Position numbers and translations under genes: made by a program. From Polyangiaceae bacterium (lineage in GTDB: Bacteria > Myxococcota_A > Polyangia > Polyangiales > Polyangiaceae), in contig JAXLYP010000017.1 in assembly GCA_046351395.1 (NCBI GenBank), positions 193,508-246,456 of the forward strand: a DNA stretch of 52,949 nt, read 5' to 3'. The stretch's first letter is position 1, and each line of letters opens with the position of its first letter. Under the pieces are notes generated by a model. That model was not told where the DNA came from and ran no database searches. It worked only from the letters and a program-made list of their open reading frames with translations. Of the stretch, positions 1 to 52,949 are shown piece by piece.

Positions 1-242
1 TGCGTGCGGTCCGCTCGGCGCTCGAGGAGCTCACCGATCGCGAGCAGGACATCCTCCGGGTGACGGCGCTCTACCAGCGCCACGGCGAGAAGCACCAACG
101 TTTGCCGAACGACGTCTCGAGCGATCTCGCGACGCGTTGGGGCACGAACAACGAGAACATCCGCGCGATCCGCAGCCGCGCGATGAAGAAGCTCGAGGCT
201 CGCCTCCGAGAGGTGCTGCACGACGACGGGGGGGCGCGGTGA
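1..242 (+). CDS. RNA polymerase sigma-70 family (ECF-type) sigma factor, C-terminal fragment (5' end outside window)
   Basis: The frame from nt 3 reads RAVRSALEELTDREQDILRVTALYQRHGEKHQRLPNDVSSDLATRWGTNNENIRAIRSRAMKKLEARLREVL. This is a typical sigma-70 region 4 HTH. Stop TGA at 240-242. Confidence 0.75.
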   Translation, partial: RAVRSALEELTDREQDILRVTALYQRHGEKHQRLPNDVSSDLATRWGTNNENIRAIRSRAMKKLEARLREVLHDDGGAR

Positions 243-1415
243 CCGTGGAACGAAAGGACGACGAGGTGGAGGCGATCGTGAGGCGCGCCGTCGGCGGGCT
301 CCTGCCGACGACGGAGGACGAGGTCCGGCGCGCGGAAGAAGAAGGTGTCGAGTTCGATGGAGAGCTGCCCGCAGGGCTCGCGTCCTTTCGACCGCGCGCC
401 GACGCCCAGCCGGCTCGAGGAGGCGCGTCGGCGGAACCATCGAGGAGCGCCGCGCCCGCCCGCGCACCGCGGTCACGACGGCGGGCAGGGTCGCGGACGT
501 CGTCTCGCTCGAGGATCGGCGCGCCCGGCGTCCGTCGGCGGTCCTCACGCACGCGGCGTTCGGCGCGCTCTGCGGGCGGCCGCCGCCGCGGCCGTCGTGC
601 TCTTCGTCCAGCGTCCTTCCAAGGAGATCGCGGGCGCGGGCCGCGCGGACGATCGCTCCCCGGGAGCGAGCGCGCAGACACACGCCACGCCAGCGCCGAG
701 CGCCGATCCCCCTCGGATCCAGGTCCCGGCGGGGCCCGCGTGCGCATCGAGCCCGACCGAGTGCCCCTCGGGCCGGGCGTGCGTTCCGACCTCGATGGAC
801 GAGATCAGCGCGAGCCGCTATCGCCTGAGGGTCGGTGATTTCGCGCCGACCGAGATCGGGAAGGAGGCGCTCTCGCGGGGACCCATCGACGTCTGCGCGC
901 GCGTGGGCGCCTCGGAGATCGCGTGCCGCCCGGCGCGCATCGGAGAGACGAGCAGCATGGTCGTGCTGCCGATCACGTTCAGCGGCAGCGAGGGCCTCTC
1001 CGGTGTCACGATCGACGTGCGCTTCCGCGGCGCGCAGGTGCCCATCGGACAATGGTCCGGACCGCTCGGCCTGTCCGCGAAGGGCCTCTGCAACGGTCAG
1101 CTCGTCGAGCCGACGCAGCCCGGGGGAGACAAACTCGGGACCATCTCACTCTTCGCCGACGACGCGACGTACGTCGAGGTCGGTCGCGCCGCGACGAGCA
1201 CGGACGCGGAGGCCATCGGCGCCGCGTTCGACACGCCGCTGCCCCTCCGCCTGTTCGAATCGAGCCGCCTTGGACCGGAGAAGTTCGTGGTCGCGTTCGG
1301 GCCCGTCACCGTCGTGGAGGCCGAGCGGATTCGGTGGGCGGTGAACGACGGGGGCGGGCACGCGACCGTGTCGCTCGGAGCAGACTTCCTTGGGGCTCCT
1401 CGCGCGCTTCGCTGA
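239..1415 (+). CDS. Putative anti-sigma factor / membrane-anchored extracytoplasmic protein (5' 330 nt not readable in one frame)
   Basis: GTG 239 overlaps the sigma stop (GTGA). Its frame gives an acidic N-terminus (VTVERKDDEVEAIVRRAVGGLLPTTEDEVRRAEEEGVEFDGELP). A second frame gives 'VVSLEDRRARRPSAVLTHAAFGAL'. The 345..1415 frame gives an Ala-rich TM helix (AAAAAAVVLFV) and a 280-aa non-repetitive domain with high GC3. Its position after an ECF sigma gene supports the call. Confidence 0.45.
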
Positions 1416-1499
1416 GCTGCTTCTCAGGCCGGTTTGGGGTGGCCCGTGAGGTGTCCCATCCCGCCTTCTCGGACGCCCACGCATGGCGCTTGGCGCCGG
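1389..1499. repeat. Copy 1 of a ~110-bp imperfect direct repeat (partner at 4206-4320)
   Basis: By-eye alignment: ...gggctcctcgcgcgcttcg..gagct..tcagg..ttgggg.ggcccgtgaggt...cccatcccgcc(c)ttctcggacgcccacgcat.gcgct... It is shared with 4206-4320 and carries small indels, including a 1-nt deletion in this copy. Confidence 0.7.
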
Positions 1500-1693
1500 C
1501 CTTGCCGTTCCAAGTGAAGCGGACCTCGATGAGCCTCTCTGGCTCGCCGTGGACCACCGGATAGTAGTCGTGGAACTGGATGTCGAACACGGTGGAGACC
1601 GGCTCGGACGGTTCGTCGATCACCGTCGCATCTTCGAAGTCGGGGCGAGGGAACTCCGCGCGGTGGACGTTCGCTTCTCCAGGCGTTGCCCAT
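1424..1693 (-). pseudogene. Small ORF / gene remnant sharing its 3' end with the methyltransferase gene at 4242-5039; frame-disrupted
   Basis: ATG 1693 and stop 1424 are in one frame. The protein-like, high-GC3 translation (EFPRPDFEDATVIDEPSEPVSTVFDIQFHDYYPVVHGEPERLIEVRFTWNGKAGAKRHAWASEKAG) is in the +1 frame, which has no start codon. The tail MGHLTGHPKPA* parallels GGMGLYLTGRPKAS* of the paralogous 3' end. Confidence 0.4.
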
Positions 1694-1780
1694 CGGACGA
1701 GGCGCGCCCCTCCGACGTCGGCAGGTCCGCCGAGGCGTGTCGGCGCTCGGGGCCGTCCTCGCGCCCGAGGTGAGGCGAGC

Positions 1781-3994
1781 TCACAGTCGCAAGATCGAGA
1801 GGAGGTTCGCGTAGTCGTCGGTGAAGGGGCGCGCGCCGGTCGGCGCGGCCGACCAGCCGAGCGCCTCGAGCGCGGCGCGCCTTTTGGGGGCTCGCGTCGC
1901 CGCGATCCAGCGGCTCGGGAGCGCGAGATCCTCGTCCGCTGCGGACCTCGCGCAGAGGAGGGGCGGCGCGCCCAGCGCGTCCAGCGCGGCGGCGAGCGGC
2001 CCCGCGAGATCGTAGAACCGGTTCGAGATCTGCACGGCCAGCACGCCATCGGGGGCGAGGACGCGCAGCGTGTCGGTGAGCGCCTCCATCGTGAGGAGGT
2101 GCACTGGGAGCGAGTCGCTCGAGAAGGCGTCGACGACGACCAGCGCGTACCTCTCGTCCGGCTCTGCGCGGAGCGAGAGGCGCGCGTCCCCCAGGACGAT
2201 CCGCGGGCGCTCCGGCGCGTCCGACACGTACGTGAAGAGGGTCGGGTTCGTCGCGATCGTGACGACGACCGGATCGATCTCGAAGAACGTCATCCTCACG
2301 CCGGGCTGGTCGTACGCGGCGAGCGTGCCCGCGCCGAGCCCGACCACCGCGACGTCGCCGCGCGCCTCCGCGTCGAGCGCGACGCCGAACACGTCCGCGA
2401 TCGGGCTACCTGGAGCGAAGTACGCCGTCGGCCGACGGCGCTTCTCCTGGGCCGTCCACTGCGATCCGTGCACCGTCGTCCCGCTGTAGAGGGTCGCGAC
2501 CTCGCCGCCCCGGGTCCGTCGGACCTCGCTCACGCCGAAGAAGCTCCGCCCGCGGTACGCCACCCCGGTGCGCAGCCCGAACGCGCCGATGACGAGCGCC
2601 GTGGCGGTCGTCGCGACGAGGATCCACGGTCGCGTGCCGAGCAGGAGCAGCAGCCCGCCGACCACGAGCGACAACAAACCGATCTGGCGATCCCTCCCGC
2701 CGTCCCGGACGAGGATCACGGCGAGCACGCCCGCGCCGAAGACGTAGGGACCCAGGCGCCCGGCGAACTCTCCGAGGATGGATCGGAGGTCCTGCCCGCG
2801 CGCGCCCCAGGCGTCTCGGTGGAGCGCGACCGCGACGAGCGCGCCGAGGAGAAGGATGGGGTACTCCCAGATGTCGGGGAACGCGCGCGGCGCCACGAGC
2901 GCGACGAACATCGAGCCCAGCGCGCCCCCGACGGACACGACGACGTAGAACTCGGTCGCTCGCGCGGGATCGGGGCGATCCCGCGCGAGGAGCCCGTGGA
3001 GCGCCACCACGACGACGCCGAACGCGACGAGCATGATCGGCAAGAGCGCGAGTACGGGCCCGGTCGACGCGCCGTAGAGGACCCAGAGCAACGTGATCAT
3101 CGCGGGCGCCGCGACGATCGCCCAGCGGACGACGCGTCGGGTCGAGAACGCGACGATGAAGGAGCCGATGTAGAGCGCGAGCGGCACGACCCAGACGAGC
3201 GGCGCCGCCACGAGATCCGTCGACAGGAACGTGGTCACCGCGGAGAGCAATCCCGAAGGGACCGCGGAGAGGAGCAACCAGCGCGCGCGCCGTCGATGCG
3301 TGATGCGGGGGGGCTCGGCCCGGGCCTCGTCCAGTGTGGCGCGGGACCCGGTCGGCGAGAGAGCGCGCCCCCTCCACCTGGTGACCGCCGCGAGCGCGAG
3401 CGCCAAGACGAGCGCGGCGTACGCCGCGAACCACGCGTGGCGCTGCGCGCGGAGCCCGAGGCGGGGCTCGACGAGGAGAGGGTAGGCGAACAGCGCGAGC
3501 ATCGAGCCCGCGTTGCTGATCGCGTAGAGCCAATAGGGATCGCGCTCGCCCTGCGGTCCGAGCGAAGACCGATACCAAGCCGAGAGCAGCGGGGTGGTCG
3601 CGGTGAGGACGAACAACGGCAGCCCGATGACGACGACGAGCAGCCGGAGCAGCTCCAGCGCGGCGGGGAGCGACCCGATGCCGAGATCGGAGAGGCGATC
3701 CGGGACGAGGAGCGACAGCGCGAGCCCGAGCGACGCGAGCCCCATGTGCACGATCGGCCCCCAACGACCGAGCCGCGTGATCGAGAGGTGCGCGTAGACG
3801 TAGCCCGCGACGAGGCAAATCTGGAAGAAGCAGAGCGCGGTAGCCCAGACCATCGGCGCGCCGCCGAAGACCGGCAGGAGGAGCTTTCCAACGAGCGGCT
3901 CCACGCTGAACAGCAAGAACGCGGAGAGCCCGATCGACACGGCGAAGGGCGCGGTCGTGCCGAGCGTCGTGGAGCGGGGGGGCGGAAGCGGCAC
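1781..3994 (-). CDS. Fused multi-TM (MFS-like) / spermidine synthase-like protein
   Basis: GTG at 3994 is the first in-frame start before the TM region. About 480 aa of hydrophobic helices are followed by a spermidine-synthase-like fold: VAVVGLGAGTLAAY (GxGxG), FFEIDPVVV, VVVDAFSSDSLPVHLLT. Ends ...DDYANLLSILRL*. Confidence 0.8.
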   Translation of the reverse strand: MPLPPPRSTTLGTTAPFAVSIGLSAFLLFSVEPLVGKLLLPVFGGAPMVWATALCFFQICLVAGYVYAHLSITRLGRWGPIVHMGLASLGLALSLLVPDRLSDLGIGSLPAALELLRLLVVVIGLPLFVLTATTPLLSAWYRSSLGPQGERDPYWLYAISNAGSMLALFAYPLLVEPRLGLRAQRHAWFAAYAALVLALALAAVTRWRGRALSPTGSRATLDEARAEPPRITHRRRARWLLLSAVPSGLLSAVTTFLSTDLVAAPLVWVVPLALYIGSFIVAFSTRRVVRWAIVAAPAMITLLWVLYGASTGPVLALLPIMLVAFGVVVVALHGLLARDRPDPARATEFYVVVSVGGALGSMFVALVAPRAFPDIWEYPILLLGALVAVALHRDAWGARGQDLRSILGEFAGRLGPYVFGAGVLAVILVRDGGRDRQIGLLSLVVGGLLLLLGTRPWILVATTATALVIGAFGLRTGVAYRGRSFFGVSEVRRTRGGEVATLYSGTTVHGSQWTAQEKRRRPTAYFAPGSPIADVFGVALDAEARGDVAVVGLGAGTLAAYDQPGVRMTFFEIDPVVVTIATNPTLFTYVSDAPERPRIVLGDARLSLRAEPDERYALVVVDAFSSDSLPVHLLTMEALTDTLRVLAPDGVLAVQISNRFYDLAGPLAAALDALGAPPLLCARSAADEDLALPSRWIAATRAPKRRAALEALGWSAAPTGARPFTDDYANLLSILRL

Positions 3995-4205
3995 CAGGCG
4001 CCGCCATGCTATCGGGTCTCGGGGACCGGGGGCTCCTCCGCACGCTGGTACGAACGTACCTGAGCGGATCGCCGCCGCACCTGGTGGCGAATCCCGCGCT
4101 GGACCGGACCTTTTTGGACCCCGCGCGATGCGCAAGCCAATGACCGCGCAAGGATGGTTCGAATGTCCAATGAGTCCACCGAGGGGCGTGCCGCCCGGAG
4201 CGTTC

Positions 4206-4320
4206 TTGTGGGCTCCTCGCGCGCTTCGACGAGCTCCTCCCTCAGGAGGCCTTGGGGCGGCCCGTGAGGTAGAGGCCCATCCCGCCCTTCTCGGACGCCC
4301 ACGCATAGCGCTCGGTGCCG
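4206..4320. repeat. Copy 2 of the ~110-bp imperfect direct repeat (partner at 1389-1499)
   Basis: Covers the last ~25 codons of the methyltransferase gene plus ~40 nt downstream of its stop. Aligned by eye to 1389-1499. Confidence 0.7.
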
Positions 4321-5039
4321 GGGACCCCGCGCGCGATGTCCAGGAGCTCCTCGGGCGCGTACGCGCGGAGCGCGGACACCGTCCCGTCCCACGCGAAGAG
4401 GAACGGGATGAGCGGCACCAAATAGGTGAGGAGCCAGCGCGACGCGCGCACCGGACGCACGAGCGGGACGAGCGCAAACGGCAGCGTGAAGAGCACGAGC
4501 GCGTTCGGCAAGAGCGCAAACGGCGACAGCGGCGCGGGCATCTTGCGCATCATCGGGTTCGCGGCGACGTCGAAGAACGCGACGTGCGCGCCGCTCGCGA
4601 CCGCATCCGCGAGGAGCGAATGGATCGCCTCGGGCGGGAAGTGGTGGAGCGCCCCGAACATGGTCCGCAAACCTCGGAGATCGGAGGGGACGTGCATCGC
4701 GTCGACCGGCTCGCCGTGCACCGCCACGTTCGCGAGTCCCCGCGTCCGCCCGATGGTCGCCTCATTGGGGTGCCGATCGGTCAGCAGGAACCGCACGTCC
4801 GTCCGCCCTCGCGCCGCGAGCGCCCTCGCCATGAAGAGCGCCCCTCCGCCGCCGCCGGAGCAGAGGTCGACGACCTGCTGCCCGCCGCTCGCGTCGATCG
4901 CGCGCTCGAGGACGTCGACGAGCGGCTGGTAGAACTTCACCAGCCCGAAGAAGGTATCCAAGAGGTCCGTCCCGCCGTCTCGAATCGCGCCCGGCATCCA
5001 GTCGAGATCCTCGAGCTCCACGAAGTGCACGCGTCTCAT
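4242..5039 (-). CDS. Class I SAM-dependent methyltransferase with hydrophobic C-terminal segment
   Basis: ATG at 5039 (MRRVHFVELEDLDW...). Motif I is VVDLCSGGGGGALFMA. Ends ...RYAWASEKGGMGLYLTGRPKAS*. The upstream part of the track ORF (to 5249) is Arg/Ala-rich and was discarded. Confidence 0.8.
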   Translation of the reverse strand: MRRVHFVELEDLDWMPGAIRDGGTDLLDTFFGLVKFYQPLVDVLERAIDASGGQQVVDLCSGGGGGALFMARALAARGRTDVRFLLTDRHPNEATIGRTRGLANVAVHGEPVDAMHVPSDLRGLRTMFGALHHFPPEAIHSLLADAVASGAHVAFFDVAANPMMRKMPAPLSPFALLPNALVLFTLPFALVPLVRPVRASRWLLTYLVPLIPFLFAWDGTVSALRAYAPEELLDIARGVPGTERYAWASEKGGMGLYLTGRPKAS

Positions 5040-5154
5040 GGCCCGGGAGGATAGGGTCGTTCCTGCGCCGGAGAAGCGCGGCAGATCGCCGCGCCGGTGC
5101 GCTCTTGTCAGCCTCGGCCGCCCCGGCCGTCGTCTCCCCGCGAGGAGGTCAGCC

Positions 5155-5511
5155 ATGTCGGCTGCACGAAGGAGCTCGCTCGCTGCGGCGCTCACGCTCG
5201 CCGTGGTCCACGCGAACGAGGCGAACGCCGAGGAGCCGTTCCCGATCATTTCGCTCCGCGACGCGACGGTCGGCGTCGGTTCGACGGGAGCGCCCGCAGG
5301 GTGGATCGCGCTGCCGACGCTCGCGCTCTCGCCCTCGGGCGGGTCGAGCCTGCGCCCCGTTCTCGAGATCGACGCGATCGACGTCCAGCGCGGCGCCGTG
5401 GTCCCGATCCTTCGCCTCGAGCTGAAGCTCCCCGTCGCGGACTTCGTGCTCGACTGGAGCCCCGACCCCGCCCTCGGGACTCACGCCCGCCTCCGCGTGT
5501 CCCTGAATTGA
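5155..5511 (+). CDS. Small secreted protein, unknown function
   Basis: ATG 5155 is preceded by GAGGAGG (5142-5148). Signal peptide MSAARRSSLAAALTLAVVHANEANA. Non-repetitive 118-aa product. Confidence 0.6.
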   Translation: MSAARRSSLAAALTLAVVHANEANAEEPFPIISLRDATVGVGSTGAPAGWIALPTLALSPSGGSSLRPVLEIDAIDVQRGAVVPILRLELKLPVADFVLDWSPDPALGTHARLRVSLN

Positions 5512-5647
5512 CCGCTCGCCGCTCCGCCGCGCTGAATTTCGCGCCCGCCCCTCGGAGCGTCGTTCGCAAACCTCGGAATTTCGACCTCCCGACCAGCACG
5601 AAAGCCGCGAGAGGGATTTCATTCCGAGCTCGTCACAACGCGCACCG

Positions 5648-6859
5648 ATGCGACTCCGAAGCGCGCTCCTCCCCGCCTTGGGTGTATTGTCTGTCGCGTG
5701 TGGGGGCGGCGCCTCACCTCGTGTGCAGGAGCCGAAGCCGACTGGGCAGTGGCGGGGATCATCGACTGGGCAGTGGACGGGATCCCCGACCGGTGTGCCG
5801 TGGGGTGGCTCCATCGTCGCGGGCGGCCTTGCGATCCTGCGGAGCGGCGCGTGTCCGCTCACGGAGATCGCGCCGGGGCAGTGGGCCCAAGCGGCGTGCG
5901 CGCCCATCGTCCAGTTCAAGAACGCGCTGCCCTATCGGGCGCCACCTTTCGTGGCGAGCGCGCTCCCCGCCTATGTAGACCACCGCGCCTCGGGGCTCGA
6001 GGGCCCCGTGAAGAACCAACAGAACGTGGGCGCGTGCGGCGCCTTCTCCGTCACGACCGCGATGGAGAACGCGCTCCGCAAGCAAGGCCGGCAGGACGTC
6101 CTCTCGGCGCTCCATTACTACGTGAAGTACGGCACGGTCGCCGGCACCGGCGAGAACGGCGACGCGATCACCACGGACGCCGTCTGGCCGTACGACCCCG
6201 TGAAGGCATGCCTCTTGTCGCCCGACGAGGGCGGGGACACGTGCGATCAGGACTTCGGCGTCGTGCGGGGCGGCGGTCGCGGCGATCCGCGGTTGCGCGC
6301 CGAGCAGGCGAACGCAGACAGTCGCGGGCTCGTGCGGCTCGACCGCGCGTGGAGCATCGATCCCCGGGACGTAGACGCCATCGCGGCGATCCTCGCCGCC
6401 GGCGACGACGTCGACGCGACCTTCGCGTTCGATCGGGATGCGTGGAGCTACCGGGGGATCCAGAGCGGCGTCTTCAGCCACTACCAGGGCCCCAAGGACT
6501 ATGGTCATGGCGTCGTCCTCGCGGGGTATCGCTGGGTGAACGGAGAGCGCCAGTTCCTCATCCACAACAGCTGGGGCGCCGACTGGGCGGAGAGCGGCTA
6601 TGCGTGGATGGCGGAGAGCGACGTCCGCGCGAACCTTTGCTCGGCCTACAAGATCGATCTCGCCGAAGCGGGGACGCCGCGCCGGCCCGAGGAGACGGCG
6701 CACTATTGTCCGGGCGGGCTCCCTCCCATCGGCAACCAATGTATCCCCCTCCCGCAAGCCTCGACCGCGTGTCCGCCGGGCACGATCGGCCTTCCGGGTC
6801 TTTGTCTGCCCACCGGGGGCATCAATCCCCTCGGAGACCTCGCGCCAGGTGCGCCGTGA
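5648..6859 (+). CDS. Papain-like (peptidase C1 family) cysteine protease lipoprotein
   Basis: Lipobox LGVLSVAC. Catalytic-Cys region VKNQQNVGACGAFSV, His region YGHGVVLAGY, and NSWGADWAESGYAWM (Asn-Ser-Trp). Confidence 0.8.
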   Translation: MRLRSALLPALGVLSVACGGGASPRVQEPKPTGQWRGSSTGQWTGSPTGVPWGGSIVAGGLAILRSGACPLTEIAPGQWAQAACAPIVQFKNALPYRAPPFVASALPAYVDHRASGLEGPVKNQQNVGACGAFSVTTAMENALRKQGRQDVLSALHYYVKYGTVAGTGENGDAITTDAVWPYDPVKACLLSPDEGGDTCDQDFGVVRGGGRGDPRLRAEQANADSRGLVRLDRAWSIDPRDVDAIAAILAAGDDVDATFAFDRDAWSYRGIQSGVFSHYQGPKDYGHGVVLAGYRWVNGERQFLIHNSWGADWAESGYAWMAESDVRANLCSAYKIDLAEAGTPRRPEETAHYCPGGLPPIGNQCIPLPQASTACPPGTIGLPGLCLPTGGINPLGDLAPGAP

Positions 6860-7703
6860 GCTCGGTCGCGACGCGCGTGTGGAGCTCGAGCACGGTGAAC
6901 CAATCGATGAGCTCGATGCGGAGCGCGCTCACGGCCGACGCGGCCCGCGCCGTGTGCGCGCGGGGGACCTCCGCGAGCGCATCGAGGAACCCCATGTCCG
7001 TCCCCGCTCCGACGGTCGCGCGCTCGCCGCGCGCGGTCTCGCACTCGACGAGCCCCGCGGTGACGCGGATCCAGTGGTTCGCGACATCTCCCGCGCTCCA
7101 GAGGACGTCGCCTCGCTGAAACCGCACGTCCGTGGACGCGCTCGCGATCTCCGCGAGGCCCTCCACGTTCGCGCGCGCGATGGGCGATCTCCGGAGCTGG
7201 ATGACCCGCTCCACGACCGTCAGCTCCTCGTCCCGAAACGTGCCGTGCTCCGGCGGATCGGAGCGATTGGGCAATGGCCCGCGCTCCGCGAGGAGGTCCC
7301 GCGCGAGGCCCCGCAGCACGAAGCGCTGGAGCGCGAAATCCCGTTGGAGCGCGATCCGGACCGCGTCTCCGGGGATCTCGAGCGCGAGCGTCCGTGCCTC
7401 CGTCGTCGCGCTCAGGTGATCGCGCTCCGTGAGGAGCGCGGTGAACCCGAGCGCGCGCTGGCTCTCCACGCGGCCGACCAGGGTGCCTTCGTGCTCCACG
7501 CGCACGCTCCCCTCGAGCACGTAGAGCACGGACGTGATCGGATCGGTCGCGCGCCAGATCACCGCGCGCGGCCGAAACCGCCGGTAGCGGGAGCGCTCCG
7601 CCATGAGCAGGAGAGTGTCCACGCTGACCGATCGAAGATCGGGCATCGAGCCGAGGAGGCGGGCGCGCGCCTCGACGCTCGCGAGCTCGGGCTCAGCTTG
7701 CAT
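6822..7703 (-). CDS. Protein with two cyclic-nucleotide-binding (cNMP) domains
   Basis: Two repeats of a CAP/cNMP beta-roll pattern (…VIWRATDPITSVLYVLEGSVRVEHEG…; …VLWSAGDVANHWIRVTAGLVECE…). The start overlaps the upstream gene's end by 11 nt. Confidence 0.7.
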   Translation of the reverse strand: MQAEPELASVEARARLLGSMPDLRSVSVDTLLLMAERSRYRRFRPRAVIWRATDPITSVLYVLEGSVRVEHEGTLVGRVESQRALGFTALLTERDHLSATTEARTLALEIPGDAVRIALQRDFALQRFVLRGLARDLLAERGPLPNRSDPPEHGTFRDEELTVVERVIQLRRSPIARANVEGLAEIASASTDVRFQRGDVLWSAGDVANHWIRVTAGLVECETARGERATVGAGTDMGFLDALAEVPRAHTARAASAVSALRIELIDWFTVLELHTRVATELTAHLARGLRGD

Positions 7704-10515
7704 GCGGAGTGTCTCGTGGTGCAGAAGGGAACAGCGACGTCGAGGACGGAATCGAGGCTCGGCGCGTCACCTCCGGCGCCTCGGGTTCGGCCGCGCGATC
7801 GGGAGCTCCAGCGAGGAGGGCGCGGGCGCGCGAGAAGTCGGTCACGTCCGGCTCCTCCCTACAGAGCTCCTCGATCCGCGGGAGCTGACTCGTCATCCCG
7901 AGCTCCGCCGCGTGATAGGCAGCGAACTTGCGGAGGATCGCGCTCGAGCTCCCCAGCATCTGCGCGATCGCCGTCTCGTAGTCGAGATCCACGGATGCAT
8001 GGAACTCCTTCCCGCGCGTGCGTCGCTCGACGTCGTCGACGTCATCGACGAGCCCGATGACGGCGTCGCGCAGCGGATTCTTGAGGACGATGTGGATGAG
8101 CTCGACGGCGGTCGCGCGGTGCTCCTTCCCGCCCCGCTCGATGCTCGTGAAGATCGCGTCGATCTCCTCGTTCGGGTTGAGCAGCGCCAGCAGCCGGAAC
8201 ACGCGACCCACCATGTGTCGCTGCTTGTCTCGCAGCAAATCCACGAGCAGGCCGTGCCCGACCGTCGCTCGGCGTGGGTCCTCCTCCCGCCCGCGCCGGA
8301 GCGCGACGAACCGATCGAAGGACCGGTAGGCGCGGGCGACCGTGCGCTGGATCTCCTCCCCGAGGAGGCGCTCGTCGAGGCGCGTCTCGGGCCGCGCGAC
8401 GACGATCTGTCCGAGCGCGAGGATCGAGCGATACCGCACCATCCCATCGGGCTCCTGTCCGAGGTTCGCGAGCAGGATCTCGGGCGCCTCGGGCGAGTCG
8501 ATGTCCGCGAAGAGGCTCGGCACGAGCCTCCGCACCGCCCGCGGGCGATCCCGATCGCGGAGCGCGCGGACGATCGCGCCCGCGCCCGCGGGGCCCGCGG
8601 CGCTCAGCGCGAGGCGGACGTCCGCGCCCACCTGACTGTCTGCGAGCAGGTCGACCAGGGTGTTCGCGGACGTCTCGGTCGCGAGCCCGCCGAGCGCCGC
8701 GATCGCCGCGCGGCGGACGTCGAGCTCGCGCGCGCGCGTGAGCTCGACGATCTCGGGCTCGAAGCGGGTCGCCTTGCGCCAGCCGACGACCTCGGCCAGG
8801 AGGCGCCGGCTCTCCACGCTGCCCTCCGAGACGATCCGCCCGAGCTCGTGGTGAGCCTCTTCCGCCTCCATCATGGAGAACGCAGCCATCGTCGTGAGGA
8901 TCGCCGCGCGGATGTCCGGCGAGGTCTCCCGCGCGAGCTGCTCTCTCCACCGCGTCGCGTCCGGCGCGAGCACCGCGCGAGCGGCCATCGCCTCGGCGCG
9001 GACGCGGATGGAGGGGTGGCGATCCAAGTGGGTGAGCGCGTGGAGCGCGACCTTCCGACCGCGCACGCCGAAGATCCGGAGCGCGGTCACGACGACGGTC
9101 TCCGACGGGTGATACAGGATGAGCCCCGGGATGACGTGGGCCTTCCCCTCCCGATCCAAGATCCGTAGCGAAGACACGACCGTGCTCTCCGCTTCGCTCT
9201 CGAGCGACTCGAGGAGCGACTCGAGGGAGGCCATGTCGAGCCGCATGAGCGCGCCCGCGAGCCGCCTCCGACCGGACGCGAGGGCGTCCTTGAAGAGCTG
9301 CGCGTAGTCGCCTCGGAGCCATGTCGCGAGGACGACCGCGCCCGCGGCCGTGACGACGAGGAGGACGGCGAGCCATCGCGGTGGCAGCTCGGTCGCCACC
9401 CCGACGAGGATGACGACCGAGCCCACCATCTGGGCGCCCCGTTGACCGAGCGCGTCCATGAAGCTCTTGGCGACCGTCCGCGGACCGTCCTCGAGGGGCA
9501 CGAGCAGGAGCTCCGCGGCCGTGCGGTGCACGCTGAAGCGCATGCTGCCGTCCACGGCCTTCGTGATCACGGCGGGCGCGAGCGTGCCCGTGATCGCGAC
9601 GCCGAGGCCCCCGGCGACGAGCCCGAACGGCAGCACCGCGAACACCAACGGGAGAGGCAAGCGCGCGACGAGCGATCGGACCGCGAACACCTGAACGCAG
9701 ACCGAGATCACGTTCAGGACCACGTTCACGCGGCCGAACACGCGCGCGAGCTGGTCGTGCGCGAAGTGGGCGGTGATCTGCGACTTGAAGATGAAGTCCG
9801 AGATCGTGACGGCGATCGTGATGAGGCCGCAGACCGCGACCACCCGTCGGATGTAGGGGTGGCGAAGGGCCGTGCCGAGGCGCTCGCCGAGCGTCCCGTC
9901 GCGCCCGTCGTGCTCGCCGTCGCGCGCGCGTTCGTCGAGGCCGCCGCTCGAGAACAGCATCGGCATCCAGGCGGCGCCGAAGAACAGCACGCCCGCGAAG
10001 AGGGAGAGGTTCGCCGGCGCGACCCACGTGACGAGCCCGACCGCGCCGCTGCCGAGGATCGCGCCGAGCCCGGCTCCGAGCCCGATCATCCCGTAGAGCC
10101 GTTTGGCCTGGCGAATCGAGAAGAGCCCTCCAACGAGGGACCAGAAATGGATGAGGACAATCGTCGAGAGGACGCCCGACCAGATGTAGAAGACATAGAG
10201 CCCGACCTCACCCAGGCTCGGCAGCGCACGGGAGAGCGCGATCGTCCCGAGCGACGAGGCGACCGTCCAGCCGATCAGCACGCGCCGCGGCGTCGTGCGC
10301 CGGAACACGGCTTGGGCGCGCGTCGCGACGAGCGTCGCGGCGGCGAGCGCGACGTACACCCAAGGGAGTCGGCTCGTCGGGATGTGGGCGAGGAACATCG
10401 CGTCGCGCGTCGCCTCGAGGATGCTGTGGCCGGCCACGAAGACGAACAGGAAGACAAAGGCGGTGATCGCATCCCGCCGCTCCGATCGCCGCACCGGGAA
10501 GAGCCGCCGCAGCAC
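7693..10515 (-). CDS. TLC-family (ATP/ADP-translocase-like, Npt-type) membrane transporter fused to a C-terminal HEAT-repeat domain
   Basis: 940 aa. The N-terminal ~430 aa are multi-TM and carry the family-typical block HFWSLVGGLFSIRQAKRLYGMIGLGAGLGAILGS (compare Rickettsia Tlc FWQFANQIT..AKRFYSMFGL). The C-terminal half has HEAT-like repeats (…RRAAIAALGGLATETSANTLVDLLAD…). GTG start is 1 nt after the upstream stop. Confidence 0.8.
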   Translation of the reverse strand: MLRRLFPVRRSERRDAITAFVFLFVFVAGHSILEATRDAMFLAHIPTSRLPWVYVALAAATLVATRAQAVFRRTTPRRVLIGWTVASSLGTIALSRALPSLGEVGLYVFYIWSGVLSTIVLIHFWSLVGGLFSIRQAKRLYGMIGLGAGLGAILGSGAVGLVTWVAPANLSLFAGVLFFGAAWMPMLFSSGGLDERARDGEHDGRDGTLGERLGTALRHPYIRRVVAVCGLITIAVTISDFIFKSQITAHFAHDQLARVFGRVNVVLNVISVCVQVFAVRSLVARLPLPLVFAVLPFGLVAGGLGVAITGTLAPAVITKAVDGSMRFSVHRTAAELLLVPLEDGPRTVAKSFMDALGQRGAQMVGSVVILVGVATELPPRWLAVLLVVTAAGAVVLATWLRGDYAQLFKDALASGRRRLAGALMRLDMASLESLLESLESEAESTVVSSLRILDREGKAHVIPGLILYHPSETVVVTALRIFGVRGRKVALHALTHLDRHPSIRVRAEAMAARAVLAPDATRWREQLARETSPDIRAAILTTMAAFSMMEAEEAHHELGRIVSEGSVESRRLLAEVVGWRKATRFEPEIVELTRARELDVRRAAIAALGGLATETSANTLVDLLADSQVGADVRLALSAAGPAGAGAIVRALRDRDRPRAVRRLVPSLFADIDSPEAPEILLANLGQEPDGMVRYRSILALGQIVVARPETRLDERLLGEEIQRTVARAYRSFDRFVALRRGREEDPRRATVGHGLLVDLLRDKQRHMVGRVFRLLALLNPNEEIDAIFTSIERGGKEHRATAVELIHIVLKNPLRDAVIGLVDDVDDVERRTRGKEFHASVDLDYETAIAQMLGSSSAILRKFAAYHAAELGMTSQLPRIEELCREEPDVTDFSRARALLAGAPDRAAEPEAPEVTRRASIPSSTSLFPSAPRDTPHAS

Positions 10516-10516
10516 G

Positions 10517-11965
10517 TCAGAACCCCGTCGTCCCGCCGACGAGGAACCGGACGCTCTCGGGCTCGCCGCCCTCCGCGAACGGCTTCGTCCCGAAGCCCAA
10601 GAGGAGGTTCAACGCGTGGTCACGGTGATTCGGCGATTGGAACCCCCCGACGAACGAGAACCGGAGTCGCTCGAGTTCGAAGTCCTCGAAGTCGCGCCCG
10701 AACACGTTCCCCACCTGCGCGCGGAGCGTGGCGTCGACGAACGACCAGATGGGCCAGGTGTACGTGACGCTCGCCGCGGCGGACGTCTCGCCGAGGAGGC
10801 GCCCGGGGGTGAAGCCGAGGAGGGGCTCGTCGTCGGGCACGCGATCGGTCCGACCGCTCCCGATGAGCTCCGTGAACGGCACGCGCGCCGTGCTCGAGAA
10901 GGGCTCGATCGCGCGGACGTCCACGAGGAGCCCGAGCACGCGCCGCGTCCCCGTGACGTCGATGAACCCGCCCACGGACCCGCCCACCTGCGCCCACTCG
11001 ACGTGCGACCCGACGTCGCTCCCGAGCTCGGCGTGCGCGTCGAGCCCGACCCCGGAGCCCGGCCCTGGGCGCGGCTGTCGCGAGTCGAGCACGACGCGCC
11101 CACCGACCTTCACCGCGGTGTATCCGGCGAACCCGTCGGGGAGGGGATAGAGCCCTCGAGCGACCGCGCGGGAGATGGGCAGCGTAGGACACTCGTGTGG
11201 CCATACCGGGCAGCTCTCGTCGGAGAACGAGTGGTGCCGGACGACGGCCCAAGCCTCCACGAAATTGGCCTTTCGCGGCTCCACGTGGGTCCGAATGCCG
11301 CCTCCGACCGAGCGCTGCTCGAACCTCGACTCGTCCGCGTAGCGAGACCGGTACCCCACACCGTAGAACAGGTAGTCGGCGCGGACGACCCCGTCCGCCT
11401 CGAGCTGCAGGTTGGAGCGCACGCGGTGAGAGCCGTCGGGTTCGACCTCGACGTCGAGCGGGACGCGGTCGACCACGCGAGCTGCGAAGTACCTCTCGCC
11501 CCCCGTCGCGACCGACGCGCGGAGTTGATTGTCTGTCACGAGGAAGTCGTCGTAGAAGTGGTAGAGGCCGACGCTCGGACGAAAACCGAACTCGTAGAAC
11601 GCCGTCGGGATGAGGCCCACGTTGTGGTGAGGGCCGAACGTGAAGAAGTCGGTCACCTTCGCCACGATGCCCTCGCGGTCGATCACCGTGGTGATCGCGC
11701 CGAGGGGGCGCCGGATGACGTAGTCCGAGACCACGTAGAGCGGCGCGAAGAGGACGCGGGGGATCCAGAGCGCGCCCTCCGCCGCGGTCGTCTCGCGCGG
11801 TCTGCCCTCGTAGTCCTGCGGTGGGCGCTTCTCTCCGGGCGGCCGGGATGGATCCTCGGGGAGCACGGCGGGGTGCTCGGGGACGTCCCCCCGCGCCGGG
11901 GGCGCCGCCGCGAGGGCAGCGCCGAACGCGAAGACCATGGCACCGAGCGCCTTGGGCGAGTTCAT
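10517..11965 (-). CDS. Outer-membrane beta-barrel protein (paralog of 23156-24616)
   Basis: Signal peptide MNSPKALGAMVFAFGAALAAAPPARG. Alternating beta-strand patterns. C-terminal ...RFLVGGTTGF* (terminal Phe OMP signature). The start overlaps the upstream stop (ATGA). Confidence 0.75.
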   Translation of the reverse strand: MNSPKALGAMVFAFGAALAAAPPARGDVPEHPAVLPEDPSRPPGEKRPPQDYEGRPRETTAAEGALWIPRVLFAPLYVVSDYVIRRPLGAITTVIDREGIVAKVTDFFTFGPHHNVGLIPTAFYEFGFRPSVGLYHFYDDFLVTDNQLRASVATGGERYFAARVVDRVPLDVEVEPDGSHRVRSNLQLEADGVVRADYLFYGVGYRSRYADESRFEQRSVGGGIRTHVEPRKANFVEAWAVVRHHSFSDESCPVWPHECPTLPISRAVARGLYPLPDGFAGYTAVKVGGRVVLDSRQPRPGPGSGVGLDAHAELGSDVGSHVEWAQVGGSVGGFIDVTGTRRVLGLLVDVRAIEPFSSTARVPFTELIGSGRTDRVPDDEPLLGFTPGRLLGETSAAASVTYTWPIWSFVDATLRAQVGNVFGRDFEDFELERLRFSFVGGFQSPNHRDHALNLLLGFGTKPFAEGGEPESVRFLVGGTTGF

Positions 11966-13779
11966 TGGAGGGCCGCGCCCGGCTCGTCGGGCCTCTGGAT
12001 GGCGACCATCTTGAAGTGGGAGGACGCCCCGAGATCGTACAAATGAACGCGCAGCGGACCCCGCGCCGCGCCGTTCGAGACGTCGAGCACCGCGTATCGA
12101 AGGGGGTGATCGTCGGGCAGCGAGCGGTCGTCCACGACGCGCGGTAGATCCACGCAGACCGTCGCATCGTCGCCGAGGCTGACGGGGAGGGCCTTTCGCT
12201 GGTCGAGGTCGAGCCCCGTCCGGAGCTCGGCGGCGTACGTGAACCGCGTCCTCGGCCAGGTGGTCGTCTTGTGCGCGAGATCGGTCGCGCAGACGCGGTC
12301 GCCCTCGACGGTCACGTCCGCCAGCGGGGATACGACGCTGAAATACCGCGTGAGGATCTCGTCCCTTCGTTGGATGAGTGTCCGCGTGAGGAACTCCGTC
12401 GCGCGAGGGTCCGTGTAGTCGCCGACCCGCACCGCGGCCGCGATGTTCGCGTCGGTGAAGCGCGACAGGATGCGCGCCGCCCACGCGCCGTCCTCCTCCG
12501 TCATGCGAGCGAACGCGGGGTTCGGGTAGCCGCCCTTCCAGTCCTCGGGCACGAAGTCCGGCCTGAAATAGTCGAACATCGGGAGCTCGGTGTTCGCGAC
12601 GGGCCGGTCCCATGGGCGCTCGAACGAGCCGAGCGTCAGGAGGTCGATCGCCACGTCCTCCGGATCGAAGTAGTAGCTGTGGTTGATCCTCCGGTTCCAG
12701 CTCTCCCATTGCCAATGGCTGCCAAAGCAGTCCCCGAGGTCGATGTACCAATGTGTCGTCCGCCCCGGAGAGGAGTCCTTCGACTCGGGGTCCACGGCGT
12801 CCCAGGTGGTCATCGTGTTTTGCTCGCGCGAATCGAAGTGCCCGAGCCACGCGGCCATGAGCCGCGCTCCGCGGAGATCCCTTCGGTCCTCGTGAGGGAT
12901 GATGTCGTTGGGATCGTCTTCTCGCGTCTCCTCGTACCGGAAGGGGCCGATCGCGCGTCCTGGGAGCCACCGCGACGCCACCATTCGTACGAGCCCACCT
13001 CGCTTCTGTGCGCTGTCGAGGATCGCCTGGAGCTTCCCGTCGTCGAACGGCATTTTGGTGCCCGTATTGTCTGCGTAATCGAGCCCGGGCTCGAGCCTGA
13101 GCCAGGACTTGTCGACGTAGACAATCGTGTCGCACGCGGTCCACCAGCCCGCGGCGTGGTAGAGCCTGGACGCGATGGATGTCGCCCCGGTCGCCTTCTC
13201 GCCTTCGCCCTCGGCGTCTGCCTTCAGCATGAACTTGCCGACGCCCTCGATCTCGACCCGAAAGCCCGGGTTCGCGCCGTTCGCCTTGCCCATGTCGACG
13301 CGCCAGGCGCCCGGTTCGTGCGGGGCCGTGGCGATCGTCTTGTGGCCGCAGCTCCCGCGCGTGATCTCCTCGTCGGTCATCGGCCTCACGCCGATGCGGT
13401 TCGTGAACCAGCTCGAGTCGGGCACCTCGTCGACCGCGTTCACGTTCCGCGCAGCGAAGCCGACGTCCGCGGCGAAGAACTTCACGATGGGCCGGAAGAT
13501 GGTCTTGTCGGCGACGTCCCATAGGAACGGGGACTCGTACTCTTCGGGCCGACAGAGTTGCTTCTTCGCGTCCTTCGGATCGGGGCGACACGGCACTCGG
13601 ACCGCCCGCAGATCCTCGTCGATCCAGACCGGGTCGCGGAGCGGGAACCGCCGGATGCCACCGCACCCCGCGACCGAGGTCGCCGCGCCGCTCGCCAGCG
13701 CCGCGCCGATCACGACTCGGCATGCGGCTCGCAGAATCTTTACGGCCCCCGCCTCGCGATGAGCCCACCGAATCGCCAT
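11962..13779 (-). CDS. Lipoprotein with atypical kinase-like (PKL/PI3K/CotH-like) signature
   Basis: Lipobox ATSVAGC. Candidate nucleotide-binding Lys (GKFMLKAD), catalytic-loop-like LMAAWLGHFDSREQNTM and DFG-like WYIDLGDCFG. 605 aa, non-repetitive, high GC3. Confidence 0.6.
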   Translation of the reverse strand: MAIRWAHREAGAVKILRAACRVVIGAALASGAATSVAGCGGIRRFPLRDPVWIDEDLRAVRVPCRPDPKDAKKQLCRPEEYESPFLWDVADKTIFRPIVKFFAADVGFAARNVNAVDEVPDSSWFTNRIGVRPMTDEEITRGSCGHKTIATAPHEPGAWRVDMGKANGANPGFRVEIEGVGKFMLKADAEGEGEKATGATSIASRLYHAAGWWTACDTIVYVDKSWLRLEPGLDYADNTGTKMPFDDGKLQAILDSAQKRGGLVRMVASRWLPGRAIGPFRYEETREDDPNDIIPHEDRRDLRGARLMAAWLGHFDSREQNTMTTWDAVDPESKDSSPGRTTHWYIDLGDCFGSHWQWESWNRRINHSYYFDPEDVAIDLLTLGSFERPWDRPVANTELPMFDYFRPDFVPEDWKGGYPNPAFARMTEEDGAWAARILSRFTDANIAAAVRVGDYTDPRATEFLTRTLIQRRDEILTRYFSVVSPLADVTVEGDRVCATDLAHKTTTWPRTRFTYAAELRTGLDLDQRKALPVSLGDDATVCVDLPRVVDDRSLPDDHPLRYAVLDVSNGAARGPLRVHLYDLGASSHFKMVAIQRPDEPGAALQ

Positions 13780-14649
13780 CCGATCGCCGTGCGCGCGGCC
13801 GAGCTCCTCGGCTCGAGTCCGCTGCTCGTGCTCGCGGGCGTGGGCGTGTTCTCGATCGGGCTCGTCCTCGTTCTCGTCGTCCTCGCGAGGTGGATGAGCG
13901 CGCGGGGCCTCGGCTGGCGGAAGGCCCTCTTTCGACGCGCCGCGCGCGCTGTCGGCGCCGCCCCGAGCGCGCGCGCGAGGCTCTCGCGGCTCGTCCGGCT
14001 CGAGTACGAGCTCGTCCACCTGGGACTTGGGCTCGCGCTCCTCGCCGGGCTGGTCGTGTTCGTGGCGCTCGCGGTCTCCGTCGTCGACGACGGCGCAGTC
14101 GCGGCGTTCGACGAGTCGCTCGCGCGTGCGGTCCACCGATCGACGCCGCCCGAGCTCGTGCGCGTCATGCTCGTCGCGACCTCGCTCGGCGGCGGTGAGG
14201 CCGTCCTCGTCGTCGCGGTGGTCGTCGCGGTGGGGCTCCTGGTGCGGCGGCGATGGCACCTCGCCATCGGCTGGATCACGGCGGAGGCGGGCGCGGGCCT
14301 CTTCAACGCGCTCCTCAAGTCGCTCTATCGGCGCGCGCGTCCCACGCTCGACGATCCGTTCACGAGCGCATCCGGGTGGAGCTTCCCGAGCGGACACTCC
14401 ATGGGGACGATCGTCACCGCTGGGATGCTCGCTTATGTGTTCTCCCGGTTCTACCCGCCGGGGTGGCCGCGCTTCGTGGCCGTCTTCCTCGCGACGCTGT
14501 GGACGCTCGTCATTGGGTTCAGCCGCGTGTGCCTCGGCGTCCACTACGCGAGCGACGTGCTCGGAGGGTTCGCCGCGGGCGCGGTGTGGCTCGTCGTTTG
14601 CGTTTCGGGCCTCGAGGTGGCGTTGCGCCCCAATCGCTCGGCCGTTTAG
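13759..14649 (+). CDS. PAP2 family membrane phosphatase (canonical motifs)
   Basis: KSLYRRARP (KX6RP), FPSGHS (PSGH), SRVCLGVHYASD (SRX5HX3D). Multiple TM helices. The ATG 13759 start would overlap the divergent gene's start by 21 nt; an alternative GTG lies ~13786. Confidence 0.85.
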   Translation: MSPPNRHPIAVRAAELLGSSPLLVLAGVGVFSIGLVLVLVVLARWMSARGLGWRKALFRRAARAVGAAPSARARLSRLVRLEYELVHLGLGLALLAGLVVFVALAVSVVDDGAVAAFDESLARAVHRSTPPELVRVMLVATSLGGGEAVLVVAVVVAVGLLVRRRWHLAIGWITAEAGAGLFNALLKSLYRRARPTLDDPFTSASGWSFPSGHSMGTIVTAGMLAYVFSRFYPPGWPRFVAVFLATLWTLVIGFSRVCLGVHYASDVLGGFAAGAVWLVVCVSGLEVALRPNRSAV

Positions 14650-14773
14650 TCCGTCCCAGTCGTGACGTTTTGCCCCGATTCGTGGCGTTGGTGCGCGCCA
14701 GTCTGCCCTCGAGACGGGTGCCGCGCAGTCGCCAAGTCCGTCGTCCCCCATCGAAGAGAACCGAGGCCACGAC

Positions 14774-15790
14774 ATGCCAACCGTCCTGTCGCAACCGCGT
14801 CGTACCGCGCCCGCATTCGCAGCACGTTCGATGTTCTTCGGTGTCTTGATCAATGGGATCGTCCCTTCGTCCGCGCTCGCAGATCCGCAAGTGGACACAG
14901 CGCCGAGCGCTCCGACGGAGAAGGCAACCGCCGCGCCCACGCCGCTCGCCACGAAGAGCGCCGCGGAGAAGAAGCCGGACTCGCTGGATTGGGATCCGCG
15001 TTGGCCGGAGGTGAAACCCTACGAGTACATCCTCACCGGTGTGTTCGCGCTCGCAGCGATCGGTGGACAGGCGATCCCCGGCGGCCCGAGGTGGACGGGG
15101 CACAACGCGTTCGACGACGCGGGCCGCGAGGCGTTGCTCTTGCCGGACTTCGAGGATCAGGAGCGCGCGAAGGACTTCAGCGACGTGGGCCTCGTGATCC
15201 TCGTGAACCAAGCGCTGATCGACAATCTCTTCGTCACGTGGTGGGCGCGTGATCACCCGAAGACCGCATGGCAGCTGTCCGTGATCGACACCGAGACGCT
15301 GGCGTTCAGTATCGGCGTGGACGCGCTCGTCGCCGGCGCGACGGGCCGCGAGCGCCCGTACGTCGAAGCGCTGTGCGATCAGGAGGACCACAAGAATCGC
15401 GGCTACTGCGACGGGAGCAACCGCTACCGAAGCTTCTTCAGCGGACACTCCACGGCCGCGTTCACCCTGGCGGGGCTCACGTGCATCCATCACGCGGAGC
15501 TCGGTATTTACGGCCACCCCGTCGCTGACGCGTTCGCGTGCGGCGGCGCGATGGCGACGGCGACGGGCGTCGCGCTCCTCCGTGTCGCCTCTGATCAGCA
15601 CGATCTCTCGGACGTGCTCGTCGGGGCAGTGTGGGGCACCGCGACCGGGGTCACGCTGCCGTGGCTCCTCCACTACCGGGGCGGGGCGAAGGTCGAAGAG
15701 AAGAAGCCGGACCCGCATGCCGCCGTCGAGGCCCCGCCGCCGGGCGTGGTCGTCACGCCGAGCGGCGCGTACGTCATGGGAGCGTTCTGA
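14774..15790 (+). CDS. Secreted PAP2-like phosphatase (paralog of 16722-17639)
   Basis: The N-terminus has RR followed by a hydrophobic signal (…QPRRTAPAFAARSMFFGVLINGIVPSSALA). Motifs GRERPY, FFSGHS, RVASDQHDLSD. Alternative start at ATG 14831. Confidence 0.75.
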   Translation: MPTVLSQPRRTAPAFAARSMFFGVLINGIVPSSALADPQVDTAPSAPTEKATAAPTPLATKSAAEKKPDSLDWDPRWPEVKPYEYILTGVFALAAIGGQAIPGGPRWTGHNAFDDAGREALLLPDFEDQERAKDFSDVGLVILVNQALIDNLFVTWWARDHPKTAWQLSVIDTETLAFSIGVDALVAGATGRERPYVEALCDQEDHKNRGYCDGSNRYRSFFSGHSTAAFTLAGLTCIHHAELGIYGHPVADAFACGGAMATATGVALLRVASDQHDLSDVLVGAVWGTATGVTLPWLLHYRGGAKVEEKKPDPHAAVEAPPPGVVVTPSGAYVMGAF

Positions 15791-15793
15791 GCG

Positions 15794-16690
15794 ATGGGGT
15801 CCTCGAGAGAACGCCGATGGAGCGTCGCCGCGCGATCGATCTTCGTGGTCGTGATCGCCGTTCTCACCCGAGAGGCGCGCGGTCAAGTGCTCGACCTCCC
15901 GGACGCGACGACGAACCCGACCGCGCCACCGCGGGACGTGGATCAGAAGCTCCCCTATTGGGAGAGAGGAGAGATCCGGCCATTCACGTCGGCGGTGTTC
16001 GACGTCGGCGGGTTCTTCGTGCGCCCCGAGTTGAACGTCGGCTACGGGCAGCCGCACTTCAACTGGATCGGCGCGGAGATCTTCAGCAAGCTCACGCTCG
16101 GCGGCGTGACGCTCGGAGCGGGCGTCCACGGTCAGATCCCGAACGTCGACGCGCGCCTCGGCGTGCGGTCGTTCCGGTCGGCGGATCAACGCCTGCTCCA
16201 GCGCAAGAACGTGTATCGGGAGTCGGACCCGACGATCCTCGATCAGCCCGCCTCGGCCTACGACAGCGTCGACGCGGATCTCGCGGTGAACGTCCGCGCG
16301 CTCGGAGGATCCGTCAGCTTGGAGACGCGCGCGCTCGCGCTCTTCCAGGTCCCCGACGGATATGACGTCTTCGAGGACGTGTTCCGCGTCGTGGTCCGAC
16401 CGCCGCTCGTCTGGCAGGCGAAATTGACGTATGTCGTCTTCGCGGGCTGGGACGATCGCCTCGCGCTCGGGTTCACGACGGAGCTCCTCGGCGCTCCAGC
16501 GAGAGACAACCTCGTCTTCCGCGTCGGCCCGGTGCTCACCGTCGCGTTGACGGAGCACCTCCAGGCGATCGGCGGCGGCGCCTTCGCGATCCTGTACCAC
16601 GACGATCTCGGCCTCAGCGGGTCGGATCTCGGGCAGATCGGTCTGCGCTACCGTTGGGCGTCGGGAGAGCCTTACCCCGACTTCCCGTGA
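15794..16690 (+). CDS. Secreted protein, possibly beta-barrel; unknown function
   Basis: Starts 3 nt after the preceding stop. Signal-like SIFVVVIAVLTREARG. Alternating-residue strands (e.g. LALGFTTELLG, LVFRVGPVLTVAL). High GC3. Confidence 0.55.
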   Translation: MGSSRERRWSVAARSIFVVVIAVLTREARGQVLDLPDATTNPTAPPRDVDQKLPYWERGEIRPFTSAVFDVGGFFVRPELNVGYGQPHFNWIGAEIFSKLTLGGVTLGAGVHGQIPNVDARLGVRSFRSADQRLLQRKNVYRESDPTILDQPASAYDSVDADLAVNVRALGGSVSLETRALALFQVPDGYDVFEDVFRVVVRPPLVWQAKLTYVVFAGWDDRLALGFTTELLGAPARDNLVFRVGPVLTVALTEHLQAIGGGAFAILYHDDLGLSGSDLGQIGLRYRWASGEPYPDFP

Positions 16691-16717
16691 CGGGCGGCCC
16701 TCGCCGAGGGCCGCCCG
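16691..16717. terminator. Perfect 12-bp-stem hairpin between convergent genes (putative bidirectional terminator)
   Basis: cgggcggccctc-gcc-gagggccgcccg. It lies between the stop at 16690 (+) and the stop at 16722 (-). No U-tract. Confidence 0.5.
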
Positions 16718-16721
16718 TGCT

Positions 16722-17639
16722 TCAGAACTGCCCGCCCCAGGAGAGCTGCACGGGCGGCCGCGCGGTGACGAGCGGCGCGGACGCCGCCGCGCTCGTGTTC
16801 GGGCCGTCGACGGTCTGCGTGTAGTGCAGGGCGAGGGGGACCGCGAGGCCTACCCCGTACCCGAAGAGGAAGCCGCTGATCGCGTCGCTCATCCAGTGCC
16901 GATCGGAGATGACGCGCATCCCGGCGATGGTGACGGCGAGGGCCGTCGAGCCGACGCACGCGACGACGTCGGGCGCGCCGCCCCCGTAGAGCGGGACATA
17001 GGCGTGGTGGGCGCACGTCAGCCCCGCGCCGACCGCGCTCATCGTCGCGTGACCGCTGAACCAGCTCGCGTTGACGCCGAAGGAGCCACAGTCGTACGCC
17101 CAGCCTTTGTCTGTTTGGCATCCGATCCCGGCTGGGCGCTCCCGCGCGGCGAGCCGGTGGTTCACGCGCATGACGAGATACGCGATCCCGTAGGCCTCGA
17201 GGTTCATCGCCGTCAGCTGCTGGAGCATATCGAGGTTCTCGTCGATCGCCGGGACGAGGACTCCATCGATGAGGACGGGGTAGGCGGCGCTCACGGCGAG
17301 CAAGACGTCGCTCGCGATCTGAATGCCGCGTCGATCCTTAAGCCGCGGCATCGCGACGGCGTCGCGGGCGATCTCGTCGAACAGGATGGGCCCGATCCAC
17401 CGGGGCTCGATGGGCTGTTCGGTCCCGAACTCGATGATGCCCGCGCCGGTGATCGACAGGGCGGTGAGCGTGTACTCGCCCCACACGACGCGCGGGTGGG
17501 ACTCGTCCCAGTGCAGGCGGTGCTCGTCCTTGGCCTGCGCCGCTGCGCGCTCGCATGGCGCGAAAGCTGCGAGCGCCGCGCCCAGAAGGATCGCGTGTTG
17601 GTGTCTGTGCAGCGAGGAGTTCACCAGGGGATCCGTCAC
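16722..17639 (-). CDS. Secreted PAP2-like phosphatase (paralog of 14774-15790)
   Basis: The GTG start overlaps the upstream stop (GTGA). Motifs ARERPA, WFSGHA, RVISDRHWMSD. Ends ...QLSWGGQF*. Confidence 0.75.
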   Translation of the reverse strand: MTDPLVNSSLHRHQHAILLGAALAAFAPCERAAAQAKDEHRLHWDESHPRVVWGEYTLTALSITGAGIIEFGTEQPIEPRWIGPILFDEIARDAVAMPRLKDRRGIQIASDVLLAVSAAYPVLIDGVLVPAIDENLDMLQQLTAMNLEAYGIAYLVMRVNHRLAARERPAGIGCQTDKGWAYDCGSFGVNASWFSGHATMSAVGAGLTCAHHAYVPLYGGGAPDVVACVGSTALAVTIAGMRVISDRHWMSDAISGFLFGYGVGLAVPLALHYTQTVDGPNTSAAASAPLVTARPPVQLSWGGQF

Positions 17640-18190
17640 TCGGGTGAGGGGGTCGACGTCGAGGGCTTGGGCGGTTCGGGCGGGGGCGGCGGTGTGGGCT
17701 CTCGCAGCGAGGGCACCGCGGACGCGCTCGATCCTGGCGTGGGCTGCTCCTTCGTCCCCCCCTTGTCGATCGGCGGGCCCTTCTCCGTCCCGTTCGGATC
17801 CTGTTCGGAGGGCTCGAGGTGCTCCTTCGCGTCACGGACAAAGCCGCTCGTGGGGACGTATTTGTAGGTCGCCTTTTGTCCACAGCCGCTGACGCCGAAC
17901 GTCGTCGCGTCGAGCTCGGTGACGTCGAGCGCCGTGTTGCCGCAGGTGAGGTCGAACGCCGCGCGCTCGCGCAGCGAGACCCAGTCGTCCTTCACGGGGT
18001 CGTGGATGATGACGTCCTTCTTCCCGCAGCCCGTGACGATCCGGATCGGGCCGGCGTGGTTCGTCTCGATGTCGTCCTCCTCGCACTCGAGCGTGTGCCG
18101 AGCCTTCGGCATGATCGATGGCCAGAAGCACGCCCCGATCAGCGTCCCCGAGACCACGGAGAGTGTGACGGCAAGCCTCGATGCGCTCAT
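17636..18190 (-). CDS. Lipoprotein with Pro-rich C-terminal tail, unknown function
   Basis: ATG 18190. Lipobox SGTLIGAC. Cys-containing globular part, then a ...TPPPPPEPPKPSTSTPSPE* tail. Confidence 0.65.
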   Translation of the reverse strand: MSASRLAVTLSVVSGTLIGACFWPSIMPKARHTLECEEDDIETNHAGPIRIVTGCGKKDVIIHDPVKDDWVSLRERAAFDLTCGNTALDVTELDATTFGVSGCGQKATYKYVPTSGFVRDAKEHLEPSEQDPNGTEKGPPIDKGGTKEQPTPGSSASAVPSLREPTPPPPPEPPKPSTSTPSPE

Positions 18191-18280
18191 GAGCTCCGGC
18201 CTCGTCCGAGGGACGTGAAGGTGCGCGGAGGGACCGCGCCGTGAACGAGCGCCCGTGGGGCGTTCATCTCGAAGAGCCAC

Positions 18281-18956
18281 TCACGAGCGCGATCCAAGGA
18301 CCGGACCATCGCCGAGGTCGTCCAAGTGGGAGGTGTCGGCGAGGCGCGTGGGGGTCCAGGCGAGCCCCGCGCTGTCGAGCCGGAATAGACTGGCCACGGG
18401 GCATGGAATGTCCTCCTCCGTGCCCGTGAGACCCTTCACGATCCCGAGGATGGCGACCGCGTGCGTCACGAGAAGGAGTGATCCGTCGTAGGTCGCGGCG
18501 AGGGCACGAGCGGTGAGGGCCGAGCGCGCGAACGCCTCCTCGATCGTCTCGAGCGATGGGGGCACCGAGCGGCGTGTGGCTCCGGTCCACCTCGACCCGC
18601 TCGAGGCGCGCTCGGAGCTCGTCCGCGGACAGCATGTCTCCTAGCCCCGGCCCCCAGTCGGGCCGCTGGAGCTCCGCGAGCCCCGGCTCGAGCGCCACGC
18701 CGCCTCCGATCACGCGCGCGACCTCGGCGGCGGTCTGGACGCAGCGGAGATAGGGGGACGACACGATCCGCGTGATGCCCGACGTCCCGAGGCGTGTCGC
18801 CACGGCTCGGGCCTCCTCGAGGCCGCGCGCGGACAATCCGGGATCGTGGGGCCGCGGGGCGGTGCGCCCCCACTCGAGGTCACTGAAATCGGCGCGGTCA
18901 CCGTGCCGAACCAGCCAAAGCGTTCGGGCGCGGACGGGCTCTGTGGCTGAGGTCAT
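18281..18956 (-). pseudogene. Histidine phosphatase (phosphoglycerate-mutase-like) family gene split by a frameshift
   Basis: The N-terminal half (ATG 18956) has LWLVRHGDRADF (RHG motif). The C-terminal half, in another frame (18281..18565), has ETIEEAFARSALTARALAATYDGSLLLVTHAVAILG. The frames meet at a G5/C5 run (18558-18562). Confidence 0.7.
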
Positions 18957-19543
18957 CGACGCTCCACGGGCACACAGCGTGCTTGGTTGGTATTCGATGC
19001 ACGTCCTCCGCCATGCGGTGATGGGTGCGAGCATGGCGCTCGCCGGCTGCGCCTCGTCGCCCATGCCCGCGTGGCCCGTGTCGACCCCTGCGGAGCTCTG
19101 TCAGGACCCGACCCTCGGCCCCTCCGACTTCTGCATGCCCGCCGCGCGCATCGAGGTGTGGCTCCGCGAGGGCGACTTTCGGATCACGAACGTGGCGTTC
19201 TCGAGCTCGGGCGTGACGCGCCCCTACAAACTCAGGCTCGAGCTCGCGTCGGGGCTGACCATCAACGCGAAGTTCAAGCGCGCGCCGGACGATCTCGAGG
19301 CGTTCAACAACAGCCCGCGGCGCGAGCTCGCCGCCTATGAGATCCAGAAGCTGTTCTTGGACCCGGACGACTACGTCGTCCCTCCGACGGTGCTCGCCTG
19401 CATCCCGGCGCGCACCGAGCTGATGCCGGAGCTCGAGCCGCACCCGAGGGCGACGTGCGCGATCGGCGTACTCGCGTATTGGGTGGAGGGCCTCACGGAC
19501 CAGGGGGTCGTCGACCCCGCGCGGTGGGCGGCGGACGCGGGGT

Positions 19544-19551
19544 ACCGCGAC
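19544..19551. repeat. Target-site duplication (left copy), ACCGCGAC
   Basis: An identical 8-mer directly flanks both IS ends (19544-19551 and 21071-21078). Confidence 0.85.
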
Positions 19552-21070
19552 GTACCCGTTCACCCGTCGGACGGGATCAGCGTGGGGACTTCCAGTTGAG
19601 CTGGGTCGCAAGCTGCAAGGAGGAAGCCGAGGATCGACCTTCGCTGGAGGCGAAGCGAATGGATCACGGTCATGACTCGCTGGGCGAACAGGCATCCTCG
19701 CTCGCTCTGGGAGCCGTAAGAGACCTTGCGCCAAAGCACGAACGGCGCAGCGCGCGCTCGGCATGATTATCAGGGATCCACTTCAGGCTCGAAGGCGAAC
19801 GTGAGGAGGGCGGCCTTGTGTTCGAGTATGTCGAGGCAGGAGCCGGAGACGCCGCGCAGGCGCAGCCCCGCGCCGCGTTCGAGGAGTCCCTCGAACGCCA
19901 TCTGCGCTGGTCGCCATCCTCTGGTACTTGGCGCGTGAGGGTGCCGTCCCGCACCTTGTGCCAGGCGGCAGCACAAGGTGAGAGAGCAGAGAAGGTCCTC
20001 CCCGAGTTGGCGTCCCGCGTCCTTGCGTTCGGAGAAGGCGACGAACTTCCTGATGAGGTGCGCCCAGCAGATCTGCCGCCGCCCTGATGGCCCAGAAGCC
20101 GAACTGCGAGCCTCGGTCCGTCACCAAGGATCCCGGAGAGGGCCCATGAGCGCGGCGATTGTCCGCGACAAGCATCGGCGGTGACGAAGAACACAGCGAC
20201 GGACCGCGTTGCGATCGTCCAGAGCGCGGCATACAGGCCGGCGACTCGCCAGGTGCTTCCGTCCACGTGCTTCACGGGGTGCGCGCGGACGTAGCAGGCC
20301 GCGGCATCCACCGGGGCAGCGATAGCGTCGTTGATCCGCTCCTCGGCCTCGCTGAGGGCGCCGAGCGAGACTGGGATGCCGAAGATCTCGGAGAGGTACT
20401 CCCGGCAACTGTCGCGCCACTGTCCGCGCGCCGAGGAACAGCCGATGAACGCGAGCAGCCGGGGACCGAACATGTGGCTCGGGACGCTGCCGGCAGACTC
20501 GCCCACGTCGTCTTCCCGCAGTCCTTGCAACAGGCCCCGCCCATGACGATCTCGTGAACGTCCGGCTTGATCCTTCGGGGATGTCGACGACCTGATGCAG
20601 GCGCGGGTCGATCCCCTCCGCCGCGAGATTCCGTCCGCCGCATCCTCGACATCTCTTCGGCGCCAGCTTCGTCCGACGGGTCACCTTCTCGGGCGGGAAC
20701 AGCACGCGGGTGTTCGGCTTGTGTCCGGGCTGGCCGCCGCGACTTCGACCGGTCGGCTTCTTCTCGGGTCGAGTCCCAGGTAGATCGGTCGACGGAGGCT
20801 TGCCCGACTCCTCGAGTTCTGCCCCAGCTGCTGCTCGAGGTCGGCGACTCGCACCTTGAGCTGCGCGATCTCCGCGTCCTGCCCGCGATGATCGGTGTCG
20901 CGCTCCGCGACCATGGCAAGCAGCGCCGCGACCTGGGCTTCCAACTTCGCCAGACGCTTGCCGACCGAGGTCACCGACCCACTCGATCATGCGGCGATCC
21001 TCGTGTCGATCCCCGATCGCGTATGATCACATATGATCATGTATGGCTGCTCGACCCGGTGAACGGGTAC
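19552..21070 (-). mobile_element. IS66-family insertion sequence (single-ORF type), 1519 bp, transposase degenerate
   Basis: Perfect 13-bp terminal inverted repeats GTACCCGTTCACC (19552-19564; reverse complement at 21058-21070). The 8-bp TSD is typical of IS66. Internal IS66 transposase motifs are present. Confidence 0.8.
19560..20974 (-). pseudogene. IS66-family transposase, multiply frameshifted
   Basis: Family-typical segments are spread over all three frames: leucine-zipper LAKLEAQVAALLAMV…LEQQLGQNS; GKPPSTD…GGQPGHKPNTR…CRGCGG; FGPRLLAFIG…IFGIPVSLGALSEAE…HVDGSTW; LVTDRGSQF; QICWAHLIRKF; PDNHAERALRR; FVLWRKVSYGSQSERG. Confidence 0.7.
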
Positions 21071-21078
21071 ACCGCGAC
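21071..21078. repeat. Target-site duplication (right copy), ACCGCGAC
   Basis: See the left copy. Confidence 0.85.
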
Positions 21079-21719
21079 AACCTCGGGAACTTGAACGTGC
21101 TGACGGCGCTCATCGGTCACCAAGACGACATTGGAGTGAACTTCTACCGGTCGAAGGACGCGGCGCGCCCGCGGCTATTGTCTGTCGACAATGGGCTCGC
21201 GTTCGGCGCGATGGGAGACAATCCCATTCGGTTCTTCAGCAGCGCATGGAGCGACGTGCGAGTCCCGCTCCTGCCTTCGAAGACGGTGGACAGGCTCGGC
21301 TCGGTCGACCGGGCGCGCCTCGAGCCCCTCGGCGTGGTCGCGCAGATGCGCCTCGAGGGCGGCGCGTTCCATCCCATCCCACGGACGCCGACGCTCGATC
21401 CGAACCAGGCCGTGCGCTGGAACGGGGACGACGTCCAGCTCGGGCTCACCGCCGAGGAGATCACGGACGTCGATGTCCGGCTGGCACGGCTCCTCGGCGC
21501 GATCGACTCCGAGGAGGTCCAGCGCGGTCGTCCCCGCGAATCGAAGTGATCGCTCGCTTCGAGGGGAGATCGCTGCCGACGATCGACGTCGCCGAGGAGG
21601 GCGGTGCGCTCGCCACCTCGGCGTGGGTCGAAAGTGCCTCGACTTGGCACCCAAATGCCACATCGAGCCGCCCTGCGAGCCCTCCTCGGGCTGGTGCGCG
21701 AATCGCATGAGCACCAAGG

Positions 21720-23159
21720 ATGAGCAACGCGCCGCGACGATCGTCGAGTCCACCCGATCCCAAAGAGGTCGCCCGGCGCTCCCTCGTCGAACGAGCGCTC
21801 GGGGTGATCACCGAGGTGAGGGCAGGCGAGGGGGGGACCGCACTCCTCATGACGCTCAATGTCTTTCTGCTGCTCACCGCATACTATCTCATCAAGCCGG
21901 TCCGTGAGGGCCTCATCGGGAGCGTGAAGCACGGCCCCGAGTACAAGAGCTACATGGGGGGCGCGGTCGCGCTCGCGCTCTTCGCCATCGTCCCGCTCTA
22001 CGGGATGCTCGCCGCGAGGCTGAAGCGGAACGTGCTCATCTCGAGCGTCTCGCTCTTCTTCGTCGCGAACCTCGTCGGCTTCTGGATGCTCGGCCGCCTC
22101 CCCTGGGTCGCGACCGAGACGGGGGCGACGGTCTATGCGCTCGCGTTCCTCCTCTGGGTGGGCGTGTTCAACCTCATGATCGTCGCGCAGTTCTGGGCGT
22201 TCGCCGCCGACGTGTACACCGACGAGCAGGGGAAGCGGTTGTTCGCGCTCATCGGTCTGGGCGCGTCCGTCGGCGCGGTGATGGGGAGCCTGGTCATGAA
22301 CCGCGTCGTGACCGAGCTCGGCACGGAGCACATGATGCTCGTCGCCGCCGTGACGCTCGCGCTCGCGACGGCGGTGACGCTGCTCATCCATCGGCGCGAG
22401 TCCCGGCGGCCGCGGGCGCCGGACCCGGAGAAGGAGCGGAAACAGCGCGAGGAGAAGGAGGCGAAGCAGAGCAGTCAGGGCGCGTTCTCGCTCGTGCTCC
22501 ACGACCGGTATTTGCTGCTCATCGCGGCGTTCACCGTGCTCTTCCAGATCGTGAACACCAATGGCGAGTTCATCCTCTCGAGCCTCGTGGCGGACGCGTC
22601 GCGCGCCGTGACCGAGACGCGAGAGGAGCAGAAGGCGTGGATCGCCTCGTACTACGGGAGCTTCTTTCTCTGGGTGAACATCGCGGGCGTGGCGATCCAG
22701 ACGTTCCTCGTCTCGCGGATCGTGAAGTGGGGCGGGCTCAAGGTCGGCCTCCTCATCTTCCCCGTCGTCGCGCTCATCAGCGAGGCGGCCATCGCGGTCG
22801 TCCCGGTGCTCCTCCTCGTTCGGATCGGCAAGACGGCGGAGAACTCGCTCGACTATTCGCTCAACAACACGCTCCGCAACGCCCTCTGGCTCCCCACGAC
22901 GACGCGCGCGAAGTACGTCGCGAAGCAGGCGATCGACAGCTTCGTGTCGCGCGTGGGCGACATGGGGTCGGCGCTCGCGATCTTCATCCTCATCGACGCG
23001 CTCCACTTGACCGTGCGAGCGGTCGCGACGCTCAACGCGTGCCTCGTCCTCGCTTGGATCTACGTGTCGATCGAGATCGTCCGCGAGAACGGCAAGCTCA
23101 CCGAGGACGCGAAGGGCAAAGCGCTTTCACGGCTGGAGGCGGCGGGGGCGAGCGCGTGA
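21720..23159 (+). CDS. TLC-family (ATP/ADP-translocase-like, Npt-type) membrane transporter
   Basis: 479 aa, multi-TM. LLMTLNVFLLLTAYYLIKPVREG; signature block QFWAFAADVYTDEQGKRLFALIGLGASVGAVMGS. An upstream ATG at 21707 in another frame (MSTKDEQRAATIVEST) leaves the true start uncertain. Confidence 0.8.
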   Translation: MSNAPRRSSSPPDPKEVARRSLVERALGVITEVRAGEGGTALLMTLNVFLLLTAYYLIKPVREGLIGSVKHGPEYKSYMGGAVALALFAIVPLYGMLAARLKRNVLISSVSLFFVANLVGFWMLGRLPWVATETGATVYALAFLLWVGVFNLMIVAQFWAFAADVYTDEQGKRLFALIGLGASVGAVMGSLVMNRVVTELGTEHMMLVAAVTLALATAVTLLIHRRESRRPRAPDPEKERKQREEKEAKQSSQGAFSLVLHDRYLLLIAAFTVLFQIVNTNGEFILSSLVADASRAVTETREEQKAWIASYYGSFFLWVNIAGVAIQTFLVSRIVKWGGLKVGLLIFPVVALISEAAIAVVPVLLLVRIGKTAENSLDYSLNNTLRNALWLPTTTRAKYVAKQAIDSFVSRVGDMGSALAIFILIDALHLTVRAVATLNACLVLAWIYVSIEIVRENGKLTEDAKGKALSRLEAAGASA

Positions 23160-24616
23160 GGACACCGGGGGCGAGCCTCACCCTCGTCCTCGTGTGCGCG
23201 CTCGCGGGCAGGTCCGCGACGGCGCGCGCGGACGGCGCGAGCCCCCCCGCGCCGCCGCCGCACCCGTCGACGCTCCCAGAGGACGCGCGCCGCGCCCCGG
23301 GGGAGAAGCGCCCGCTGCAAGAGTACGAGGGGCGCCCGCGCGAGACCACGACCGCGGAGGACGCCCTCTGGGTCCCACGCGTCCTCCTGTTCCCCGCGTA
23401 CCTCGTCTCGGAGTTCGTGGTTCGGAGGCCGCTCGGCGCGATCGACACCGCGCTCGAGACGGGCTCGACGGGCGGCCGGCTCATCGACGTGTTCACGTTC
23501 GGACCGCGCCACAACGCCGGTTTGGTCCCGACCGCGTTCTACGACTTCGGGTTCCGTCCGAGCGCGGGGCTCTACCTCTTCTACGACGACTTCCTCGCGA
23601 CAGACAATCAGCTCCGCGCGGCGTTCGCGACCGGCGGAGAGCGGTATTTCAGGGCGCGGGTGGTGGACCGAATCCCCCTTCACGTCGTCCGGGGCGAGGA
23701 CGGCGAGCACGAGGTCAGGGCGAACCTCCAGCTCGAGCTCGCTGGGCTCGCGCGGCCCGACCATCGGTTCTACGGCCTCGGCTTCGGATCGAAGAGCGCG
23801 CACGGATCGGAGTTCGAACAGAGATCGGTCGGGGGAGGAGTCCGCTTCCGCGCGGAGCCCTGGAGGTGGTCCTTCCTCGAGTCTTGGGTGCTCTATCGGC
23901 ACCACGACTTCTCGGATGGGGGGTGCGACGCACGCCCGTCGGACTGTGATCACCCGCCGATCTCATGGGCCATCGAGAGGGGCTGGTACGCGGCGCCAGT
24001 GGGCTTCGACGGATACCAGACAATCAAAGTCGGCGCGCGAGCGGTGGTGGACACGCGCCCGGATCGACCCGCGCCGGGATCGGGCGCGGGCTCGGAGATC
24101 CGCTTGGAGCTGACGAACGACACGCGCGGCGGGGAGTGGGCGGAGGGGGGCGCCACCGTGGGCGGCTTCCTCGATCTCACCGGGACGCGGAGGGTCCTCG
24201 AGCTGACGCTCGACGTGCGCGCCCTCGAGCCGCTCTCGTCGGGAACGGCGATCCCGTTCACCGAGCTCGTCGGCGCGGCCCGCATGGATGGAATCCTCGA
24301 GGACGGCGTGCTGCGCGGGTTCATCGCGGGTCGCCTGCTCGGAGAGAGCTCCGTGGTGGCCTCGCTCGGGTATTCGTGGCCCATCTGGGCCTGGGTCGAC
24401 GCCACTCTGCAAGCCCAAGTCGGCAACGTGTTCGCGCACCGGCTCGCCGATTTCGCGCCGGAGCGGCTGCGGTTCTCGTTCGTCGGCGGCTTTCGATCAC
24501 CGAATCACCGGGACCACGCGCTCAACGTGCTGCTGGGGTTCGGGACCGAGCCGTTCGCCGACGGCGGCTCGCCGGAGAGCCTGCGGTTCCTCATCGGGGG
24601 CACGACCGGGTTCTAA
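23156..24616 (+). CDS. Outer-membrane beta-barrel protein (paralog of 10517-11965)
   Basis: The GTG start overlaps the TLC stop (GTGA). Signal peptide …LVLVCALAGRSATARA. Long collinear identity blocks with the paralog (FTFGPRHNAGLVPTAFYDFGFRPSAGLYLFYDDFLATDNQLRA; RLRFSFVGGFRSPNHRDHALNVLLGFGTEPFADGG). Ends GGTTGF*. Confidence 0.8.
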   Translation: MRTPGASLTLVLVCALAGRSATARADGASPPAPPPHPSTLPEDARRAPGEKRPLQEYEGRPRETTTAEDALWVPRVLLFPAYLVSEFVVRRPLGAIDTALETGSTGGRLIDVFTFGPRHNAGLVPTAFYDFGFRPSAGLYLFYDDFLATDNQLRAAFATGGERYFRARVVDRIPLHVVRGEDGEHEVRANLQLELAGLARPDHRFYGLGFGSKSAHGSEFEQRSVGGGVRFRAEPWRWSFLESWVLYRHHDFSDGGCDARPSDCDHPPISWAIERGWYAAPVGFDGYQTIKVGARAVVDTRPDRPAPGSGAGSEIRLELTNDTRGGEWAEGGATVGGFLDLTGTRRVLELTLDVRALEPLSSGTAIPFTELVGAARMDGILEDGVLRGFIAGRLLGESSVVASLGYSWPIWAWVDATLQAQVGNVFAHRLADFAPERLRFSFVGGFRSPNHRDHALNVLLGFGTEPFADGGSPESLRFLIGGTTGF

Positions 24617-24653
24617 CGACGAGGGCGCCGGGGTACTCTCCGCGGTCACGCCG

Positions 24654-26060
24654 ATGACCGAAGCGCTACCCGACGACGCCGAGATCTTGGGAACGCTCGA
24701 TGAACTCATCGAGCGCCTTTCGAAGAGCAAGCGCGGCGCTGATCTCCGGAACGCGCTGCACGACGCGAAGCGCTTGAGGAGCGCGACGCTCAAGTGGGGC
24801 ATCATCCCGCCTCCGCCCGATGCGCGGCGCGAGCTGCTCGACCGCGTCGCGCAGCTCCTCGCGCTCGCGGCGGGTGCCCAGGCGGACGGGGACGACGGTG
24901 AGCGTCCGCCGGAGTCGGCGCGGTCGCGGTCTTCGAGGAAGGCGCGCGGCGCGGCCCTCGAGGAGAAGCCCGCGCGTGGCGCAGCGTCGCTCGGTTCGCG
25001 CATCCACGACGAGGCGACGAAGCCCGAGGGGCGGTTTCCGAGCATCCACGACGAGGAGACCGCGCCCCTCCCGAGCAGGCCGCCCACCGCGGCGGAGCGC
25101 CGACGAGGCAAGGCGCGCGCGGAGGGCGCGTATGCGAAGTCGGTGCACGACGAGGACACCGCGCCCGGGCCCGAGGTTCGTGCGGCGCAAGCGGTGGAGG
25201 CGCGCGTGATTCGCCGGCCCGAGATCGCCGACGAGGAGACGGTCCGCGAGGGCTATCGCAAGGCCGCTCCACCGAAGTCGTCTCCCACACCGGTGGCCGC
25301 GCCGCCGTCGAAGGCGCCGTCCGCGCCTCCGCCGAAGGCGCCCTCCCCGACGCCACCGAAGGTGCCGTCTGCGCCTCCGCCGAAGGCGCCCTCCGCACCG
25401 CCGCCGAAGTCGCCGTCCGCGCCCCCTGCACCGCACCCCAAGCTCCAGCGGACGCAGAGCGGCGCGGTCGCGCTCGCGCCGCTCCAGGACCTCGACCTCA
25501 GCGACCTCGAGCTCTTCGCGGCGCCGCCGAGCAAGAGCTCGCTCTCGGCGAGCCCGCAGCTACCGCCGATCGTCATGCCCGCATTGTCCGACGGGGGCGC
25601 CGCGCCCAAGTCGAAGATCGAGGGGTTCAGCACGTCGGTCTCCACGCCCAAGATGGCCGCGGTGCGGCCGCCCCCGTCCAAGCCGACCGAGCCGCTGCCC
25701 GCCGTGAAGGAGGCTTCGGGCGTCACCATCGTGCGCGGGAATGCGTCGGCGTGGCGGCCGCTCCCCGCCGCTCCCGCGGTGCTCGTGCGCACCGTCCAGT
25801 CGACGGCGACGGGCGTGATCGCGCTCGTCAAGCTGCCCGTCTCGGCGCGTGTCCCCTCGAAGCGAGTGGACGGCGAGGTGCAGCTCTTCGTGTTGATTGG
25901 AGGCATCACGCTCGGTCCGCACGAGCTCGCCGCGGGCGACGCGTGTCGCCTCGAGAAGGGCTCGACGCGACAAGCGATCACGACGACGGGCCCCGCGACG
26001 ATCCTCTACGTGGGCCCGAGCCTCGGCGGCGACACGACCGATCCACAGGCCGACGTCTGA
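24654..26060 (+). CDS. Repeat-containing Pro-rich protein with C-terminal cupin-like beta domain, unknown function
   Basis: ATG 24654. Four (I/V)HDE(E/D)T-type motifs. PPPKAPSA-type octapeptide repeated about 5 times. The C-terminus (…GEVQLFVLIGGITLGPHELAAGDACRLEKG…) looks like a small beta-barrel. Confidence 0.6.
   Translation: MTEALPDDAEILGTLDELIERLSKSKRGADLRNALHDAKRLRSATLKWGIIPPPPDARRELLDRVAQLLALAAGAQADGDDGERPPESARSRSSRKARGAALEEKPARGAASLGSRIHDEATKPEGRFPSIHDEETAPLPSRPPTAAERRRGKARAEGAYAKSVHDEDTAPGPEVRAAQAVEARVIRRPEIADEETVREGYRKAAPPKSSPTPVAAPPSKAPSAPPPKAPSPTPPKVPSAPPPKAPSAPPPKSPSAPPAPHPKLQRTQSGAVALAPLQDLDLSDLELFAAPPSKSSLSASPQLPPIVMPALSDGGAAPKSKIEGFSTSVSTPKMAAVRPPPSKPTEPLPAVKEASGVTIVRGNASAWRPLPAAPAVLVRTVQSTATGVIALVKLPVSARVPSKRVDGEVQLFVLIGGITLGPHELAAGDACRLEKGSTRQAITTTGPATILYVGPSLGGDTTDPQADV
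25300..25430 (+). repeat. Tandem 24-bp coding repeat (~5 units; PPPKAPSA octapeptide)
   Basis: ccgccgaaggcgccctcc-type units read directly in the sequence. Protein: APPSKAPSAPPPKAPSPTPPKVPSAPPPKAPSAPPPKSPSAPP. Confidence 0.75.
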
Positions 26061-26075
26061 GCGCGGAGGGAACGG

Positions 26076-27797
26076 GTGGCCGACGCGCAGACCGAACGCT
26101 GCGAGGGATGTGGCGCCGAGCTGACCGCGGGCGCCCGCTTCTGCGCGACGTGTGGGCGCCCGGTCGCCGCGCTCGCTCCAACCGAGCTGCACGCCCCGAG
26201 GTTCGACGCGACCCCCGCGATGCGCCTCGCGCCGGGGACGATGCTGGGGAGTTACCGGATCGAGGCGCTCCTCGGCGAAGGCGGGATGGGCGTCGTCTAC
26301 CGCGCGCGCGACGAGGTCATGCACCGCACGGTCGCGCTCAAATGTCTGCACACGAACCTCGCGGGGGACGCGGGGATCCGCCGGCGCTTCGGGCGAGAGG
26401 CGCGCGCGCTCGCGACGGTCGTGCACCCGAACGTCGTGCGCGTGTACGACTTCGTCGATCACGAGCACGTCCCCGCGATCGTCATGGAGCTCGTCGACGG
26501 ACCGAGCCTGTCCGCGCACGTCGCGGCGTGGCGTGAGTCCGTCCCGTTCGAGGAGATCCGCGGCCTCTTCGGGCAGATCCTCGCCGCCGTCGGCCACGGG
26601 CACGACAACGGCATCATCCACCGCGATCTCAAGCCAGACAATGTGCTGCTCGCGCGGGAGGCGCGCGGGCTCCGCCCGAAGGTCGTGGATTTCGGGCTCG
26701 CGAAGATCCTCGAGGGGACGACGTACACCGTCACGGGCGCCCTCCTCGGGACGTGCCGGTACATGGCGCCCGAGCAGGTGCAGGACCCGGAGCGCGCGGA
26801 TCTGCGCGCCGACATCTATTCGCTGGGCGTCACCCTCTATCAGCTCGTGACGGGGAGCGTGCCCTTCGATCGGGCGACCCACTTCGCGGTCATGATGGCG
26901 CACGTCAACGAAGCACCGCGCCCGCCATCCTCGATCCGCGCGGACGTCCCTGCGCTCCTCGAGCGCCTCGTCCTCGACGCGCTCGCGAAGGATCCGAGCG
27001 CGCGCCCTCCCTCGTGCGCCGTGTTCCGCGAGCGGCTCGACGAGGCGCTCGCGGCGTACGAGCCGGAGGACGCACCGCCGGGCTCGCTCCCGCGCGTCGT
27101 GCGAGGGGCGGAGACGGCAGATCTCGTGCTCGTGCCCGAGGGTCCGTTTCTCTTTGGCCCGCACCGGCGCCGCGTCGATTTGGACGCGTTCTACATCGAT
27201 CGGACGCCGGTCACGAACGGCGAGTTCGCCGCGTTCGTGAGGGCCACGCGATATGCGCCGTCGGACGAGGGGAGCGGACGGTTCCTGCATCACTTCCGGG
27301 GTGGGAAGGCGCCCGTCGGCGCGGAGCATCACCCGGTGACGCACGTCTCGTGGACCGACGCGCGGGCGTACGCGACGTGGGCGGGCAAGCGACTCCCGAC
27401 GGAGGCGGAGTGGGAGAAGGCCGCGCGAGGGACGGACGGACGGAGGTACCCATGGGGCCGCGCGGAGCCCACCGCGGATCGCGCGAACTACGGGAAGCTG
27501 AACGGTGGAACGACGCCCGTCACCGCGCACGCCGCGGGAGCGTCACCGTACGGTGTGTTGGATCTTGCGGGCAATGTCTGGGAGTGGTGCGAGGACGTCG
27601 ACGATCCCGCGTTTTACCTCGACGGTCCTACGCGGAACCCGAAGAACGCGCCGCGCGCGGGCGAGCGCGCGCGGCACGTGGTGCGCGGCGGCTCCTGGCT
27701 CTACGGCCCGCGCGCCCTGCGCACGGTGTACCGCGCGAGCTTCGAAGCGCACTATCGCGTCGCGAGCGGCGGATTCCGCTGCGCGCGCTCCGCCTGA
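26076..27797 (+). CDS. Ser/Thr protein kinase with N-terminal zinc-ribbon and C-terminal FGE-sulfatase (SUMF1-like) domain
   Basis: CEGCGAELTAGARFCATCG; kinase motifs GEGGMGVVYRA, VALK, HRDLKPDNVLL, DFGLAK, APE. FGE domain: PVTHVSWTDARAYATWAGKRLPTEAEWEKAARG, GNVWEWCED, VVRGGSW. Confidence 0.85.
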   Translation: MADAQTERCEGCGAELTAGARFCATCGRPVAALAPTELHAPRFDATPAMRLAPGTMLGSYRIEALLGEGGMGVVYRARDEVMHRTVALKCLHTNLAGDAGIRRRFGREARALATVVHPNVVRVYDFVDHEHVPAIVMELVDGPSLSAHVAAWRESVPFEEIRGLFGQILAAVGHGHDNGIIHRDLKPDNVLLAREARGLRPKVVDFGLAKILEGTTYTVTGALLGTCRYMAPEQVQDPERADLRADIYSLGVTLYQLVTGSVPFDRATHFAVMMAHVNEAPRPPSSIRADVPALLERLVLDALAKDPSARPPSCAVFRERLDEALAAYEPEDAPPGSLPRVVRGAETADLVLVPEGPFLFGPHRRRVDLDAFYIDRTPVTNGEFAAFVRATRYAPSDEGSGRFLHHFRGGKAPVGAEHHPVTHVSWTDARAYATWAGKRLPTEAEWEKAARGTDGRRYPWGRAEPTADRANYGKLNGGTTPVTAHAAGASPYGVLDLAGNVWEWCEDVDDPAFYLDGPTRNPKNAPRAGERARHVVRGGSWLYGPRALRTVYRASFEAHYRVASGGFRCARSA

Positions 27798-27863
27798 GGC
27801 CGGGGCGCCGAGCGCGCTTTTTCAGAGGCTCACCGCCCGCGGGGACCGTACACTCGGCCTCGC

Positions 27864-28361
27864 ATGCTCGATCGACCCCAGATCCTCGCCGAGCTCGCGC
27901 GCACCCGGACCCAACCGGTGGACGTGGAGGAGCTCCGCTCGCTCGGGTTTCCTCCGCACTATCTCGCGCTCGTCGCGGAGGTCGGGGTGCAGGAGATCGC
28001 GCCCGACTTCCTGATGCCGACGTCGATGCACGTCGCCGTCGAGAACCTCCGGAACGCGAAGCGACTCGGCTCGTACCTCGTCTTCGGGGTCTCCGCGTCG
28101 GGGGACATGTGGCTGCTCGACAAAGATCCGTCGAGGGATCGCGTCGCGTTCCTCCCGCAAGAAGAGGAGAGCGGGCCGCGGGTCGAGCTCGGCATCGGCC
28201 TCGACCAGTGGTTCGAGCTCGCGCTGTTCATGCGCACGCACGAGGCCGCGAAGGCGCGCGCGAAGAGCGAGAGCGAGAAGCGCGCGCTGAAGGCGCGCGC
28301 CAAGAAGTTCATCGAGACGATGTCGCGGACGCTCGCGGAGGCGTACCCGTACCTCCTCTGA
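27864..28361 (+). CDS. SMI1/KNR4 (SUKH-superfamily) immunity-like protein
   Basis: 165 aa. EELRSLGFPPHYLALVAEVG and YLVFGVSASGDMWLLDKDPSRDRVAFLPQE match the SUKH pattern (recognised by eye). Confidence 0.55.
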   Translation: MLDRPQILAELARTRTQPVDVEELRSLGFPPHYLALVAEVGVQEIAPDFLMPTSMHVAVENLRNAKRLGSYLVFGVSASGDMWLLDKDPSRDRVAFLPQEEESGPRVELGIGLDQWFELALFMRTHEAAKARAKSESEKRALKARAKKFIETMSRTLAEAYPYLL

Positions 28362-28363
28362 AC

Positions 28364-29629
28364 GTGGGCAACGGAACTTCGATCCCCGCTCACGCGGAGC
28401 TCGGCGACTCGCACAACTTCGGGCGCCGCGTCTCGATCTCGGGCGATCGGGTGCGGAAGCCCCGCACGCTGTTCTGGGAGTGGCTGGTCCTCGCGGCAGA
28501 CAGTCCGCTGCGCCTCGCGCTCGATCGCATGGCGCGCGAGGCGCCGGCGTCGTCCGGCCTCGACGCGAACGCGTTCTCGTTCTTGCCTTCGCTGGCGTTC
28601 TCGGGGCACGAGTCGCGCGAGGGAGGCGAGGTCGAGCGCGTCGACCTGGATCCGCTGCCCGCGCTCTCGGACGGCGAGAGGACCCGATTTGCGAGGCTCG
28701 TGGGCCGCTCGATCGCCCTCTTCGCGTGGCTCGGGGTGTCCGACCTGCACTGGGAGAACCTCGTGCTCGGCGTCCGGAGGGACGGTGGAGTGGTGTTCGG
28801 CCCGCTGGACGTCGAGATCATCCTGAGCGACCTCTCGCTCCCGACGGAGACGAAGCTGCTCCCGGACGCGGATCCGGAGTACGCGGCGCTCTGTCGGCAC
28901 GCGTGCGGTGTGCGCCGGGCCCTGCCGTGGCTCGGCAAGCCGATCCGCGCGGGGGATCTCGTCGCGATGGCCTCGGACTATCGCGCCACGCTCGCGCTCC
29001 TCGACCGACAGTCCAACGCGGTCGCGGAGGCGCTCGCGGGCCTACCGGGGCTCGCGGACGCGCCGATCCGCGTTTGTCTGCGCAGCACGGGCGACTACGT
29101 CGAGGCGCGACGCGCCGTGCGCCGAAGCGCGCTCTGGCCTCCCTTGCTGGACGCCGAAGCGGAGCAGCTCGCGCGCGGAGACATTCCCTATTTCTTCCGT
29201 CTGTACGGGCGCCCCGGGATTCACTGGTTCCCCGAGCCGGAGTTGAAAGAGCTCGGGACGCTGCCTTCGAAGGGGGACGTCCCCAAGCTCGATAGGCTGC
29301 TCTCCGTGGCCAAAGGCCTCCGCTCGAGCTCGCGAAAGAGCCTCCGCGAAGAGGGCCTGTTCGCGCTGCTGGGCGCGTTCGATCATCCGTCGATGGGAGG
29401 AAAGTACGAAGATCGCGGCCTCGAGGTCGCGTTCCAGCGGCGCTCCATCGTGCTGACGCTGAAAGGGGGAGAGGAGCTGCGTGCGCACCGCGATTTGGGG
29501 GCGTACGTCGGGAGCGTCTATTTGCCGTGCACCTGCGGGGAGGTCCGCACGGTGTTCGTCCCTCCCGTGACCACCTGCGAAGGCGGGACCGCGGCTCCGC
29601 CACCTGCGAAGGTCAAACCGGGTCGGTGA
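28364..29629 (+). CDS. Stand-alone DUF4135 (LanM N-terminal dehydratase / lipid-kinase-like) domain protein
   Basis: GTG lies 3 nt after the SUKH stop. VRKPRTLFWEW; FARLVGRSIALFAWLGVSDLHWENLVLG (DxHxEN motif); VFGPLDVEIIL (DxE). No LanC-like cyclase domain follows. Confidence 0.6.
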   Translation: MGNGTSIPAHAELGDSHNFGRRVSISGDRVRKPRTLFWEWLVLAADSPLRLALDRMAREAPASSGLDANAFSFLPSLAFSGHESREGGEVERVDLDPLPALSDGERTRFARLVGRSIALFAWLGVSDLHWENLVLGVRRDGGVVFGPLDVEIILSDLSLPTETKLLPDADPEYAALCRHACGVRRALPWLGKPIRAGDLVAMASDYRATLALLDRQSNAVAEALAGLPGLADAPIRVCLRSTGDYVEARRAVRRSALWPPLLDAEAEQLARGDIPYFFRLYGRPGIHWFPEPELKELGTLPSKGDVPKLDRLLSVAKGLRSSSRKSLREEGLFALLGAFDHPSMGGKYEDRGLEVAFQRRSIVLTLKGGEELRAHRDLGAYVGSVYLPCTCGEVRTVFVPPVTTCEGGTAAPPPAKVKPGR

Positions 29630-29636
29630 TCGCGGA

Positions 29637-30266
29637 TCAAGGGCAGCCCCCATCGATCACGAGTCCAGTCCGGCCGAGCGGCTCGGCGTCGGGCGTCCAG
29701 TCGAGCCCGTCCGCGAACGACATCACGCCCTCCACGTCCACCGCGCAGGGGGGAGCTGAAATCGCGAGCTTCCCACCGAGCGAGGTCGCGTTCGCGATCT
29801 CGCCGATGGGTGTAGGCGGACCGATCCCGGTCCACGGCGCGCAGTCGTCCGCGTCGTGGGTGACGCGCGCGAACTTGATGAGATCGAGCGGGTATTGCCC
29901 GAGATCGACGACCTCCATCGAGAGCGCGTCGAGCCCGAGCTGGAAGCAGAGATCCCGCGCGTCGTCGCGCTTGAGGATCGCGACGGCCCCGGCGTTCGTG
30001 AAGAGGTTGATGGCGCTGTAGGCGTCGCAGGGACCCGCGCACGATCCACTCCCCGTGCTGCTCGACGCGCTCGCGCTCCCGGCTCCACTTCCGGTCGCGC
30101 TCGAGCCGACGGTCGTTCCGCCCCCATCATCCTCGAGCGTGGCGACGTCGCGACACGCGCCGAGGAGCACAATCGCGATCACGAGGGTCGCCCGCGGCGC
30201 CGTGCGCTCGCGAAGGAGTGCTCCGAGGGAGGTCCCTTGGGGTGCGGTTTCGCCGCGCGCCCTCAT
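29637..30266 (-). CDS. Lipoprotein, unknown function (translationally coupled to the TssC-like gene)
   Basis: ATG 30266 overlaps the upstream stop (ATGA). Lipobox IVLLGAC. Gly/Ser-rich linker followed by a Cys-containing globular domain. Confidence 0.65.
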   Translation of the reverse strand: MRARGETAPQGTSLGALLRERTAPRATLVIAIVLLGACRDVATLEDDGGGTTVGSSATGSGAGSASASSSTGSGSCAGPCDAYSAINLFTNAGAVAILKRDDARDLCFQLGLDALSMEVVDLGQYPLDLIKFARVTHDADDCAPWTGIGPPTPIGEIANATSLGGKLAISAPPCAVDVEGVMSFADGLDWTPDAEPLGRTGLVIDGGCP

Positions 30267-31615
30267 GGATCGAGCGTCCCTTTCAAGCTGAGCGTGAAGA
30301 ACGCGCCCATGTGCTTGAAGTGCGGGCGCAGCCTCAGATCGAAGGAGCGCCACGCCTCGCCGTCGGTCGAGTCGCGCACGATCACCTGCACCTTCCGCAG
30401 CGGCCTTCGCCCCCGGAGCGCGGGGGGCACGACCTCCCGATCGGCGACGTATTGGCCCGCCCAGTCGTTGAGCTCGCGTTCGTCGTCCACTGCCGTCGTC
30501 GCCCATGATGGCTTTTCGACACGCCGAGGGGGCGCGCCCGGGACGAGCGCCTCTGGGTCGTTGATTTGGAAGGAGCGGTGCACCACCTTCAGGTACTGAC
30601 CAATCCTCGTGGAGATGAACACGTAGGGGAGCTCGGTGCCGAGCCGGTGGTTGAACTCGGCGGCGCGCGCCTCCTCCGAGTTGCCGAAGCGCTTGGGCTT
30701 CATGAGCGACCGCGCCGAGAAGAAGCCCGCGGACGTCGCGTCGACGAAGGAGAGGGGAATGAACCCCTCCTCCGACAGATCGTACTCGGTCCGCTCGCCG
30801 AGGTTCGCGTCGAGCGGCGAGATCGCGCCCTCGGGCGCGCGCGGCAGGTCCTCGATCAGGCCGTCCGCGCGCCCGACGATGTTCGGACACCAGCGGTACT
30901 TCGCGAACGACGACGTGAGGCGCGTCGCGAACGCAACGACCGCGAGCCCCCAAGCGAGATCTTCGGCGCGAGCGGTCTCGTCGTACGTGAAGCCCCCGAG
31001 CGTCTCGGTCGCCTCACGGGCAACGGCGAAGGGAGCGCGGAGGAGGAATCGGCCCACGGTGAGCCCCAGGAGGGATGCGCTCGCCTGGTCTCGCAGTGCA
31101 GCGAACGCGCGGTGATGCGCGGCGAAGTGCGCAAGAAGATCGACCGTGCCGATCGCGCGGCGGTCCTCGATCCCGAAGAAGCCTGGTGAGGCGGCCGCGA
31201 TGAAGGGGGCGAGGGAGCACGTCCCGACCTCCGCGATGCGCTCGAGGAGCGTGATGTCCTCCGGCGTGGGGTCGAACTCGAAGTCGGCGAGGATCGCCCC
31301 GTACGGTCGGTCGGTCGCGCCTCGGGCCGTCACCGCAAAGAACGCGCTCTCGCGCGCGGGCGCGCCGGAGCGCACGAGGTCGACGCGGAGCTCGTCGAGC
31401 GTACACGGGTAGAACGCGATCTCGATGTTCTCGCGGAAGTTCGTCCGCTCGACCAGGAACGCGAGGCTCCGCCACGCCCGCTCGAGGCGCTGGAACTTCG
31501 GGTGATGGAGGATCGCGTCGAGCTGCGCGGCGATCCGACGGTCCAGCGAGTCGATGATCGCGTCCGCGCGCGTGGCGGCGAGATCGACGAGGAGCGCATC
31601 ATCGTGCCGTACCAT
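30263..31615 (-). CDS. tssC: TssC/VipB-like contractile sheath large-subunit homolog (orphan, N-terminally short)
   Basis: 450 aa. QLDAILHHPKFQRLERAWRSLAFLVERTNFRENIEI, APFIAAASPGFFG, FATRLTSSFAKYRWCPNIVG, EEGFIPLSF, LRLRPHFKHMGAFFTLSL. These are collinear with the canonical TssC blocks as I recall them from V. cholerae VipB. Confidence 0.8.
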   Translation of the reverse strand: MVRHDDALLVDLAATRADAIIDSLDRRIAAQLDAILHHPKFQRLERAWRSLAFLVERTNFRENIEIAFYPCTLDELRVDLVRSGAPARESAFFAVTARGATDRPYGAILADFEFDPTPEDITLLERIAEVGTCSLAPFIAAASPGFFGIEDRRAIGTVDLLAHFAAHHRAFAALRDQASASLLGLTVGRFLLRAPFAVAREATETLGGFTYDETARAEDLAWGLAVVAFATRLTSSFAKYRWCPNIVGRADGLIEDLPRAPEGAISPLDANLGERTEYDLSEEGFIPLSFVDATSAGFFSARSLMKPKRFGNSEEARAAEFNHRLGTELPYVFISTRIGQYLKVVHRSFQINDPEALVPGAPPRRVEKPSWATTAVDDERELNDWAGQYVADREVVPPALRGRRPLRKVQVIVRDSTDGEAWRSFDLRLRPHFKHMGAFFTLSLKGTLDP

Positions 31616-31675
31616 CCTGGCATTCGGACCTGCGCGACCTCGCTTGTCAAGGCACGGTGCGCCGATGAAGGCGCC

Positions 31676-32371
31676 GTGATAACGAGCGTCGTGGACGCGA
31701 CCCCGCCCGCCCCGAAACCCGACTCGACGCCTTGCGAGGTGTGCCGGCGTCCTCGCTTCGCGTGCGTGTGCGACCGCGTCGTCGCTTACCCCACCGAGCG
31801 GCGCGTGTTGATCCTGCAGCATCCGCAGGAGCAGGACGCGCTCCTCGGCACCGCGCAGCTCCTCGCGGCGAGCTTGCCGGCGGCGCGCATCGTCATCGGG
31901 TTGAGCTGGCCGAACCTCGGCGCGGCGCTCGGCGAGCCCGAGGTGGACGTGAAGAAGTGGGCGGTGTTGTTCCCCGATCGCGAAGCGGAAGGCGAGGGCG
32001 TCGCCACGCGCCGCGGAGCTCCGGTGGATCCGCGCGCGCTCTCGGGGATCGTCGTGCTCGATGGCACGTGGTCGAAGGCGAAGGCGCTCTGGTGGCGGAA
32101 CCCGTGGCTCACGAAGCTGCACCGCATGACGCTGAAGCCGAAGCAGCCCTCGATCTACGGCAGGCTGCGAGCGGAGCCGAAGCGCGAATACGTCTCCACG
32201 CTCGAGTCCGTGGGCGCCGCGCTCACGCTCTCGGGCGAACCCCCGGAGATCGAAGCGGGCCTCTCGCGCGTCTTTCGGACGCTCGTGCAGCGTGTCCGAG
32301 ACGCGGACGTCGCCCCCGAGGAGCGCAGGCTTTCGAAGAGCACGCGGCCCCCGCGACGACGGCCGGGCTGA
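31676..32371 (+). CDS. DTW-domain protein (tRNA-uridine aminocarboxypropyltransferase family)
   Basis: N-terminal Cys cluster CEVCRRPRFACVCD. DGTWSKAKALWW (DTW motif). Start GTG 31676 (alternative 31691). Confidence 0.75.
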   Translation: MITSVVDATPPAPKPDSTPCEVCRRPRFACVCDRVVAYPTERRVLILQHPQEQDALLGTAQLLAASLPAARIVIGLSWPNLGAALGEPEVDVKKWAVLFPDREAEGEGVATRRGAPVDPRALSGIVVLDGTWSKAKALWWRNPWLTKLHRMTLKPKQPSIYGRLRAEPKREYVSTLESVGAALTLSGEPPEIEAGLSRVFRTLVQRVRDADVAPEERRLSKSTRPPRRRPG

Positions 32372-32622
32372 CTGGACGACCCGGCGTCTGCCCGTGGATA
32401 CGTGCGACGACCACCGAGCGCACGCAATTCCGCGGAGGACCGCGGCTGAATGGCTCCGTTCTGCGGCGGGTCCTCCACCGCATTCCACGACCGCCCTCCT
32501 GGGCGAAGTGGACAAAAGGCTCCGAATGTCCTCCTCGCGTTGGCGCGCGACGAGGAACTCCGCACGTCGCGGGTGCTCCGCGCGCCGCTCCCCGGGCCAA
32601 CGCGCTGATAGCGTCTCCATCG

Positions 32623-34107
32623 ATGGACGCAGAACCGGAGTCCGACGCTCGCGCGCCGTCGTCGGCGCCGACCTCCGCACCCCTGTCGGACGCGGAGCCC
32701 GCGGTGTCCACGCCAATGTCTGTCGCCGATCCGCCGCGACCCGAGCCCGCGCGACCGACGAGGCCCAGCCGAGATCGACGCGTCGTCGCGGGGATCGTGG
32801 CCGCGCTCGTGGCGGTCGCGGTCGCCGCGTGGGTGATCGTTCGCGCGCTCGCGGGAGCGCCGCGCGTCGCGTTCGGTGTGGCCGCGCTGTCGTCCGACGA
32901 GGCGATCCTCTTCACGCGCCGCGGGGACGGCGCGGCGGCGCGCGTGAACGCCGTCGAGCTCGTCCGCGCGACTGGAGGCCTCCGGTGGACTCATGACGTG
33001 AGCCCACTCGAACCGTTCGAGGTGTCCGGGTACTCCGCAGTCGCCGCGAGTGACGATCGCGTCGTCCTCTCCGGCGCCCGCGACGGGGGGACGGTCGTCG
33101 AAGCGCTCGTTCGGACGTCGGGCGACTTCGCGTGGGCGACCGTCGTCGCGCGGGACGCGTCCACGCCGCGCGCGGGGCCGATGCTGCTCGTGGACGCGCC
33201 TCGCGTGTACGCGATCCACGCGAAGGCGGGTGGGGGAGCGGCGATCACCGCGCTCGAGCTGGACGCGGGCCACGCGCTCTGGACGCTCGACCTCGCCTCG
33301 CCGGACGCGCCGGTCGTGCTGCTCGCGGCGGAGCGTCTCCTCGTCGGGGGGAGCGACGGCGTCGCGCTCGTCGACGGCGTCACCGGTGGAGTGAAGCGCG
33401 CGGTCCCGATGAGACAGATCGCGTGCGAGACGCCGCTCGGGGTCGTCGGGTTCGACGGGGCTCATCACGTGACCCTGTTCGCCCCGCCCGGGCCGACCGG
33501 TGAATCGGGGGCGTCGGTGACCGAGCTCGATCGAAATGCGTCGCGTGGCCCGTGCGGCGTGCGCGGCGAGGATGTGGTGTTCAGCGTCGTCCGGGACGGC
33601 AGGCGCGGCCTCATGCGACTCGAGCCGACGACGGGGAGGCAGCGGTGGATCGTGGATCTCGGCTCGGTCGAGCTCGGCGCATTCGAGACGGTCGACGGGC
33701 GGCTGCCCCGCTTCCTCCCCGTCGCGCTGACGCGTCGAGCGGACGACGCGACCCACGTGGCGGTCGTCGACGTGGACGAGGGCGTCGTCGTCAGAGACCC
33801 ACCCATCGACGCGCGCGCGAGCGCGTTCGTGAGCGCTGAGCGCGCGTGGATTCGCGCCGGTTCGGTGATCGTCGCCCTCGACCCTGCGACGGGGAACATC
33901 GAGCGCGCAACCTCCTATCCCTCGCTCTTTCGGGAGGGCGTCGTCCGTCGCGACGACGCGCGGTTCGGTGTCCTCTTCGCCGTCGGGGACGACAGTCGCC
34001 GTCCCCCCGACCTACCGTGGATCGCGATCGATCTCGCGACCGCGCTCACGCGCCGCACGAACGGTGGGGTCGCGTCGACCGACGTGACGGCTCGCGGCTG
34101 GCCCTGA
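32623..34107 (+). CDS. Membrane-anchored PQQ-like beta-propeller repeat protein
   Basis: Pro/Ala-rich N-terminus, TM VVAGIVAALVAVAVAAWVIV, then recurring blades (GGLRWTHDV, GHALWTLDL, GRQRWIVDL). Confidence 0.5.
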   Translation: MDAEPESDARAPSSAPTSAPLSDAEPAVSTPMSVADPPRPEPARPTRPSRDRRVVAGIVAALVAVAVAAWVIVRALAGAPRVAFGVAALSSDEAILFTRRGDGAAARVNAVELVRATGGLRWTHDVSPLEPFEVSGYSAVAASDDRVVLSGARDGGTVVEALVRTSGDFAWATVVARDASTPRAGPMLLVDAPRVYAIHAKAGGGAAITALELDAGHALWTLDLASPDAPVVLLAAERLLVGGSDGVALVDGVTGGVKRAVPMRQIACETPLGVVGFDGAHHVTLFAPPGPTGESGASVTELDRNASRGPCGVRGEDVVFSVVRDGRRGLMRLEPTTGRQRWIVDLGSVELGAFETVDGRLPRFLPVALTRRADDATHVAVVDVDEGVVVRDPPIDARASAFVSAERAWIRAGSVIVALDPATGNIERATSYPSLFREGVVRRDDARFGVLFAVGDDSRRPPDLPWIAIDLATALTRRTNGGVASTDVTARGWP

Positions 34108-34276
34108 GGGGCCATCTGGACTTCGAGCGCGCGCGGAGTCCGCTGACGGGCGCTCGATCGTCGTCGATGGATCGGCTGGGACGCCGCCTCGGTCGTCCTC
34201 CGCGCGCACGGATCCGCTGGCATCTCGTCCGCTCATCGACTGGCGGAGACACGCGTGCGGGCGTAAAAGCAGCGCC

Positions 34277-35062
34277 GTGCCCACGAGACGCGTTGCCCTG
34301 TGGTGTTCGGTTGCGTGCATGTTCGTCGCGGGTTGCGCGAGCTCGAAAGGGGTCGAGCGCGAATCCGCCGGCGACCGCTCCCCCGCGACGAGCCCTGCAC
34401 CGCGGATCTCGCGCGGGCCGATCGTCGTCAACGGCTACCCCACGAATGTCGGAAGTGGGTTCGCCGCCGTCGCGACGTACGCGGGATTCACCCGCGACGG
34501 GCGGGAGCTCGGCCTCTGCTGGAGTGACGGCGCCTCCGACGAGATGCATTGTCGCTTCGAGGACCGCGCGGGGGGCGCACGCGGGTTCGACGCGCCCTTG
34601 GCGACGCAGTTCACAATCGCGAGCGGCGAGGTCGCGACCTGGCTCGCGGCGCAGGGCATCCGGCCGTTCGAGCGAATGAAGGGACCGGACGCCGCCGCGT
34701 GGGACTCGCTGCCGCCGCCGCTCGTCGGAGAGTGGAAGCACCCCGAGATCACCCTCGAAGTGCGGGAAACTCCGCCCGTCGTCGCGCCCGGGGGTGTCGC
34801 CACGACGCCGCCTCGCCTCGAGCTCGGTGGCAGCATGCCTGGCCGCGCGCCCTTCTTTCCCTACGTGTTCGAGCCCGCGGACGATCCGCTCGACGCGCAC
34901 TACATGCAGGCGGTCTTGCTCGCGCTCTCCCCCGATGGGACCGAGCTCGGCCTCATCACACAATCCCCTCGGGGGGAGTACGACACGAGCTTCGTCATCC
35001 GCCGGATCCCACTCGACGACCTCGGGGCTCGCATCAAATTCCGCCGGCCGTGCTGCCGCTGA
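34277..35062 (+). CDS. Lipoprotein, unknown function
   Basis: Lipobox MFVAGC. Non-repetitive 261-aa product with high GC3. Confidence 0.65.
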   Translation: MPTRRVALWCSVACMFVAGCASSKGVERESAGDRSPATSPAPRISRGPIVVNGYPTNVGSGFAAVATYAGFTRDGRELGLCWSDGASDEMHCRFEDRAGGARGFDAPLATQFTIASGEVATWLAAQGIRPFERMKGPDAAAWDSLPPPLVGEWKHPEITLEVRETPPVVAPGGVATTPPRLELGGSMPGRAPFFPYVFEPADDPLDAHYMQAVLLALSPDGTELGLITQSPRGEYDTSFVIRRIPLDDLGARIKFRRPCCR

Positions 35063-35103
35063 CACGGGGGCGTCCGATGGACGTTCCCTTCACGCCAAGC
35101 CCA

Positions 35104-35850
35104 TCAGAACGAGCCGTGCACGAGGATCCCGGTCGGACCCACCGACACTTCCGCGGTGACACCCGACGTCGCGGCGCGCGCGCCGCGCGTCTCGTCGGGG
35201 ACCTGCTTCGCCCCCACGGCGAGGAGGGGAATGCCGACACCGATCATGGCGATGCCACCGATGAGGAAGCCCGTCGCCACCCCCGATTGCACCTCTGCGT
35301 CCGCGTACCGGGCGTTGCACGCCGCGTCGACAGGGTCGATGCTGCAGGAGTTGGCGAGGGTGTCGTTGGCGAGCGAGAGTCCGATCGCGCTGGCGGTGAG
35401 GGTGACCGCGCCCGTGCCCAAGAGGACGCCGCCCGCGATCATCATCTCGGGGCTGTTCGTTCGCGTAGGACCGACGTATTTCGGAACAGGCGGTCCAACG
35501 GGGACCTGCACCGCTCCCGCGATGGTGAGCGGCAGCCCGACGAGGACGAGCGGACCACCGACGATGGTGCCGAGTGAACCCCAGAGGATGCCGCCCCAAC
35601 CGCCCTCGGCGAACGACACGCCGGCCGTGACGATCCCGACGGTGCCGAGCCCGAGCAGCACGCTGCCGCTGACCACCATCCCGGGGCTGTTCATCCGCGT
35701 CTCCGACTGCGGCGCGGGCGCGGGCGTGCCGGCGGGGGGAAGCGAGGTGATCGTCTCCTCCGCGCGCGTCGTGGACGGGATGGCGAGCGCGAGCGACGTT
35801 GCACAAGCAGCTGCCGCGAGAGGTCCGATGCCGGGCCCTGGTCTCTTCAT
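35104..35850 (-). CDS. Secreted/membrane protein with Gly-rich hydrophobic repeats, unknown function
   Basis: Signal peptide …ACATSLALAIPSTTRA. Repeated NSPxMxxxGxxLLGxG hydrophobic segments. Ends ILVHGSF*. Confidence 0.6.
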   Translation of the reverse strand: MKRPGPGIGPLAAAACATSLALAIPSTTRAEETITSLPPAGTPAPAPQSETRMNSPGMVVSGSVLLGLGTVGIVTAGVSFAEGGWGGILWGSLGTIVGGPLVLVGLPLTIAGAVQVPVGPPVPKYVGPTRTNSPEMMIAGGVLLGTGAVTLTASAIGLSLANDTLANSCSIDPVDAACNARYADAEVQSGVATGFLIGGIAMIGVGIPLLAVGAKQVPDETRGARAATSGVTAEVSVGPTGILVHGSF

Positions 35851-36203
35851 GCGGCGAATCAGAACAGGAGCGGCGCCAACGCGAAAGGTGAATGGCGGCG
35901 GGAGCCCGTGGGAGCGAGCTGCCGCCCGAGATCGTTCAGGAAACCGCGCGTCGGTTCAGGGCGGCCGCGCCCAGCGCGATCCTTCAGGGCGTAGCTCGTC
36001 CGCCGCGAAGGTCTCCACAGGGTCGTCGCTCGAGGGCGTCACTCCACGGAGCAGACTCAGGCCACCGGTGTAGTCCAAGGACCACGCGCGCCATTGTCTG
36101 CATACCCAGTGTCGATCGCGTCATCACGCCCGGGTGTCCGCGCGGGACTCGCGGTGGCGAGCGCGTCGTCCGACTGGAGTATCACCGAGCGGGCCGGCTC
36201 TCT

Positions 36204-36223
36204 GACAGTATGGAAATCCATGG
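36204..36223 (+). promoter_or_regulatory. 20-bp conserved element, copy 1 (GACAGTATGGAAATCCATGG)
   Basis: One of three near-identical elements in the 35851-36679 intergenic region. Contains the inverted repeat ATGGA-AA-TCCAT. Confidence 0.5.
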
Positions 36224-36333
36224 TAGTGCGTGGTGACGGCAGCGCGCTTCGAGCGCAGTCGGCGTGATAGGGAGAACCCTTGGTTCGGTGCGCGTGAAAC
36301 GAACCCGCGCCGATCGGGCGCGCTGGTCGCCGA

Positions 36334-36353
36334 GACAATATGGAAATCCATGG
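36334..36353 (+). promoter_or_regulatory. 20-bp conserved element, copy 2 (GACAATATGGAAATCCATGG)
   Basis: As copy 1. Preceded by gcgctggt, as is copy 3. Confidence 0.5.
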
Positions 36354-36403
36354 GTTTGGTGAGCCGGATAGGCGGTTCTCGGGACGCGCTGGTTCTTTCC
36401 TCA

Positions 36404-36423
36404 GACAATATGGAAATCCCTGG
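36404..36423 (+). promoter_or_regulatory. 20-bp conserved element, copy 3 (GACAATATGGAAATCCCTGG)
   Basis: As copy 1. Followed by an A8 run at 36449-36456. Confidence 0.5.
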
Positions 36424-36679
36424 GCGGCGCGCACGAACGTGGCCGCCGAAAAAAAAGGCGCAGGAATCCCTCCATGGCGGGGACGAGGAATATCTCTCTC
36501 GCTCCACGACGGTCGCGCGCATTTCAGGTGTGTTGGTTTGATGGGTTGCAATGGACGCAATCGCTGCGGACGAATGCAGGTCTTGCGCGTCTCGCGTCTG
36601 CCGTGAAGTACCCCCCTTGGGATGGAGTCTAGCGCAGGAGGCCGTCGTCGTGGTGTGAAAGCTGCAGCCGCTGAGGGGC

Positions 36680-37753
36680 GTGACGACCTCCATTCCGCCA
36701 GCGTTCGACGAGGCGCTCGACCCTGCTCCGAGATGTGAGGACGCCGTCGCCATCCTGGACGCGCTCAGCGCTGCGGTGCTCGCGGCGCGCTCCGACGGCG
36801 TCATCACGTGGGCGAACCCATGGGCTGCGCGCGTCCTCCGGCGCTCACGGGCCTCGATCATCGGGCGAAACCTCGCGGATGTGCTGCCTCTCTCGTTCGC
36901 GGTCGGGGAGGACACGCCCTCGGAGCACCGCCGCGGTGAGCTCACTTATCAAGCGGACGACGGCTCCCGTTGTCAGCTCGGATTTTCGCTCGCTCGGCGG
37001 GCCGTCACGGCGCCGGACGAGGTCGCCATCATCGCGCTGTTCCAAGAGATCTCGAGCCTCATCGAGCTGCGACGCCAGCGCGATCGACTCCTCCAGATGG
37101 CGGCGCTCGGGGACGCCCTCCCAGCGGTGCTCCACGAGGTCCGCAACCCGCTCGCGGCGATCACCACGGCGCTGGAGGTTTTGACCGAAGACGAGGGGCC
37201 GCTGCAAGCGGATCTCCACGCGGTTCTGAACGAGGCGCGCCGCGCCACCCTGACGCTCGACGGGCTCGGGGGCCTCGCGCGCGAAACCCACAGTCGGAAG
37301 TGGGAAGCCATCGATCACGCGGTCGCGGAGGCCACCCGAGTGCTCGAACCCACCGCCGCGAGGCGGGGTATTTCCCTTCGAACGACGGGGCCGGCGCTCC
37401 CGCTCCTGCCGCTCGATCGCGCGGCGATCAGCGGCGTGGTGTTCAATCTCGTGCGCAATGCCATCGACGCGTGCGGCGAGGGTGATGTGGTCGCCGTCGA
37501 GGCCCGTTTGCCGTCGCCGAACGAGTTCCTGCTCGAGGTTCGCGACACGGGCCATGGCATGTCCGTTCCCATCGTGAAGCGCTGCACGGAGCTCTTCTTC
37601 ACGACGAAGGATACCGGGTCTGGGATTGGGCTCGCATTGTGCAAGCGGTTCGCGGAGTCGTCGGGAGGATCGCTGGAAGTGGAGAGCGAACTCGGGCGGG
37701 GGACGACGGTATCGGTTCGCGTCGCTCTCCGCACCGACGCACGAGGAGGGTGA
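36680..37753 (+). CDS. PAS-domain sensor histidine kinase
   Basis: PAS-like N-terminus (AILDALSAAVLAARSDGVITWANPWAARVL). H-box LHEVRNPLAAI. N/G boxes VFNLVRNAIDA, DTGHGM, GSGIGLALC. Confidence 0.85.
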   Translation: MTTSIPPAFDEALDPAPRCEDAVAILDALSAAVLAARSDGVITWANPWAARVLRRSRASIIGRNLADVLPLSFAVGEDTPSEHRRGELTYQADDGSRCQLGFSLARRAVTAPDEVAIIALFQEISSLIELRRQRDRLLQMAALGDALPAVLHEVRNPLAAITTALEVLTEDEGPLQADLHAVLNEARRATLTLDGLGGLARETHSRKWEAIDHAVAEATRVLEPTAARRGISLRTTGPALPLLPLDRAAISGVVFNLVRNAIDACGEGDVVAVEARLPSPNEFLLEVRDTGHGMSVPIVKRCTELFFTTKDTGSGIGLALCKRFAESSGGSLEVESELGRGTTVSVRVALRTDARGG

Positions 37754-37754
37754 C

Positions 37755-38120
37755 ATGTCACGTGTCGACAACCTGAACAAGATTCTACGTGGGCTGCAGA
37801 GCGCTTCGCCGGACGTCGAGGCGAGCGCGCTCATCTCGGACGATGGGCTCATGATCGCGAGCGCCCTGCCACAGCACATCGACGAGACGCGCGTCGCCGG
37901 GATGAGCGCCACGCTCTCGAGCCTGGGTACGCGCGCGGCGGCCGAGCTCGAGCGCGGCAACGTCGAGGAGGTCCTCGTGCGGGGCTCGAACGGCTATGCC
38001 GTCATGCTCGCCGCGGGGTCCGGGACGCTCCTCTTGGTCCTTGCGAGCAAGCAGGCGAAGCTCGGCCTCATCTTCCTCGACATGCGTCGGGCGGTCGACG
38101 ACATCCGTCGCGTCCTCTAG
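37755..38120 (+). CDS. Roadblock/LC7 (MglB-like) domain protein
   Basis: ATG lies 1 nt after the HK stop, with GAGGAGGG upstream. LRGLQSASPDVEASALISDDGLMIASALP…LLLVLASKQAKLGLIFLDMRRAV is the typical Robl_LC7 pattern. Confidence 0.75.
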   Translation: MSRVDNLNKILRGLQSASPDVEASALISDDGLMIASALPQHIDETRVAGMSATLSSLGTRAAAELERGNVEEVLVRGSNGYAVMLAAGSGTLLLVLASKQAKLGLIFLDMRRAVDDIRRVL

Positions 38121-38266
38121 ACCCGTTCGAGAAGCGAGCAGATCCCCGGGCCCGGGCGCGACAAAGCGTCATCGGGGTGACGCCCGAGCGTCATCGTTTT
38201 GACAGTCTTCGCGCGATCCACGCGTTAGAACGTACCCAACAGCCGATCGATAGGAGGGGGTCTTCG

Positions 38267-39026
38267 ATGCCCAATACGATTTTGTTCGATCAAGGTGCCC
38301 ACAAGAACGTCCTGCTCGAGGACGTGTCCGCGGGCAGCCACGCCCGTACAAGCCAATCAGCACGTCATCGTCGACCACGCGTCGGGCATGATCCTCGACC
38401 CGGGCGGACACAAGGTCTACTCGAAGGTCCTCTCCGGCACGCTCGCCACCCTCGGCAAGGCGAAGCTCGAGATCCTGTTCCTGTCGCACCAAGATCCGGA
38501 CATCGTCGCCGCGACGAATGGCTGGCTGATGACCACGGACGCCGTGGGCTACGTCTCCGCGCTGTGGACTCGGTTCGTCCCGCATTTCGGGCTCGATCAC
38601 CTCGTCCAGTCCCGCCTCCTGCCGATCCCGGACGAGGGCATGCGGATGAAGCTGGGCCAGAGCGAGCTGCTCATCCTCCCCGCGCACTTCCTCCACTCGC
38701 CGGGAAACTTCCACGTCTACGACCCCGTCTCGAAGATCCTCTACAGCGGCGATCTCGGGGCATCCATTGGTGGGGATTACGTCGAGGTGACCGACTTCGA
38801 CGCGCACCTCCCACTCATGGCGGGGTTTCACCGGCGCTACATGGCTGGGGGGGCCGCGATGCGCGGCTGGGCGAAGATGGTCCGCCAGTTGCCGATCGAG
38901 ATCATCGCGCCGCAGCACGGGGCGCTGTTTCGCGGGAAGGAGATGGTCGATCGGTTCATTGGATGGTGCGAGGGCATGCAGTGCGGACTGGATGTGATGG
39001 GCGATGGTTACCGCATCCCCGCTTGA
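38267..39026 (+). pseudogene. MBL-fold / oxygen-binding di-iron (ODP-like) protein gene with apparent 5' frameshift
   Basis: Strong RBS (TAGGAGGGGG) 8 nt before ATG 38267, giving MPNTILFDQGAHKNVLLEDVSAGSHA with high GC3. The rest (…VQANQHVIVDHASGMILDPGGH…ILFLSHQDPDIV…) is in the 38295..39026 frame. The frames meet near CCC 38343-38345. Confidence 0.6.
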
Positions 39027-40158
39027 GTCCCCGCGCCGCACCGTGCTCGTCGTGGAGGACGAGCCGATGCTGCGCGCCTCGATGGTCAAGGGGCTCGCGA
39101 AGCTCTCGTCGGTCGCGCTCGTCGACGCCGGCTCGCTGCGAGAGGCGCGGCGACTCGCCGAGCTGCACCGCCCCGTGCTGGTCGTGAGCGATCTCGACCT
39201 GCCCGACGGCTCGGGGATCGAAATGGCGTCGACGCTCGACGAGCTCGGTCTTCGCGTCCCGATCCTGTTCGTGTCGGCCTACGTGCGGGAGTACCAGGGG
39301 CGATTGCCGAAGCGGCCGGGGATCGAGGTCTACGAGAAGCCGCTGCCCCTCGAGCGCCTTCGGAGCGCGGTGGAGGCGCACCTCGGGATCGAAGCCGAGG
39401 CTTCGCCGTTCGGTGTGATCGACTTCGTCCAGCTCGCCGGCATGGGGCGGCGCTCGGTCGTCATCGAGGTGCGAGGCCGGATCGCGGGGAGCGGGCGAAT
39501 CGTCATCCGCGCGGGCGAGGTGTGGTCGGCGCGCGACGAGCGGGGCGAAGGAATGGAAGCGTTCAAGCGCCTCGCGTTCCTTCGGGACGCGGTCGTCACG
39601 TGCCGCTCGTTCGATCGTCGCGACTCGTCTCCTCGCATCATCCAAGGGGGCTGCGAGAGTGTCCTGCTCGAGGCGGCGCGCCAGTACGACGAAGCGGGCG
39701 GGGCGCCGCCGGAGCGCGACGAGCTCGGCGACCTCGACGAGGGCTGGGACTCCCGAGACGCGGGCCGCGGTGACAGCTGGGAAGGCTCCGCGCGGTCGCA
39801 CGACCCCGTCGTCTCGTCCACGCCGGTGCCGCCCGGCCGGCATCGGTCCGAGGTTCGCCCGGTCGTGCCGGAGCCCCGAGGGGAATGGCGCTCCGCGACC
39901 CTGACGCCCGCGGTCGACGAGCCGCCGCCGACTCAGCCCTCGACGCGACTTCGTGACGTCGATCCGCGCGAGCTCGCGACGGTCGCACGGCTCGCGGCGG
40001 GGTTCTCCGACGTGTACGAGCGGGGCGTCGACGCGCTGCTCGCGAAGGACTATCGCAAAGCGTACGCGGCGTTCCTCGAAGCGCGAGAGCTCTCGCCGGA
40101 GGACCGGCGGGTCGAAGCGAACCTCGTCCGCCTCCGAGAGATGGGGTTCGGAACGTGA
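39004..40158 (+). CDS. Response regulator: receiver + DUF4388 domain + TPR-like C-terminus
   Basis: TVLVVEDEPML…VLVVSDLDLPDGSG (receiver). FGVIDFVQLAGMGRRSVVIEV…IVIRAGEVWSARDERGEGMEAFKRL (DUF4388 pattern). C-terminal YRKAYAAFLEARELSPED. Confidence 0.75.
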   Translation: MVTASPLESPRRTVLVVEDEPMLRASMVKGLAKLSSVALVDAGSLREARRLAELHRPVLVVSDLDLPDGSGIEMASTLDELGLRVPILFVSAYVREYQGRLPKRPGIEVYEKPLPLERLRSAVEAHLGIEAEASPFGVIDFVQLAGMGRRSVVIEVRGRIAGSGRIVIRAGEVWSARDERGEGMEAFKRLAFLRDAVVTCRSFDRRDSSPRIIQGGCESVLLEAARQYDEAGGAPPERDELGDLDEGWDSRDAGRGDSWEGSARSHDPVVSSTPVPPGRHRSEVRPVVPEPRGEWRSATLTPAVDEPPPTQPSTRLRDVDPRELATVARLAAGFSDVYERGVDALLAKDYRKAYAAFLEARELSPEDRRVEANLVRLREMGFGT

Positions 40159-40817
40159 GGCGCGCCGCGTTCGCCGTTCCCGGAGAGGAACTCGGAGTAT
40201 GGGCGCCCGCCACGCTCCTGTCGTGCGGCGCCCTGGGCGCGGTCGTCGTCGCGGTCCTCCTCGGATCCCCCGCCGTCCCCGCGGAGGCGAGCTCGATGTC
40301 GCGCGCGACGCCGGGCGCGGAGGGCGCCGCAGCGACGGTGTCCACGGACGCGATCCGCCCGCCGACCGCGCCGTCGATCGCGCCGCCGCCGCCTGCACCG
40401 AGCGCGATCGCTGCACCCCCGGGCCCCTCGGGGTCGGGCGGGGCGATCCCTCAATGTCCACCCGTGCGGGTGGGCTTCCAATCGAACGCGTTCGGCCCGA
40501 GCCCCGCGGCGATCACCGAGCTCGACCGGCTCGCGGCGTGGCTGCGCGAACATTCGGACACGACGCTCGTCGTGAGCGGGCACGCCGACGCGGTGGGCAC
40601 GGAGGACGGCAATTTGCGCCTCAGTCACATCCGCGCGGAGTCGATCGCGCGAGAGCTCTCGGCGCGAGGGGTGGCTCGGAGCCGCATGACGGTGCGGGGG
40701 TATGGAGCCTATCAGCCCCTCGAGGGCGTGCTCGAGGACGCCGCAGACAATCGAAGGGTCGTCATCTATGTCCGCGGGGATTGTCTCCGCGGCTTCGAGG
40801 AGGTCATAGGACCATGA
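40155..40817 (+). CDS. OmpA-family (peptidoglycan-binding OmpA_C-like) protein
   Basis: The GTG start overlaps the RR stop (GTGA). TM/signal, Pro-rich linker, then VVSGHADAVGTEDGNLRLSHIRAESIAREL…GYGAYQPL…DNRRVVIYV. Confidence 0.75.
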   Translation: MRRAAFAVPGEELGVWAPATLLSCGALGAVVVAVLLGSPAVPAEASSMSRATPGAEGAAATVSTDAIRPPTAPSIAPPPPAPSAIAAPPGPSGSGGAIPQCPPVRVGFQSNAFGPSPAAITELDRLAAWLREHSDTTLVVSGHADAVGTEDGNLRLSHIRAESIARELSARGVARSRMTVRGYGAYQPLEGVLEDAADNRRVVIYVRGDCLRGFEEVIGP

Positions 40818-41746
40818 TCGTGACACTCACCTTGGTCACCGTGGGCGCGGCGTCCGCGTTGCTGGGCTCGGGATACCTCTTCGGTGCGCGGCGGGGGCGA
40901 ACGGCGCGCGCTGCGCTCGCGGCGCACGCGGAGTCGCGCGAGGTCGCGCTGCGCGAGGCGGAGTCGAGGCTGTCGCTCGAGCGGCGGACGGCGGAGAGCG
41001 ACGCGGCGCGAAGACGGGAGCTCGAGTCGATCCTCGTCCCGCTCACGCGTCAAACCCAGACCTCGAACGAGGAGCTCGAGAAGGTGGAGGAGCTCAAGCG
41101 AGAGGTGCGGGCGATCGCCCGGTCCCTCGCGGAGCGCGACAGCCATCAAGACGAGCTCCGACGCGAAGTCCGGGGCGCGCTCGCGTCGTTCGCGAAGCAG
41201 CCCGGGGACGAGGCGAAGCTCGAGGGCCACGTGCGACGGCTCGTCGCGCCGCTCCTCCAGCGCGAGGAGCAGTCGGAGAAGCTGCGCGACGCGCTGCAGG
41301 AGGTGCTCCGACCCATGATCGAGCGGGAGCGCATGGGACGCGATCTCGCGCGCCTCCCGCCGTCCACGAGCGGGCTCGGCGGGCTCCCCAAGCTGCTCGA
41401 CGCGATCGCCGAGCGGGGCGGGTTCACCGCGGTGGTGCTGAGCGACGACGTGGGGCTCCCGCTCGCGGCGAGCGCGGGCGCCCTGGACGTCGAGACGCTG
41501 GCGGGCTCCTCGTCGCTGCTCCTCACGCTCGCGGACCGCGCCGCGCGCGATGGCGCACCCCCGCCCCAGGCGGTCGTCGTTCGCGACGCGTCGAACCAGA
41601 CACTCCTTCACCGCATCTTCCGCGTCGGGGACGAACGCTTCATGCTGACGGCGGTCGCCCGCGGCGTCGAGATCGCGACGGGCGCGCTGGATCCGGCGCT
41701 TGGAACGCTGGAGCGCGCGCTCGCGCGCAACAACATCGCGGCGTGA
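40814..41746 (+). CDS. Membrane-anchored coiled-coil protein with C-terminal Roadblock/LC7-like domain
   Basis: The ATG start overlaps the OmpA stop (ATGA). N-terminal TM MIVTLTLVTVGAASALLGSGYLF. Charged coiled coil. C-terminus GGFTAVVLSDDVGLPLAASAG…LLHRIFRVGDERFMLTAV. Confidence 0.65.
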   Translation: MIVTLTLVTVGAASALLGSGYLFGARRGRTARAALAAHAESREVALREAESRLSLERRTAESDAARRRELESILVPLTRQTQTSNEELEKVEELKREVRAIARSLAERDSHQDELRREVRGALASFAKQPGDEAKLEGHVRRLVAPLLQREEQSEKLRDALQEVLRPMIERERMGRDLARLPPSTSGLGGLPKLLDAIAERGGFTAVVLSDDVGLPLAASAGALDVETLAGSSSLLLTLADRAARDGAPPPQAVVVRDASNQTLLHRIFRVGDERFMLTAVARGVEIATGALDPALGTLERALARNNIAA

Positions 41747-41797
41747 TCCGCGGAGGGGCGCGGGCCGGCCCCTTGGACGCGGGGCAAACACACCCCG

Positions 41798-42376
41798 CTA
41801 TTGGAACCGGAGCTCGCGGACGAACGCGTAGGTCTTGGGCGCGAGCCGCAGCTGAAAGCTCTGTCCGCCCTCGTTCGCGCGCGACTCGAGGTCTTTTTTG
41901 TAGCGCACGGTGACGACCACGTTCCCCTCGGCGTCGGTTCCTTCGATCGTGTGCGTCCAGGCGTCGGCGGGCCACGCTCGCTTGTCGGAGACGTACGCTT
42001 CGACGGCGATCGCGACGCGCGCGTCGTCGATGTCGTCGGGCCACGGCATGACGAGTTTGCTCTCGCCGGGCGCGATGGGGCCGACGTGATCGAGGACGGA
42101 TGCGTACTTGGGATCGCCCGGCGCGTACTTCCTTTGCGCGGGCGCGGGCCGGAAGAGATCGAGGACGATCGTCCCGTCCGGGAGCATCCTCGCTTGACCA
42201 ATCGCTTCCATGGGACCTCCGCTCGACGCTGGGGCCGATGGTAGCCGCCCTTCCGCGCTTGGCGCGACGGACGCACCCGCGGGCGCCGACGGGGATCCCG
42301 TGGGTGTCCGAGGATCGGCGGAGGAGCAGGCGAAGAACGTGAGGGCGAGGGCGAGGGCCGAACCCGGGAAACGCAT
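41798..42376 (-). CDS. Lipoprotein, unknown function
   Basis: ATG 42376. Lipobox LTFFACS. 192 aa, non-repetitive. Confidence 0.65.
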   Translation of the reverse strand: MRFPGSALALALTFFACSSADPRTPTGSPSAPAGASVAPSAEGRLPSAPASSGGPMEAIGQARMLPDGTIVLDLFRPAPAQRKYAPGDPKYASVLDHVGPIAPGESKLVMPWPDDIDDARVAIAVEAYVSDKRAWPADAWTHTIEGTDAEGNVVVTVRYKKDLESRANEGGQSFQLRLAPKTYAFVRELRFQ

Positions 42377-42384
42377 GCGCGGTT

Positions 42385-43050
42385 CTACGGGCTCGCGGCC
42401 GCCGCGGTCTGCCCGGCTCCGTCGTTTCCTGTGGGCTCGACGACCGGGCTCGCCCCGGTGTCGCGGGCGCGACCCACGAGCTCGTAGTCGTGCTCGAATT
42501 CGGCGCGGACGGCGCCGCGCTCGTCGACCAACCAGGTCGGGGCGACGTGGCGGGGCACTTTGATGCGCTCGGACGGCACGTGACTCCGGAACGCGACGTC
42601 CCAGAGCGGGCTCGTCACACCGTGGTTGAGGCGGGGCGTCTTGTGGTGGTGCAAGAGGTGATGCCGGCGCGCCCAACGCCCGTACGCCGTGGTCGGGGGC
42701 CGCGTGTGGATCCAGCGGTGGAGGACCTCGTACCCGCCATAGACGAGGGAGAAGCCGGCGGCGAACGAGAGGGCGCGACGCGGTCCCACGAGGGGCGTGA
42801 GGGCGCCGCCGAGGAGAGGGATAGCGACCGCGGCGGCGCGCACTTTGCGCGCGGTGGGCGCGAAATAGGTCGGGGTCGCGTGGTGGGCGAGGTGCTCGGC
42901 GTTGAACTCCGCCGCGAGCCCCGAGGGCGTGAGCTTCTCGAGGAGGTTCGGCTTGAGCGCGCGCTTCGGTCCGTGACCGACGAACCGATGAATCGCGTAT
43001 TCGCTCGCCGACCAGCCGAGCCCGCCGAGCGCCATCCAGAGTATCGACAT
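42385..43050 (-). CDS. Fatty-acid hydroxylase / sterol-desaturase-family membrane protein
   Basis: Histidine boxes HRFVGH, EHLAHH, HRWIH, RHHLLHHH. Start ATG 43050 overlaps the TetR stop (TGATG). Confidence 0.75.
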   Translation of the reverse strand: MSILWMALGGLGWSASEYAIHRFVGHGPKRALKPNLLEKLTPSGLAAEFNAEHLAHHATPTYFAPTARKVRAAAVAIPLLGGALTPLVGPRRALSFAAGFSLVYGGYEVLHRWIHTRPPTTAYGRWARRHHLLHHHKTPRLNHGVTSPLWDVAFRSHVPSERIKVPRHVAPTWLVDERGAVRAEFEHDYELVGRARDTGASPVVEPTGNDGAGQTAAAASP

Positions 43051-43820
43051 CACACACGTCCCTTCTTCTTCTTGATCCCAGGCTTCGATGCGGCGGGCTC
43101 GGTCTCTCCGGGCCGCGCGGTGCGAGTCAGTTGGTGCGCGGCGGAGAGCCGCGCGGGGGTCGCCCCCCAGCTCGTGAGCAGCGCGCCGGACGCGAAGCGA
43201 CCAATGTCTGCGACGCTCGGCGCGCGGCGCGCGACGCGACGCGCTTTGTCCATGCAGTGAGCCCCGTGGAGCGCGGACCAGAACGCGTAGACGCGCGCGT
43301 TCGCGTCCCCGGGGGAGAGCGCCTCGGTCTCTTGAGCGAGCGCGAAGACGGACTCCATGCGCTCGAGGAAGGCCCCGAGGAGCGGAGCGGTCTTCGTCGC
43401 CTCTTCGTCGGAGAGGAGTTGTCGGGGGTCCCCGAGGAGGCGCGCGACGAGGCGCCACTCGTGCGGGTGCGTATCGGGGAGAGAGAGGTAGAGGTCGGCG
43501 AGCGTGAGGAGCGTCGCGAGGCTCGCCGTAGCGGGTGCGACCTTGCCGAGCGTCGCGGTGAGGGTCTCGAGCTCGGATTCGAAGTGCGCGCTGATCTCGC
43601 GCACGGCGCGCCGCTGCAGGGCGGCGATGAGCGCGTCCTTGGAAGGGAAGTAGCGGTAGATGGCCGTCGTCACGAGCCCGAGGGTCTGCGCCACGCGCTG
43701 GAGGGTCAGCCCGTCGAGATCGTCGGACTCGAGGATCTCCATCGCGCGGTCCAGGATCGCCTCCGTGCGGAGCTCCCGCCGGTCGCTCGCCCGCGTCGTG
43801 GCGTCGCCGTTGTGAATCAT
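43050..43820 (-). CDS. TetR/AcrR-family transcriptional regulator
   Basis: HTH LTLQRVAQTLGLVTTAIYRYFPSKDAL. ATG 43820 (alternative GTG 43826). Confidence 0.85.
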   Translation of the reverse strand: MIHNGDATTRASDRRELRTEAILDRAMEILESDDLDGLTLQRVAQTLGLVTTAIYRYFPSKDALIAALQRRAVREISAHFESELETLTATLGKVAPATASLATLLTLADLYLSLPDTHPHEWRLVARLLGDPRQLLSDEEATKTAPLLGAFLERMESVFALAQETEALSPGDANARVYAFWSALHGAHCMDKARRVARRAPSVADIGRFASGALLTSWGATPARLSAAHQLTRTARPGETEPAASKPGIKKKKGRV

Positions 43821-43845
43821 GTTCACAATAGTGAACCACGTTCAC
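43811..43845. promoter_or_regulatory. Two adjacent palindromes (putative TetR operators) overlapping the tetR start
   Basis: TGTGAATCATGTTCACA (43811-43827) and GTGAACCACGTTCAC (43831-43845). Both have GTGAA(C)-N-(G)TTCAC symmetry. Confidence 0.55.
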
Positions 43846-43972
43846 GTTGGTGTCAAGCGGGGAGGGATGAAAGGGTTGGGGAGGGATGAACGAGTTGGGG
43901 CGTACGCTCGTCAGACGCCATGCGAACGTTCCCCGCGTCGCGGGATTCCTCCCAGCACTCGAACGACCCCGG

Positions 43973-44728
43973 ATGACGCGCTTCTCTCGAACTTCAACGT
44001 GGGCGATGTGCGCGCTGATCCTCGCGGGGTGCGGCGGCAGTCCCGCGCGTGTCGCGGGGGACCGCGGTCCGAGCGCGTCGGCGAGCGTGGCGGCGAATCC
44101 ACCCGGGGCCACGAGCGCGCCCGAGCCGGTGGGAGGGGACGGCGAGCGGGTCGTGGCGGGCGAGTCGCCCGGGACTCCCGTGATCGCGCCGCCGCCCCCG
44201 GAGGAGCCGCGCCCCGCGCTGCTCTCGACGTGTGAGGAGCGCCGGAGCATCGTGATCCACAAGGCGGAGCGGACGTTGGAGCTTCGATGCGGGGACGCGC
44301 TCGCGGCGCGGTTCGCGGCGTCGCTCGGGAATGCGCCGGAGGGCGCGAAGCAGCACGAGGGGGACGGGCGAACGCCGGAGGGGGACTACTTCATCAGCAT
44401 GAAGTACCCGAGCCAGTACCATCGGTCGCTCCAGCTCGCGTATCCGAACGTCGCGGACGCGGACGCGGGGCTCGCGAAGGGGACGATCAAAGCGACGGAG
44501 CACGCGAAGATCGTGCAGGCGTACGCCACGTGTCGCGAGCCACCCCAGACGACGGCGCTCGGGAGCTTGATCCAGATCCACGGCGGCGGCGGCGGTCCGG
44601 ACGTGGGCGATTGGACGCTCGGTTGCGTCGCCGTGGACAACGACGAGATCGAGGTGGTGTTCGCGTTTCAAAAGCCGGGGTGCGACGCGCAGAATCGCCC
44701 GAACACGCTCGTCCGAATCCTTCCTTGA
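43973..44728 (+). CDS. L,D-transpeptidase (YkuD-domain) lipoprotein
   Basis: Lipobox LILAGC. HEGDGRTPEGDYFI, IQIHGGGG, WTLGCVAVDNDEI (catalytic His/Cys context). Confidence 0.75.
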   Translation: MTRFSRTSTWAMCALILAGCGGSPARVAGDRGPSASASVAANPPGATSAPEPVGGDGERVVAGESPGTPVIAPPPPEEPRPALLSTCEERRSIVIHKAERTLELRCGDALAARFAASLGNAPEGAKQHEGDGRTPEGDYFISMKYPSQYHRSLQLAYPNVADADAGLAKGTIKATEHAKIVQAYATCREPPQTTALGSLIQIHGGGGGPDVGDWTLGCVAVDNDEIEVVFAFQKPGCDAQNRPNTLVRILP

Positions 44729-44918
44729 GGGGCCGACCGCTCCCACGGGCATCGCGGATTGTCTGTCACGCCGCGGGCGCGCGCTCGCTCGGCGGTCGAC
44801 GCGGCGGTGGGACGCGCGCACGCGGGGTCGTTCTCGAGGTGGGGCGGGCGCCTGACGGGAGGCTCGGGAGGCGGTCGACGCGTGCAGCGGGCTGCGCGGA
44901 ACGCGCTATCGTCGACGT

Positions 44919-46043
44919 GTGAGCTCCTACCGAGACGAGCGCGAGGCGCTCCGAGCGCGCGTCGACTCCCTCCAGACGGACGTCGATGGGAAGCAGCGCG
45001 AGCTCGACGCGCTGCGCGCCGCGGGGCCTCCGGCCGAGCGCCTCGACGAGATGGAGCGGCAGGTCGCGGAGGCGCAGCGCGAGATCAAGCGCATGCGCGC
45101 GGCGTATGGGCCGCCGCGATCCCGGTGGCGCGGTGTGGTCGCGGGGGTCGTCGTCGGCGCCGGGGTCGCGACGGGCGTGATGCTCCTCGTGAGAACGAGC
45201 TCCGATCCCGCGCCCGTTTCGGTGGCGTCAGGGAGCGCTCGCCGTGTGAGCCTCGGGTCGTCCGCCGCGGCGGACGTGCGACCGCCACCACTACCTCTGC
45301 CTCCGACTCCGGCGCCGTCCGCGTCGGCGCGACCGTCGCGCACGATGCAGACGGCGTGGAACGCGAAGGTGAAGCGCGCGAAGGGAGCGCCCGTCGCGCT
45401 GGGGGCGCCGTGCGTCGTGAGCGCGACGCTCGTCGAGGACGGGGCGGTCCACGCGTGGGGCGTCTCGGTGAAGTGCGGGGAGGTCTCGCTCTACTCGGCG
45501 AAGGACACGTTCAACGGGACGTCGTCGATCGTGTCCTCGGTGGAGGAGGAGAAAGGGCCCAAGGGGTTCGCTCGCGCGCTCGCGTACGAGGACAAGGGCG
45601 ATCGATCGGGGCGGAGCCAAATCTCGATCGCGACGTGGGACCACGCCGCTCGCGTTTGGGACGAGGGCGTGCGCGCGATGGAGGTGGAGCTCGACGTCGA
45701 CGCGTTCGACGCGCCCACGGAGGAGCACTTCGATCCGAGGACGGGGACGCGGTGCGCGCGCACGAGCGGAGGCGCGCGCGTGAAGAGCGTCGAGGGTATG
45801 CCGGGCGTGCTCGTGGGCGCGCGGTGCACGGTCGCGACGGAGCCCGCGGACGCGGAGTGCAGGGTGACGGTGAAGTGCGGCACGACGCTGCTCTACGATC
45901 GCGGCTTCGCGCCGGTCATCGACGGGGTCATCATGGACGACGCGCCGACCTCGAGCGGGGGCGACCCGCGCCTGCGAATCGAGGGTCGGTCGGTGCTCGT
46001 GTCGGACGAGGGGTGGTCGGTGGGAATCGAGCGCGACAAGTAG
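44919..46043 (+). CDS. Membrane-anchored protein: N-terminal coiled coil, TM, duplicated Cys-containing beta domain; unknown function
   Basis: GTG 44919. TM GVVAGVVVGAGVATGVMLLV. Two related modules (APCVVSATL…VSVKCGEVSLY / ARCTVATEP…VTVKCGTTLLY). Confidence 0.6.
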   Translation: MSSYRDEREALRARVDSLQTDVDGKQRELDALRAAGPPAERLDEMERQVAEAQREIKRMRAAYGPPRSRWRGVVAGVVVGAGVATGVMLLVRTSSDPAPVSVASGSARRVSLGSSAAADVRPPPLPLPPTPAPSASARPSRTMQTAWNAKVKRAKGAPVALGAPCVVSATLVEDGAVHAWGVSVKCGEVSLYSAKDTFNGTSSIVSSVEEEKGPKGFARALAYEDKGDRSGRSQISIATWDHAARVWDEGVRAMEVELDVDAFDAPTEEHFDPRTGTRCARTSGGARVKSVEGMPGVLVGARCTVATEPADAECRVTVKCGTTLLYDRGFAPVIDGVIMDDAPTSSGGDPRLRIEGRSVLVSDEGWSVGIERDK

Positions 46044-47180
46044 ATGAACGCACCGCTCTCATGGCCGGTGACGGTGTTCTTCGTCCTCGTGTTCGGGGTG
46101 CTTCTCCCGCTCGGGGTCGCGGTCATCGCCGCGATCCGCGTGAGAGGGTACCTCGCGCGAGCGAGGCATTTTCGGGACGCGGCGAGCGCGCCGTTCACCG
46201 GTCGCCCGGGGCCCGCCGTGCTGAGCGGGCGGACGCGATGGATCGAGCCCGCGGAGTGCCCGGTCCACGTGACGATCACGCAGGCGGGATCGGAGCGGAC
46301 CGCGAAGGGCAACCCGTACGTCGCGTGGACGGAGCAGGGCCGGCGCGCGCACTTCGCGCCGTTCGAAGTGGAGACGGGGAAGACCCCGATCCGCGTCGAG
46401 CCGGACGACGAGACGCTGTACGCGGACGCGCTGGACGAATCGGAGATTGTCGGTCCGGGTGTCCGTGAGAAGCGAGCGCGCCTGAGTCAGGGCGAGCCGG
46501 TGTGGATCGAGGGAGCGCTACGGCCGACGCGCAACCGGACGGGGGCGGCGACGGCGTATCGGGGCGCGGTGGCGACGGATCCGGAGTCCGTCACGCGCCC
46601 GCTCGTGTTCATGCGCAAGCCGTTCGAGCCGCTGGTGATCCACACGTCGCCTCCTGGGCAGGAGCAGCGATCGCGCATTTTGTTCAACGTCGCGGCGATC
46701 GCGGGCGCGATCGCGGTGTTCCTCGCGATGAACCTCGTGGTGAACCGGGACTTCGTCGACTCGCTGCTCCACGGCCGGGTCGCGCTCGGGGTGGCGACGG
46801 GGCGGCGGACGGAGATCGGCGCCCGGAGCAAGACGGGGGCGGTGATTCGGCTCGTGCACTTCGTGACGTTCGAGCTTCCGCCGAGCGAGCTCGAGCGGAC
46901 GGTCGAAGCGCGCACGGATCCGGAGACGTACGCCGAGGTCGAGCAAGACGAGCACACGCGCAAGACGTGTAGCCGGCTGGTCCGGTACACGCCGGGGGAT
47001 CCGTGGAATGCGGTGCTCGGAGAGCGCCCCCTCGCGCGGTGGTGGGTGGTGGTGGTGTCGCCGATCGTGATGATCCTCGCGGCCGCCTACTTCCTTCAAG
47101 AGCGGAACCTCAGGCCCTGGTACGAGGGGAGGAAGCTGAACGAGACGGAGCCCGGGCGGCTGCCGTGGAGCCCGCGCTGA
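46044..47180 (+). CDS. Three-TM membrane protein, unknown function
   Basis: The ATG directly follows the preceding stop. TMs VTVFFVLVFGVLLPLGVAVIAAI, ILFNVAAIAGAIAVFLAMNLVV, WWVVVVSPIVMILAAAYFL. Confidence 0.6.
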   Translation: MNAPLSWPVTVFFVLVFGVLLPLGVAVIAAIRVRGYLARARHFRDAASAPFTGRPGPAVLSGRTRWIEPAECPVHVTITQAGSERTAKGNPYVAWTEQGRRAHFAPFEVETGKTPIRVEPDDETLYADALDESEIVGPGVREKRARLSQGEPVWIEGALRPTRNRTGAATAYRGAVATDPESVTRPLVFMRKPFEPLVIHTSPPGQEQRSRILFNVAAIAGAIAVFLAMNLVVNRDFVDSLLHGRVALGVATGRRTEIGARSKTGAVIRLVHFVTFELPPSELERTVEARTDPETYAEVEQDEHTRKTCSRLVRYTPGDPWNAVLGERPLARWWVVVVSPIVMILAAAYFLQERNLRPWYEGRKLNETEPGRLPWSPR

Positions 47181-48072
47181 CGGGCGCCGCGTGGACGGAT
47201 TGGATGTACGCGCTCGGTGATGCGCCGACGACGCGCTTGAAGTCGCGCGCGAAGTGGGCCTGATCGGAGTAGCCGAGGGCGAGCGCGAGATCGGCGAGGG
47301 ATGGGGGCGAGGGGGCCTTGAGGCGCTCCGCGGCTTCATGGAGTCGATAGCGAGCGAGCACCCACTTCGGGGTGACGCCGACGAAGCGCTGGAACTGGCG
47401 CTGGAGGGTGCGGACGTCGACGCGCGCGATCCGCGCGACGTCCTCGACGCGCACGAGGGTTCGATCCTCGGAGATCCGCTCCACGAGGTCGCGGACGCGC
47501 GCGATCTCGACGGGGGGGCGCTCGAGGCGGGGGCGGAGGAAGGCTTCGGACGCGTCGATCCGCGCCGCGGTGTCCGGGAGGGATGCGATGAGGCGCCCGA
47601 GCTCGATTCCAGGGGCGCCGAACAGGTCCTCGATGGGGACGACCTTCCCCGTGAGGGTGTGGAGCGAGCGCCCGAGGACGGGGTGGAAGCAGGCGGGTCG
47701 GAATTTGATGCCGAACACCCAGCCATCCCCGTGGAGCGTGCGCTCGAAGCGCGCGCGGGGCACGCCGCTCACCTCGGCGGTCGGGGCGCGTCTGGATTGC
47801 TGGCTCTCGAAGAGGATGTGGACCGTGGGGTGCGGGAGCGTCGCGGCGGTGAAGGGGGCACGAAGGGCCCATTGGACGCTCCAGAAGTGGGCGATGCTGT
47901 GCGCGAGCGCGGCGGAAGGCGCGACGCGATCGTGATGTGTGGTGCCGTTCGGTGCGGGCGGATGGGCGTGAAGGACGCCTCTCGGCGGACCGAGTCGGGG
48001 GCTCTGCGAGCTGAACCGGTCGTGGGCCGACGAACTGAGTGCACGTGCGGGCCGAGGCGTCAGACCCGTCAT
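47110..48072 (-). CDS. AraC-family transcriptional regulator
   Basis: C-terminal HTH pair (VEDVARIARVDVRTLQRQFQRFVGVTPKWVL; LADLALALGYSDQAHFARDFKRVVGASPSAY). The 3' end overlaps the convergent gene by ~70 nt. Confidence 0.75.
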   Translation of the reverse strand: MTGLTPRPARALSSSAHDRFSSQSPRLGPPRGVLHAHPPAPNGTTHHDRVAPSAALAHSIAHFWSVQWALRAPFTAATLPHPTVHILFESQQSRRAPTAEVSGVPRARFERTLHGDGWVFGIKFRPACFHPVLGRSLHTLTGKVVPIEDLFGAPGIELGRLIASLPDTAARIDASEAFLRPRLERPPVEIARVRDLVERISEDRTLVRVEDVARIARVDVRTLQRQFQRFVGVTPKWVLARYRLHEAAERLKAPSPPSLADLALALGYSDQAHFARDFKRVVGASPSAYIQSVHAAPVSAGSTAAARAPSRSASSPRTRA

Positions 48073-48426
48073 CGTAGGTGAAGGAGCGCGACTCGGGGGG
48101 GTTGGGTGGGCCCCCACTCGCGCGCTGGCGCGCGCGGTCTCCCCCTTGTCCGTGCTCGGGCGCGCCCGCGGCGGTGACTTTTTCGTGCGGGGCGCTCGTG
48201 CGGCGCGCCCTGCGCGCGGACGGGGGAGACAGGTCCGACTCACCCCACCCGCTGGATCGTGTGGCGACGATCGACAAGACCCGGTCGCGGCTCCGAGGGT
48301 GCCTCCATGTCGCGAGCCCGGGCTTCAATGCGGGGTATCGGGGGACCGCTCTCCTCGCATCTTGGAGGCGGTAGCCGCCCCCTCGCGCCTATCGCGCGCG
48401 GCGACTCACGTCGCGCGGGGTGCGGT

Positions 48427-48482
48427 GAAGACTCATGCCCCCAAGTTCCCACGTGCGCGAGATGGACACTACTGCGCGGGAA
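48427..48482. repeat. Copy A of a ~55-bp repeat in the 3' region of the Gly-rich lipoprotein paralogs
   Basis: gaagactcatgcccccaagttcccacgtgcgcgagatggacactactgcgcgggaa, versus copy B at 50163-50219. Confidence 0.65.
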
Positions 48483-50106
48483 GCTTCAGCGTCTCCGCGC
48501 CGGATCCGTCGTCGCCCTTGCCGCCGGCATCCGATGCACCACCCAGCCCGCCGCCCGCTCGCGTGGACGTGAAGCCAGCGGCCGGTGCCGAGGTCACGTA
48601 GGCGATTGCCAACGAGTGTCCGCCGTGGCCGCCGCCACCCGCGCCGCCATTGCTGCCCTGGCCTCCCTTGCCTCCATCGCAGGCCGTCGGGGTGCCGGCG
48701 CCAGAGCCGGCATTGCCGCCCTTTCCGCCGACCGCACCAAACTGTCCAGCTGCGCCGCTTCCGCCGGCGCCACCCTTGCCGACGGTGAAGCTCACGCCCG
48801 AGAGAGTTGGGGCCGCGCCCAGGACGATCATCCCGATGCTCGCGCCCCCAGCGCCGCCTCCGGGGGCTCCGTGGCCCCCGCAACCGCCCGCGCCGCCGCC
48901 GCCCCTGCTCGCGCCGCGAATGTCTGCGAGAGGCGGCGTCACGTCCTTGAGTCCCTTCGCGCCGCCGCCTCCGCCTCCGAGGCCGGGACGCCCGTCCTCG
49001 CCGACTCCGCCGGAAGCTCCTGCGTAGCCCATCGAGGAGATTGTCCCCGGCAGGGTCGCGTTCGGGCCCGGCATGACGGAGGCGCCGTTGGAGCCCTGAT
49101 GTCCGGGCGCGCAGCCACCCCCCATGTCACCAGGTCCTCCCACGCCATCATTCCCCGCCACAATCGGGGGCGTTGGCGTCGCAGTCCCATCATCACCCTT
49201 TATGCCGTCGCTTGCGACCGCAACGACCTTTCCACCCTCTCCTCCAGCCCCGCCAGTGGTCGTGCAAAACGGGTTCGTCCCCGGGAGTCCACCTGGATTG
49301 GTCATGGTCGGCGTGGTCGTGTTGGCGTCGGCCCCGACGCCGCCCGCGATGGGGGCGGCCATCGAGTTTGTCGGACCGATGTTGTCCGTCGGCGTGGTGC
49401 TGTCCTGTCCCGCGGCAGCGTCGCCCGTCTCCACGTCCACGTCCGCAAACACGGACGGGACCTCGCCCACGATCACTCCAATCGCGCTCGAGCCCGGCGC
49501 CGCGCCCGCAGTCGCAAGGACCTTCAGGCGGTCGACCTCCGTCGTCCCCTGACCATCCGCCAGCCTCAGGCCGATCTCGCCCGCATCCGGCTCGAGCGTG
49601 GTGCGCGCGTCCGCCGCCTTGATCTTGTACCCCGCCGAACAATCCAGGCCGCCATACACGACCACCCCCGCCGGAAGCACGATGCCGCTCGTGTCCGTCA
49701 GCGCGCCCTCACAGACATAGATCGTCTTGCCCGCCGTCCACGCGATGACCGCGGCGCTCAACGTCTTGAGGGGCGCCGCCATCGTCCCCGCCTGCATGTT
49801 GTCGCCCCCCACCGGGTCGACGAACACCCCGCACGAGTCCCCCTTCGTCGGACCGCTCGTCAGAGACACGGCGCAGTCCATCGACACCCCCGTGCTGCTC
49901 GACGTCATCGTCGCGGATGACGAATTCGTCATGCTCGCCGCCGTCGTACTCGAGGTCGCGCCTCCTGCGCCCCCGGAGCAAGGAGCCGAGTGATCCGCGC
50001 AGGAGTCCGTGGACTCCGAGGGGCACCCGGCCATGAGGCTCGCGAGCGCGAGCGACGCCACGAGCGCGCAGGCGCTGGTCTTGATGTGCGAACGAGGAAG
50101 CGTCAT
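48469..50106 (-). CDS. Gly-rich (beta-helix-like) lipoprotein, paralog of 50299-51897
   Basis: ATG 50106. Lipobox SLMAGC. Ser/Thr linker, conserved N-domain (…CGVFVDP…KTIYVCEGAL…), then a long GGxGG-rich region. Ends …ETLKLPAQ*. Confidence 0.7.
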   Translation of the reverse strand: MTLPRSHIKTSACALVASLALASLMAGCPSESTDSCADHSAPCSGGAGGATSSTTAASMTNSSSATMTSSSTGVSMDCAVSLTSGPTKGDSCGVFVDPVGGDNMQAGTMAAPLKTLSAAVIAWTAGKTIYVCEGALTDTSGIVLPAGVVVYGGLDCSAGYKIKAADARTTLEPDAGEIGLRLADGQGTTEVDRLKVLATAGAAPGSSAIGVIVGEVPSVFADVDVETGDAAAGQDSTTPTDNIGPTNSMAAPIAGGVGADANTTTPTMTNPGGLPGTNPFCTTTGGAGGEGGKVVAVASDGIKGDDGTATPTPPIVAGNDGVGGPGDMGGGCAPGHQGSNGASVMPGPNATLPGTISSMGYAGASGGVGEDGRPGLGGGGGGAKGLKDVTPPLADIRGASRGGGGAGGCGGHGAPGGGAGGASIGMIVLGAAPTLSGVSFTVGKGGAGGSGAAGQFGAVGGKGGNAGSGAGTPTACDGGKGGQGSNGGAGGGGHGGHSLAIAYVTSAPAAGFTSTRAGGGLGGASDAGGKGDDGSGAETLKLPAQ

Positions 50107-50162
50107 GGGTGTTCTCCGAACGGAGCGGCAGTTGGAGGGCGGAGGAGTGTGCGTGCGCGGAC

Positions 50163-50219
50163 GAAGACTCATGCCCCCAAGTCTTCTTACGTGCGCGAGA
50201 TGGACGCTATTGCGCCGAA
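50163..50219. repeat. Copy B of the ~55-bp repeat; contains a perfect 7-bp-stem hairpin
   Basis: gaagact-catgccccca-agtcttc (50163-50186), followed by ttacgtgcgcgagatggacgctattgcgccgaa. Confidence 0.65.
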
Positions 50220-50298
50220 AGTTAAAATTCTCGTGCCGCGGCCTCCTACGCTCGAGTCCAACCCCAACGAATCCCATGGTCGAGACTGCCGAAGCCAT

Positions 50299-51897
50299 TC
50301 ATTCGGGCAACTCCATGGACGCCGCGACGCTGCCGTCTGCGCCACTCGTCGCCTGATCAATACCGTTCGAGCCACCGCTGCCGCCCATGCCGGCGGTTCC
50401 GGGAGACGCGACTGTGGGCATCTCCGTCGGTGGCGATCCCGCATAGGCCACCGCGATAGCGTGCCCGCCACGACCGCCGCCCCCAGACCCGCCGTTCCCG
50501 CCGGAACCTCCAGTGCCACCACCACACGCGGGTTTGACGCCCCCGCCGCCCATACCCCCGCCCATGCCTGTGCCCCCCAGCTGACCAAGCTGCCCGTTCC
50601 CGCCTCTACCGCCGACGCCACCCGACCCGAGCGAGATGGAGACATTGCTGAATGAGATCGTCGAGTGGAACGACAGAACGCCGATGCTCGAGCCACCGCC
50701 GCCGCCACCGGTTCCCTTGGTACCCCCACAGCCCCCCGCACCGCCACTCCCGCCGCCAGCCCCGTGCACTGTGGCCGTGGCCTTCGATCCCCCGCCGCCT
50801 CCCGCGCCTTGGCCCCTCTTTCCAGATCCGCCGTCGCCACCCGACGCGTTTGCATAGGCGCCCGCCGTCAGCTGTCCGAAGGTACTCATCGATGCCCCTT
50901 GCCCGGTTGAGCCATCCATTCCGCCCGCGCCGAACCCTCCACCACCAACTCCGGTCGCGCAACTCCACATCACGCCGCCGTTGTCGCCGATTCCGCCCAG
51001 CGTGGGACCCAGGTTGTCGTCTCCATTGTCTCCGGCGGCTCCGTTTCCGTTCATGATGGTGCCTCCGTCACCGCCCTTGCCACCATTGCTTACACCGTCC
51101 GGGCACGTGTTGTTGGCCGATTTTGCGCCACCCGCAAGCATCACGTCTGCTGCATTCTTGCCAGGGTTGCCGCCTGGCGCCTGATTGGCCTGCGGCCCAC
51201 CGTCGACGCCGGCAGACCCGGGGGCGCCATCTCCGCCCACGAGTACCGCGTTGTTGATGTCCAGGGTGGCATTCGCAGCATGAACTACTACGCTCGAGGC
51301 TCCCATCGTGGTCGCCTTGGGTGAGGTCAGGTCGATTGAATCGACCACCGAGCCCCCTGAACCAGTGATAGAGAGTGCCGGCTGGTTGACGGATCCCATC
51401 ACCTGGGGGTGAGGGTTGGAGTGCGAAAACGTCCAGTCGGTGCATGACAGCCCGCCGAGCAGGGAAATGCCGCCTGGCAGTGTGATGGAACCGTCGAAGG
51501 ATCCGCTGCCGCAGACATATACGCGTGGCTTCTCACTCGTCGTTGCAGCAACGGCCTCAGCGATACTCCCCAGAGGATCCATCTGAGTTCCGCCTCCCGA
51601 CGCCCCCTGCTTTACGAACACGCCACACTCGGCACCGACCGGCTTCCCCTCGACGAGCGCACATTGCTCAGGGGTTCCGGTCGAGGAAGACACTGTTGAC
51701 GTACTCGTCATGCTCGCCGCCGTCGTGCTGGACGACCCCGAGCCACCACCCGTTCCCGACGGGCAGCCCGCGTCGTACAGTTCGGGGTGTGTGTTGCAGG
51801 TGTTCTCTTGGTCGAAGAACACGCATGAGCCCGTCAAGCAGGCGGCGACCAGCGAAAGTGCGATGGAACCTCGGGTCAACTGTCGCTGGCTTCTCAT
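50299..51897 (-). CDS. Gly-rich (beta-helix-like) lipoprotein, paralog of 48469-50106
   Basis: Lipobox CLTGSC. Same architecture (…CGVFVKQG…PRVYVCGSGSF…, then a GGxGG-rich region). Ends …ASMELPE*. Confidence 0.7.
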   Translation of the reverse strand: MRSQRQLTRGSIALSLVAACLTGSCVFFDQENTCNTHPELYDAGCPSGTGGGSGSSSTTAASMTSTSTVSSSTGTPEQCALVEGKPVGAECGVFVKQGASGGGTQMDPLGSIAEAVAATTSEKPRVYVCGSGSFDGSITLPGGISLLGGLSCTDWTFSHSNPHPQVMGSVNQPALSITGSGGSVVDSIDLTSPKATTMGASSVVVHAANATLDINNAVLVGGDGAPGSAGVDGGPQANQAPGGNPGKNAADVMLAGGAKSANNTCPDGVSNGGKGGDGGTIMNGNGAAGDNGDDNLGPTLGGIGDNGGVMWSCATGVGGGGFGAGGMDGSTGQGASMSTFGQLTAGAYANASGGDGGSGKRGQGAGGGGGSKATATVHGAGGGSGGAGGCGGTKGTGGGGGGSSIGVLSFHSTISFSNVSISLGSGGVGGRGGNGQLGQLGGTGMGGGMGGGGVKPACGGGTGGSGGNGGSGGGGRGGHAIAVAYAGSPPTEMPTVASPGTAGMGGSGGSNGIDQATSGADGSVAASMELPE

Positions 51898-51921
51898 GTT
51901 TCAAATCTCCAAGCTTCGGAA

Positions 51922-52800
51922 TCAGAAGTGCGTCGAGAGCTCGACGCCGAACGCATCTGTGCTGACGATGGGGACGACGGCCACGGGCGCGGGCTCGGAC
52001 TGTGGCTTTCCCAGCGCCCATATCAAGAGGACTGTGGAGGGGATGGCCACTACGCCCGCGCTGATGAACAACCACGGAGACGCGTTGCTCAACGTTCGCT
52101 TGTTCGTTTCGAAGTCCGTCCCCGCCTCGCACGGGTAGGAAGGGCAGTGAAAGTCCGGGTCGGCATTGGCCGCGACAGCGGTTCCAATGCCCGCACCGAG
52201 GAGTCCCGCGGTCACGCTCAGGCCCAAGATGGCCGGCCAAATCGGTCTGTGCTGCCCGGGCGGAGGCGTCGTCGGAAAAGGGATGACCACGGGCTCTGGT
52301 GGCTTCGTGCCCGCCACCGCATCGAAGTCCACCGCACCCTTCTTGGCGCCCGAGGTCGCTTCGAAGTGGTGCTTGCCCGGGTCCAAGAACAGCGTGATGG
52401 GGCCGCGTCCCATAGGCTGTGAATCGATGGTGATATCCGCCGAGGTCTCGGCACCCTGCACCGTCAGCTCGGCCACGTGCTCCTTCGCCTTCTTCAGGGC
52501 GTCCAGAAAGTCCTGCTCGACTCCCGACGTCGAATTCTTCGCGTAGAACGCGATGTGCGTCGCCCCCTCGCGGTACTTTCCGAGCTCGACCTCACACTTC
52601 CCCTGAAGTCCGCGGATCTGGCCGTGCTGGAAAATGGCCCACGCTGCTTCGGCTTTTGCGACGCACTCGCTCCAATCCTTTCGCCCCGCGGCGATTCCGG
52701 CCTGTTCGAACACCTTGGCGGCATCGTCCGCCGGGTCTGCGCTCGCCACCCCCGCCACGCTCATGGCGGCGAGTGAGGCGATCATCCATGACGCTTTCAC
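51922..52800 (-). CDS. Secreted protein with C-terminal membrane segments, unknown function (PEGA-like beta segment)
   Basis: The GTG start overlaps the upstream stop (GTGA). Signal peptide MKASWMIASLAAMSVAGVASA. ITIDSQPMGRGPITLFLDPGKHHFEA. Ends …GVELSTHF*. Confidence 0.6.
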   Translation of the reverse strand: MKASWMIASLAAMSVAGVASADPADDAAKVFEQAGIAAGRKDWSECVAKAEAAWAIFQHGQIRGLQGKCEVELGKYREGATHIAFYAKNSTSGVEQDFLDALKKAKEHVAELTVQGAETSADITIDSQPMGRGPITLFLDPGKHHFEATSGAKKGAVDFDAVAGTKPPEPVVIPFPTTPPPGQHRPIWPAILGLSVTAGLLGAGIGTAVAANADPDFHCPSYPCEAGTDFETNKRTLSNASPWLFISAGVVAIPSTVLLIWALGKPQSEPAPVAVVPIVSTDAFGVELSTHF

Positions 52801-52949
52801 GGTTTGCTCCCTCCGAACTTCGTCGAATAGGGACTGCTTGCTGTCGGTGCTGCGCTCGGCGTGACCTGGGGTGTCGTGGGGGTCGTGCCGACGCTCGGGC
52901 TCGTGCTCTTCACCGTCGGCGCGATCGGTGCCCCCGTCGTCACCGCCGG
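52797..52949 (-). CDS. 3' end of an upstream gene (Thr/Pro-rich tail); 5' end outside window
   Basis: Open frame reading …PAVTTGAPIAPTVKSTSPSVGTTPTTPQVTPSAAPTASSPYSTKFGGSKP*. Its TGA overlaps the next gene's GTG. Confidence 0.4.
   Translation of the reverse strand, partial: PAVTTGAPIAPTVKSTSPSVGTTPTTPQVTPSAAPTASSPYSTKFGGSKP

Follow-up and report, generated by a model that had tools for sequence, protein, structure and literature searches.

A tightly packed six-gene operon on the forward strand of a Polyangiaceae bacterium (36680 to 41746 of the window, by which we mean the whole 52,949-nucleotide stretch of DNA analysed here) brings together a kinase/regulator pair, an iron protein that is likely to sense oxygen, two Roadblock proteins and an anchor to the cell wall; no small GTPase is encoded close by. 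Its components are a PAS kinase (HK), a small Roadblock protein (Robl1), an ODP homologue, a receiver-PATAN response regulator (RR), an OmpA-like protein and a coiled-coil protein, gene 6, with a domain modelled as a second Roadblock (Table 1), and the set is conserved in Myxococcota. Our working reading, held with about as much confidence as doubt and drawn by analogy, is that these proteins would form an oxygen-responsive two-component pathway, whose regulator, which lacks a DNA-binding domain, would target an envelope-located platform of Roadblock proteins without a linked GTPase. A literature search found no paper describing the six-gene cassette, in keeping with the first-pass annotation, which knew of no characterised example.

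Table 1. Features of the operon, in window coordinates
Feature	Position	Strand	Description
HK	36680..37753	+	soluble sensor histidine kinase, 357 aa: PAS, HisKA, HATPase_c
Robl1	37755..38120	+	small stand-alone Roadblock/LC7 protein, 121 aa
ODP homologue (oxygen-binding di-iron protein)	38267..39026	+	252 aa after removal of one extra base
C-run with single extra base breaking the ODP frame	38343..38345	+	
RR	39004..40158	+	384 aa; receiver aa 14-123, PATAN/DUF4388 136-231, Pro/acid-rich linker 232-330, conserved C-terminal TPR-like helical hairpin 331-384
OmpA-like	40155..40817	+	predicted inner-membrane-anchored peptidoglycan-binding protein, 220 aa
Gene 6 (Robl2)	40814..41746	+	membrane-anchored coiled-coil protein, 310 aa; C-terminal Roadblock-fold domain (modelled) aa 188-309 = nt 41375-41740

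Results

Operon layout and its conservation

The first-pass annotation had proposed an operon of six closely linked genes, and all six open reading frames and every junction proved to lie where it placed them. One nucleotide separates the kinase stop codon (37751-37753) from the Robl1 start (ATG 37755), the regulator start (ATG 39004) precedes the end of the ODP stop (39026) by a 23-nt overlap, and 4-nt overlaps join the regulator to the OmpA-like gene (GTGA at 40155) and the latter to gene 6 (ATGA at 40814). The sole real gap, 146 nt between Robl1 and ODP (38121-38266), holds a GGAGG site 5' of ATG 38267. The six genes are a single translationally coupled operon, and Pfam bears out the proposed domain set of PAS kinase, Roadblock, ODP, receiver-DUF4388 and OmpA.

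That annotation had made its reading depend on synteny in related genomes, and the gene set is indeed syntenic in many of them. Across 31 non-redundant loci from Polyangiaceae, Labilithrix, Kofleriaceae, Archangiaceae, Nannocystaceae and Sandaracinaceae, we found the kinase in 25, Robl1 in 23, ODP in 21, the OmpA-like gene with gene 6 in 10 and a ParA gene in 10; six myxobacterial families share the kinase-Roadblock-ODP-regulator core, which recurs at about 21 loci. The arrangement can hardly be due to chance: about 21 independent genomes repeat it with the same order and overlaps. Gene overlaps are conserved in L003 and L004: in L004, 4-nt overlaps join regulator, OmpA and gene 6 as in the window, and in L003 the same overlap joins the regulator to a ParA gene in the OmpA position. 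Flanking genes are unrelated to the cassette and differ between genomes.

The back end of the operon varies. About half of the sister operons have a ParA/MinD-type ATPase and a soluble Roadblock in place of the OmpA and membrane-Roadblock tail, so that the envelope anchor proposed earlier is not invariant. A Roadblock-fold protein closes either type of tail: that of the ParA tail matches the gene 6 domain (hhalign E 3.6e-4) and has MglB as its best Foldseek match (E 3.9e-6), on a low-confidence model (pLDDT 60) built from a four-sequence alignment. The tail is wholly absent from L006 and L011, and in L010 no kinase gene adjoins the cassette. Two loci, L018 and L035, are rearranged: there Robl1 moves with OmpA and gene 6, and ODP remains with the kinase and regulator.

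Kinase and response regulator

The kinase matches PAS (3e-6), HisKA (7e-7) and HATPase_c (6e-21) in Pfam, with its catalytic boxes intact (H-box HEVRNP at aa 152, N-box NLVRNA at 256, G1 DTGHG at 289, G2 GSGIGL at 313); scanning it revealed neither a TM-like segment nor an LPxR tail. Its homologues adjoin the regulator in 25 of the 31 loci. The regulator matches Response_reg (3e-12) and, marginally, DUF4388 (7e-6; 26.5 bits against a cut-off of 25), its linker is 15% Pro, and its domain architecture lacks a DNA-binding domain. Among 27 homologues, E18, D19, D63 and K112 are invariant, leaving the receiver Asp and Lys intact, and a C-terminal block (ERGVDALL...ANLxRLRxMG) is conserved. The C-terminal hairpin occurs in all 19 loci with an adjacent Robl1 and is missing in eight of the nine without (2x2 counts 19/0/1/8; Fisher p 3e-6), a correlation confounded by phylogeny, as the loci without both are the most distant ones. 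Because the Nitrospira and Manganitrophaceae loci hold the PAS-HK and REC-PATAN pair alone, we take this pair to be the two-component core.

Roadblock and OmpA-like proteins

Robl1 (Pfam Robl_LC7, 2e-15) finds its nearest solved structures in a Thorarchaeota Roadblock (7f8m; E 2e-31, 50% identity) and MK-D1 Roadblock3 (9jue); its closest solved bacterial relative is CvnB5 (3leq; E 5e-11), with MglB at merely 8e-4. No other protein of the operon is as well conserved: its median identity across loci is 74%, versus 40-45% for the kinase and regulator. The earlier label of gene 6 as a coiled-coil-Roadblock protein gained nothing from Pfam (no family match; LAMTOR5 only at E 0.035-0.13) but is supported by structure prediction. 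In its AlphaFold (AF2) model (pLDDT 87 overall, >93 in the C-terminal domain), a helix at 2-179, made of a membrane helix and a long coiled coil, precedes an alpha-beta-beta-alpha-beta-beta-beta-alpha domain, whose best Foldseek match in the PDB is Myxococcus xanthus MglB (6hjm; E 1.4e-6, TM 0.64-0.70), other Roadblocks matching as well. As modelled, this C-terminal domain is a Roadblock fold, and profile comparison ties the protein weakly to Robl1 (hhalign E 0.006) as well as to CvnB5, Rv3364c and LAMTOR5; the N-terminus has a 19-mer hydropathy of 1.85. The family is small (339 representatives at E<=1e-3 among 1.84 billion proteins), and 55 matches are named nothing but 'hypothetical protein'. 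The OmpA-like protein, paired with gene 6 in all 10 sister loci carrying OmpA, has a Pfam OmpA match (1e-14, aa 110-190), a hydrophobic segment at aa ~13-45, the motifs GHADAVG (142), NLRLSHIRA (153) and NRRV (199), and NCBIfam similarity to YiaD, Pal and YfiB, each below cut-off.

The ODP protein and its frameshift

As the first-pass annotation had noted, the ODP gene of the window is frameshifted: its first 26 codons from ATG 38267 lie in one frame and the remainder to 39026 in another, owing to one extra C in the run at 38343-38345, where the window reads CACGCCCGTACAAG. This is probably an assembly error and not biology, because an independent assembly (L002; 99.85% identical over 1355 nt, with a single gap) lacks the extra C, reading CACGCCGTACAAG and encoding an intact ODP. 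The protein matches Pfam ODP (3e-67) and, after correction of the frame, the solved ODPs 6qrq (E 1.6e-69) and 6qnm (5e-63) over their full length, and the metal-site sequence blocks HQDPD (74), HFLH (140), GDLG (161) and QHG (216) are conserved. In Treponema denticola, ODP is an O2 sensor for chemotaxis (PMC7666581), and by sequence its homologue here is likely the O2 sensor of the operon. The redox or O2 cue suggested earlier is strengthened by sister operons in which a protoglobin gene adds to or replaces ODP at the same position (inserted after Robl1 in L004, L025 and L086; in place of ODP in L006).

Two other readings turn on this gene. That the protein is instead an enzyme (e.g., an O2/NO-reducing or hydrolytic metallo-beta-lactamase-fold protein) in a stress or detoxification operon, with the kinase sensing via its own PAS domain, would fit its place in the metallo-beta-lactamase superfamily (Lactamase_B 2e-16), a weak likeness to flavodiiron NO reductases (NCBIfam 2e-4; 2q9u 5e-4) and the PAS domain within the kinase itself. 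We judge it very unlikely: the protein matches sensor ODPs overwhelmingly better (E 1e-69) than flavodiiron enzymes (5e-4), the Pfam search found no flavodoxin domain in it, its gene has signalling genes on either side in about 21 genomes, and the protoglobin that fills the same slot is a gas-binding haem protein. Hardly credible at all is a decaying operon, with a genuine frameshift and a module non-functional in this organism; the frameshift is there in the window sequence, but it is a single-base insertion in a C-run that the near-identical assembly lacks, the rest of the protein is 97% identical to the intact ODP of L001 with no other lesion, and the other five genes are all intact.

Absence of a linked GTPase

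The earlier observation that no GTPase accompanies the Roadblock genes holds for the window: across its 53 kb, a tblastn search with an MglA query gave nothing below E 1, and a Walker A scan found no substantial ORF with the motif. An MglA-like gene is likewise lacking within about 8-10 kb in 30 of the 31 related loci, the one exception being Sandaracinus, with an Arf/MglA-like GTPase 8 kb from the cassette. The accompanying premise that Roadblocks normally partner GTPases was too strong. In a census of prokaryotic MglB-family Roadblocks, 328 of 749 were uncoupled to an MglA gene (PMC4316618); orphan Roadblocks are common, and a missing GTPase alone is therefore unremarkable.

Discussion

From gene order, domain identity and analogy, we infer the following pathway. 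ODP would act as a stand-alone sensor of O2 (possibly of Fe(II) or redox), a role that protoglobin may take, alone or beside ODP, in sister operons, and would modulate autophosphorylation of the PAS kinase directly or via Robl1, which is encoded 1 nt after the kinase and is under the tightest constraint of the six proteins. The kinase would then phosphorylate the regulator's receiver. The regulator presumably works by protein binding and not transcription, its PATAN domain and C-terminal hairpin engaging a Roadblock platform formed by Robl1 and the gene 6 Roadblock domain; PATAN is a protein-binding output domain (bioRxiv 10.1101/2021.06.11.447907). The gene 6 TM helix and coiled coil would keep this platform at the inner membrane, and the OmpA-like partner would tie it to peptidoglycan. 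The output would therefore be local, with oxygen governing the recruitment, positioning or activity of a machine at the envelope. Sister operons would use this front end to drive a ParA/MinD-type ATPase and a soluble Roadblock instead, which likewise suggests a spatial, positioning-type output.

By analogy, the logic of the operon resembles that of RomR/MglC/MglB in M. xanthus without a linked GTPase. Both have two different Roadblock-fold proteins and a regulator with an N-terminal receiver, a Pro-rich linker (disordered in RomR) and an alpha-helical C-terminus that is conserved; in RomR the C-terminal helix binds MglC, which in turn binds MglB (PMC10329633), a parallel to the co-occurrence of the regulator hairpin with an adjacent Roadblock gene. 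The operon differs in having no linked MglA, RomX or RomY, a regulator with PATAN and a TPR-like hairpin in place of a Glu-rich helix, one Roadblock that a coiled coil and TM helix anchor to the membrane, a cognate kinase and gas-sensor protein encoded in the operon itself, and a Robl1 distant from MglB. In T. denticola, too, a stand-alone ODP (TDE2498) lies beside signalling genes. Its known partners, a sensor-less cytoplasmic chemoreceptor (TDE2496) and CheA, are unlike the PAS-HisKA kinase, Roadblock and receiver-PATAN regulator found here, which counts against our proposal; neither the operon nor the flanking genes scanned showed a gene for an MCP, CheA or CheW. Streptomyces conservons (CvnA kinase, CvnB Roadblock, CvnC, CvnD GTPase; PMC4316618) share the succession of a histidine kinase gene and a small Roadblock gene, whereas the operon has a soluble PAS kinase, not a membrane-bound one with HAMP and a C-terminal LPxR, lacks CvnC (DUF742) and CvnD, and adds the regulator, ODP, OmpA-like protein and second Roadblock.

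PatA-type (PATAN-REC) regulators of cyanobacteria (PixE, PixG, PilG) likewise fuse a receiver to PATAN/DUF4388 without a DNA-binding domain, and in Synechocystis PATAN provides the output, localising to the membrane and binding PilB1 and PilC, motor proteins of the pilus (bioRxiv 10.1101/2021.06.11.447907). The regulator of the operon has the opposite order, REC then PATAN, a second point against the proposal, as well as a linker and TPR-like hairpin, and is fed by a classical HisKA kinase and not by chemosensory CheA; no pilus genes lie close to it. Group 1 Rup GTPase neighbourhoods, known from prediction only, also bring together, in a conserved arrangement, a signalling protein (a histidine kinase, for instance), a coiled-coil protein and a membrane protein that ends in an OmpA peptidoglycan-binding domain (PMC4316618), although they are built on the Rup small GTPase, lack Roadblock, ODP and PATAN, and are uncharacterised (Wuichet and Sogaard-Andersen, 2015).

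The platform itself could be read differently. The Roadblock pair might serve in trans as GAP, GEF or scaffold for an unlinked MglA/SofG-type GTPase, making the operon an oxygen input to the myxobacterial polarity/motility switch and not GTPase-free. MglB and MglC act on or around MglA, the orphan Roadblock MglC doing so with the response regulator RomR (PMC10329633), MglB is the best match of both Robl2 models, PATAN genes sometimes have MglA and MglB homologues encoded close to them (PMC4316618), and Sandaracinus has its GTPase. We still consider this unlikely, given the lack of MglA-like genes in the 53 kb of the window and within about 8-10 kb in 30 of the 31 loci, a Robl1 far nearer Asgard Roadblocks and CvnB5 than MglB, and a linked P-loop protein that, in half of the sister operons, is a ParA/MinD ATPase and not a GTPase. 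Alternatively, only kinase, regulator and ODP would make up the pathway, with Robl1 a kinase-bound accessory as in conservons and the OmpA-like protein and gene 6 a separate envelope-structural pair, merely co-transcribed. The kinase-regulator pair standing alone in Nitrospirota, the replaceable tail, its absence from two loci and the partnership of CvnB5, a conservon Roadblock, with a histidine kinase (PMC4316618) agree with such a division, which we nonetheless find distinctly improbable. The 4-nt start/stop overlaps bind regulator, OmpA and gene 6 together in the window and L004, and regulator and ParA in L003; a Roadblock-fold protein ends both alternative tails, which would be unlikely for unrelated cargo; and in the rearranged loci Robl1 segregates with OmpA and gene 6, not with the kinase.

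Organization and domain content of the operon

The six genes of the cassette constitute a real, conserved and uncharacterized signaling operon, whose parts are all of known kinds and whose combination is new. All six forward-strand open reading frames lie where the first-pass annotation had placed them, and each of the tight junctions that it described is visible in the sequence (see the table below), which has a G+C content of approximately 70% across the window. The sole true intergenic gap, of 146 nt, lies upstream of the ODP start codon, which is preceded by GGAGG. Pfam searches upheld the domain assignments for five of six products, all above curated thresholds, with the sixth (gene 6) borne out by its fold only.

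Coordinates of the cassette and of other features in the window and in related loci
Feature	Positions	Strand	Observation
Window: protein kinase fusion gene	26061-27794		
Window: region 5' of the kinase gene	35851-36679		approximately 830 nt, without convincing gene; G+C somewhat lower
Window: cassette	36680-41746	+	six genes
Window: PAS kinase	stop 37753	+	
Window: Robl1 (stand-alone Roadblock)	37755-38120	+	ATG 37755; 121 aa; 50% identity over 119 aa to crystallized Thorarchaeota SMTZ1-45 Roadblock (PDB 7f8m, KXH72322.1)
Window: ODP	ATG 38267, stop 39026	+	frameshifted
Window: C-run in ODP	38343-38345	+	single extra C
Window: regulator	ATG 39004	+	384 aa; overlaps ODP
Window: regulator/OmpA-like junction	40155	+	GTGA
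Window: OmpA-like/gene 6 junction	40814	+	ATGA
L003 (Sandaracinus amylolyticus): soluble Roadblock of ParA-type tail	11684-12199		
L003: Arf/MglA-like small GTPase	19714-20436	-	Pfam Arf 4e-5; tblastn to MglA 7e-8
L003: ORF adjoining the GTPase gene	20449-20811	-	120 aa, without Pfam match
L007 (uncultured Polyangiaceae): first operon	2101-6975		full six-gene operon
L007: second operon	7234-12036		full six-gene operon, head to tail with the first

The first gene encodes a kinase with PAS, HisKA and HATPase_c domains (all above curated thresholds) and a complete set of boxes (HEVRNP 152, NLVRNA 256, DTGHG 289, GSGIGL 313). The regulator combines a Response_reg receiver (REC, aa 14-123), in which E18, D19, D63 and K112 are invariant among 27 homologues, with a PATAN domain (aa 136-231); the DUF4388/PATAN match is barely over its cut-off (7e-6, 26.5 bits vs 25, profile positions 7-121 of 122), and PF14332 is precomputed for most of the regulator's homologues. 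With catalytic and phospho-acceptor motifs intact, the pair has, as judged from sequence, the hallmarks of a classical two-component system: H, N, G1 and G2 boxes on one side, and an acidic pocket, phospho-acceptor Asp and Lys on the other. The two genes adjoin each other in 25 of 31 loci, some of them two-gene loci of Nitrospirota, which suggests that this kinase phosphorylates this regulator.

The OmpA domain of the fifth product (PF00691; 1e-14, 54.7 bits vs a cut-off of 27.2) carries the motifs GHADAVG 142, NLRLSHIRA 153 and NRRV 199, and is a predicted peptidoglycan binder: GHxDxxG, NxxLSxxRA and NRRV are typical of OmpA-like peptidoglycan-binding domains. A stator role for this protein was rejected upon by-eye inspection of its transmembrane segment, which lacks the Asp conserved in MotB. 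A role in anti-phage defense was likewise set aside, PADLOC having returned only generic MotB/ZorB-like similarity (from the OmpA domain) and a marginal match to gene 6.

Upstream of the operon, the approximately 130 nt directly 5' of the kinase start can still be aligned to L001, a related locus of 85% identity. A scan against Rfam produced no matches in the whole window, the region 5' of the kinase included. No promoter-like site was found in a sigma-70 scan, and terminator-like sites were no commoner than in shuffled sequences; matches to the sigma-54 consensus were fewer than in shuffles, with no site upstream of the kinase.

The ODP gene and its frameshift

The third product belongs to the family of oxygen-binding di-iron proteins (ODP, PF19583; 3.2e-67, spanning profile positions 1-194 of 194) and, once its frame is corrected, is a protein of 252 aa that matches solved ODPs over their full length (residues 3-248; 6qrq, E 1.6e-69; 6qnm, E 5e-63). 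Four blocks conserved in both solved ODPs are present (HQDPD 74, HFLH 140, GDLG 161 and QHG 216), with HFLH appearing as HFMH in 6qnm and GDLG as GDIG in both structures; these blocks, HQDPD, HFLH, GD(L/I)G and QHG, presumably form the metal site.

The first-pass annotation had noted a frameshift in this gene, and indeed the first 26 codons are in one frame and the remainder in another, the cause being a single extra C within a short C-run. This frameshift is most likely an assembly error, because the independently assembled L002 locus (99.85% identical over 1355 nt) differs from the window by one gap, positioned exactly at the C-run, and the ODP gene is intact both there and in L001.

Roadblock proteins

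Robl1 is a clear member of Robl_LC7 (PF03259; 2e-15, 56.7 bits vs a cut-off of 23) and matches several solved Roadblocks (7f8m, 2e-31; 9jue, 2e-13; 3leq, 5e-11). It is far nearer to the Roadblock of Thorarchaeota SMTZ1-45 than to bacterial MglB, a likeness that may reflect transfer between the domains of life, common membership of an ancient subfamily, or the presence of contaminating bacterial sequence in the archaeal bin.

The earlier description of gene 6 as a coiled-coil-Roadblock protein holds at the level of fold but not of sequence. Pfam searches at E ≤ 10 yielded no Robl_LC7 match and no Pfam family, only a sub-threshold LAMTOR5 signal (0.035-0.13); profile searches of PDB sequences were all sub-threshold, and alignment of the C-terminal domain to Robl1 (hhalign) gave an E of 0.006 at a probability of 6%. 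A structure predicted with AF2 after alignment of 52 homologues (whole-model pLDDT 87) consists of a single long helix (residues 2-179), opening with a hydrophobic segment, and a compact alpha-beta-beta-alpha-beta-beta-beta-alpha domain (pLDDT >93), termed here Robl2. In Foldseek searches its best match was M. xanthus MglB (6hjm; E 1.4e-6, TM 0.64-0.70), with Asgard Roadblocks, Thermus MglB and subunits of Ragulator (LAMTOR) ranking next. The hydrophobic segments of the products of genes 5 and 6, together with the gene 6 model, show both to be, by prediction, anchored in the membrane. The gene 6 family is small, with 339 representatives among 1.84 billion proteins, and the 55 members examined bore no name beyond "hypothetical protein".

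Conservation and variants across genomes

Aligned members of the regulator family served as the query for a scan of one genome per species, after which components were mapped by tblastn and Pfam-annotated neighborhoods were added. The gene set is syntenic in relatives: Kinase, Robl1, ODP and regulator genes follow one another in this order, joined just as tightly, in approximately 21 loci, from Polyangiaceae, Labilithrix, Kofleriaceae, Archangiaceae, Nannocystaceae and Sandaracinaceae. The linkage among these genes is conserved, and the genes on either side vary from each examined genome to the next, making the cassette a self-contained unit; a search of the flanks for conserved extra neighbors (pili, motility, GTPase) found none. 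The uncultured Polyangiaceae genome L007 carries two full operons in tandem.

What follows the regulator varies. Ten loci have the OmpA-like gene and gene 6, and about ten have instead a ParA/MinD-type ATPase gene and a gene for a small protein. Comparison of this small protein with the gene 6 domain (hhalign E 3.6e-4), a low-confidence model of Roadblock topology and a Foldseek search in which MglB ranked first (E 3.9e-6) indicate that it has a Roadblock fold, such that the system as a whole keeps two Roadblock proteins with either type of tail. In L003, L013, L015, L016, L019, L020 and L021, the Roadblock domain of the soluble protein in the ParA-type tail is preceded by an N-terminal helix, conserved and rich in Arg, and by a disordered linker. 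We take this helix to resemble the ATPase-stimulating N-terminal peptides of proteins that partner ParA/MinD.

The sensor varies as well, with a protoglobin gene inserted after Robl1 in three loci (L004, L025, L086) and in place of ODP in a fourth (L006), and a second Robl-protoglobin pair occurring downstream of the ParA-type tail in L019. In two rearranged loci (L018, L035), Robl1 lies beside the OmpA-like gene and gene 6, and ODP remains with the kinase and regulator. In Nitrospira and Ca. Manganitrophaceae (L024, L027, L030), a PAS kinase gene and a REC-PATAN regulator gene, both closely homologous to those of the cassette, form an isolated pair; Roadblock, ODP and tail genes are absent, and the regulator is devoid of the C-terminal TPR-like hairpin. 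Because these loci carry that pair alone, the kinase and regulator appear to be the two-component core, to which Roadblocks and sensor are additions found in Myxococcota. All 19 loci with an adjacent Robl1 encode this conserved hairpin, and eight of the nine without lack it (Fisher p 3e-6, a value inflated by shared ancestry). Median identity across loci is by far the highest for Robl1 (74%, vs 66% for ODP, 45% for the kinase and 40% for the regulator), and this top conservation within the operon fits a role for Robl1 as a hub with several partners.

Absence of a linked GTPase and comparison with known systems

The first-pass annotation's remark that the operon has no GTPase extends to the 53 kb window: a tblastn search with an MglA sequence gave no match of E < 1, and a Walker A motif is absent from all substantial ORFs. 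The six-frame Walker A (P-loop) scan of positions 1-52949 gave just two matches, one in a 42-residue ORF and one spanning a stop codon. Among 31 non-redundant related loci, an MglA/Arf-like gene was in range at only one, in Sandaracinus, 8 kb away and behind unrelated genes. The first-pass annotation's assumption that a Roadblock as a rule works with a GTPase was too strong, since 328 of 749 prokaryotic MglB-family proteins, close to half, were orphans encoded without a GTPase partner in one census (PMC4316618).

Compared with four known systems by one defining feature of each, the cassette belongs to none. Whereas MglA/MglB (MglB-type GAP) systems have an MglA-family GTPase within a few genes, the cassette has none in the window. 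Streptomyces-type conservons share with it only the adjacency of kinase and Roadblock: CvnA is a membrane HAMP kinase with an LPxR tail, whereas the cassette kinase has neither a transmembrane segment nor LPxR, and CvnC (DUF742) and CvnD (a GTPase) have no counterpart among the six products. In Treponema denticola, ODP is genetically coupled to a sensor-less cytoplasmic chemoreceptor and CheA (PMC7666581), whereas the ODP of the cassette adjoins a PAS-HisKA kinase, a Roadblock and a REC-PATAN regulator, and a scan of the operon and of flanking ORFs detected neither an MCP nor a CheA domain. PatA-type regulators have an N-terminal PATAN followed by a C-terminal REC (bioRxiv 10.1101/2021.06.11.447907), an order that is reversed in the cassette. 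Closest to its predicted way of working is RomR/MglC/MglB, in which RomR (a receiver followed by a disordered linker and, at the C-terminus, a helix) binds the Roadblock MglC, itself bound to the Roadblock MglB (PMC10329633); to this the cassette would add a dedicated kinase and a gas sensor. A literature search found no paper describing the cassette.

A predicted oxygen-responsive pathway

The input of the cassette can be predicted to be O2, and its output to be a Roadblock platform that acts spatially rather than transcriptionally. In the chemotaxis of Treponema denticola, O2 is sensed by ODP (PMC7666581); PATAN is the protein-binding output domain of cyanobacterial regulators, with PilB1 and PilC as partners (bioRxiv 10.1101/2021.06.11.447907); and genes for MglB homologues have been reported in the vicinity of PATAN genes (PMC4316618). 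In the pathway that we propose, which as a whole we give an even chance of being right, ODP or protoglobin would sense O2 and modulate the PAS kinase, possibly via Robl1, and the kinase would phosphorylate the regulator. The regulator, having no DNA-binding domain, would exert its effect by protein binding, via the PATAN domain and the C-terminal hairpin, its target being a platform of Robl1 and Robl2, which in this variant would be anchored to membrane and cell wall and in the other would have a ParA/MinD ATPase as its partner.

More doubtful, and offered tentatively, is the broader proposal of a previously unrecognized class of gas-sensing modules in Myxococcota, in which a two-component pair and a stand-alone O2 sensor, either ODP or protoglobin, would drive a heterodimeric Roadblock platform without any small GTPase, the platform being, according to variant, either bolted to the cell wall (by the OmpA-like protein and the transmembrane coiled-coil Roadblock) or partnered with ParA/MinD. 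If this proposal were true, bacterial Roadblocks would regulate or scaffold non-GTPase machinery, including SIMIBI-class ATPases, and oxygen would directly control subcellular positioning in aerobic, surface-moving Myxococcota.

For the cassette itself, the interchange of ODP and protoglobin allows the input to be predicted with unusual clarity as O2 or a related gas, and the interchange of OmpA and ParA tails, with a Roadblock kept in both, points to a positioning-type output. As read from its gene content, the operon would also extend ODP signaling from chemoreceptor/CheA coupling to a classical histidine kinase.

To our knowledge, MglC is the only Roadblock encoded without a GTPase to have been studied since the census of orphan MglB-family proteins, and the cassette, being well delimited, conserved and genetically compact, lends itself to asking what Roadblocks do free of GTPases. 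Its culturable carriers include Sandaracinus amylolyticus and, if the assignments of metagenome-assembled genomes hold, Archangium.

Elsewhere in the window, a Ser/Thr protein kinase with an N-terminal zinc ribbon is fused to a C-terminal FGE-sulfatase (formylglycine-generating-enzyme-like) domain.
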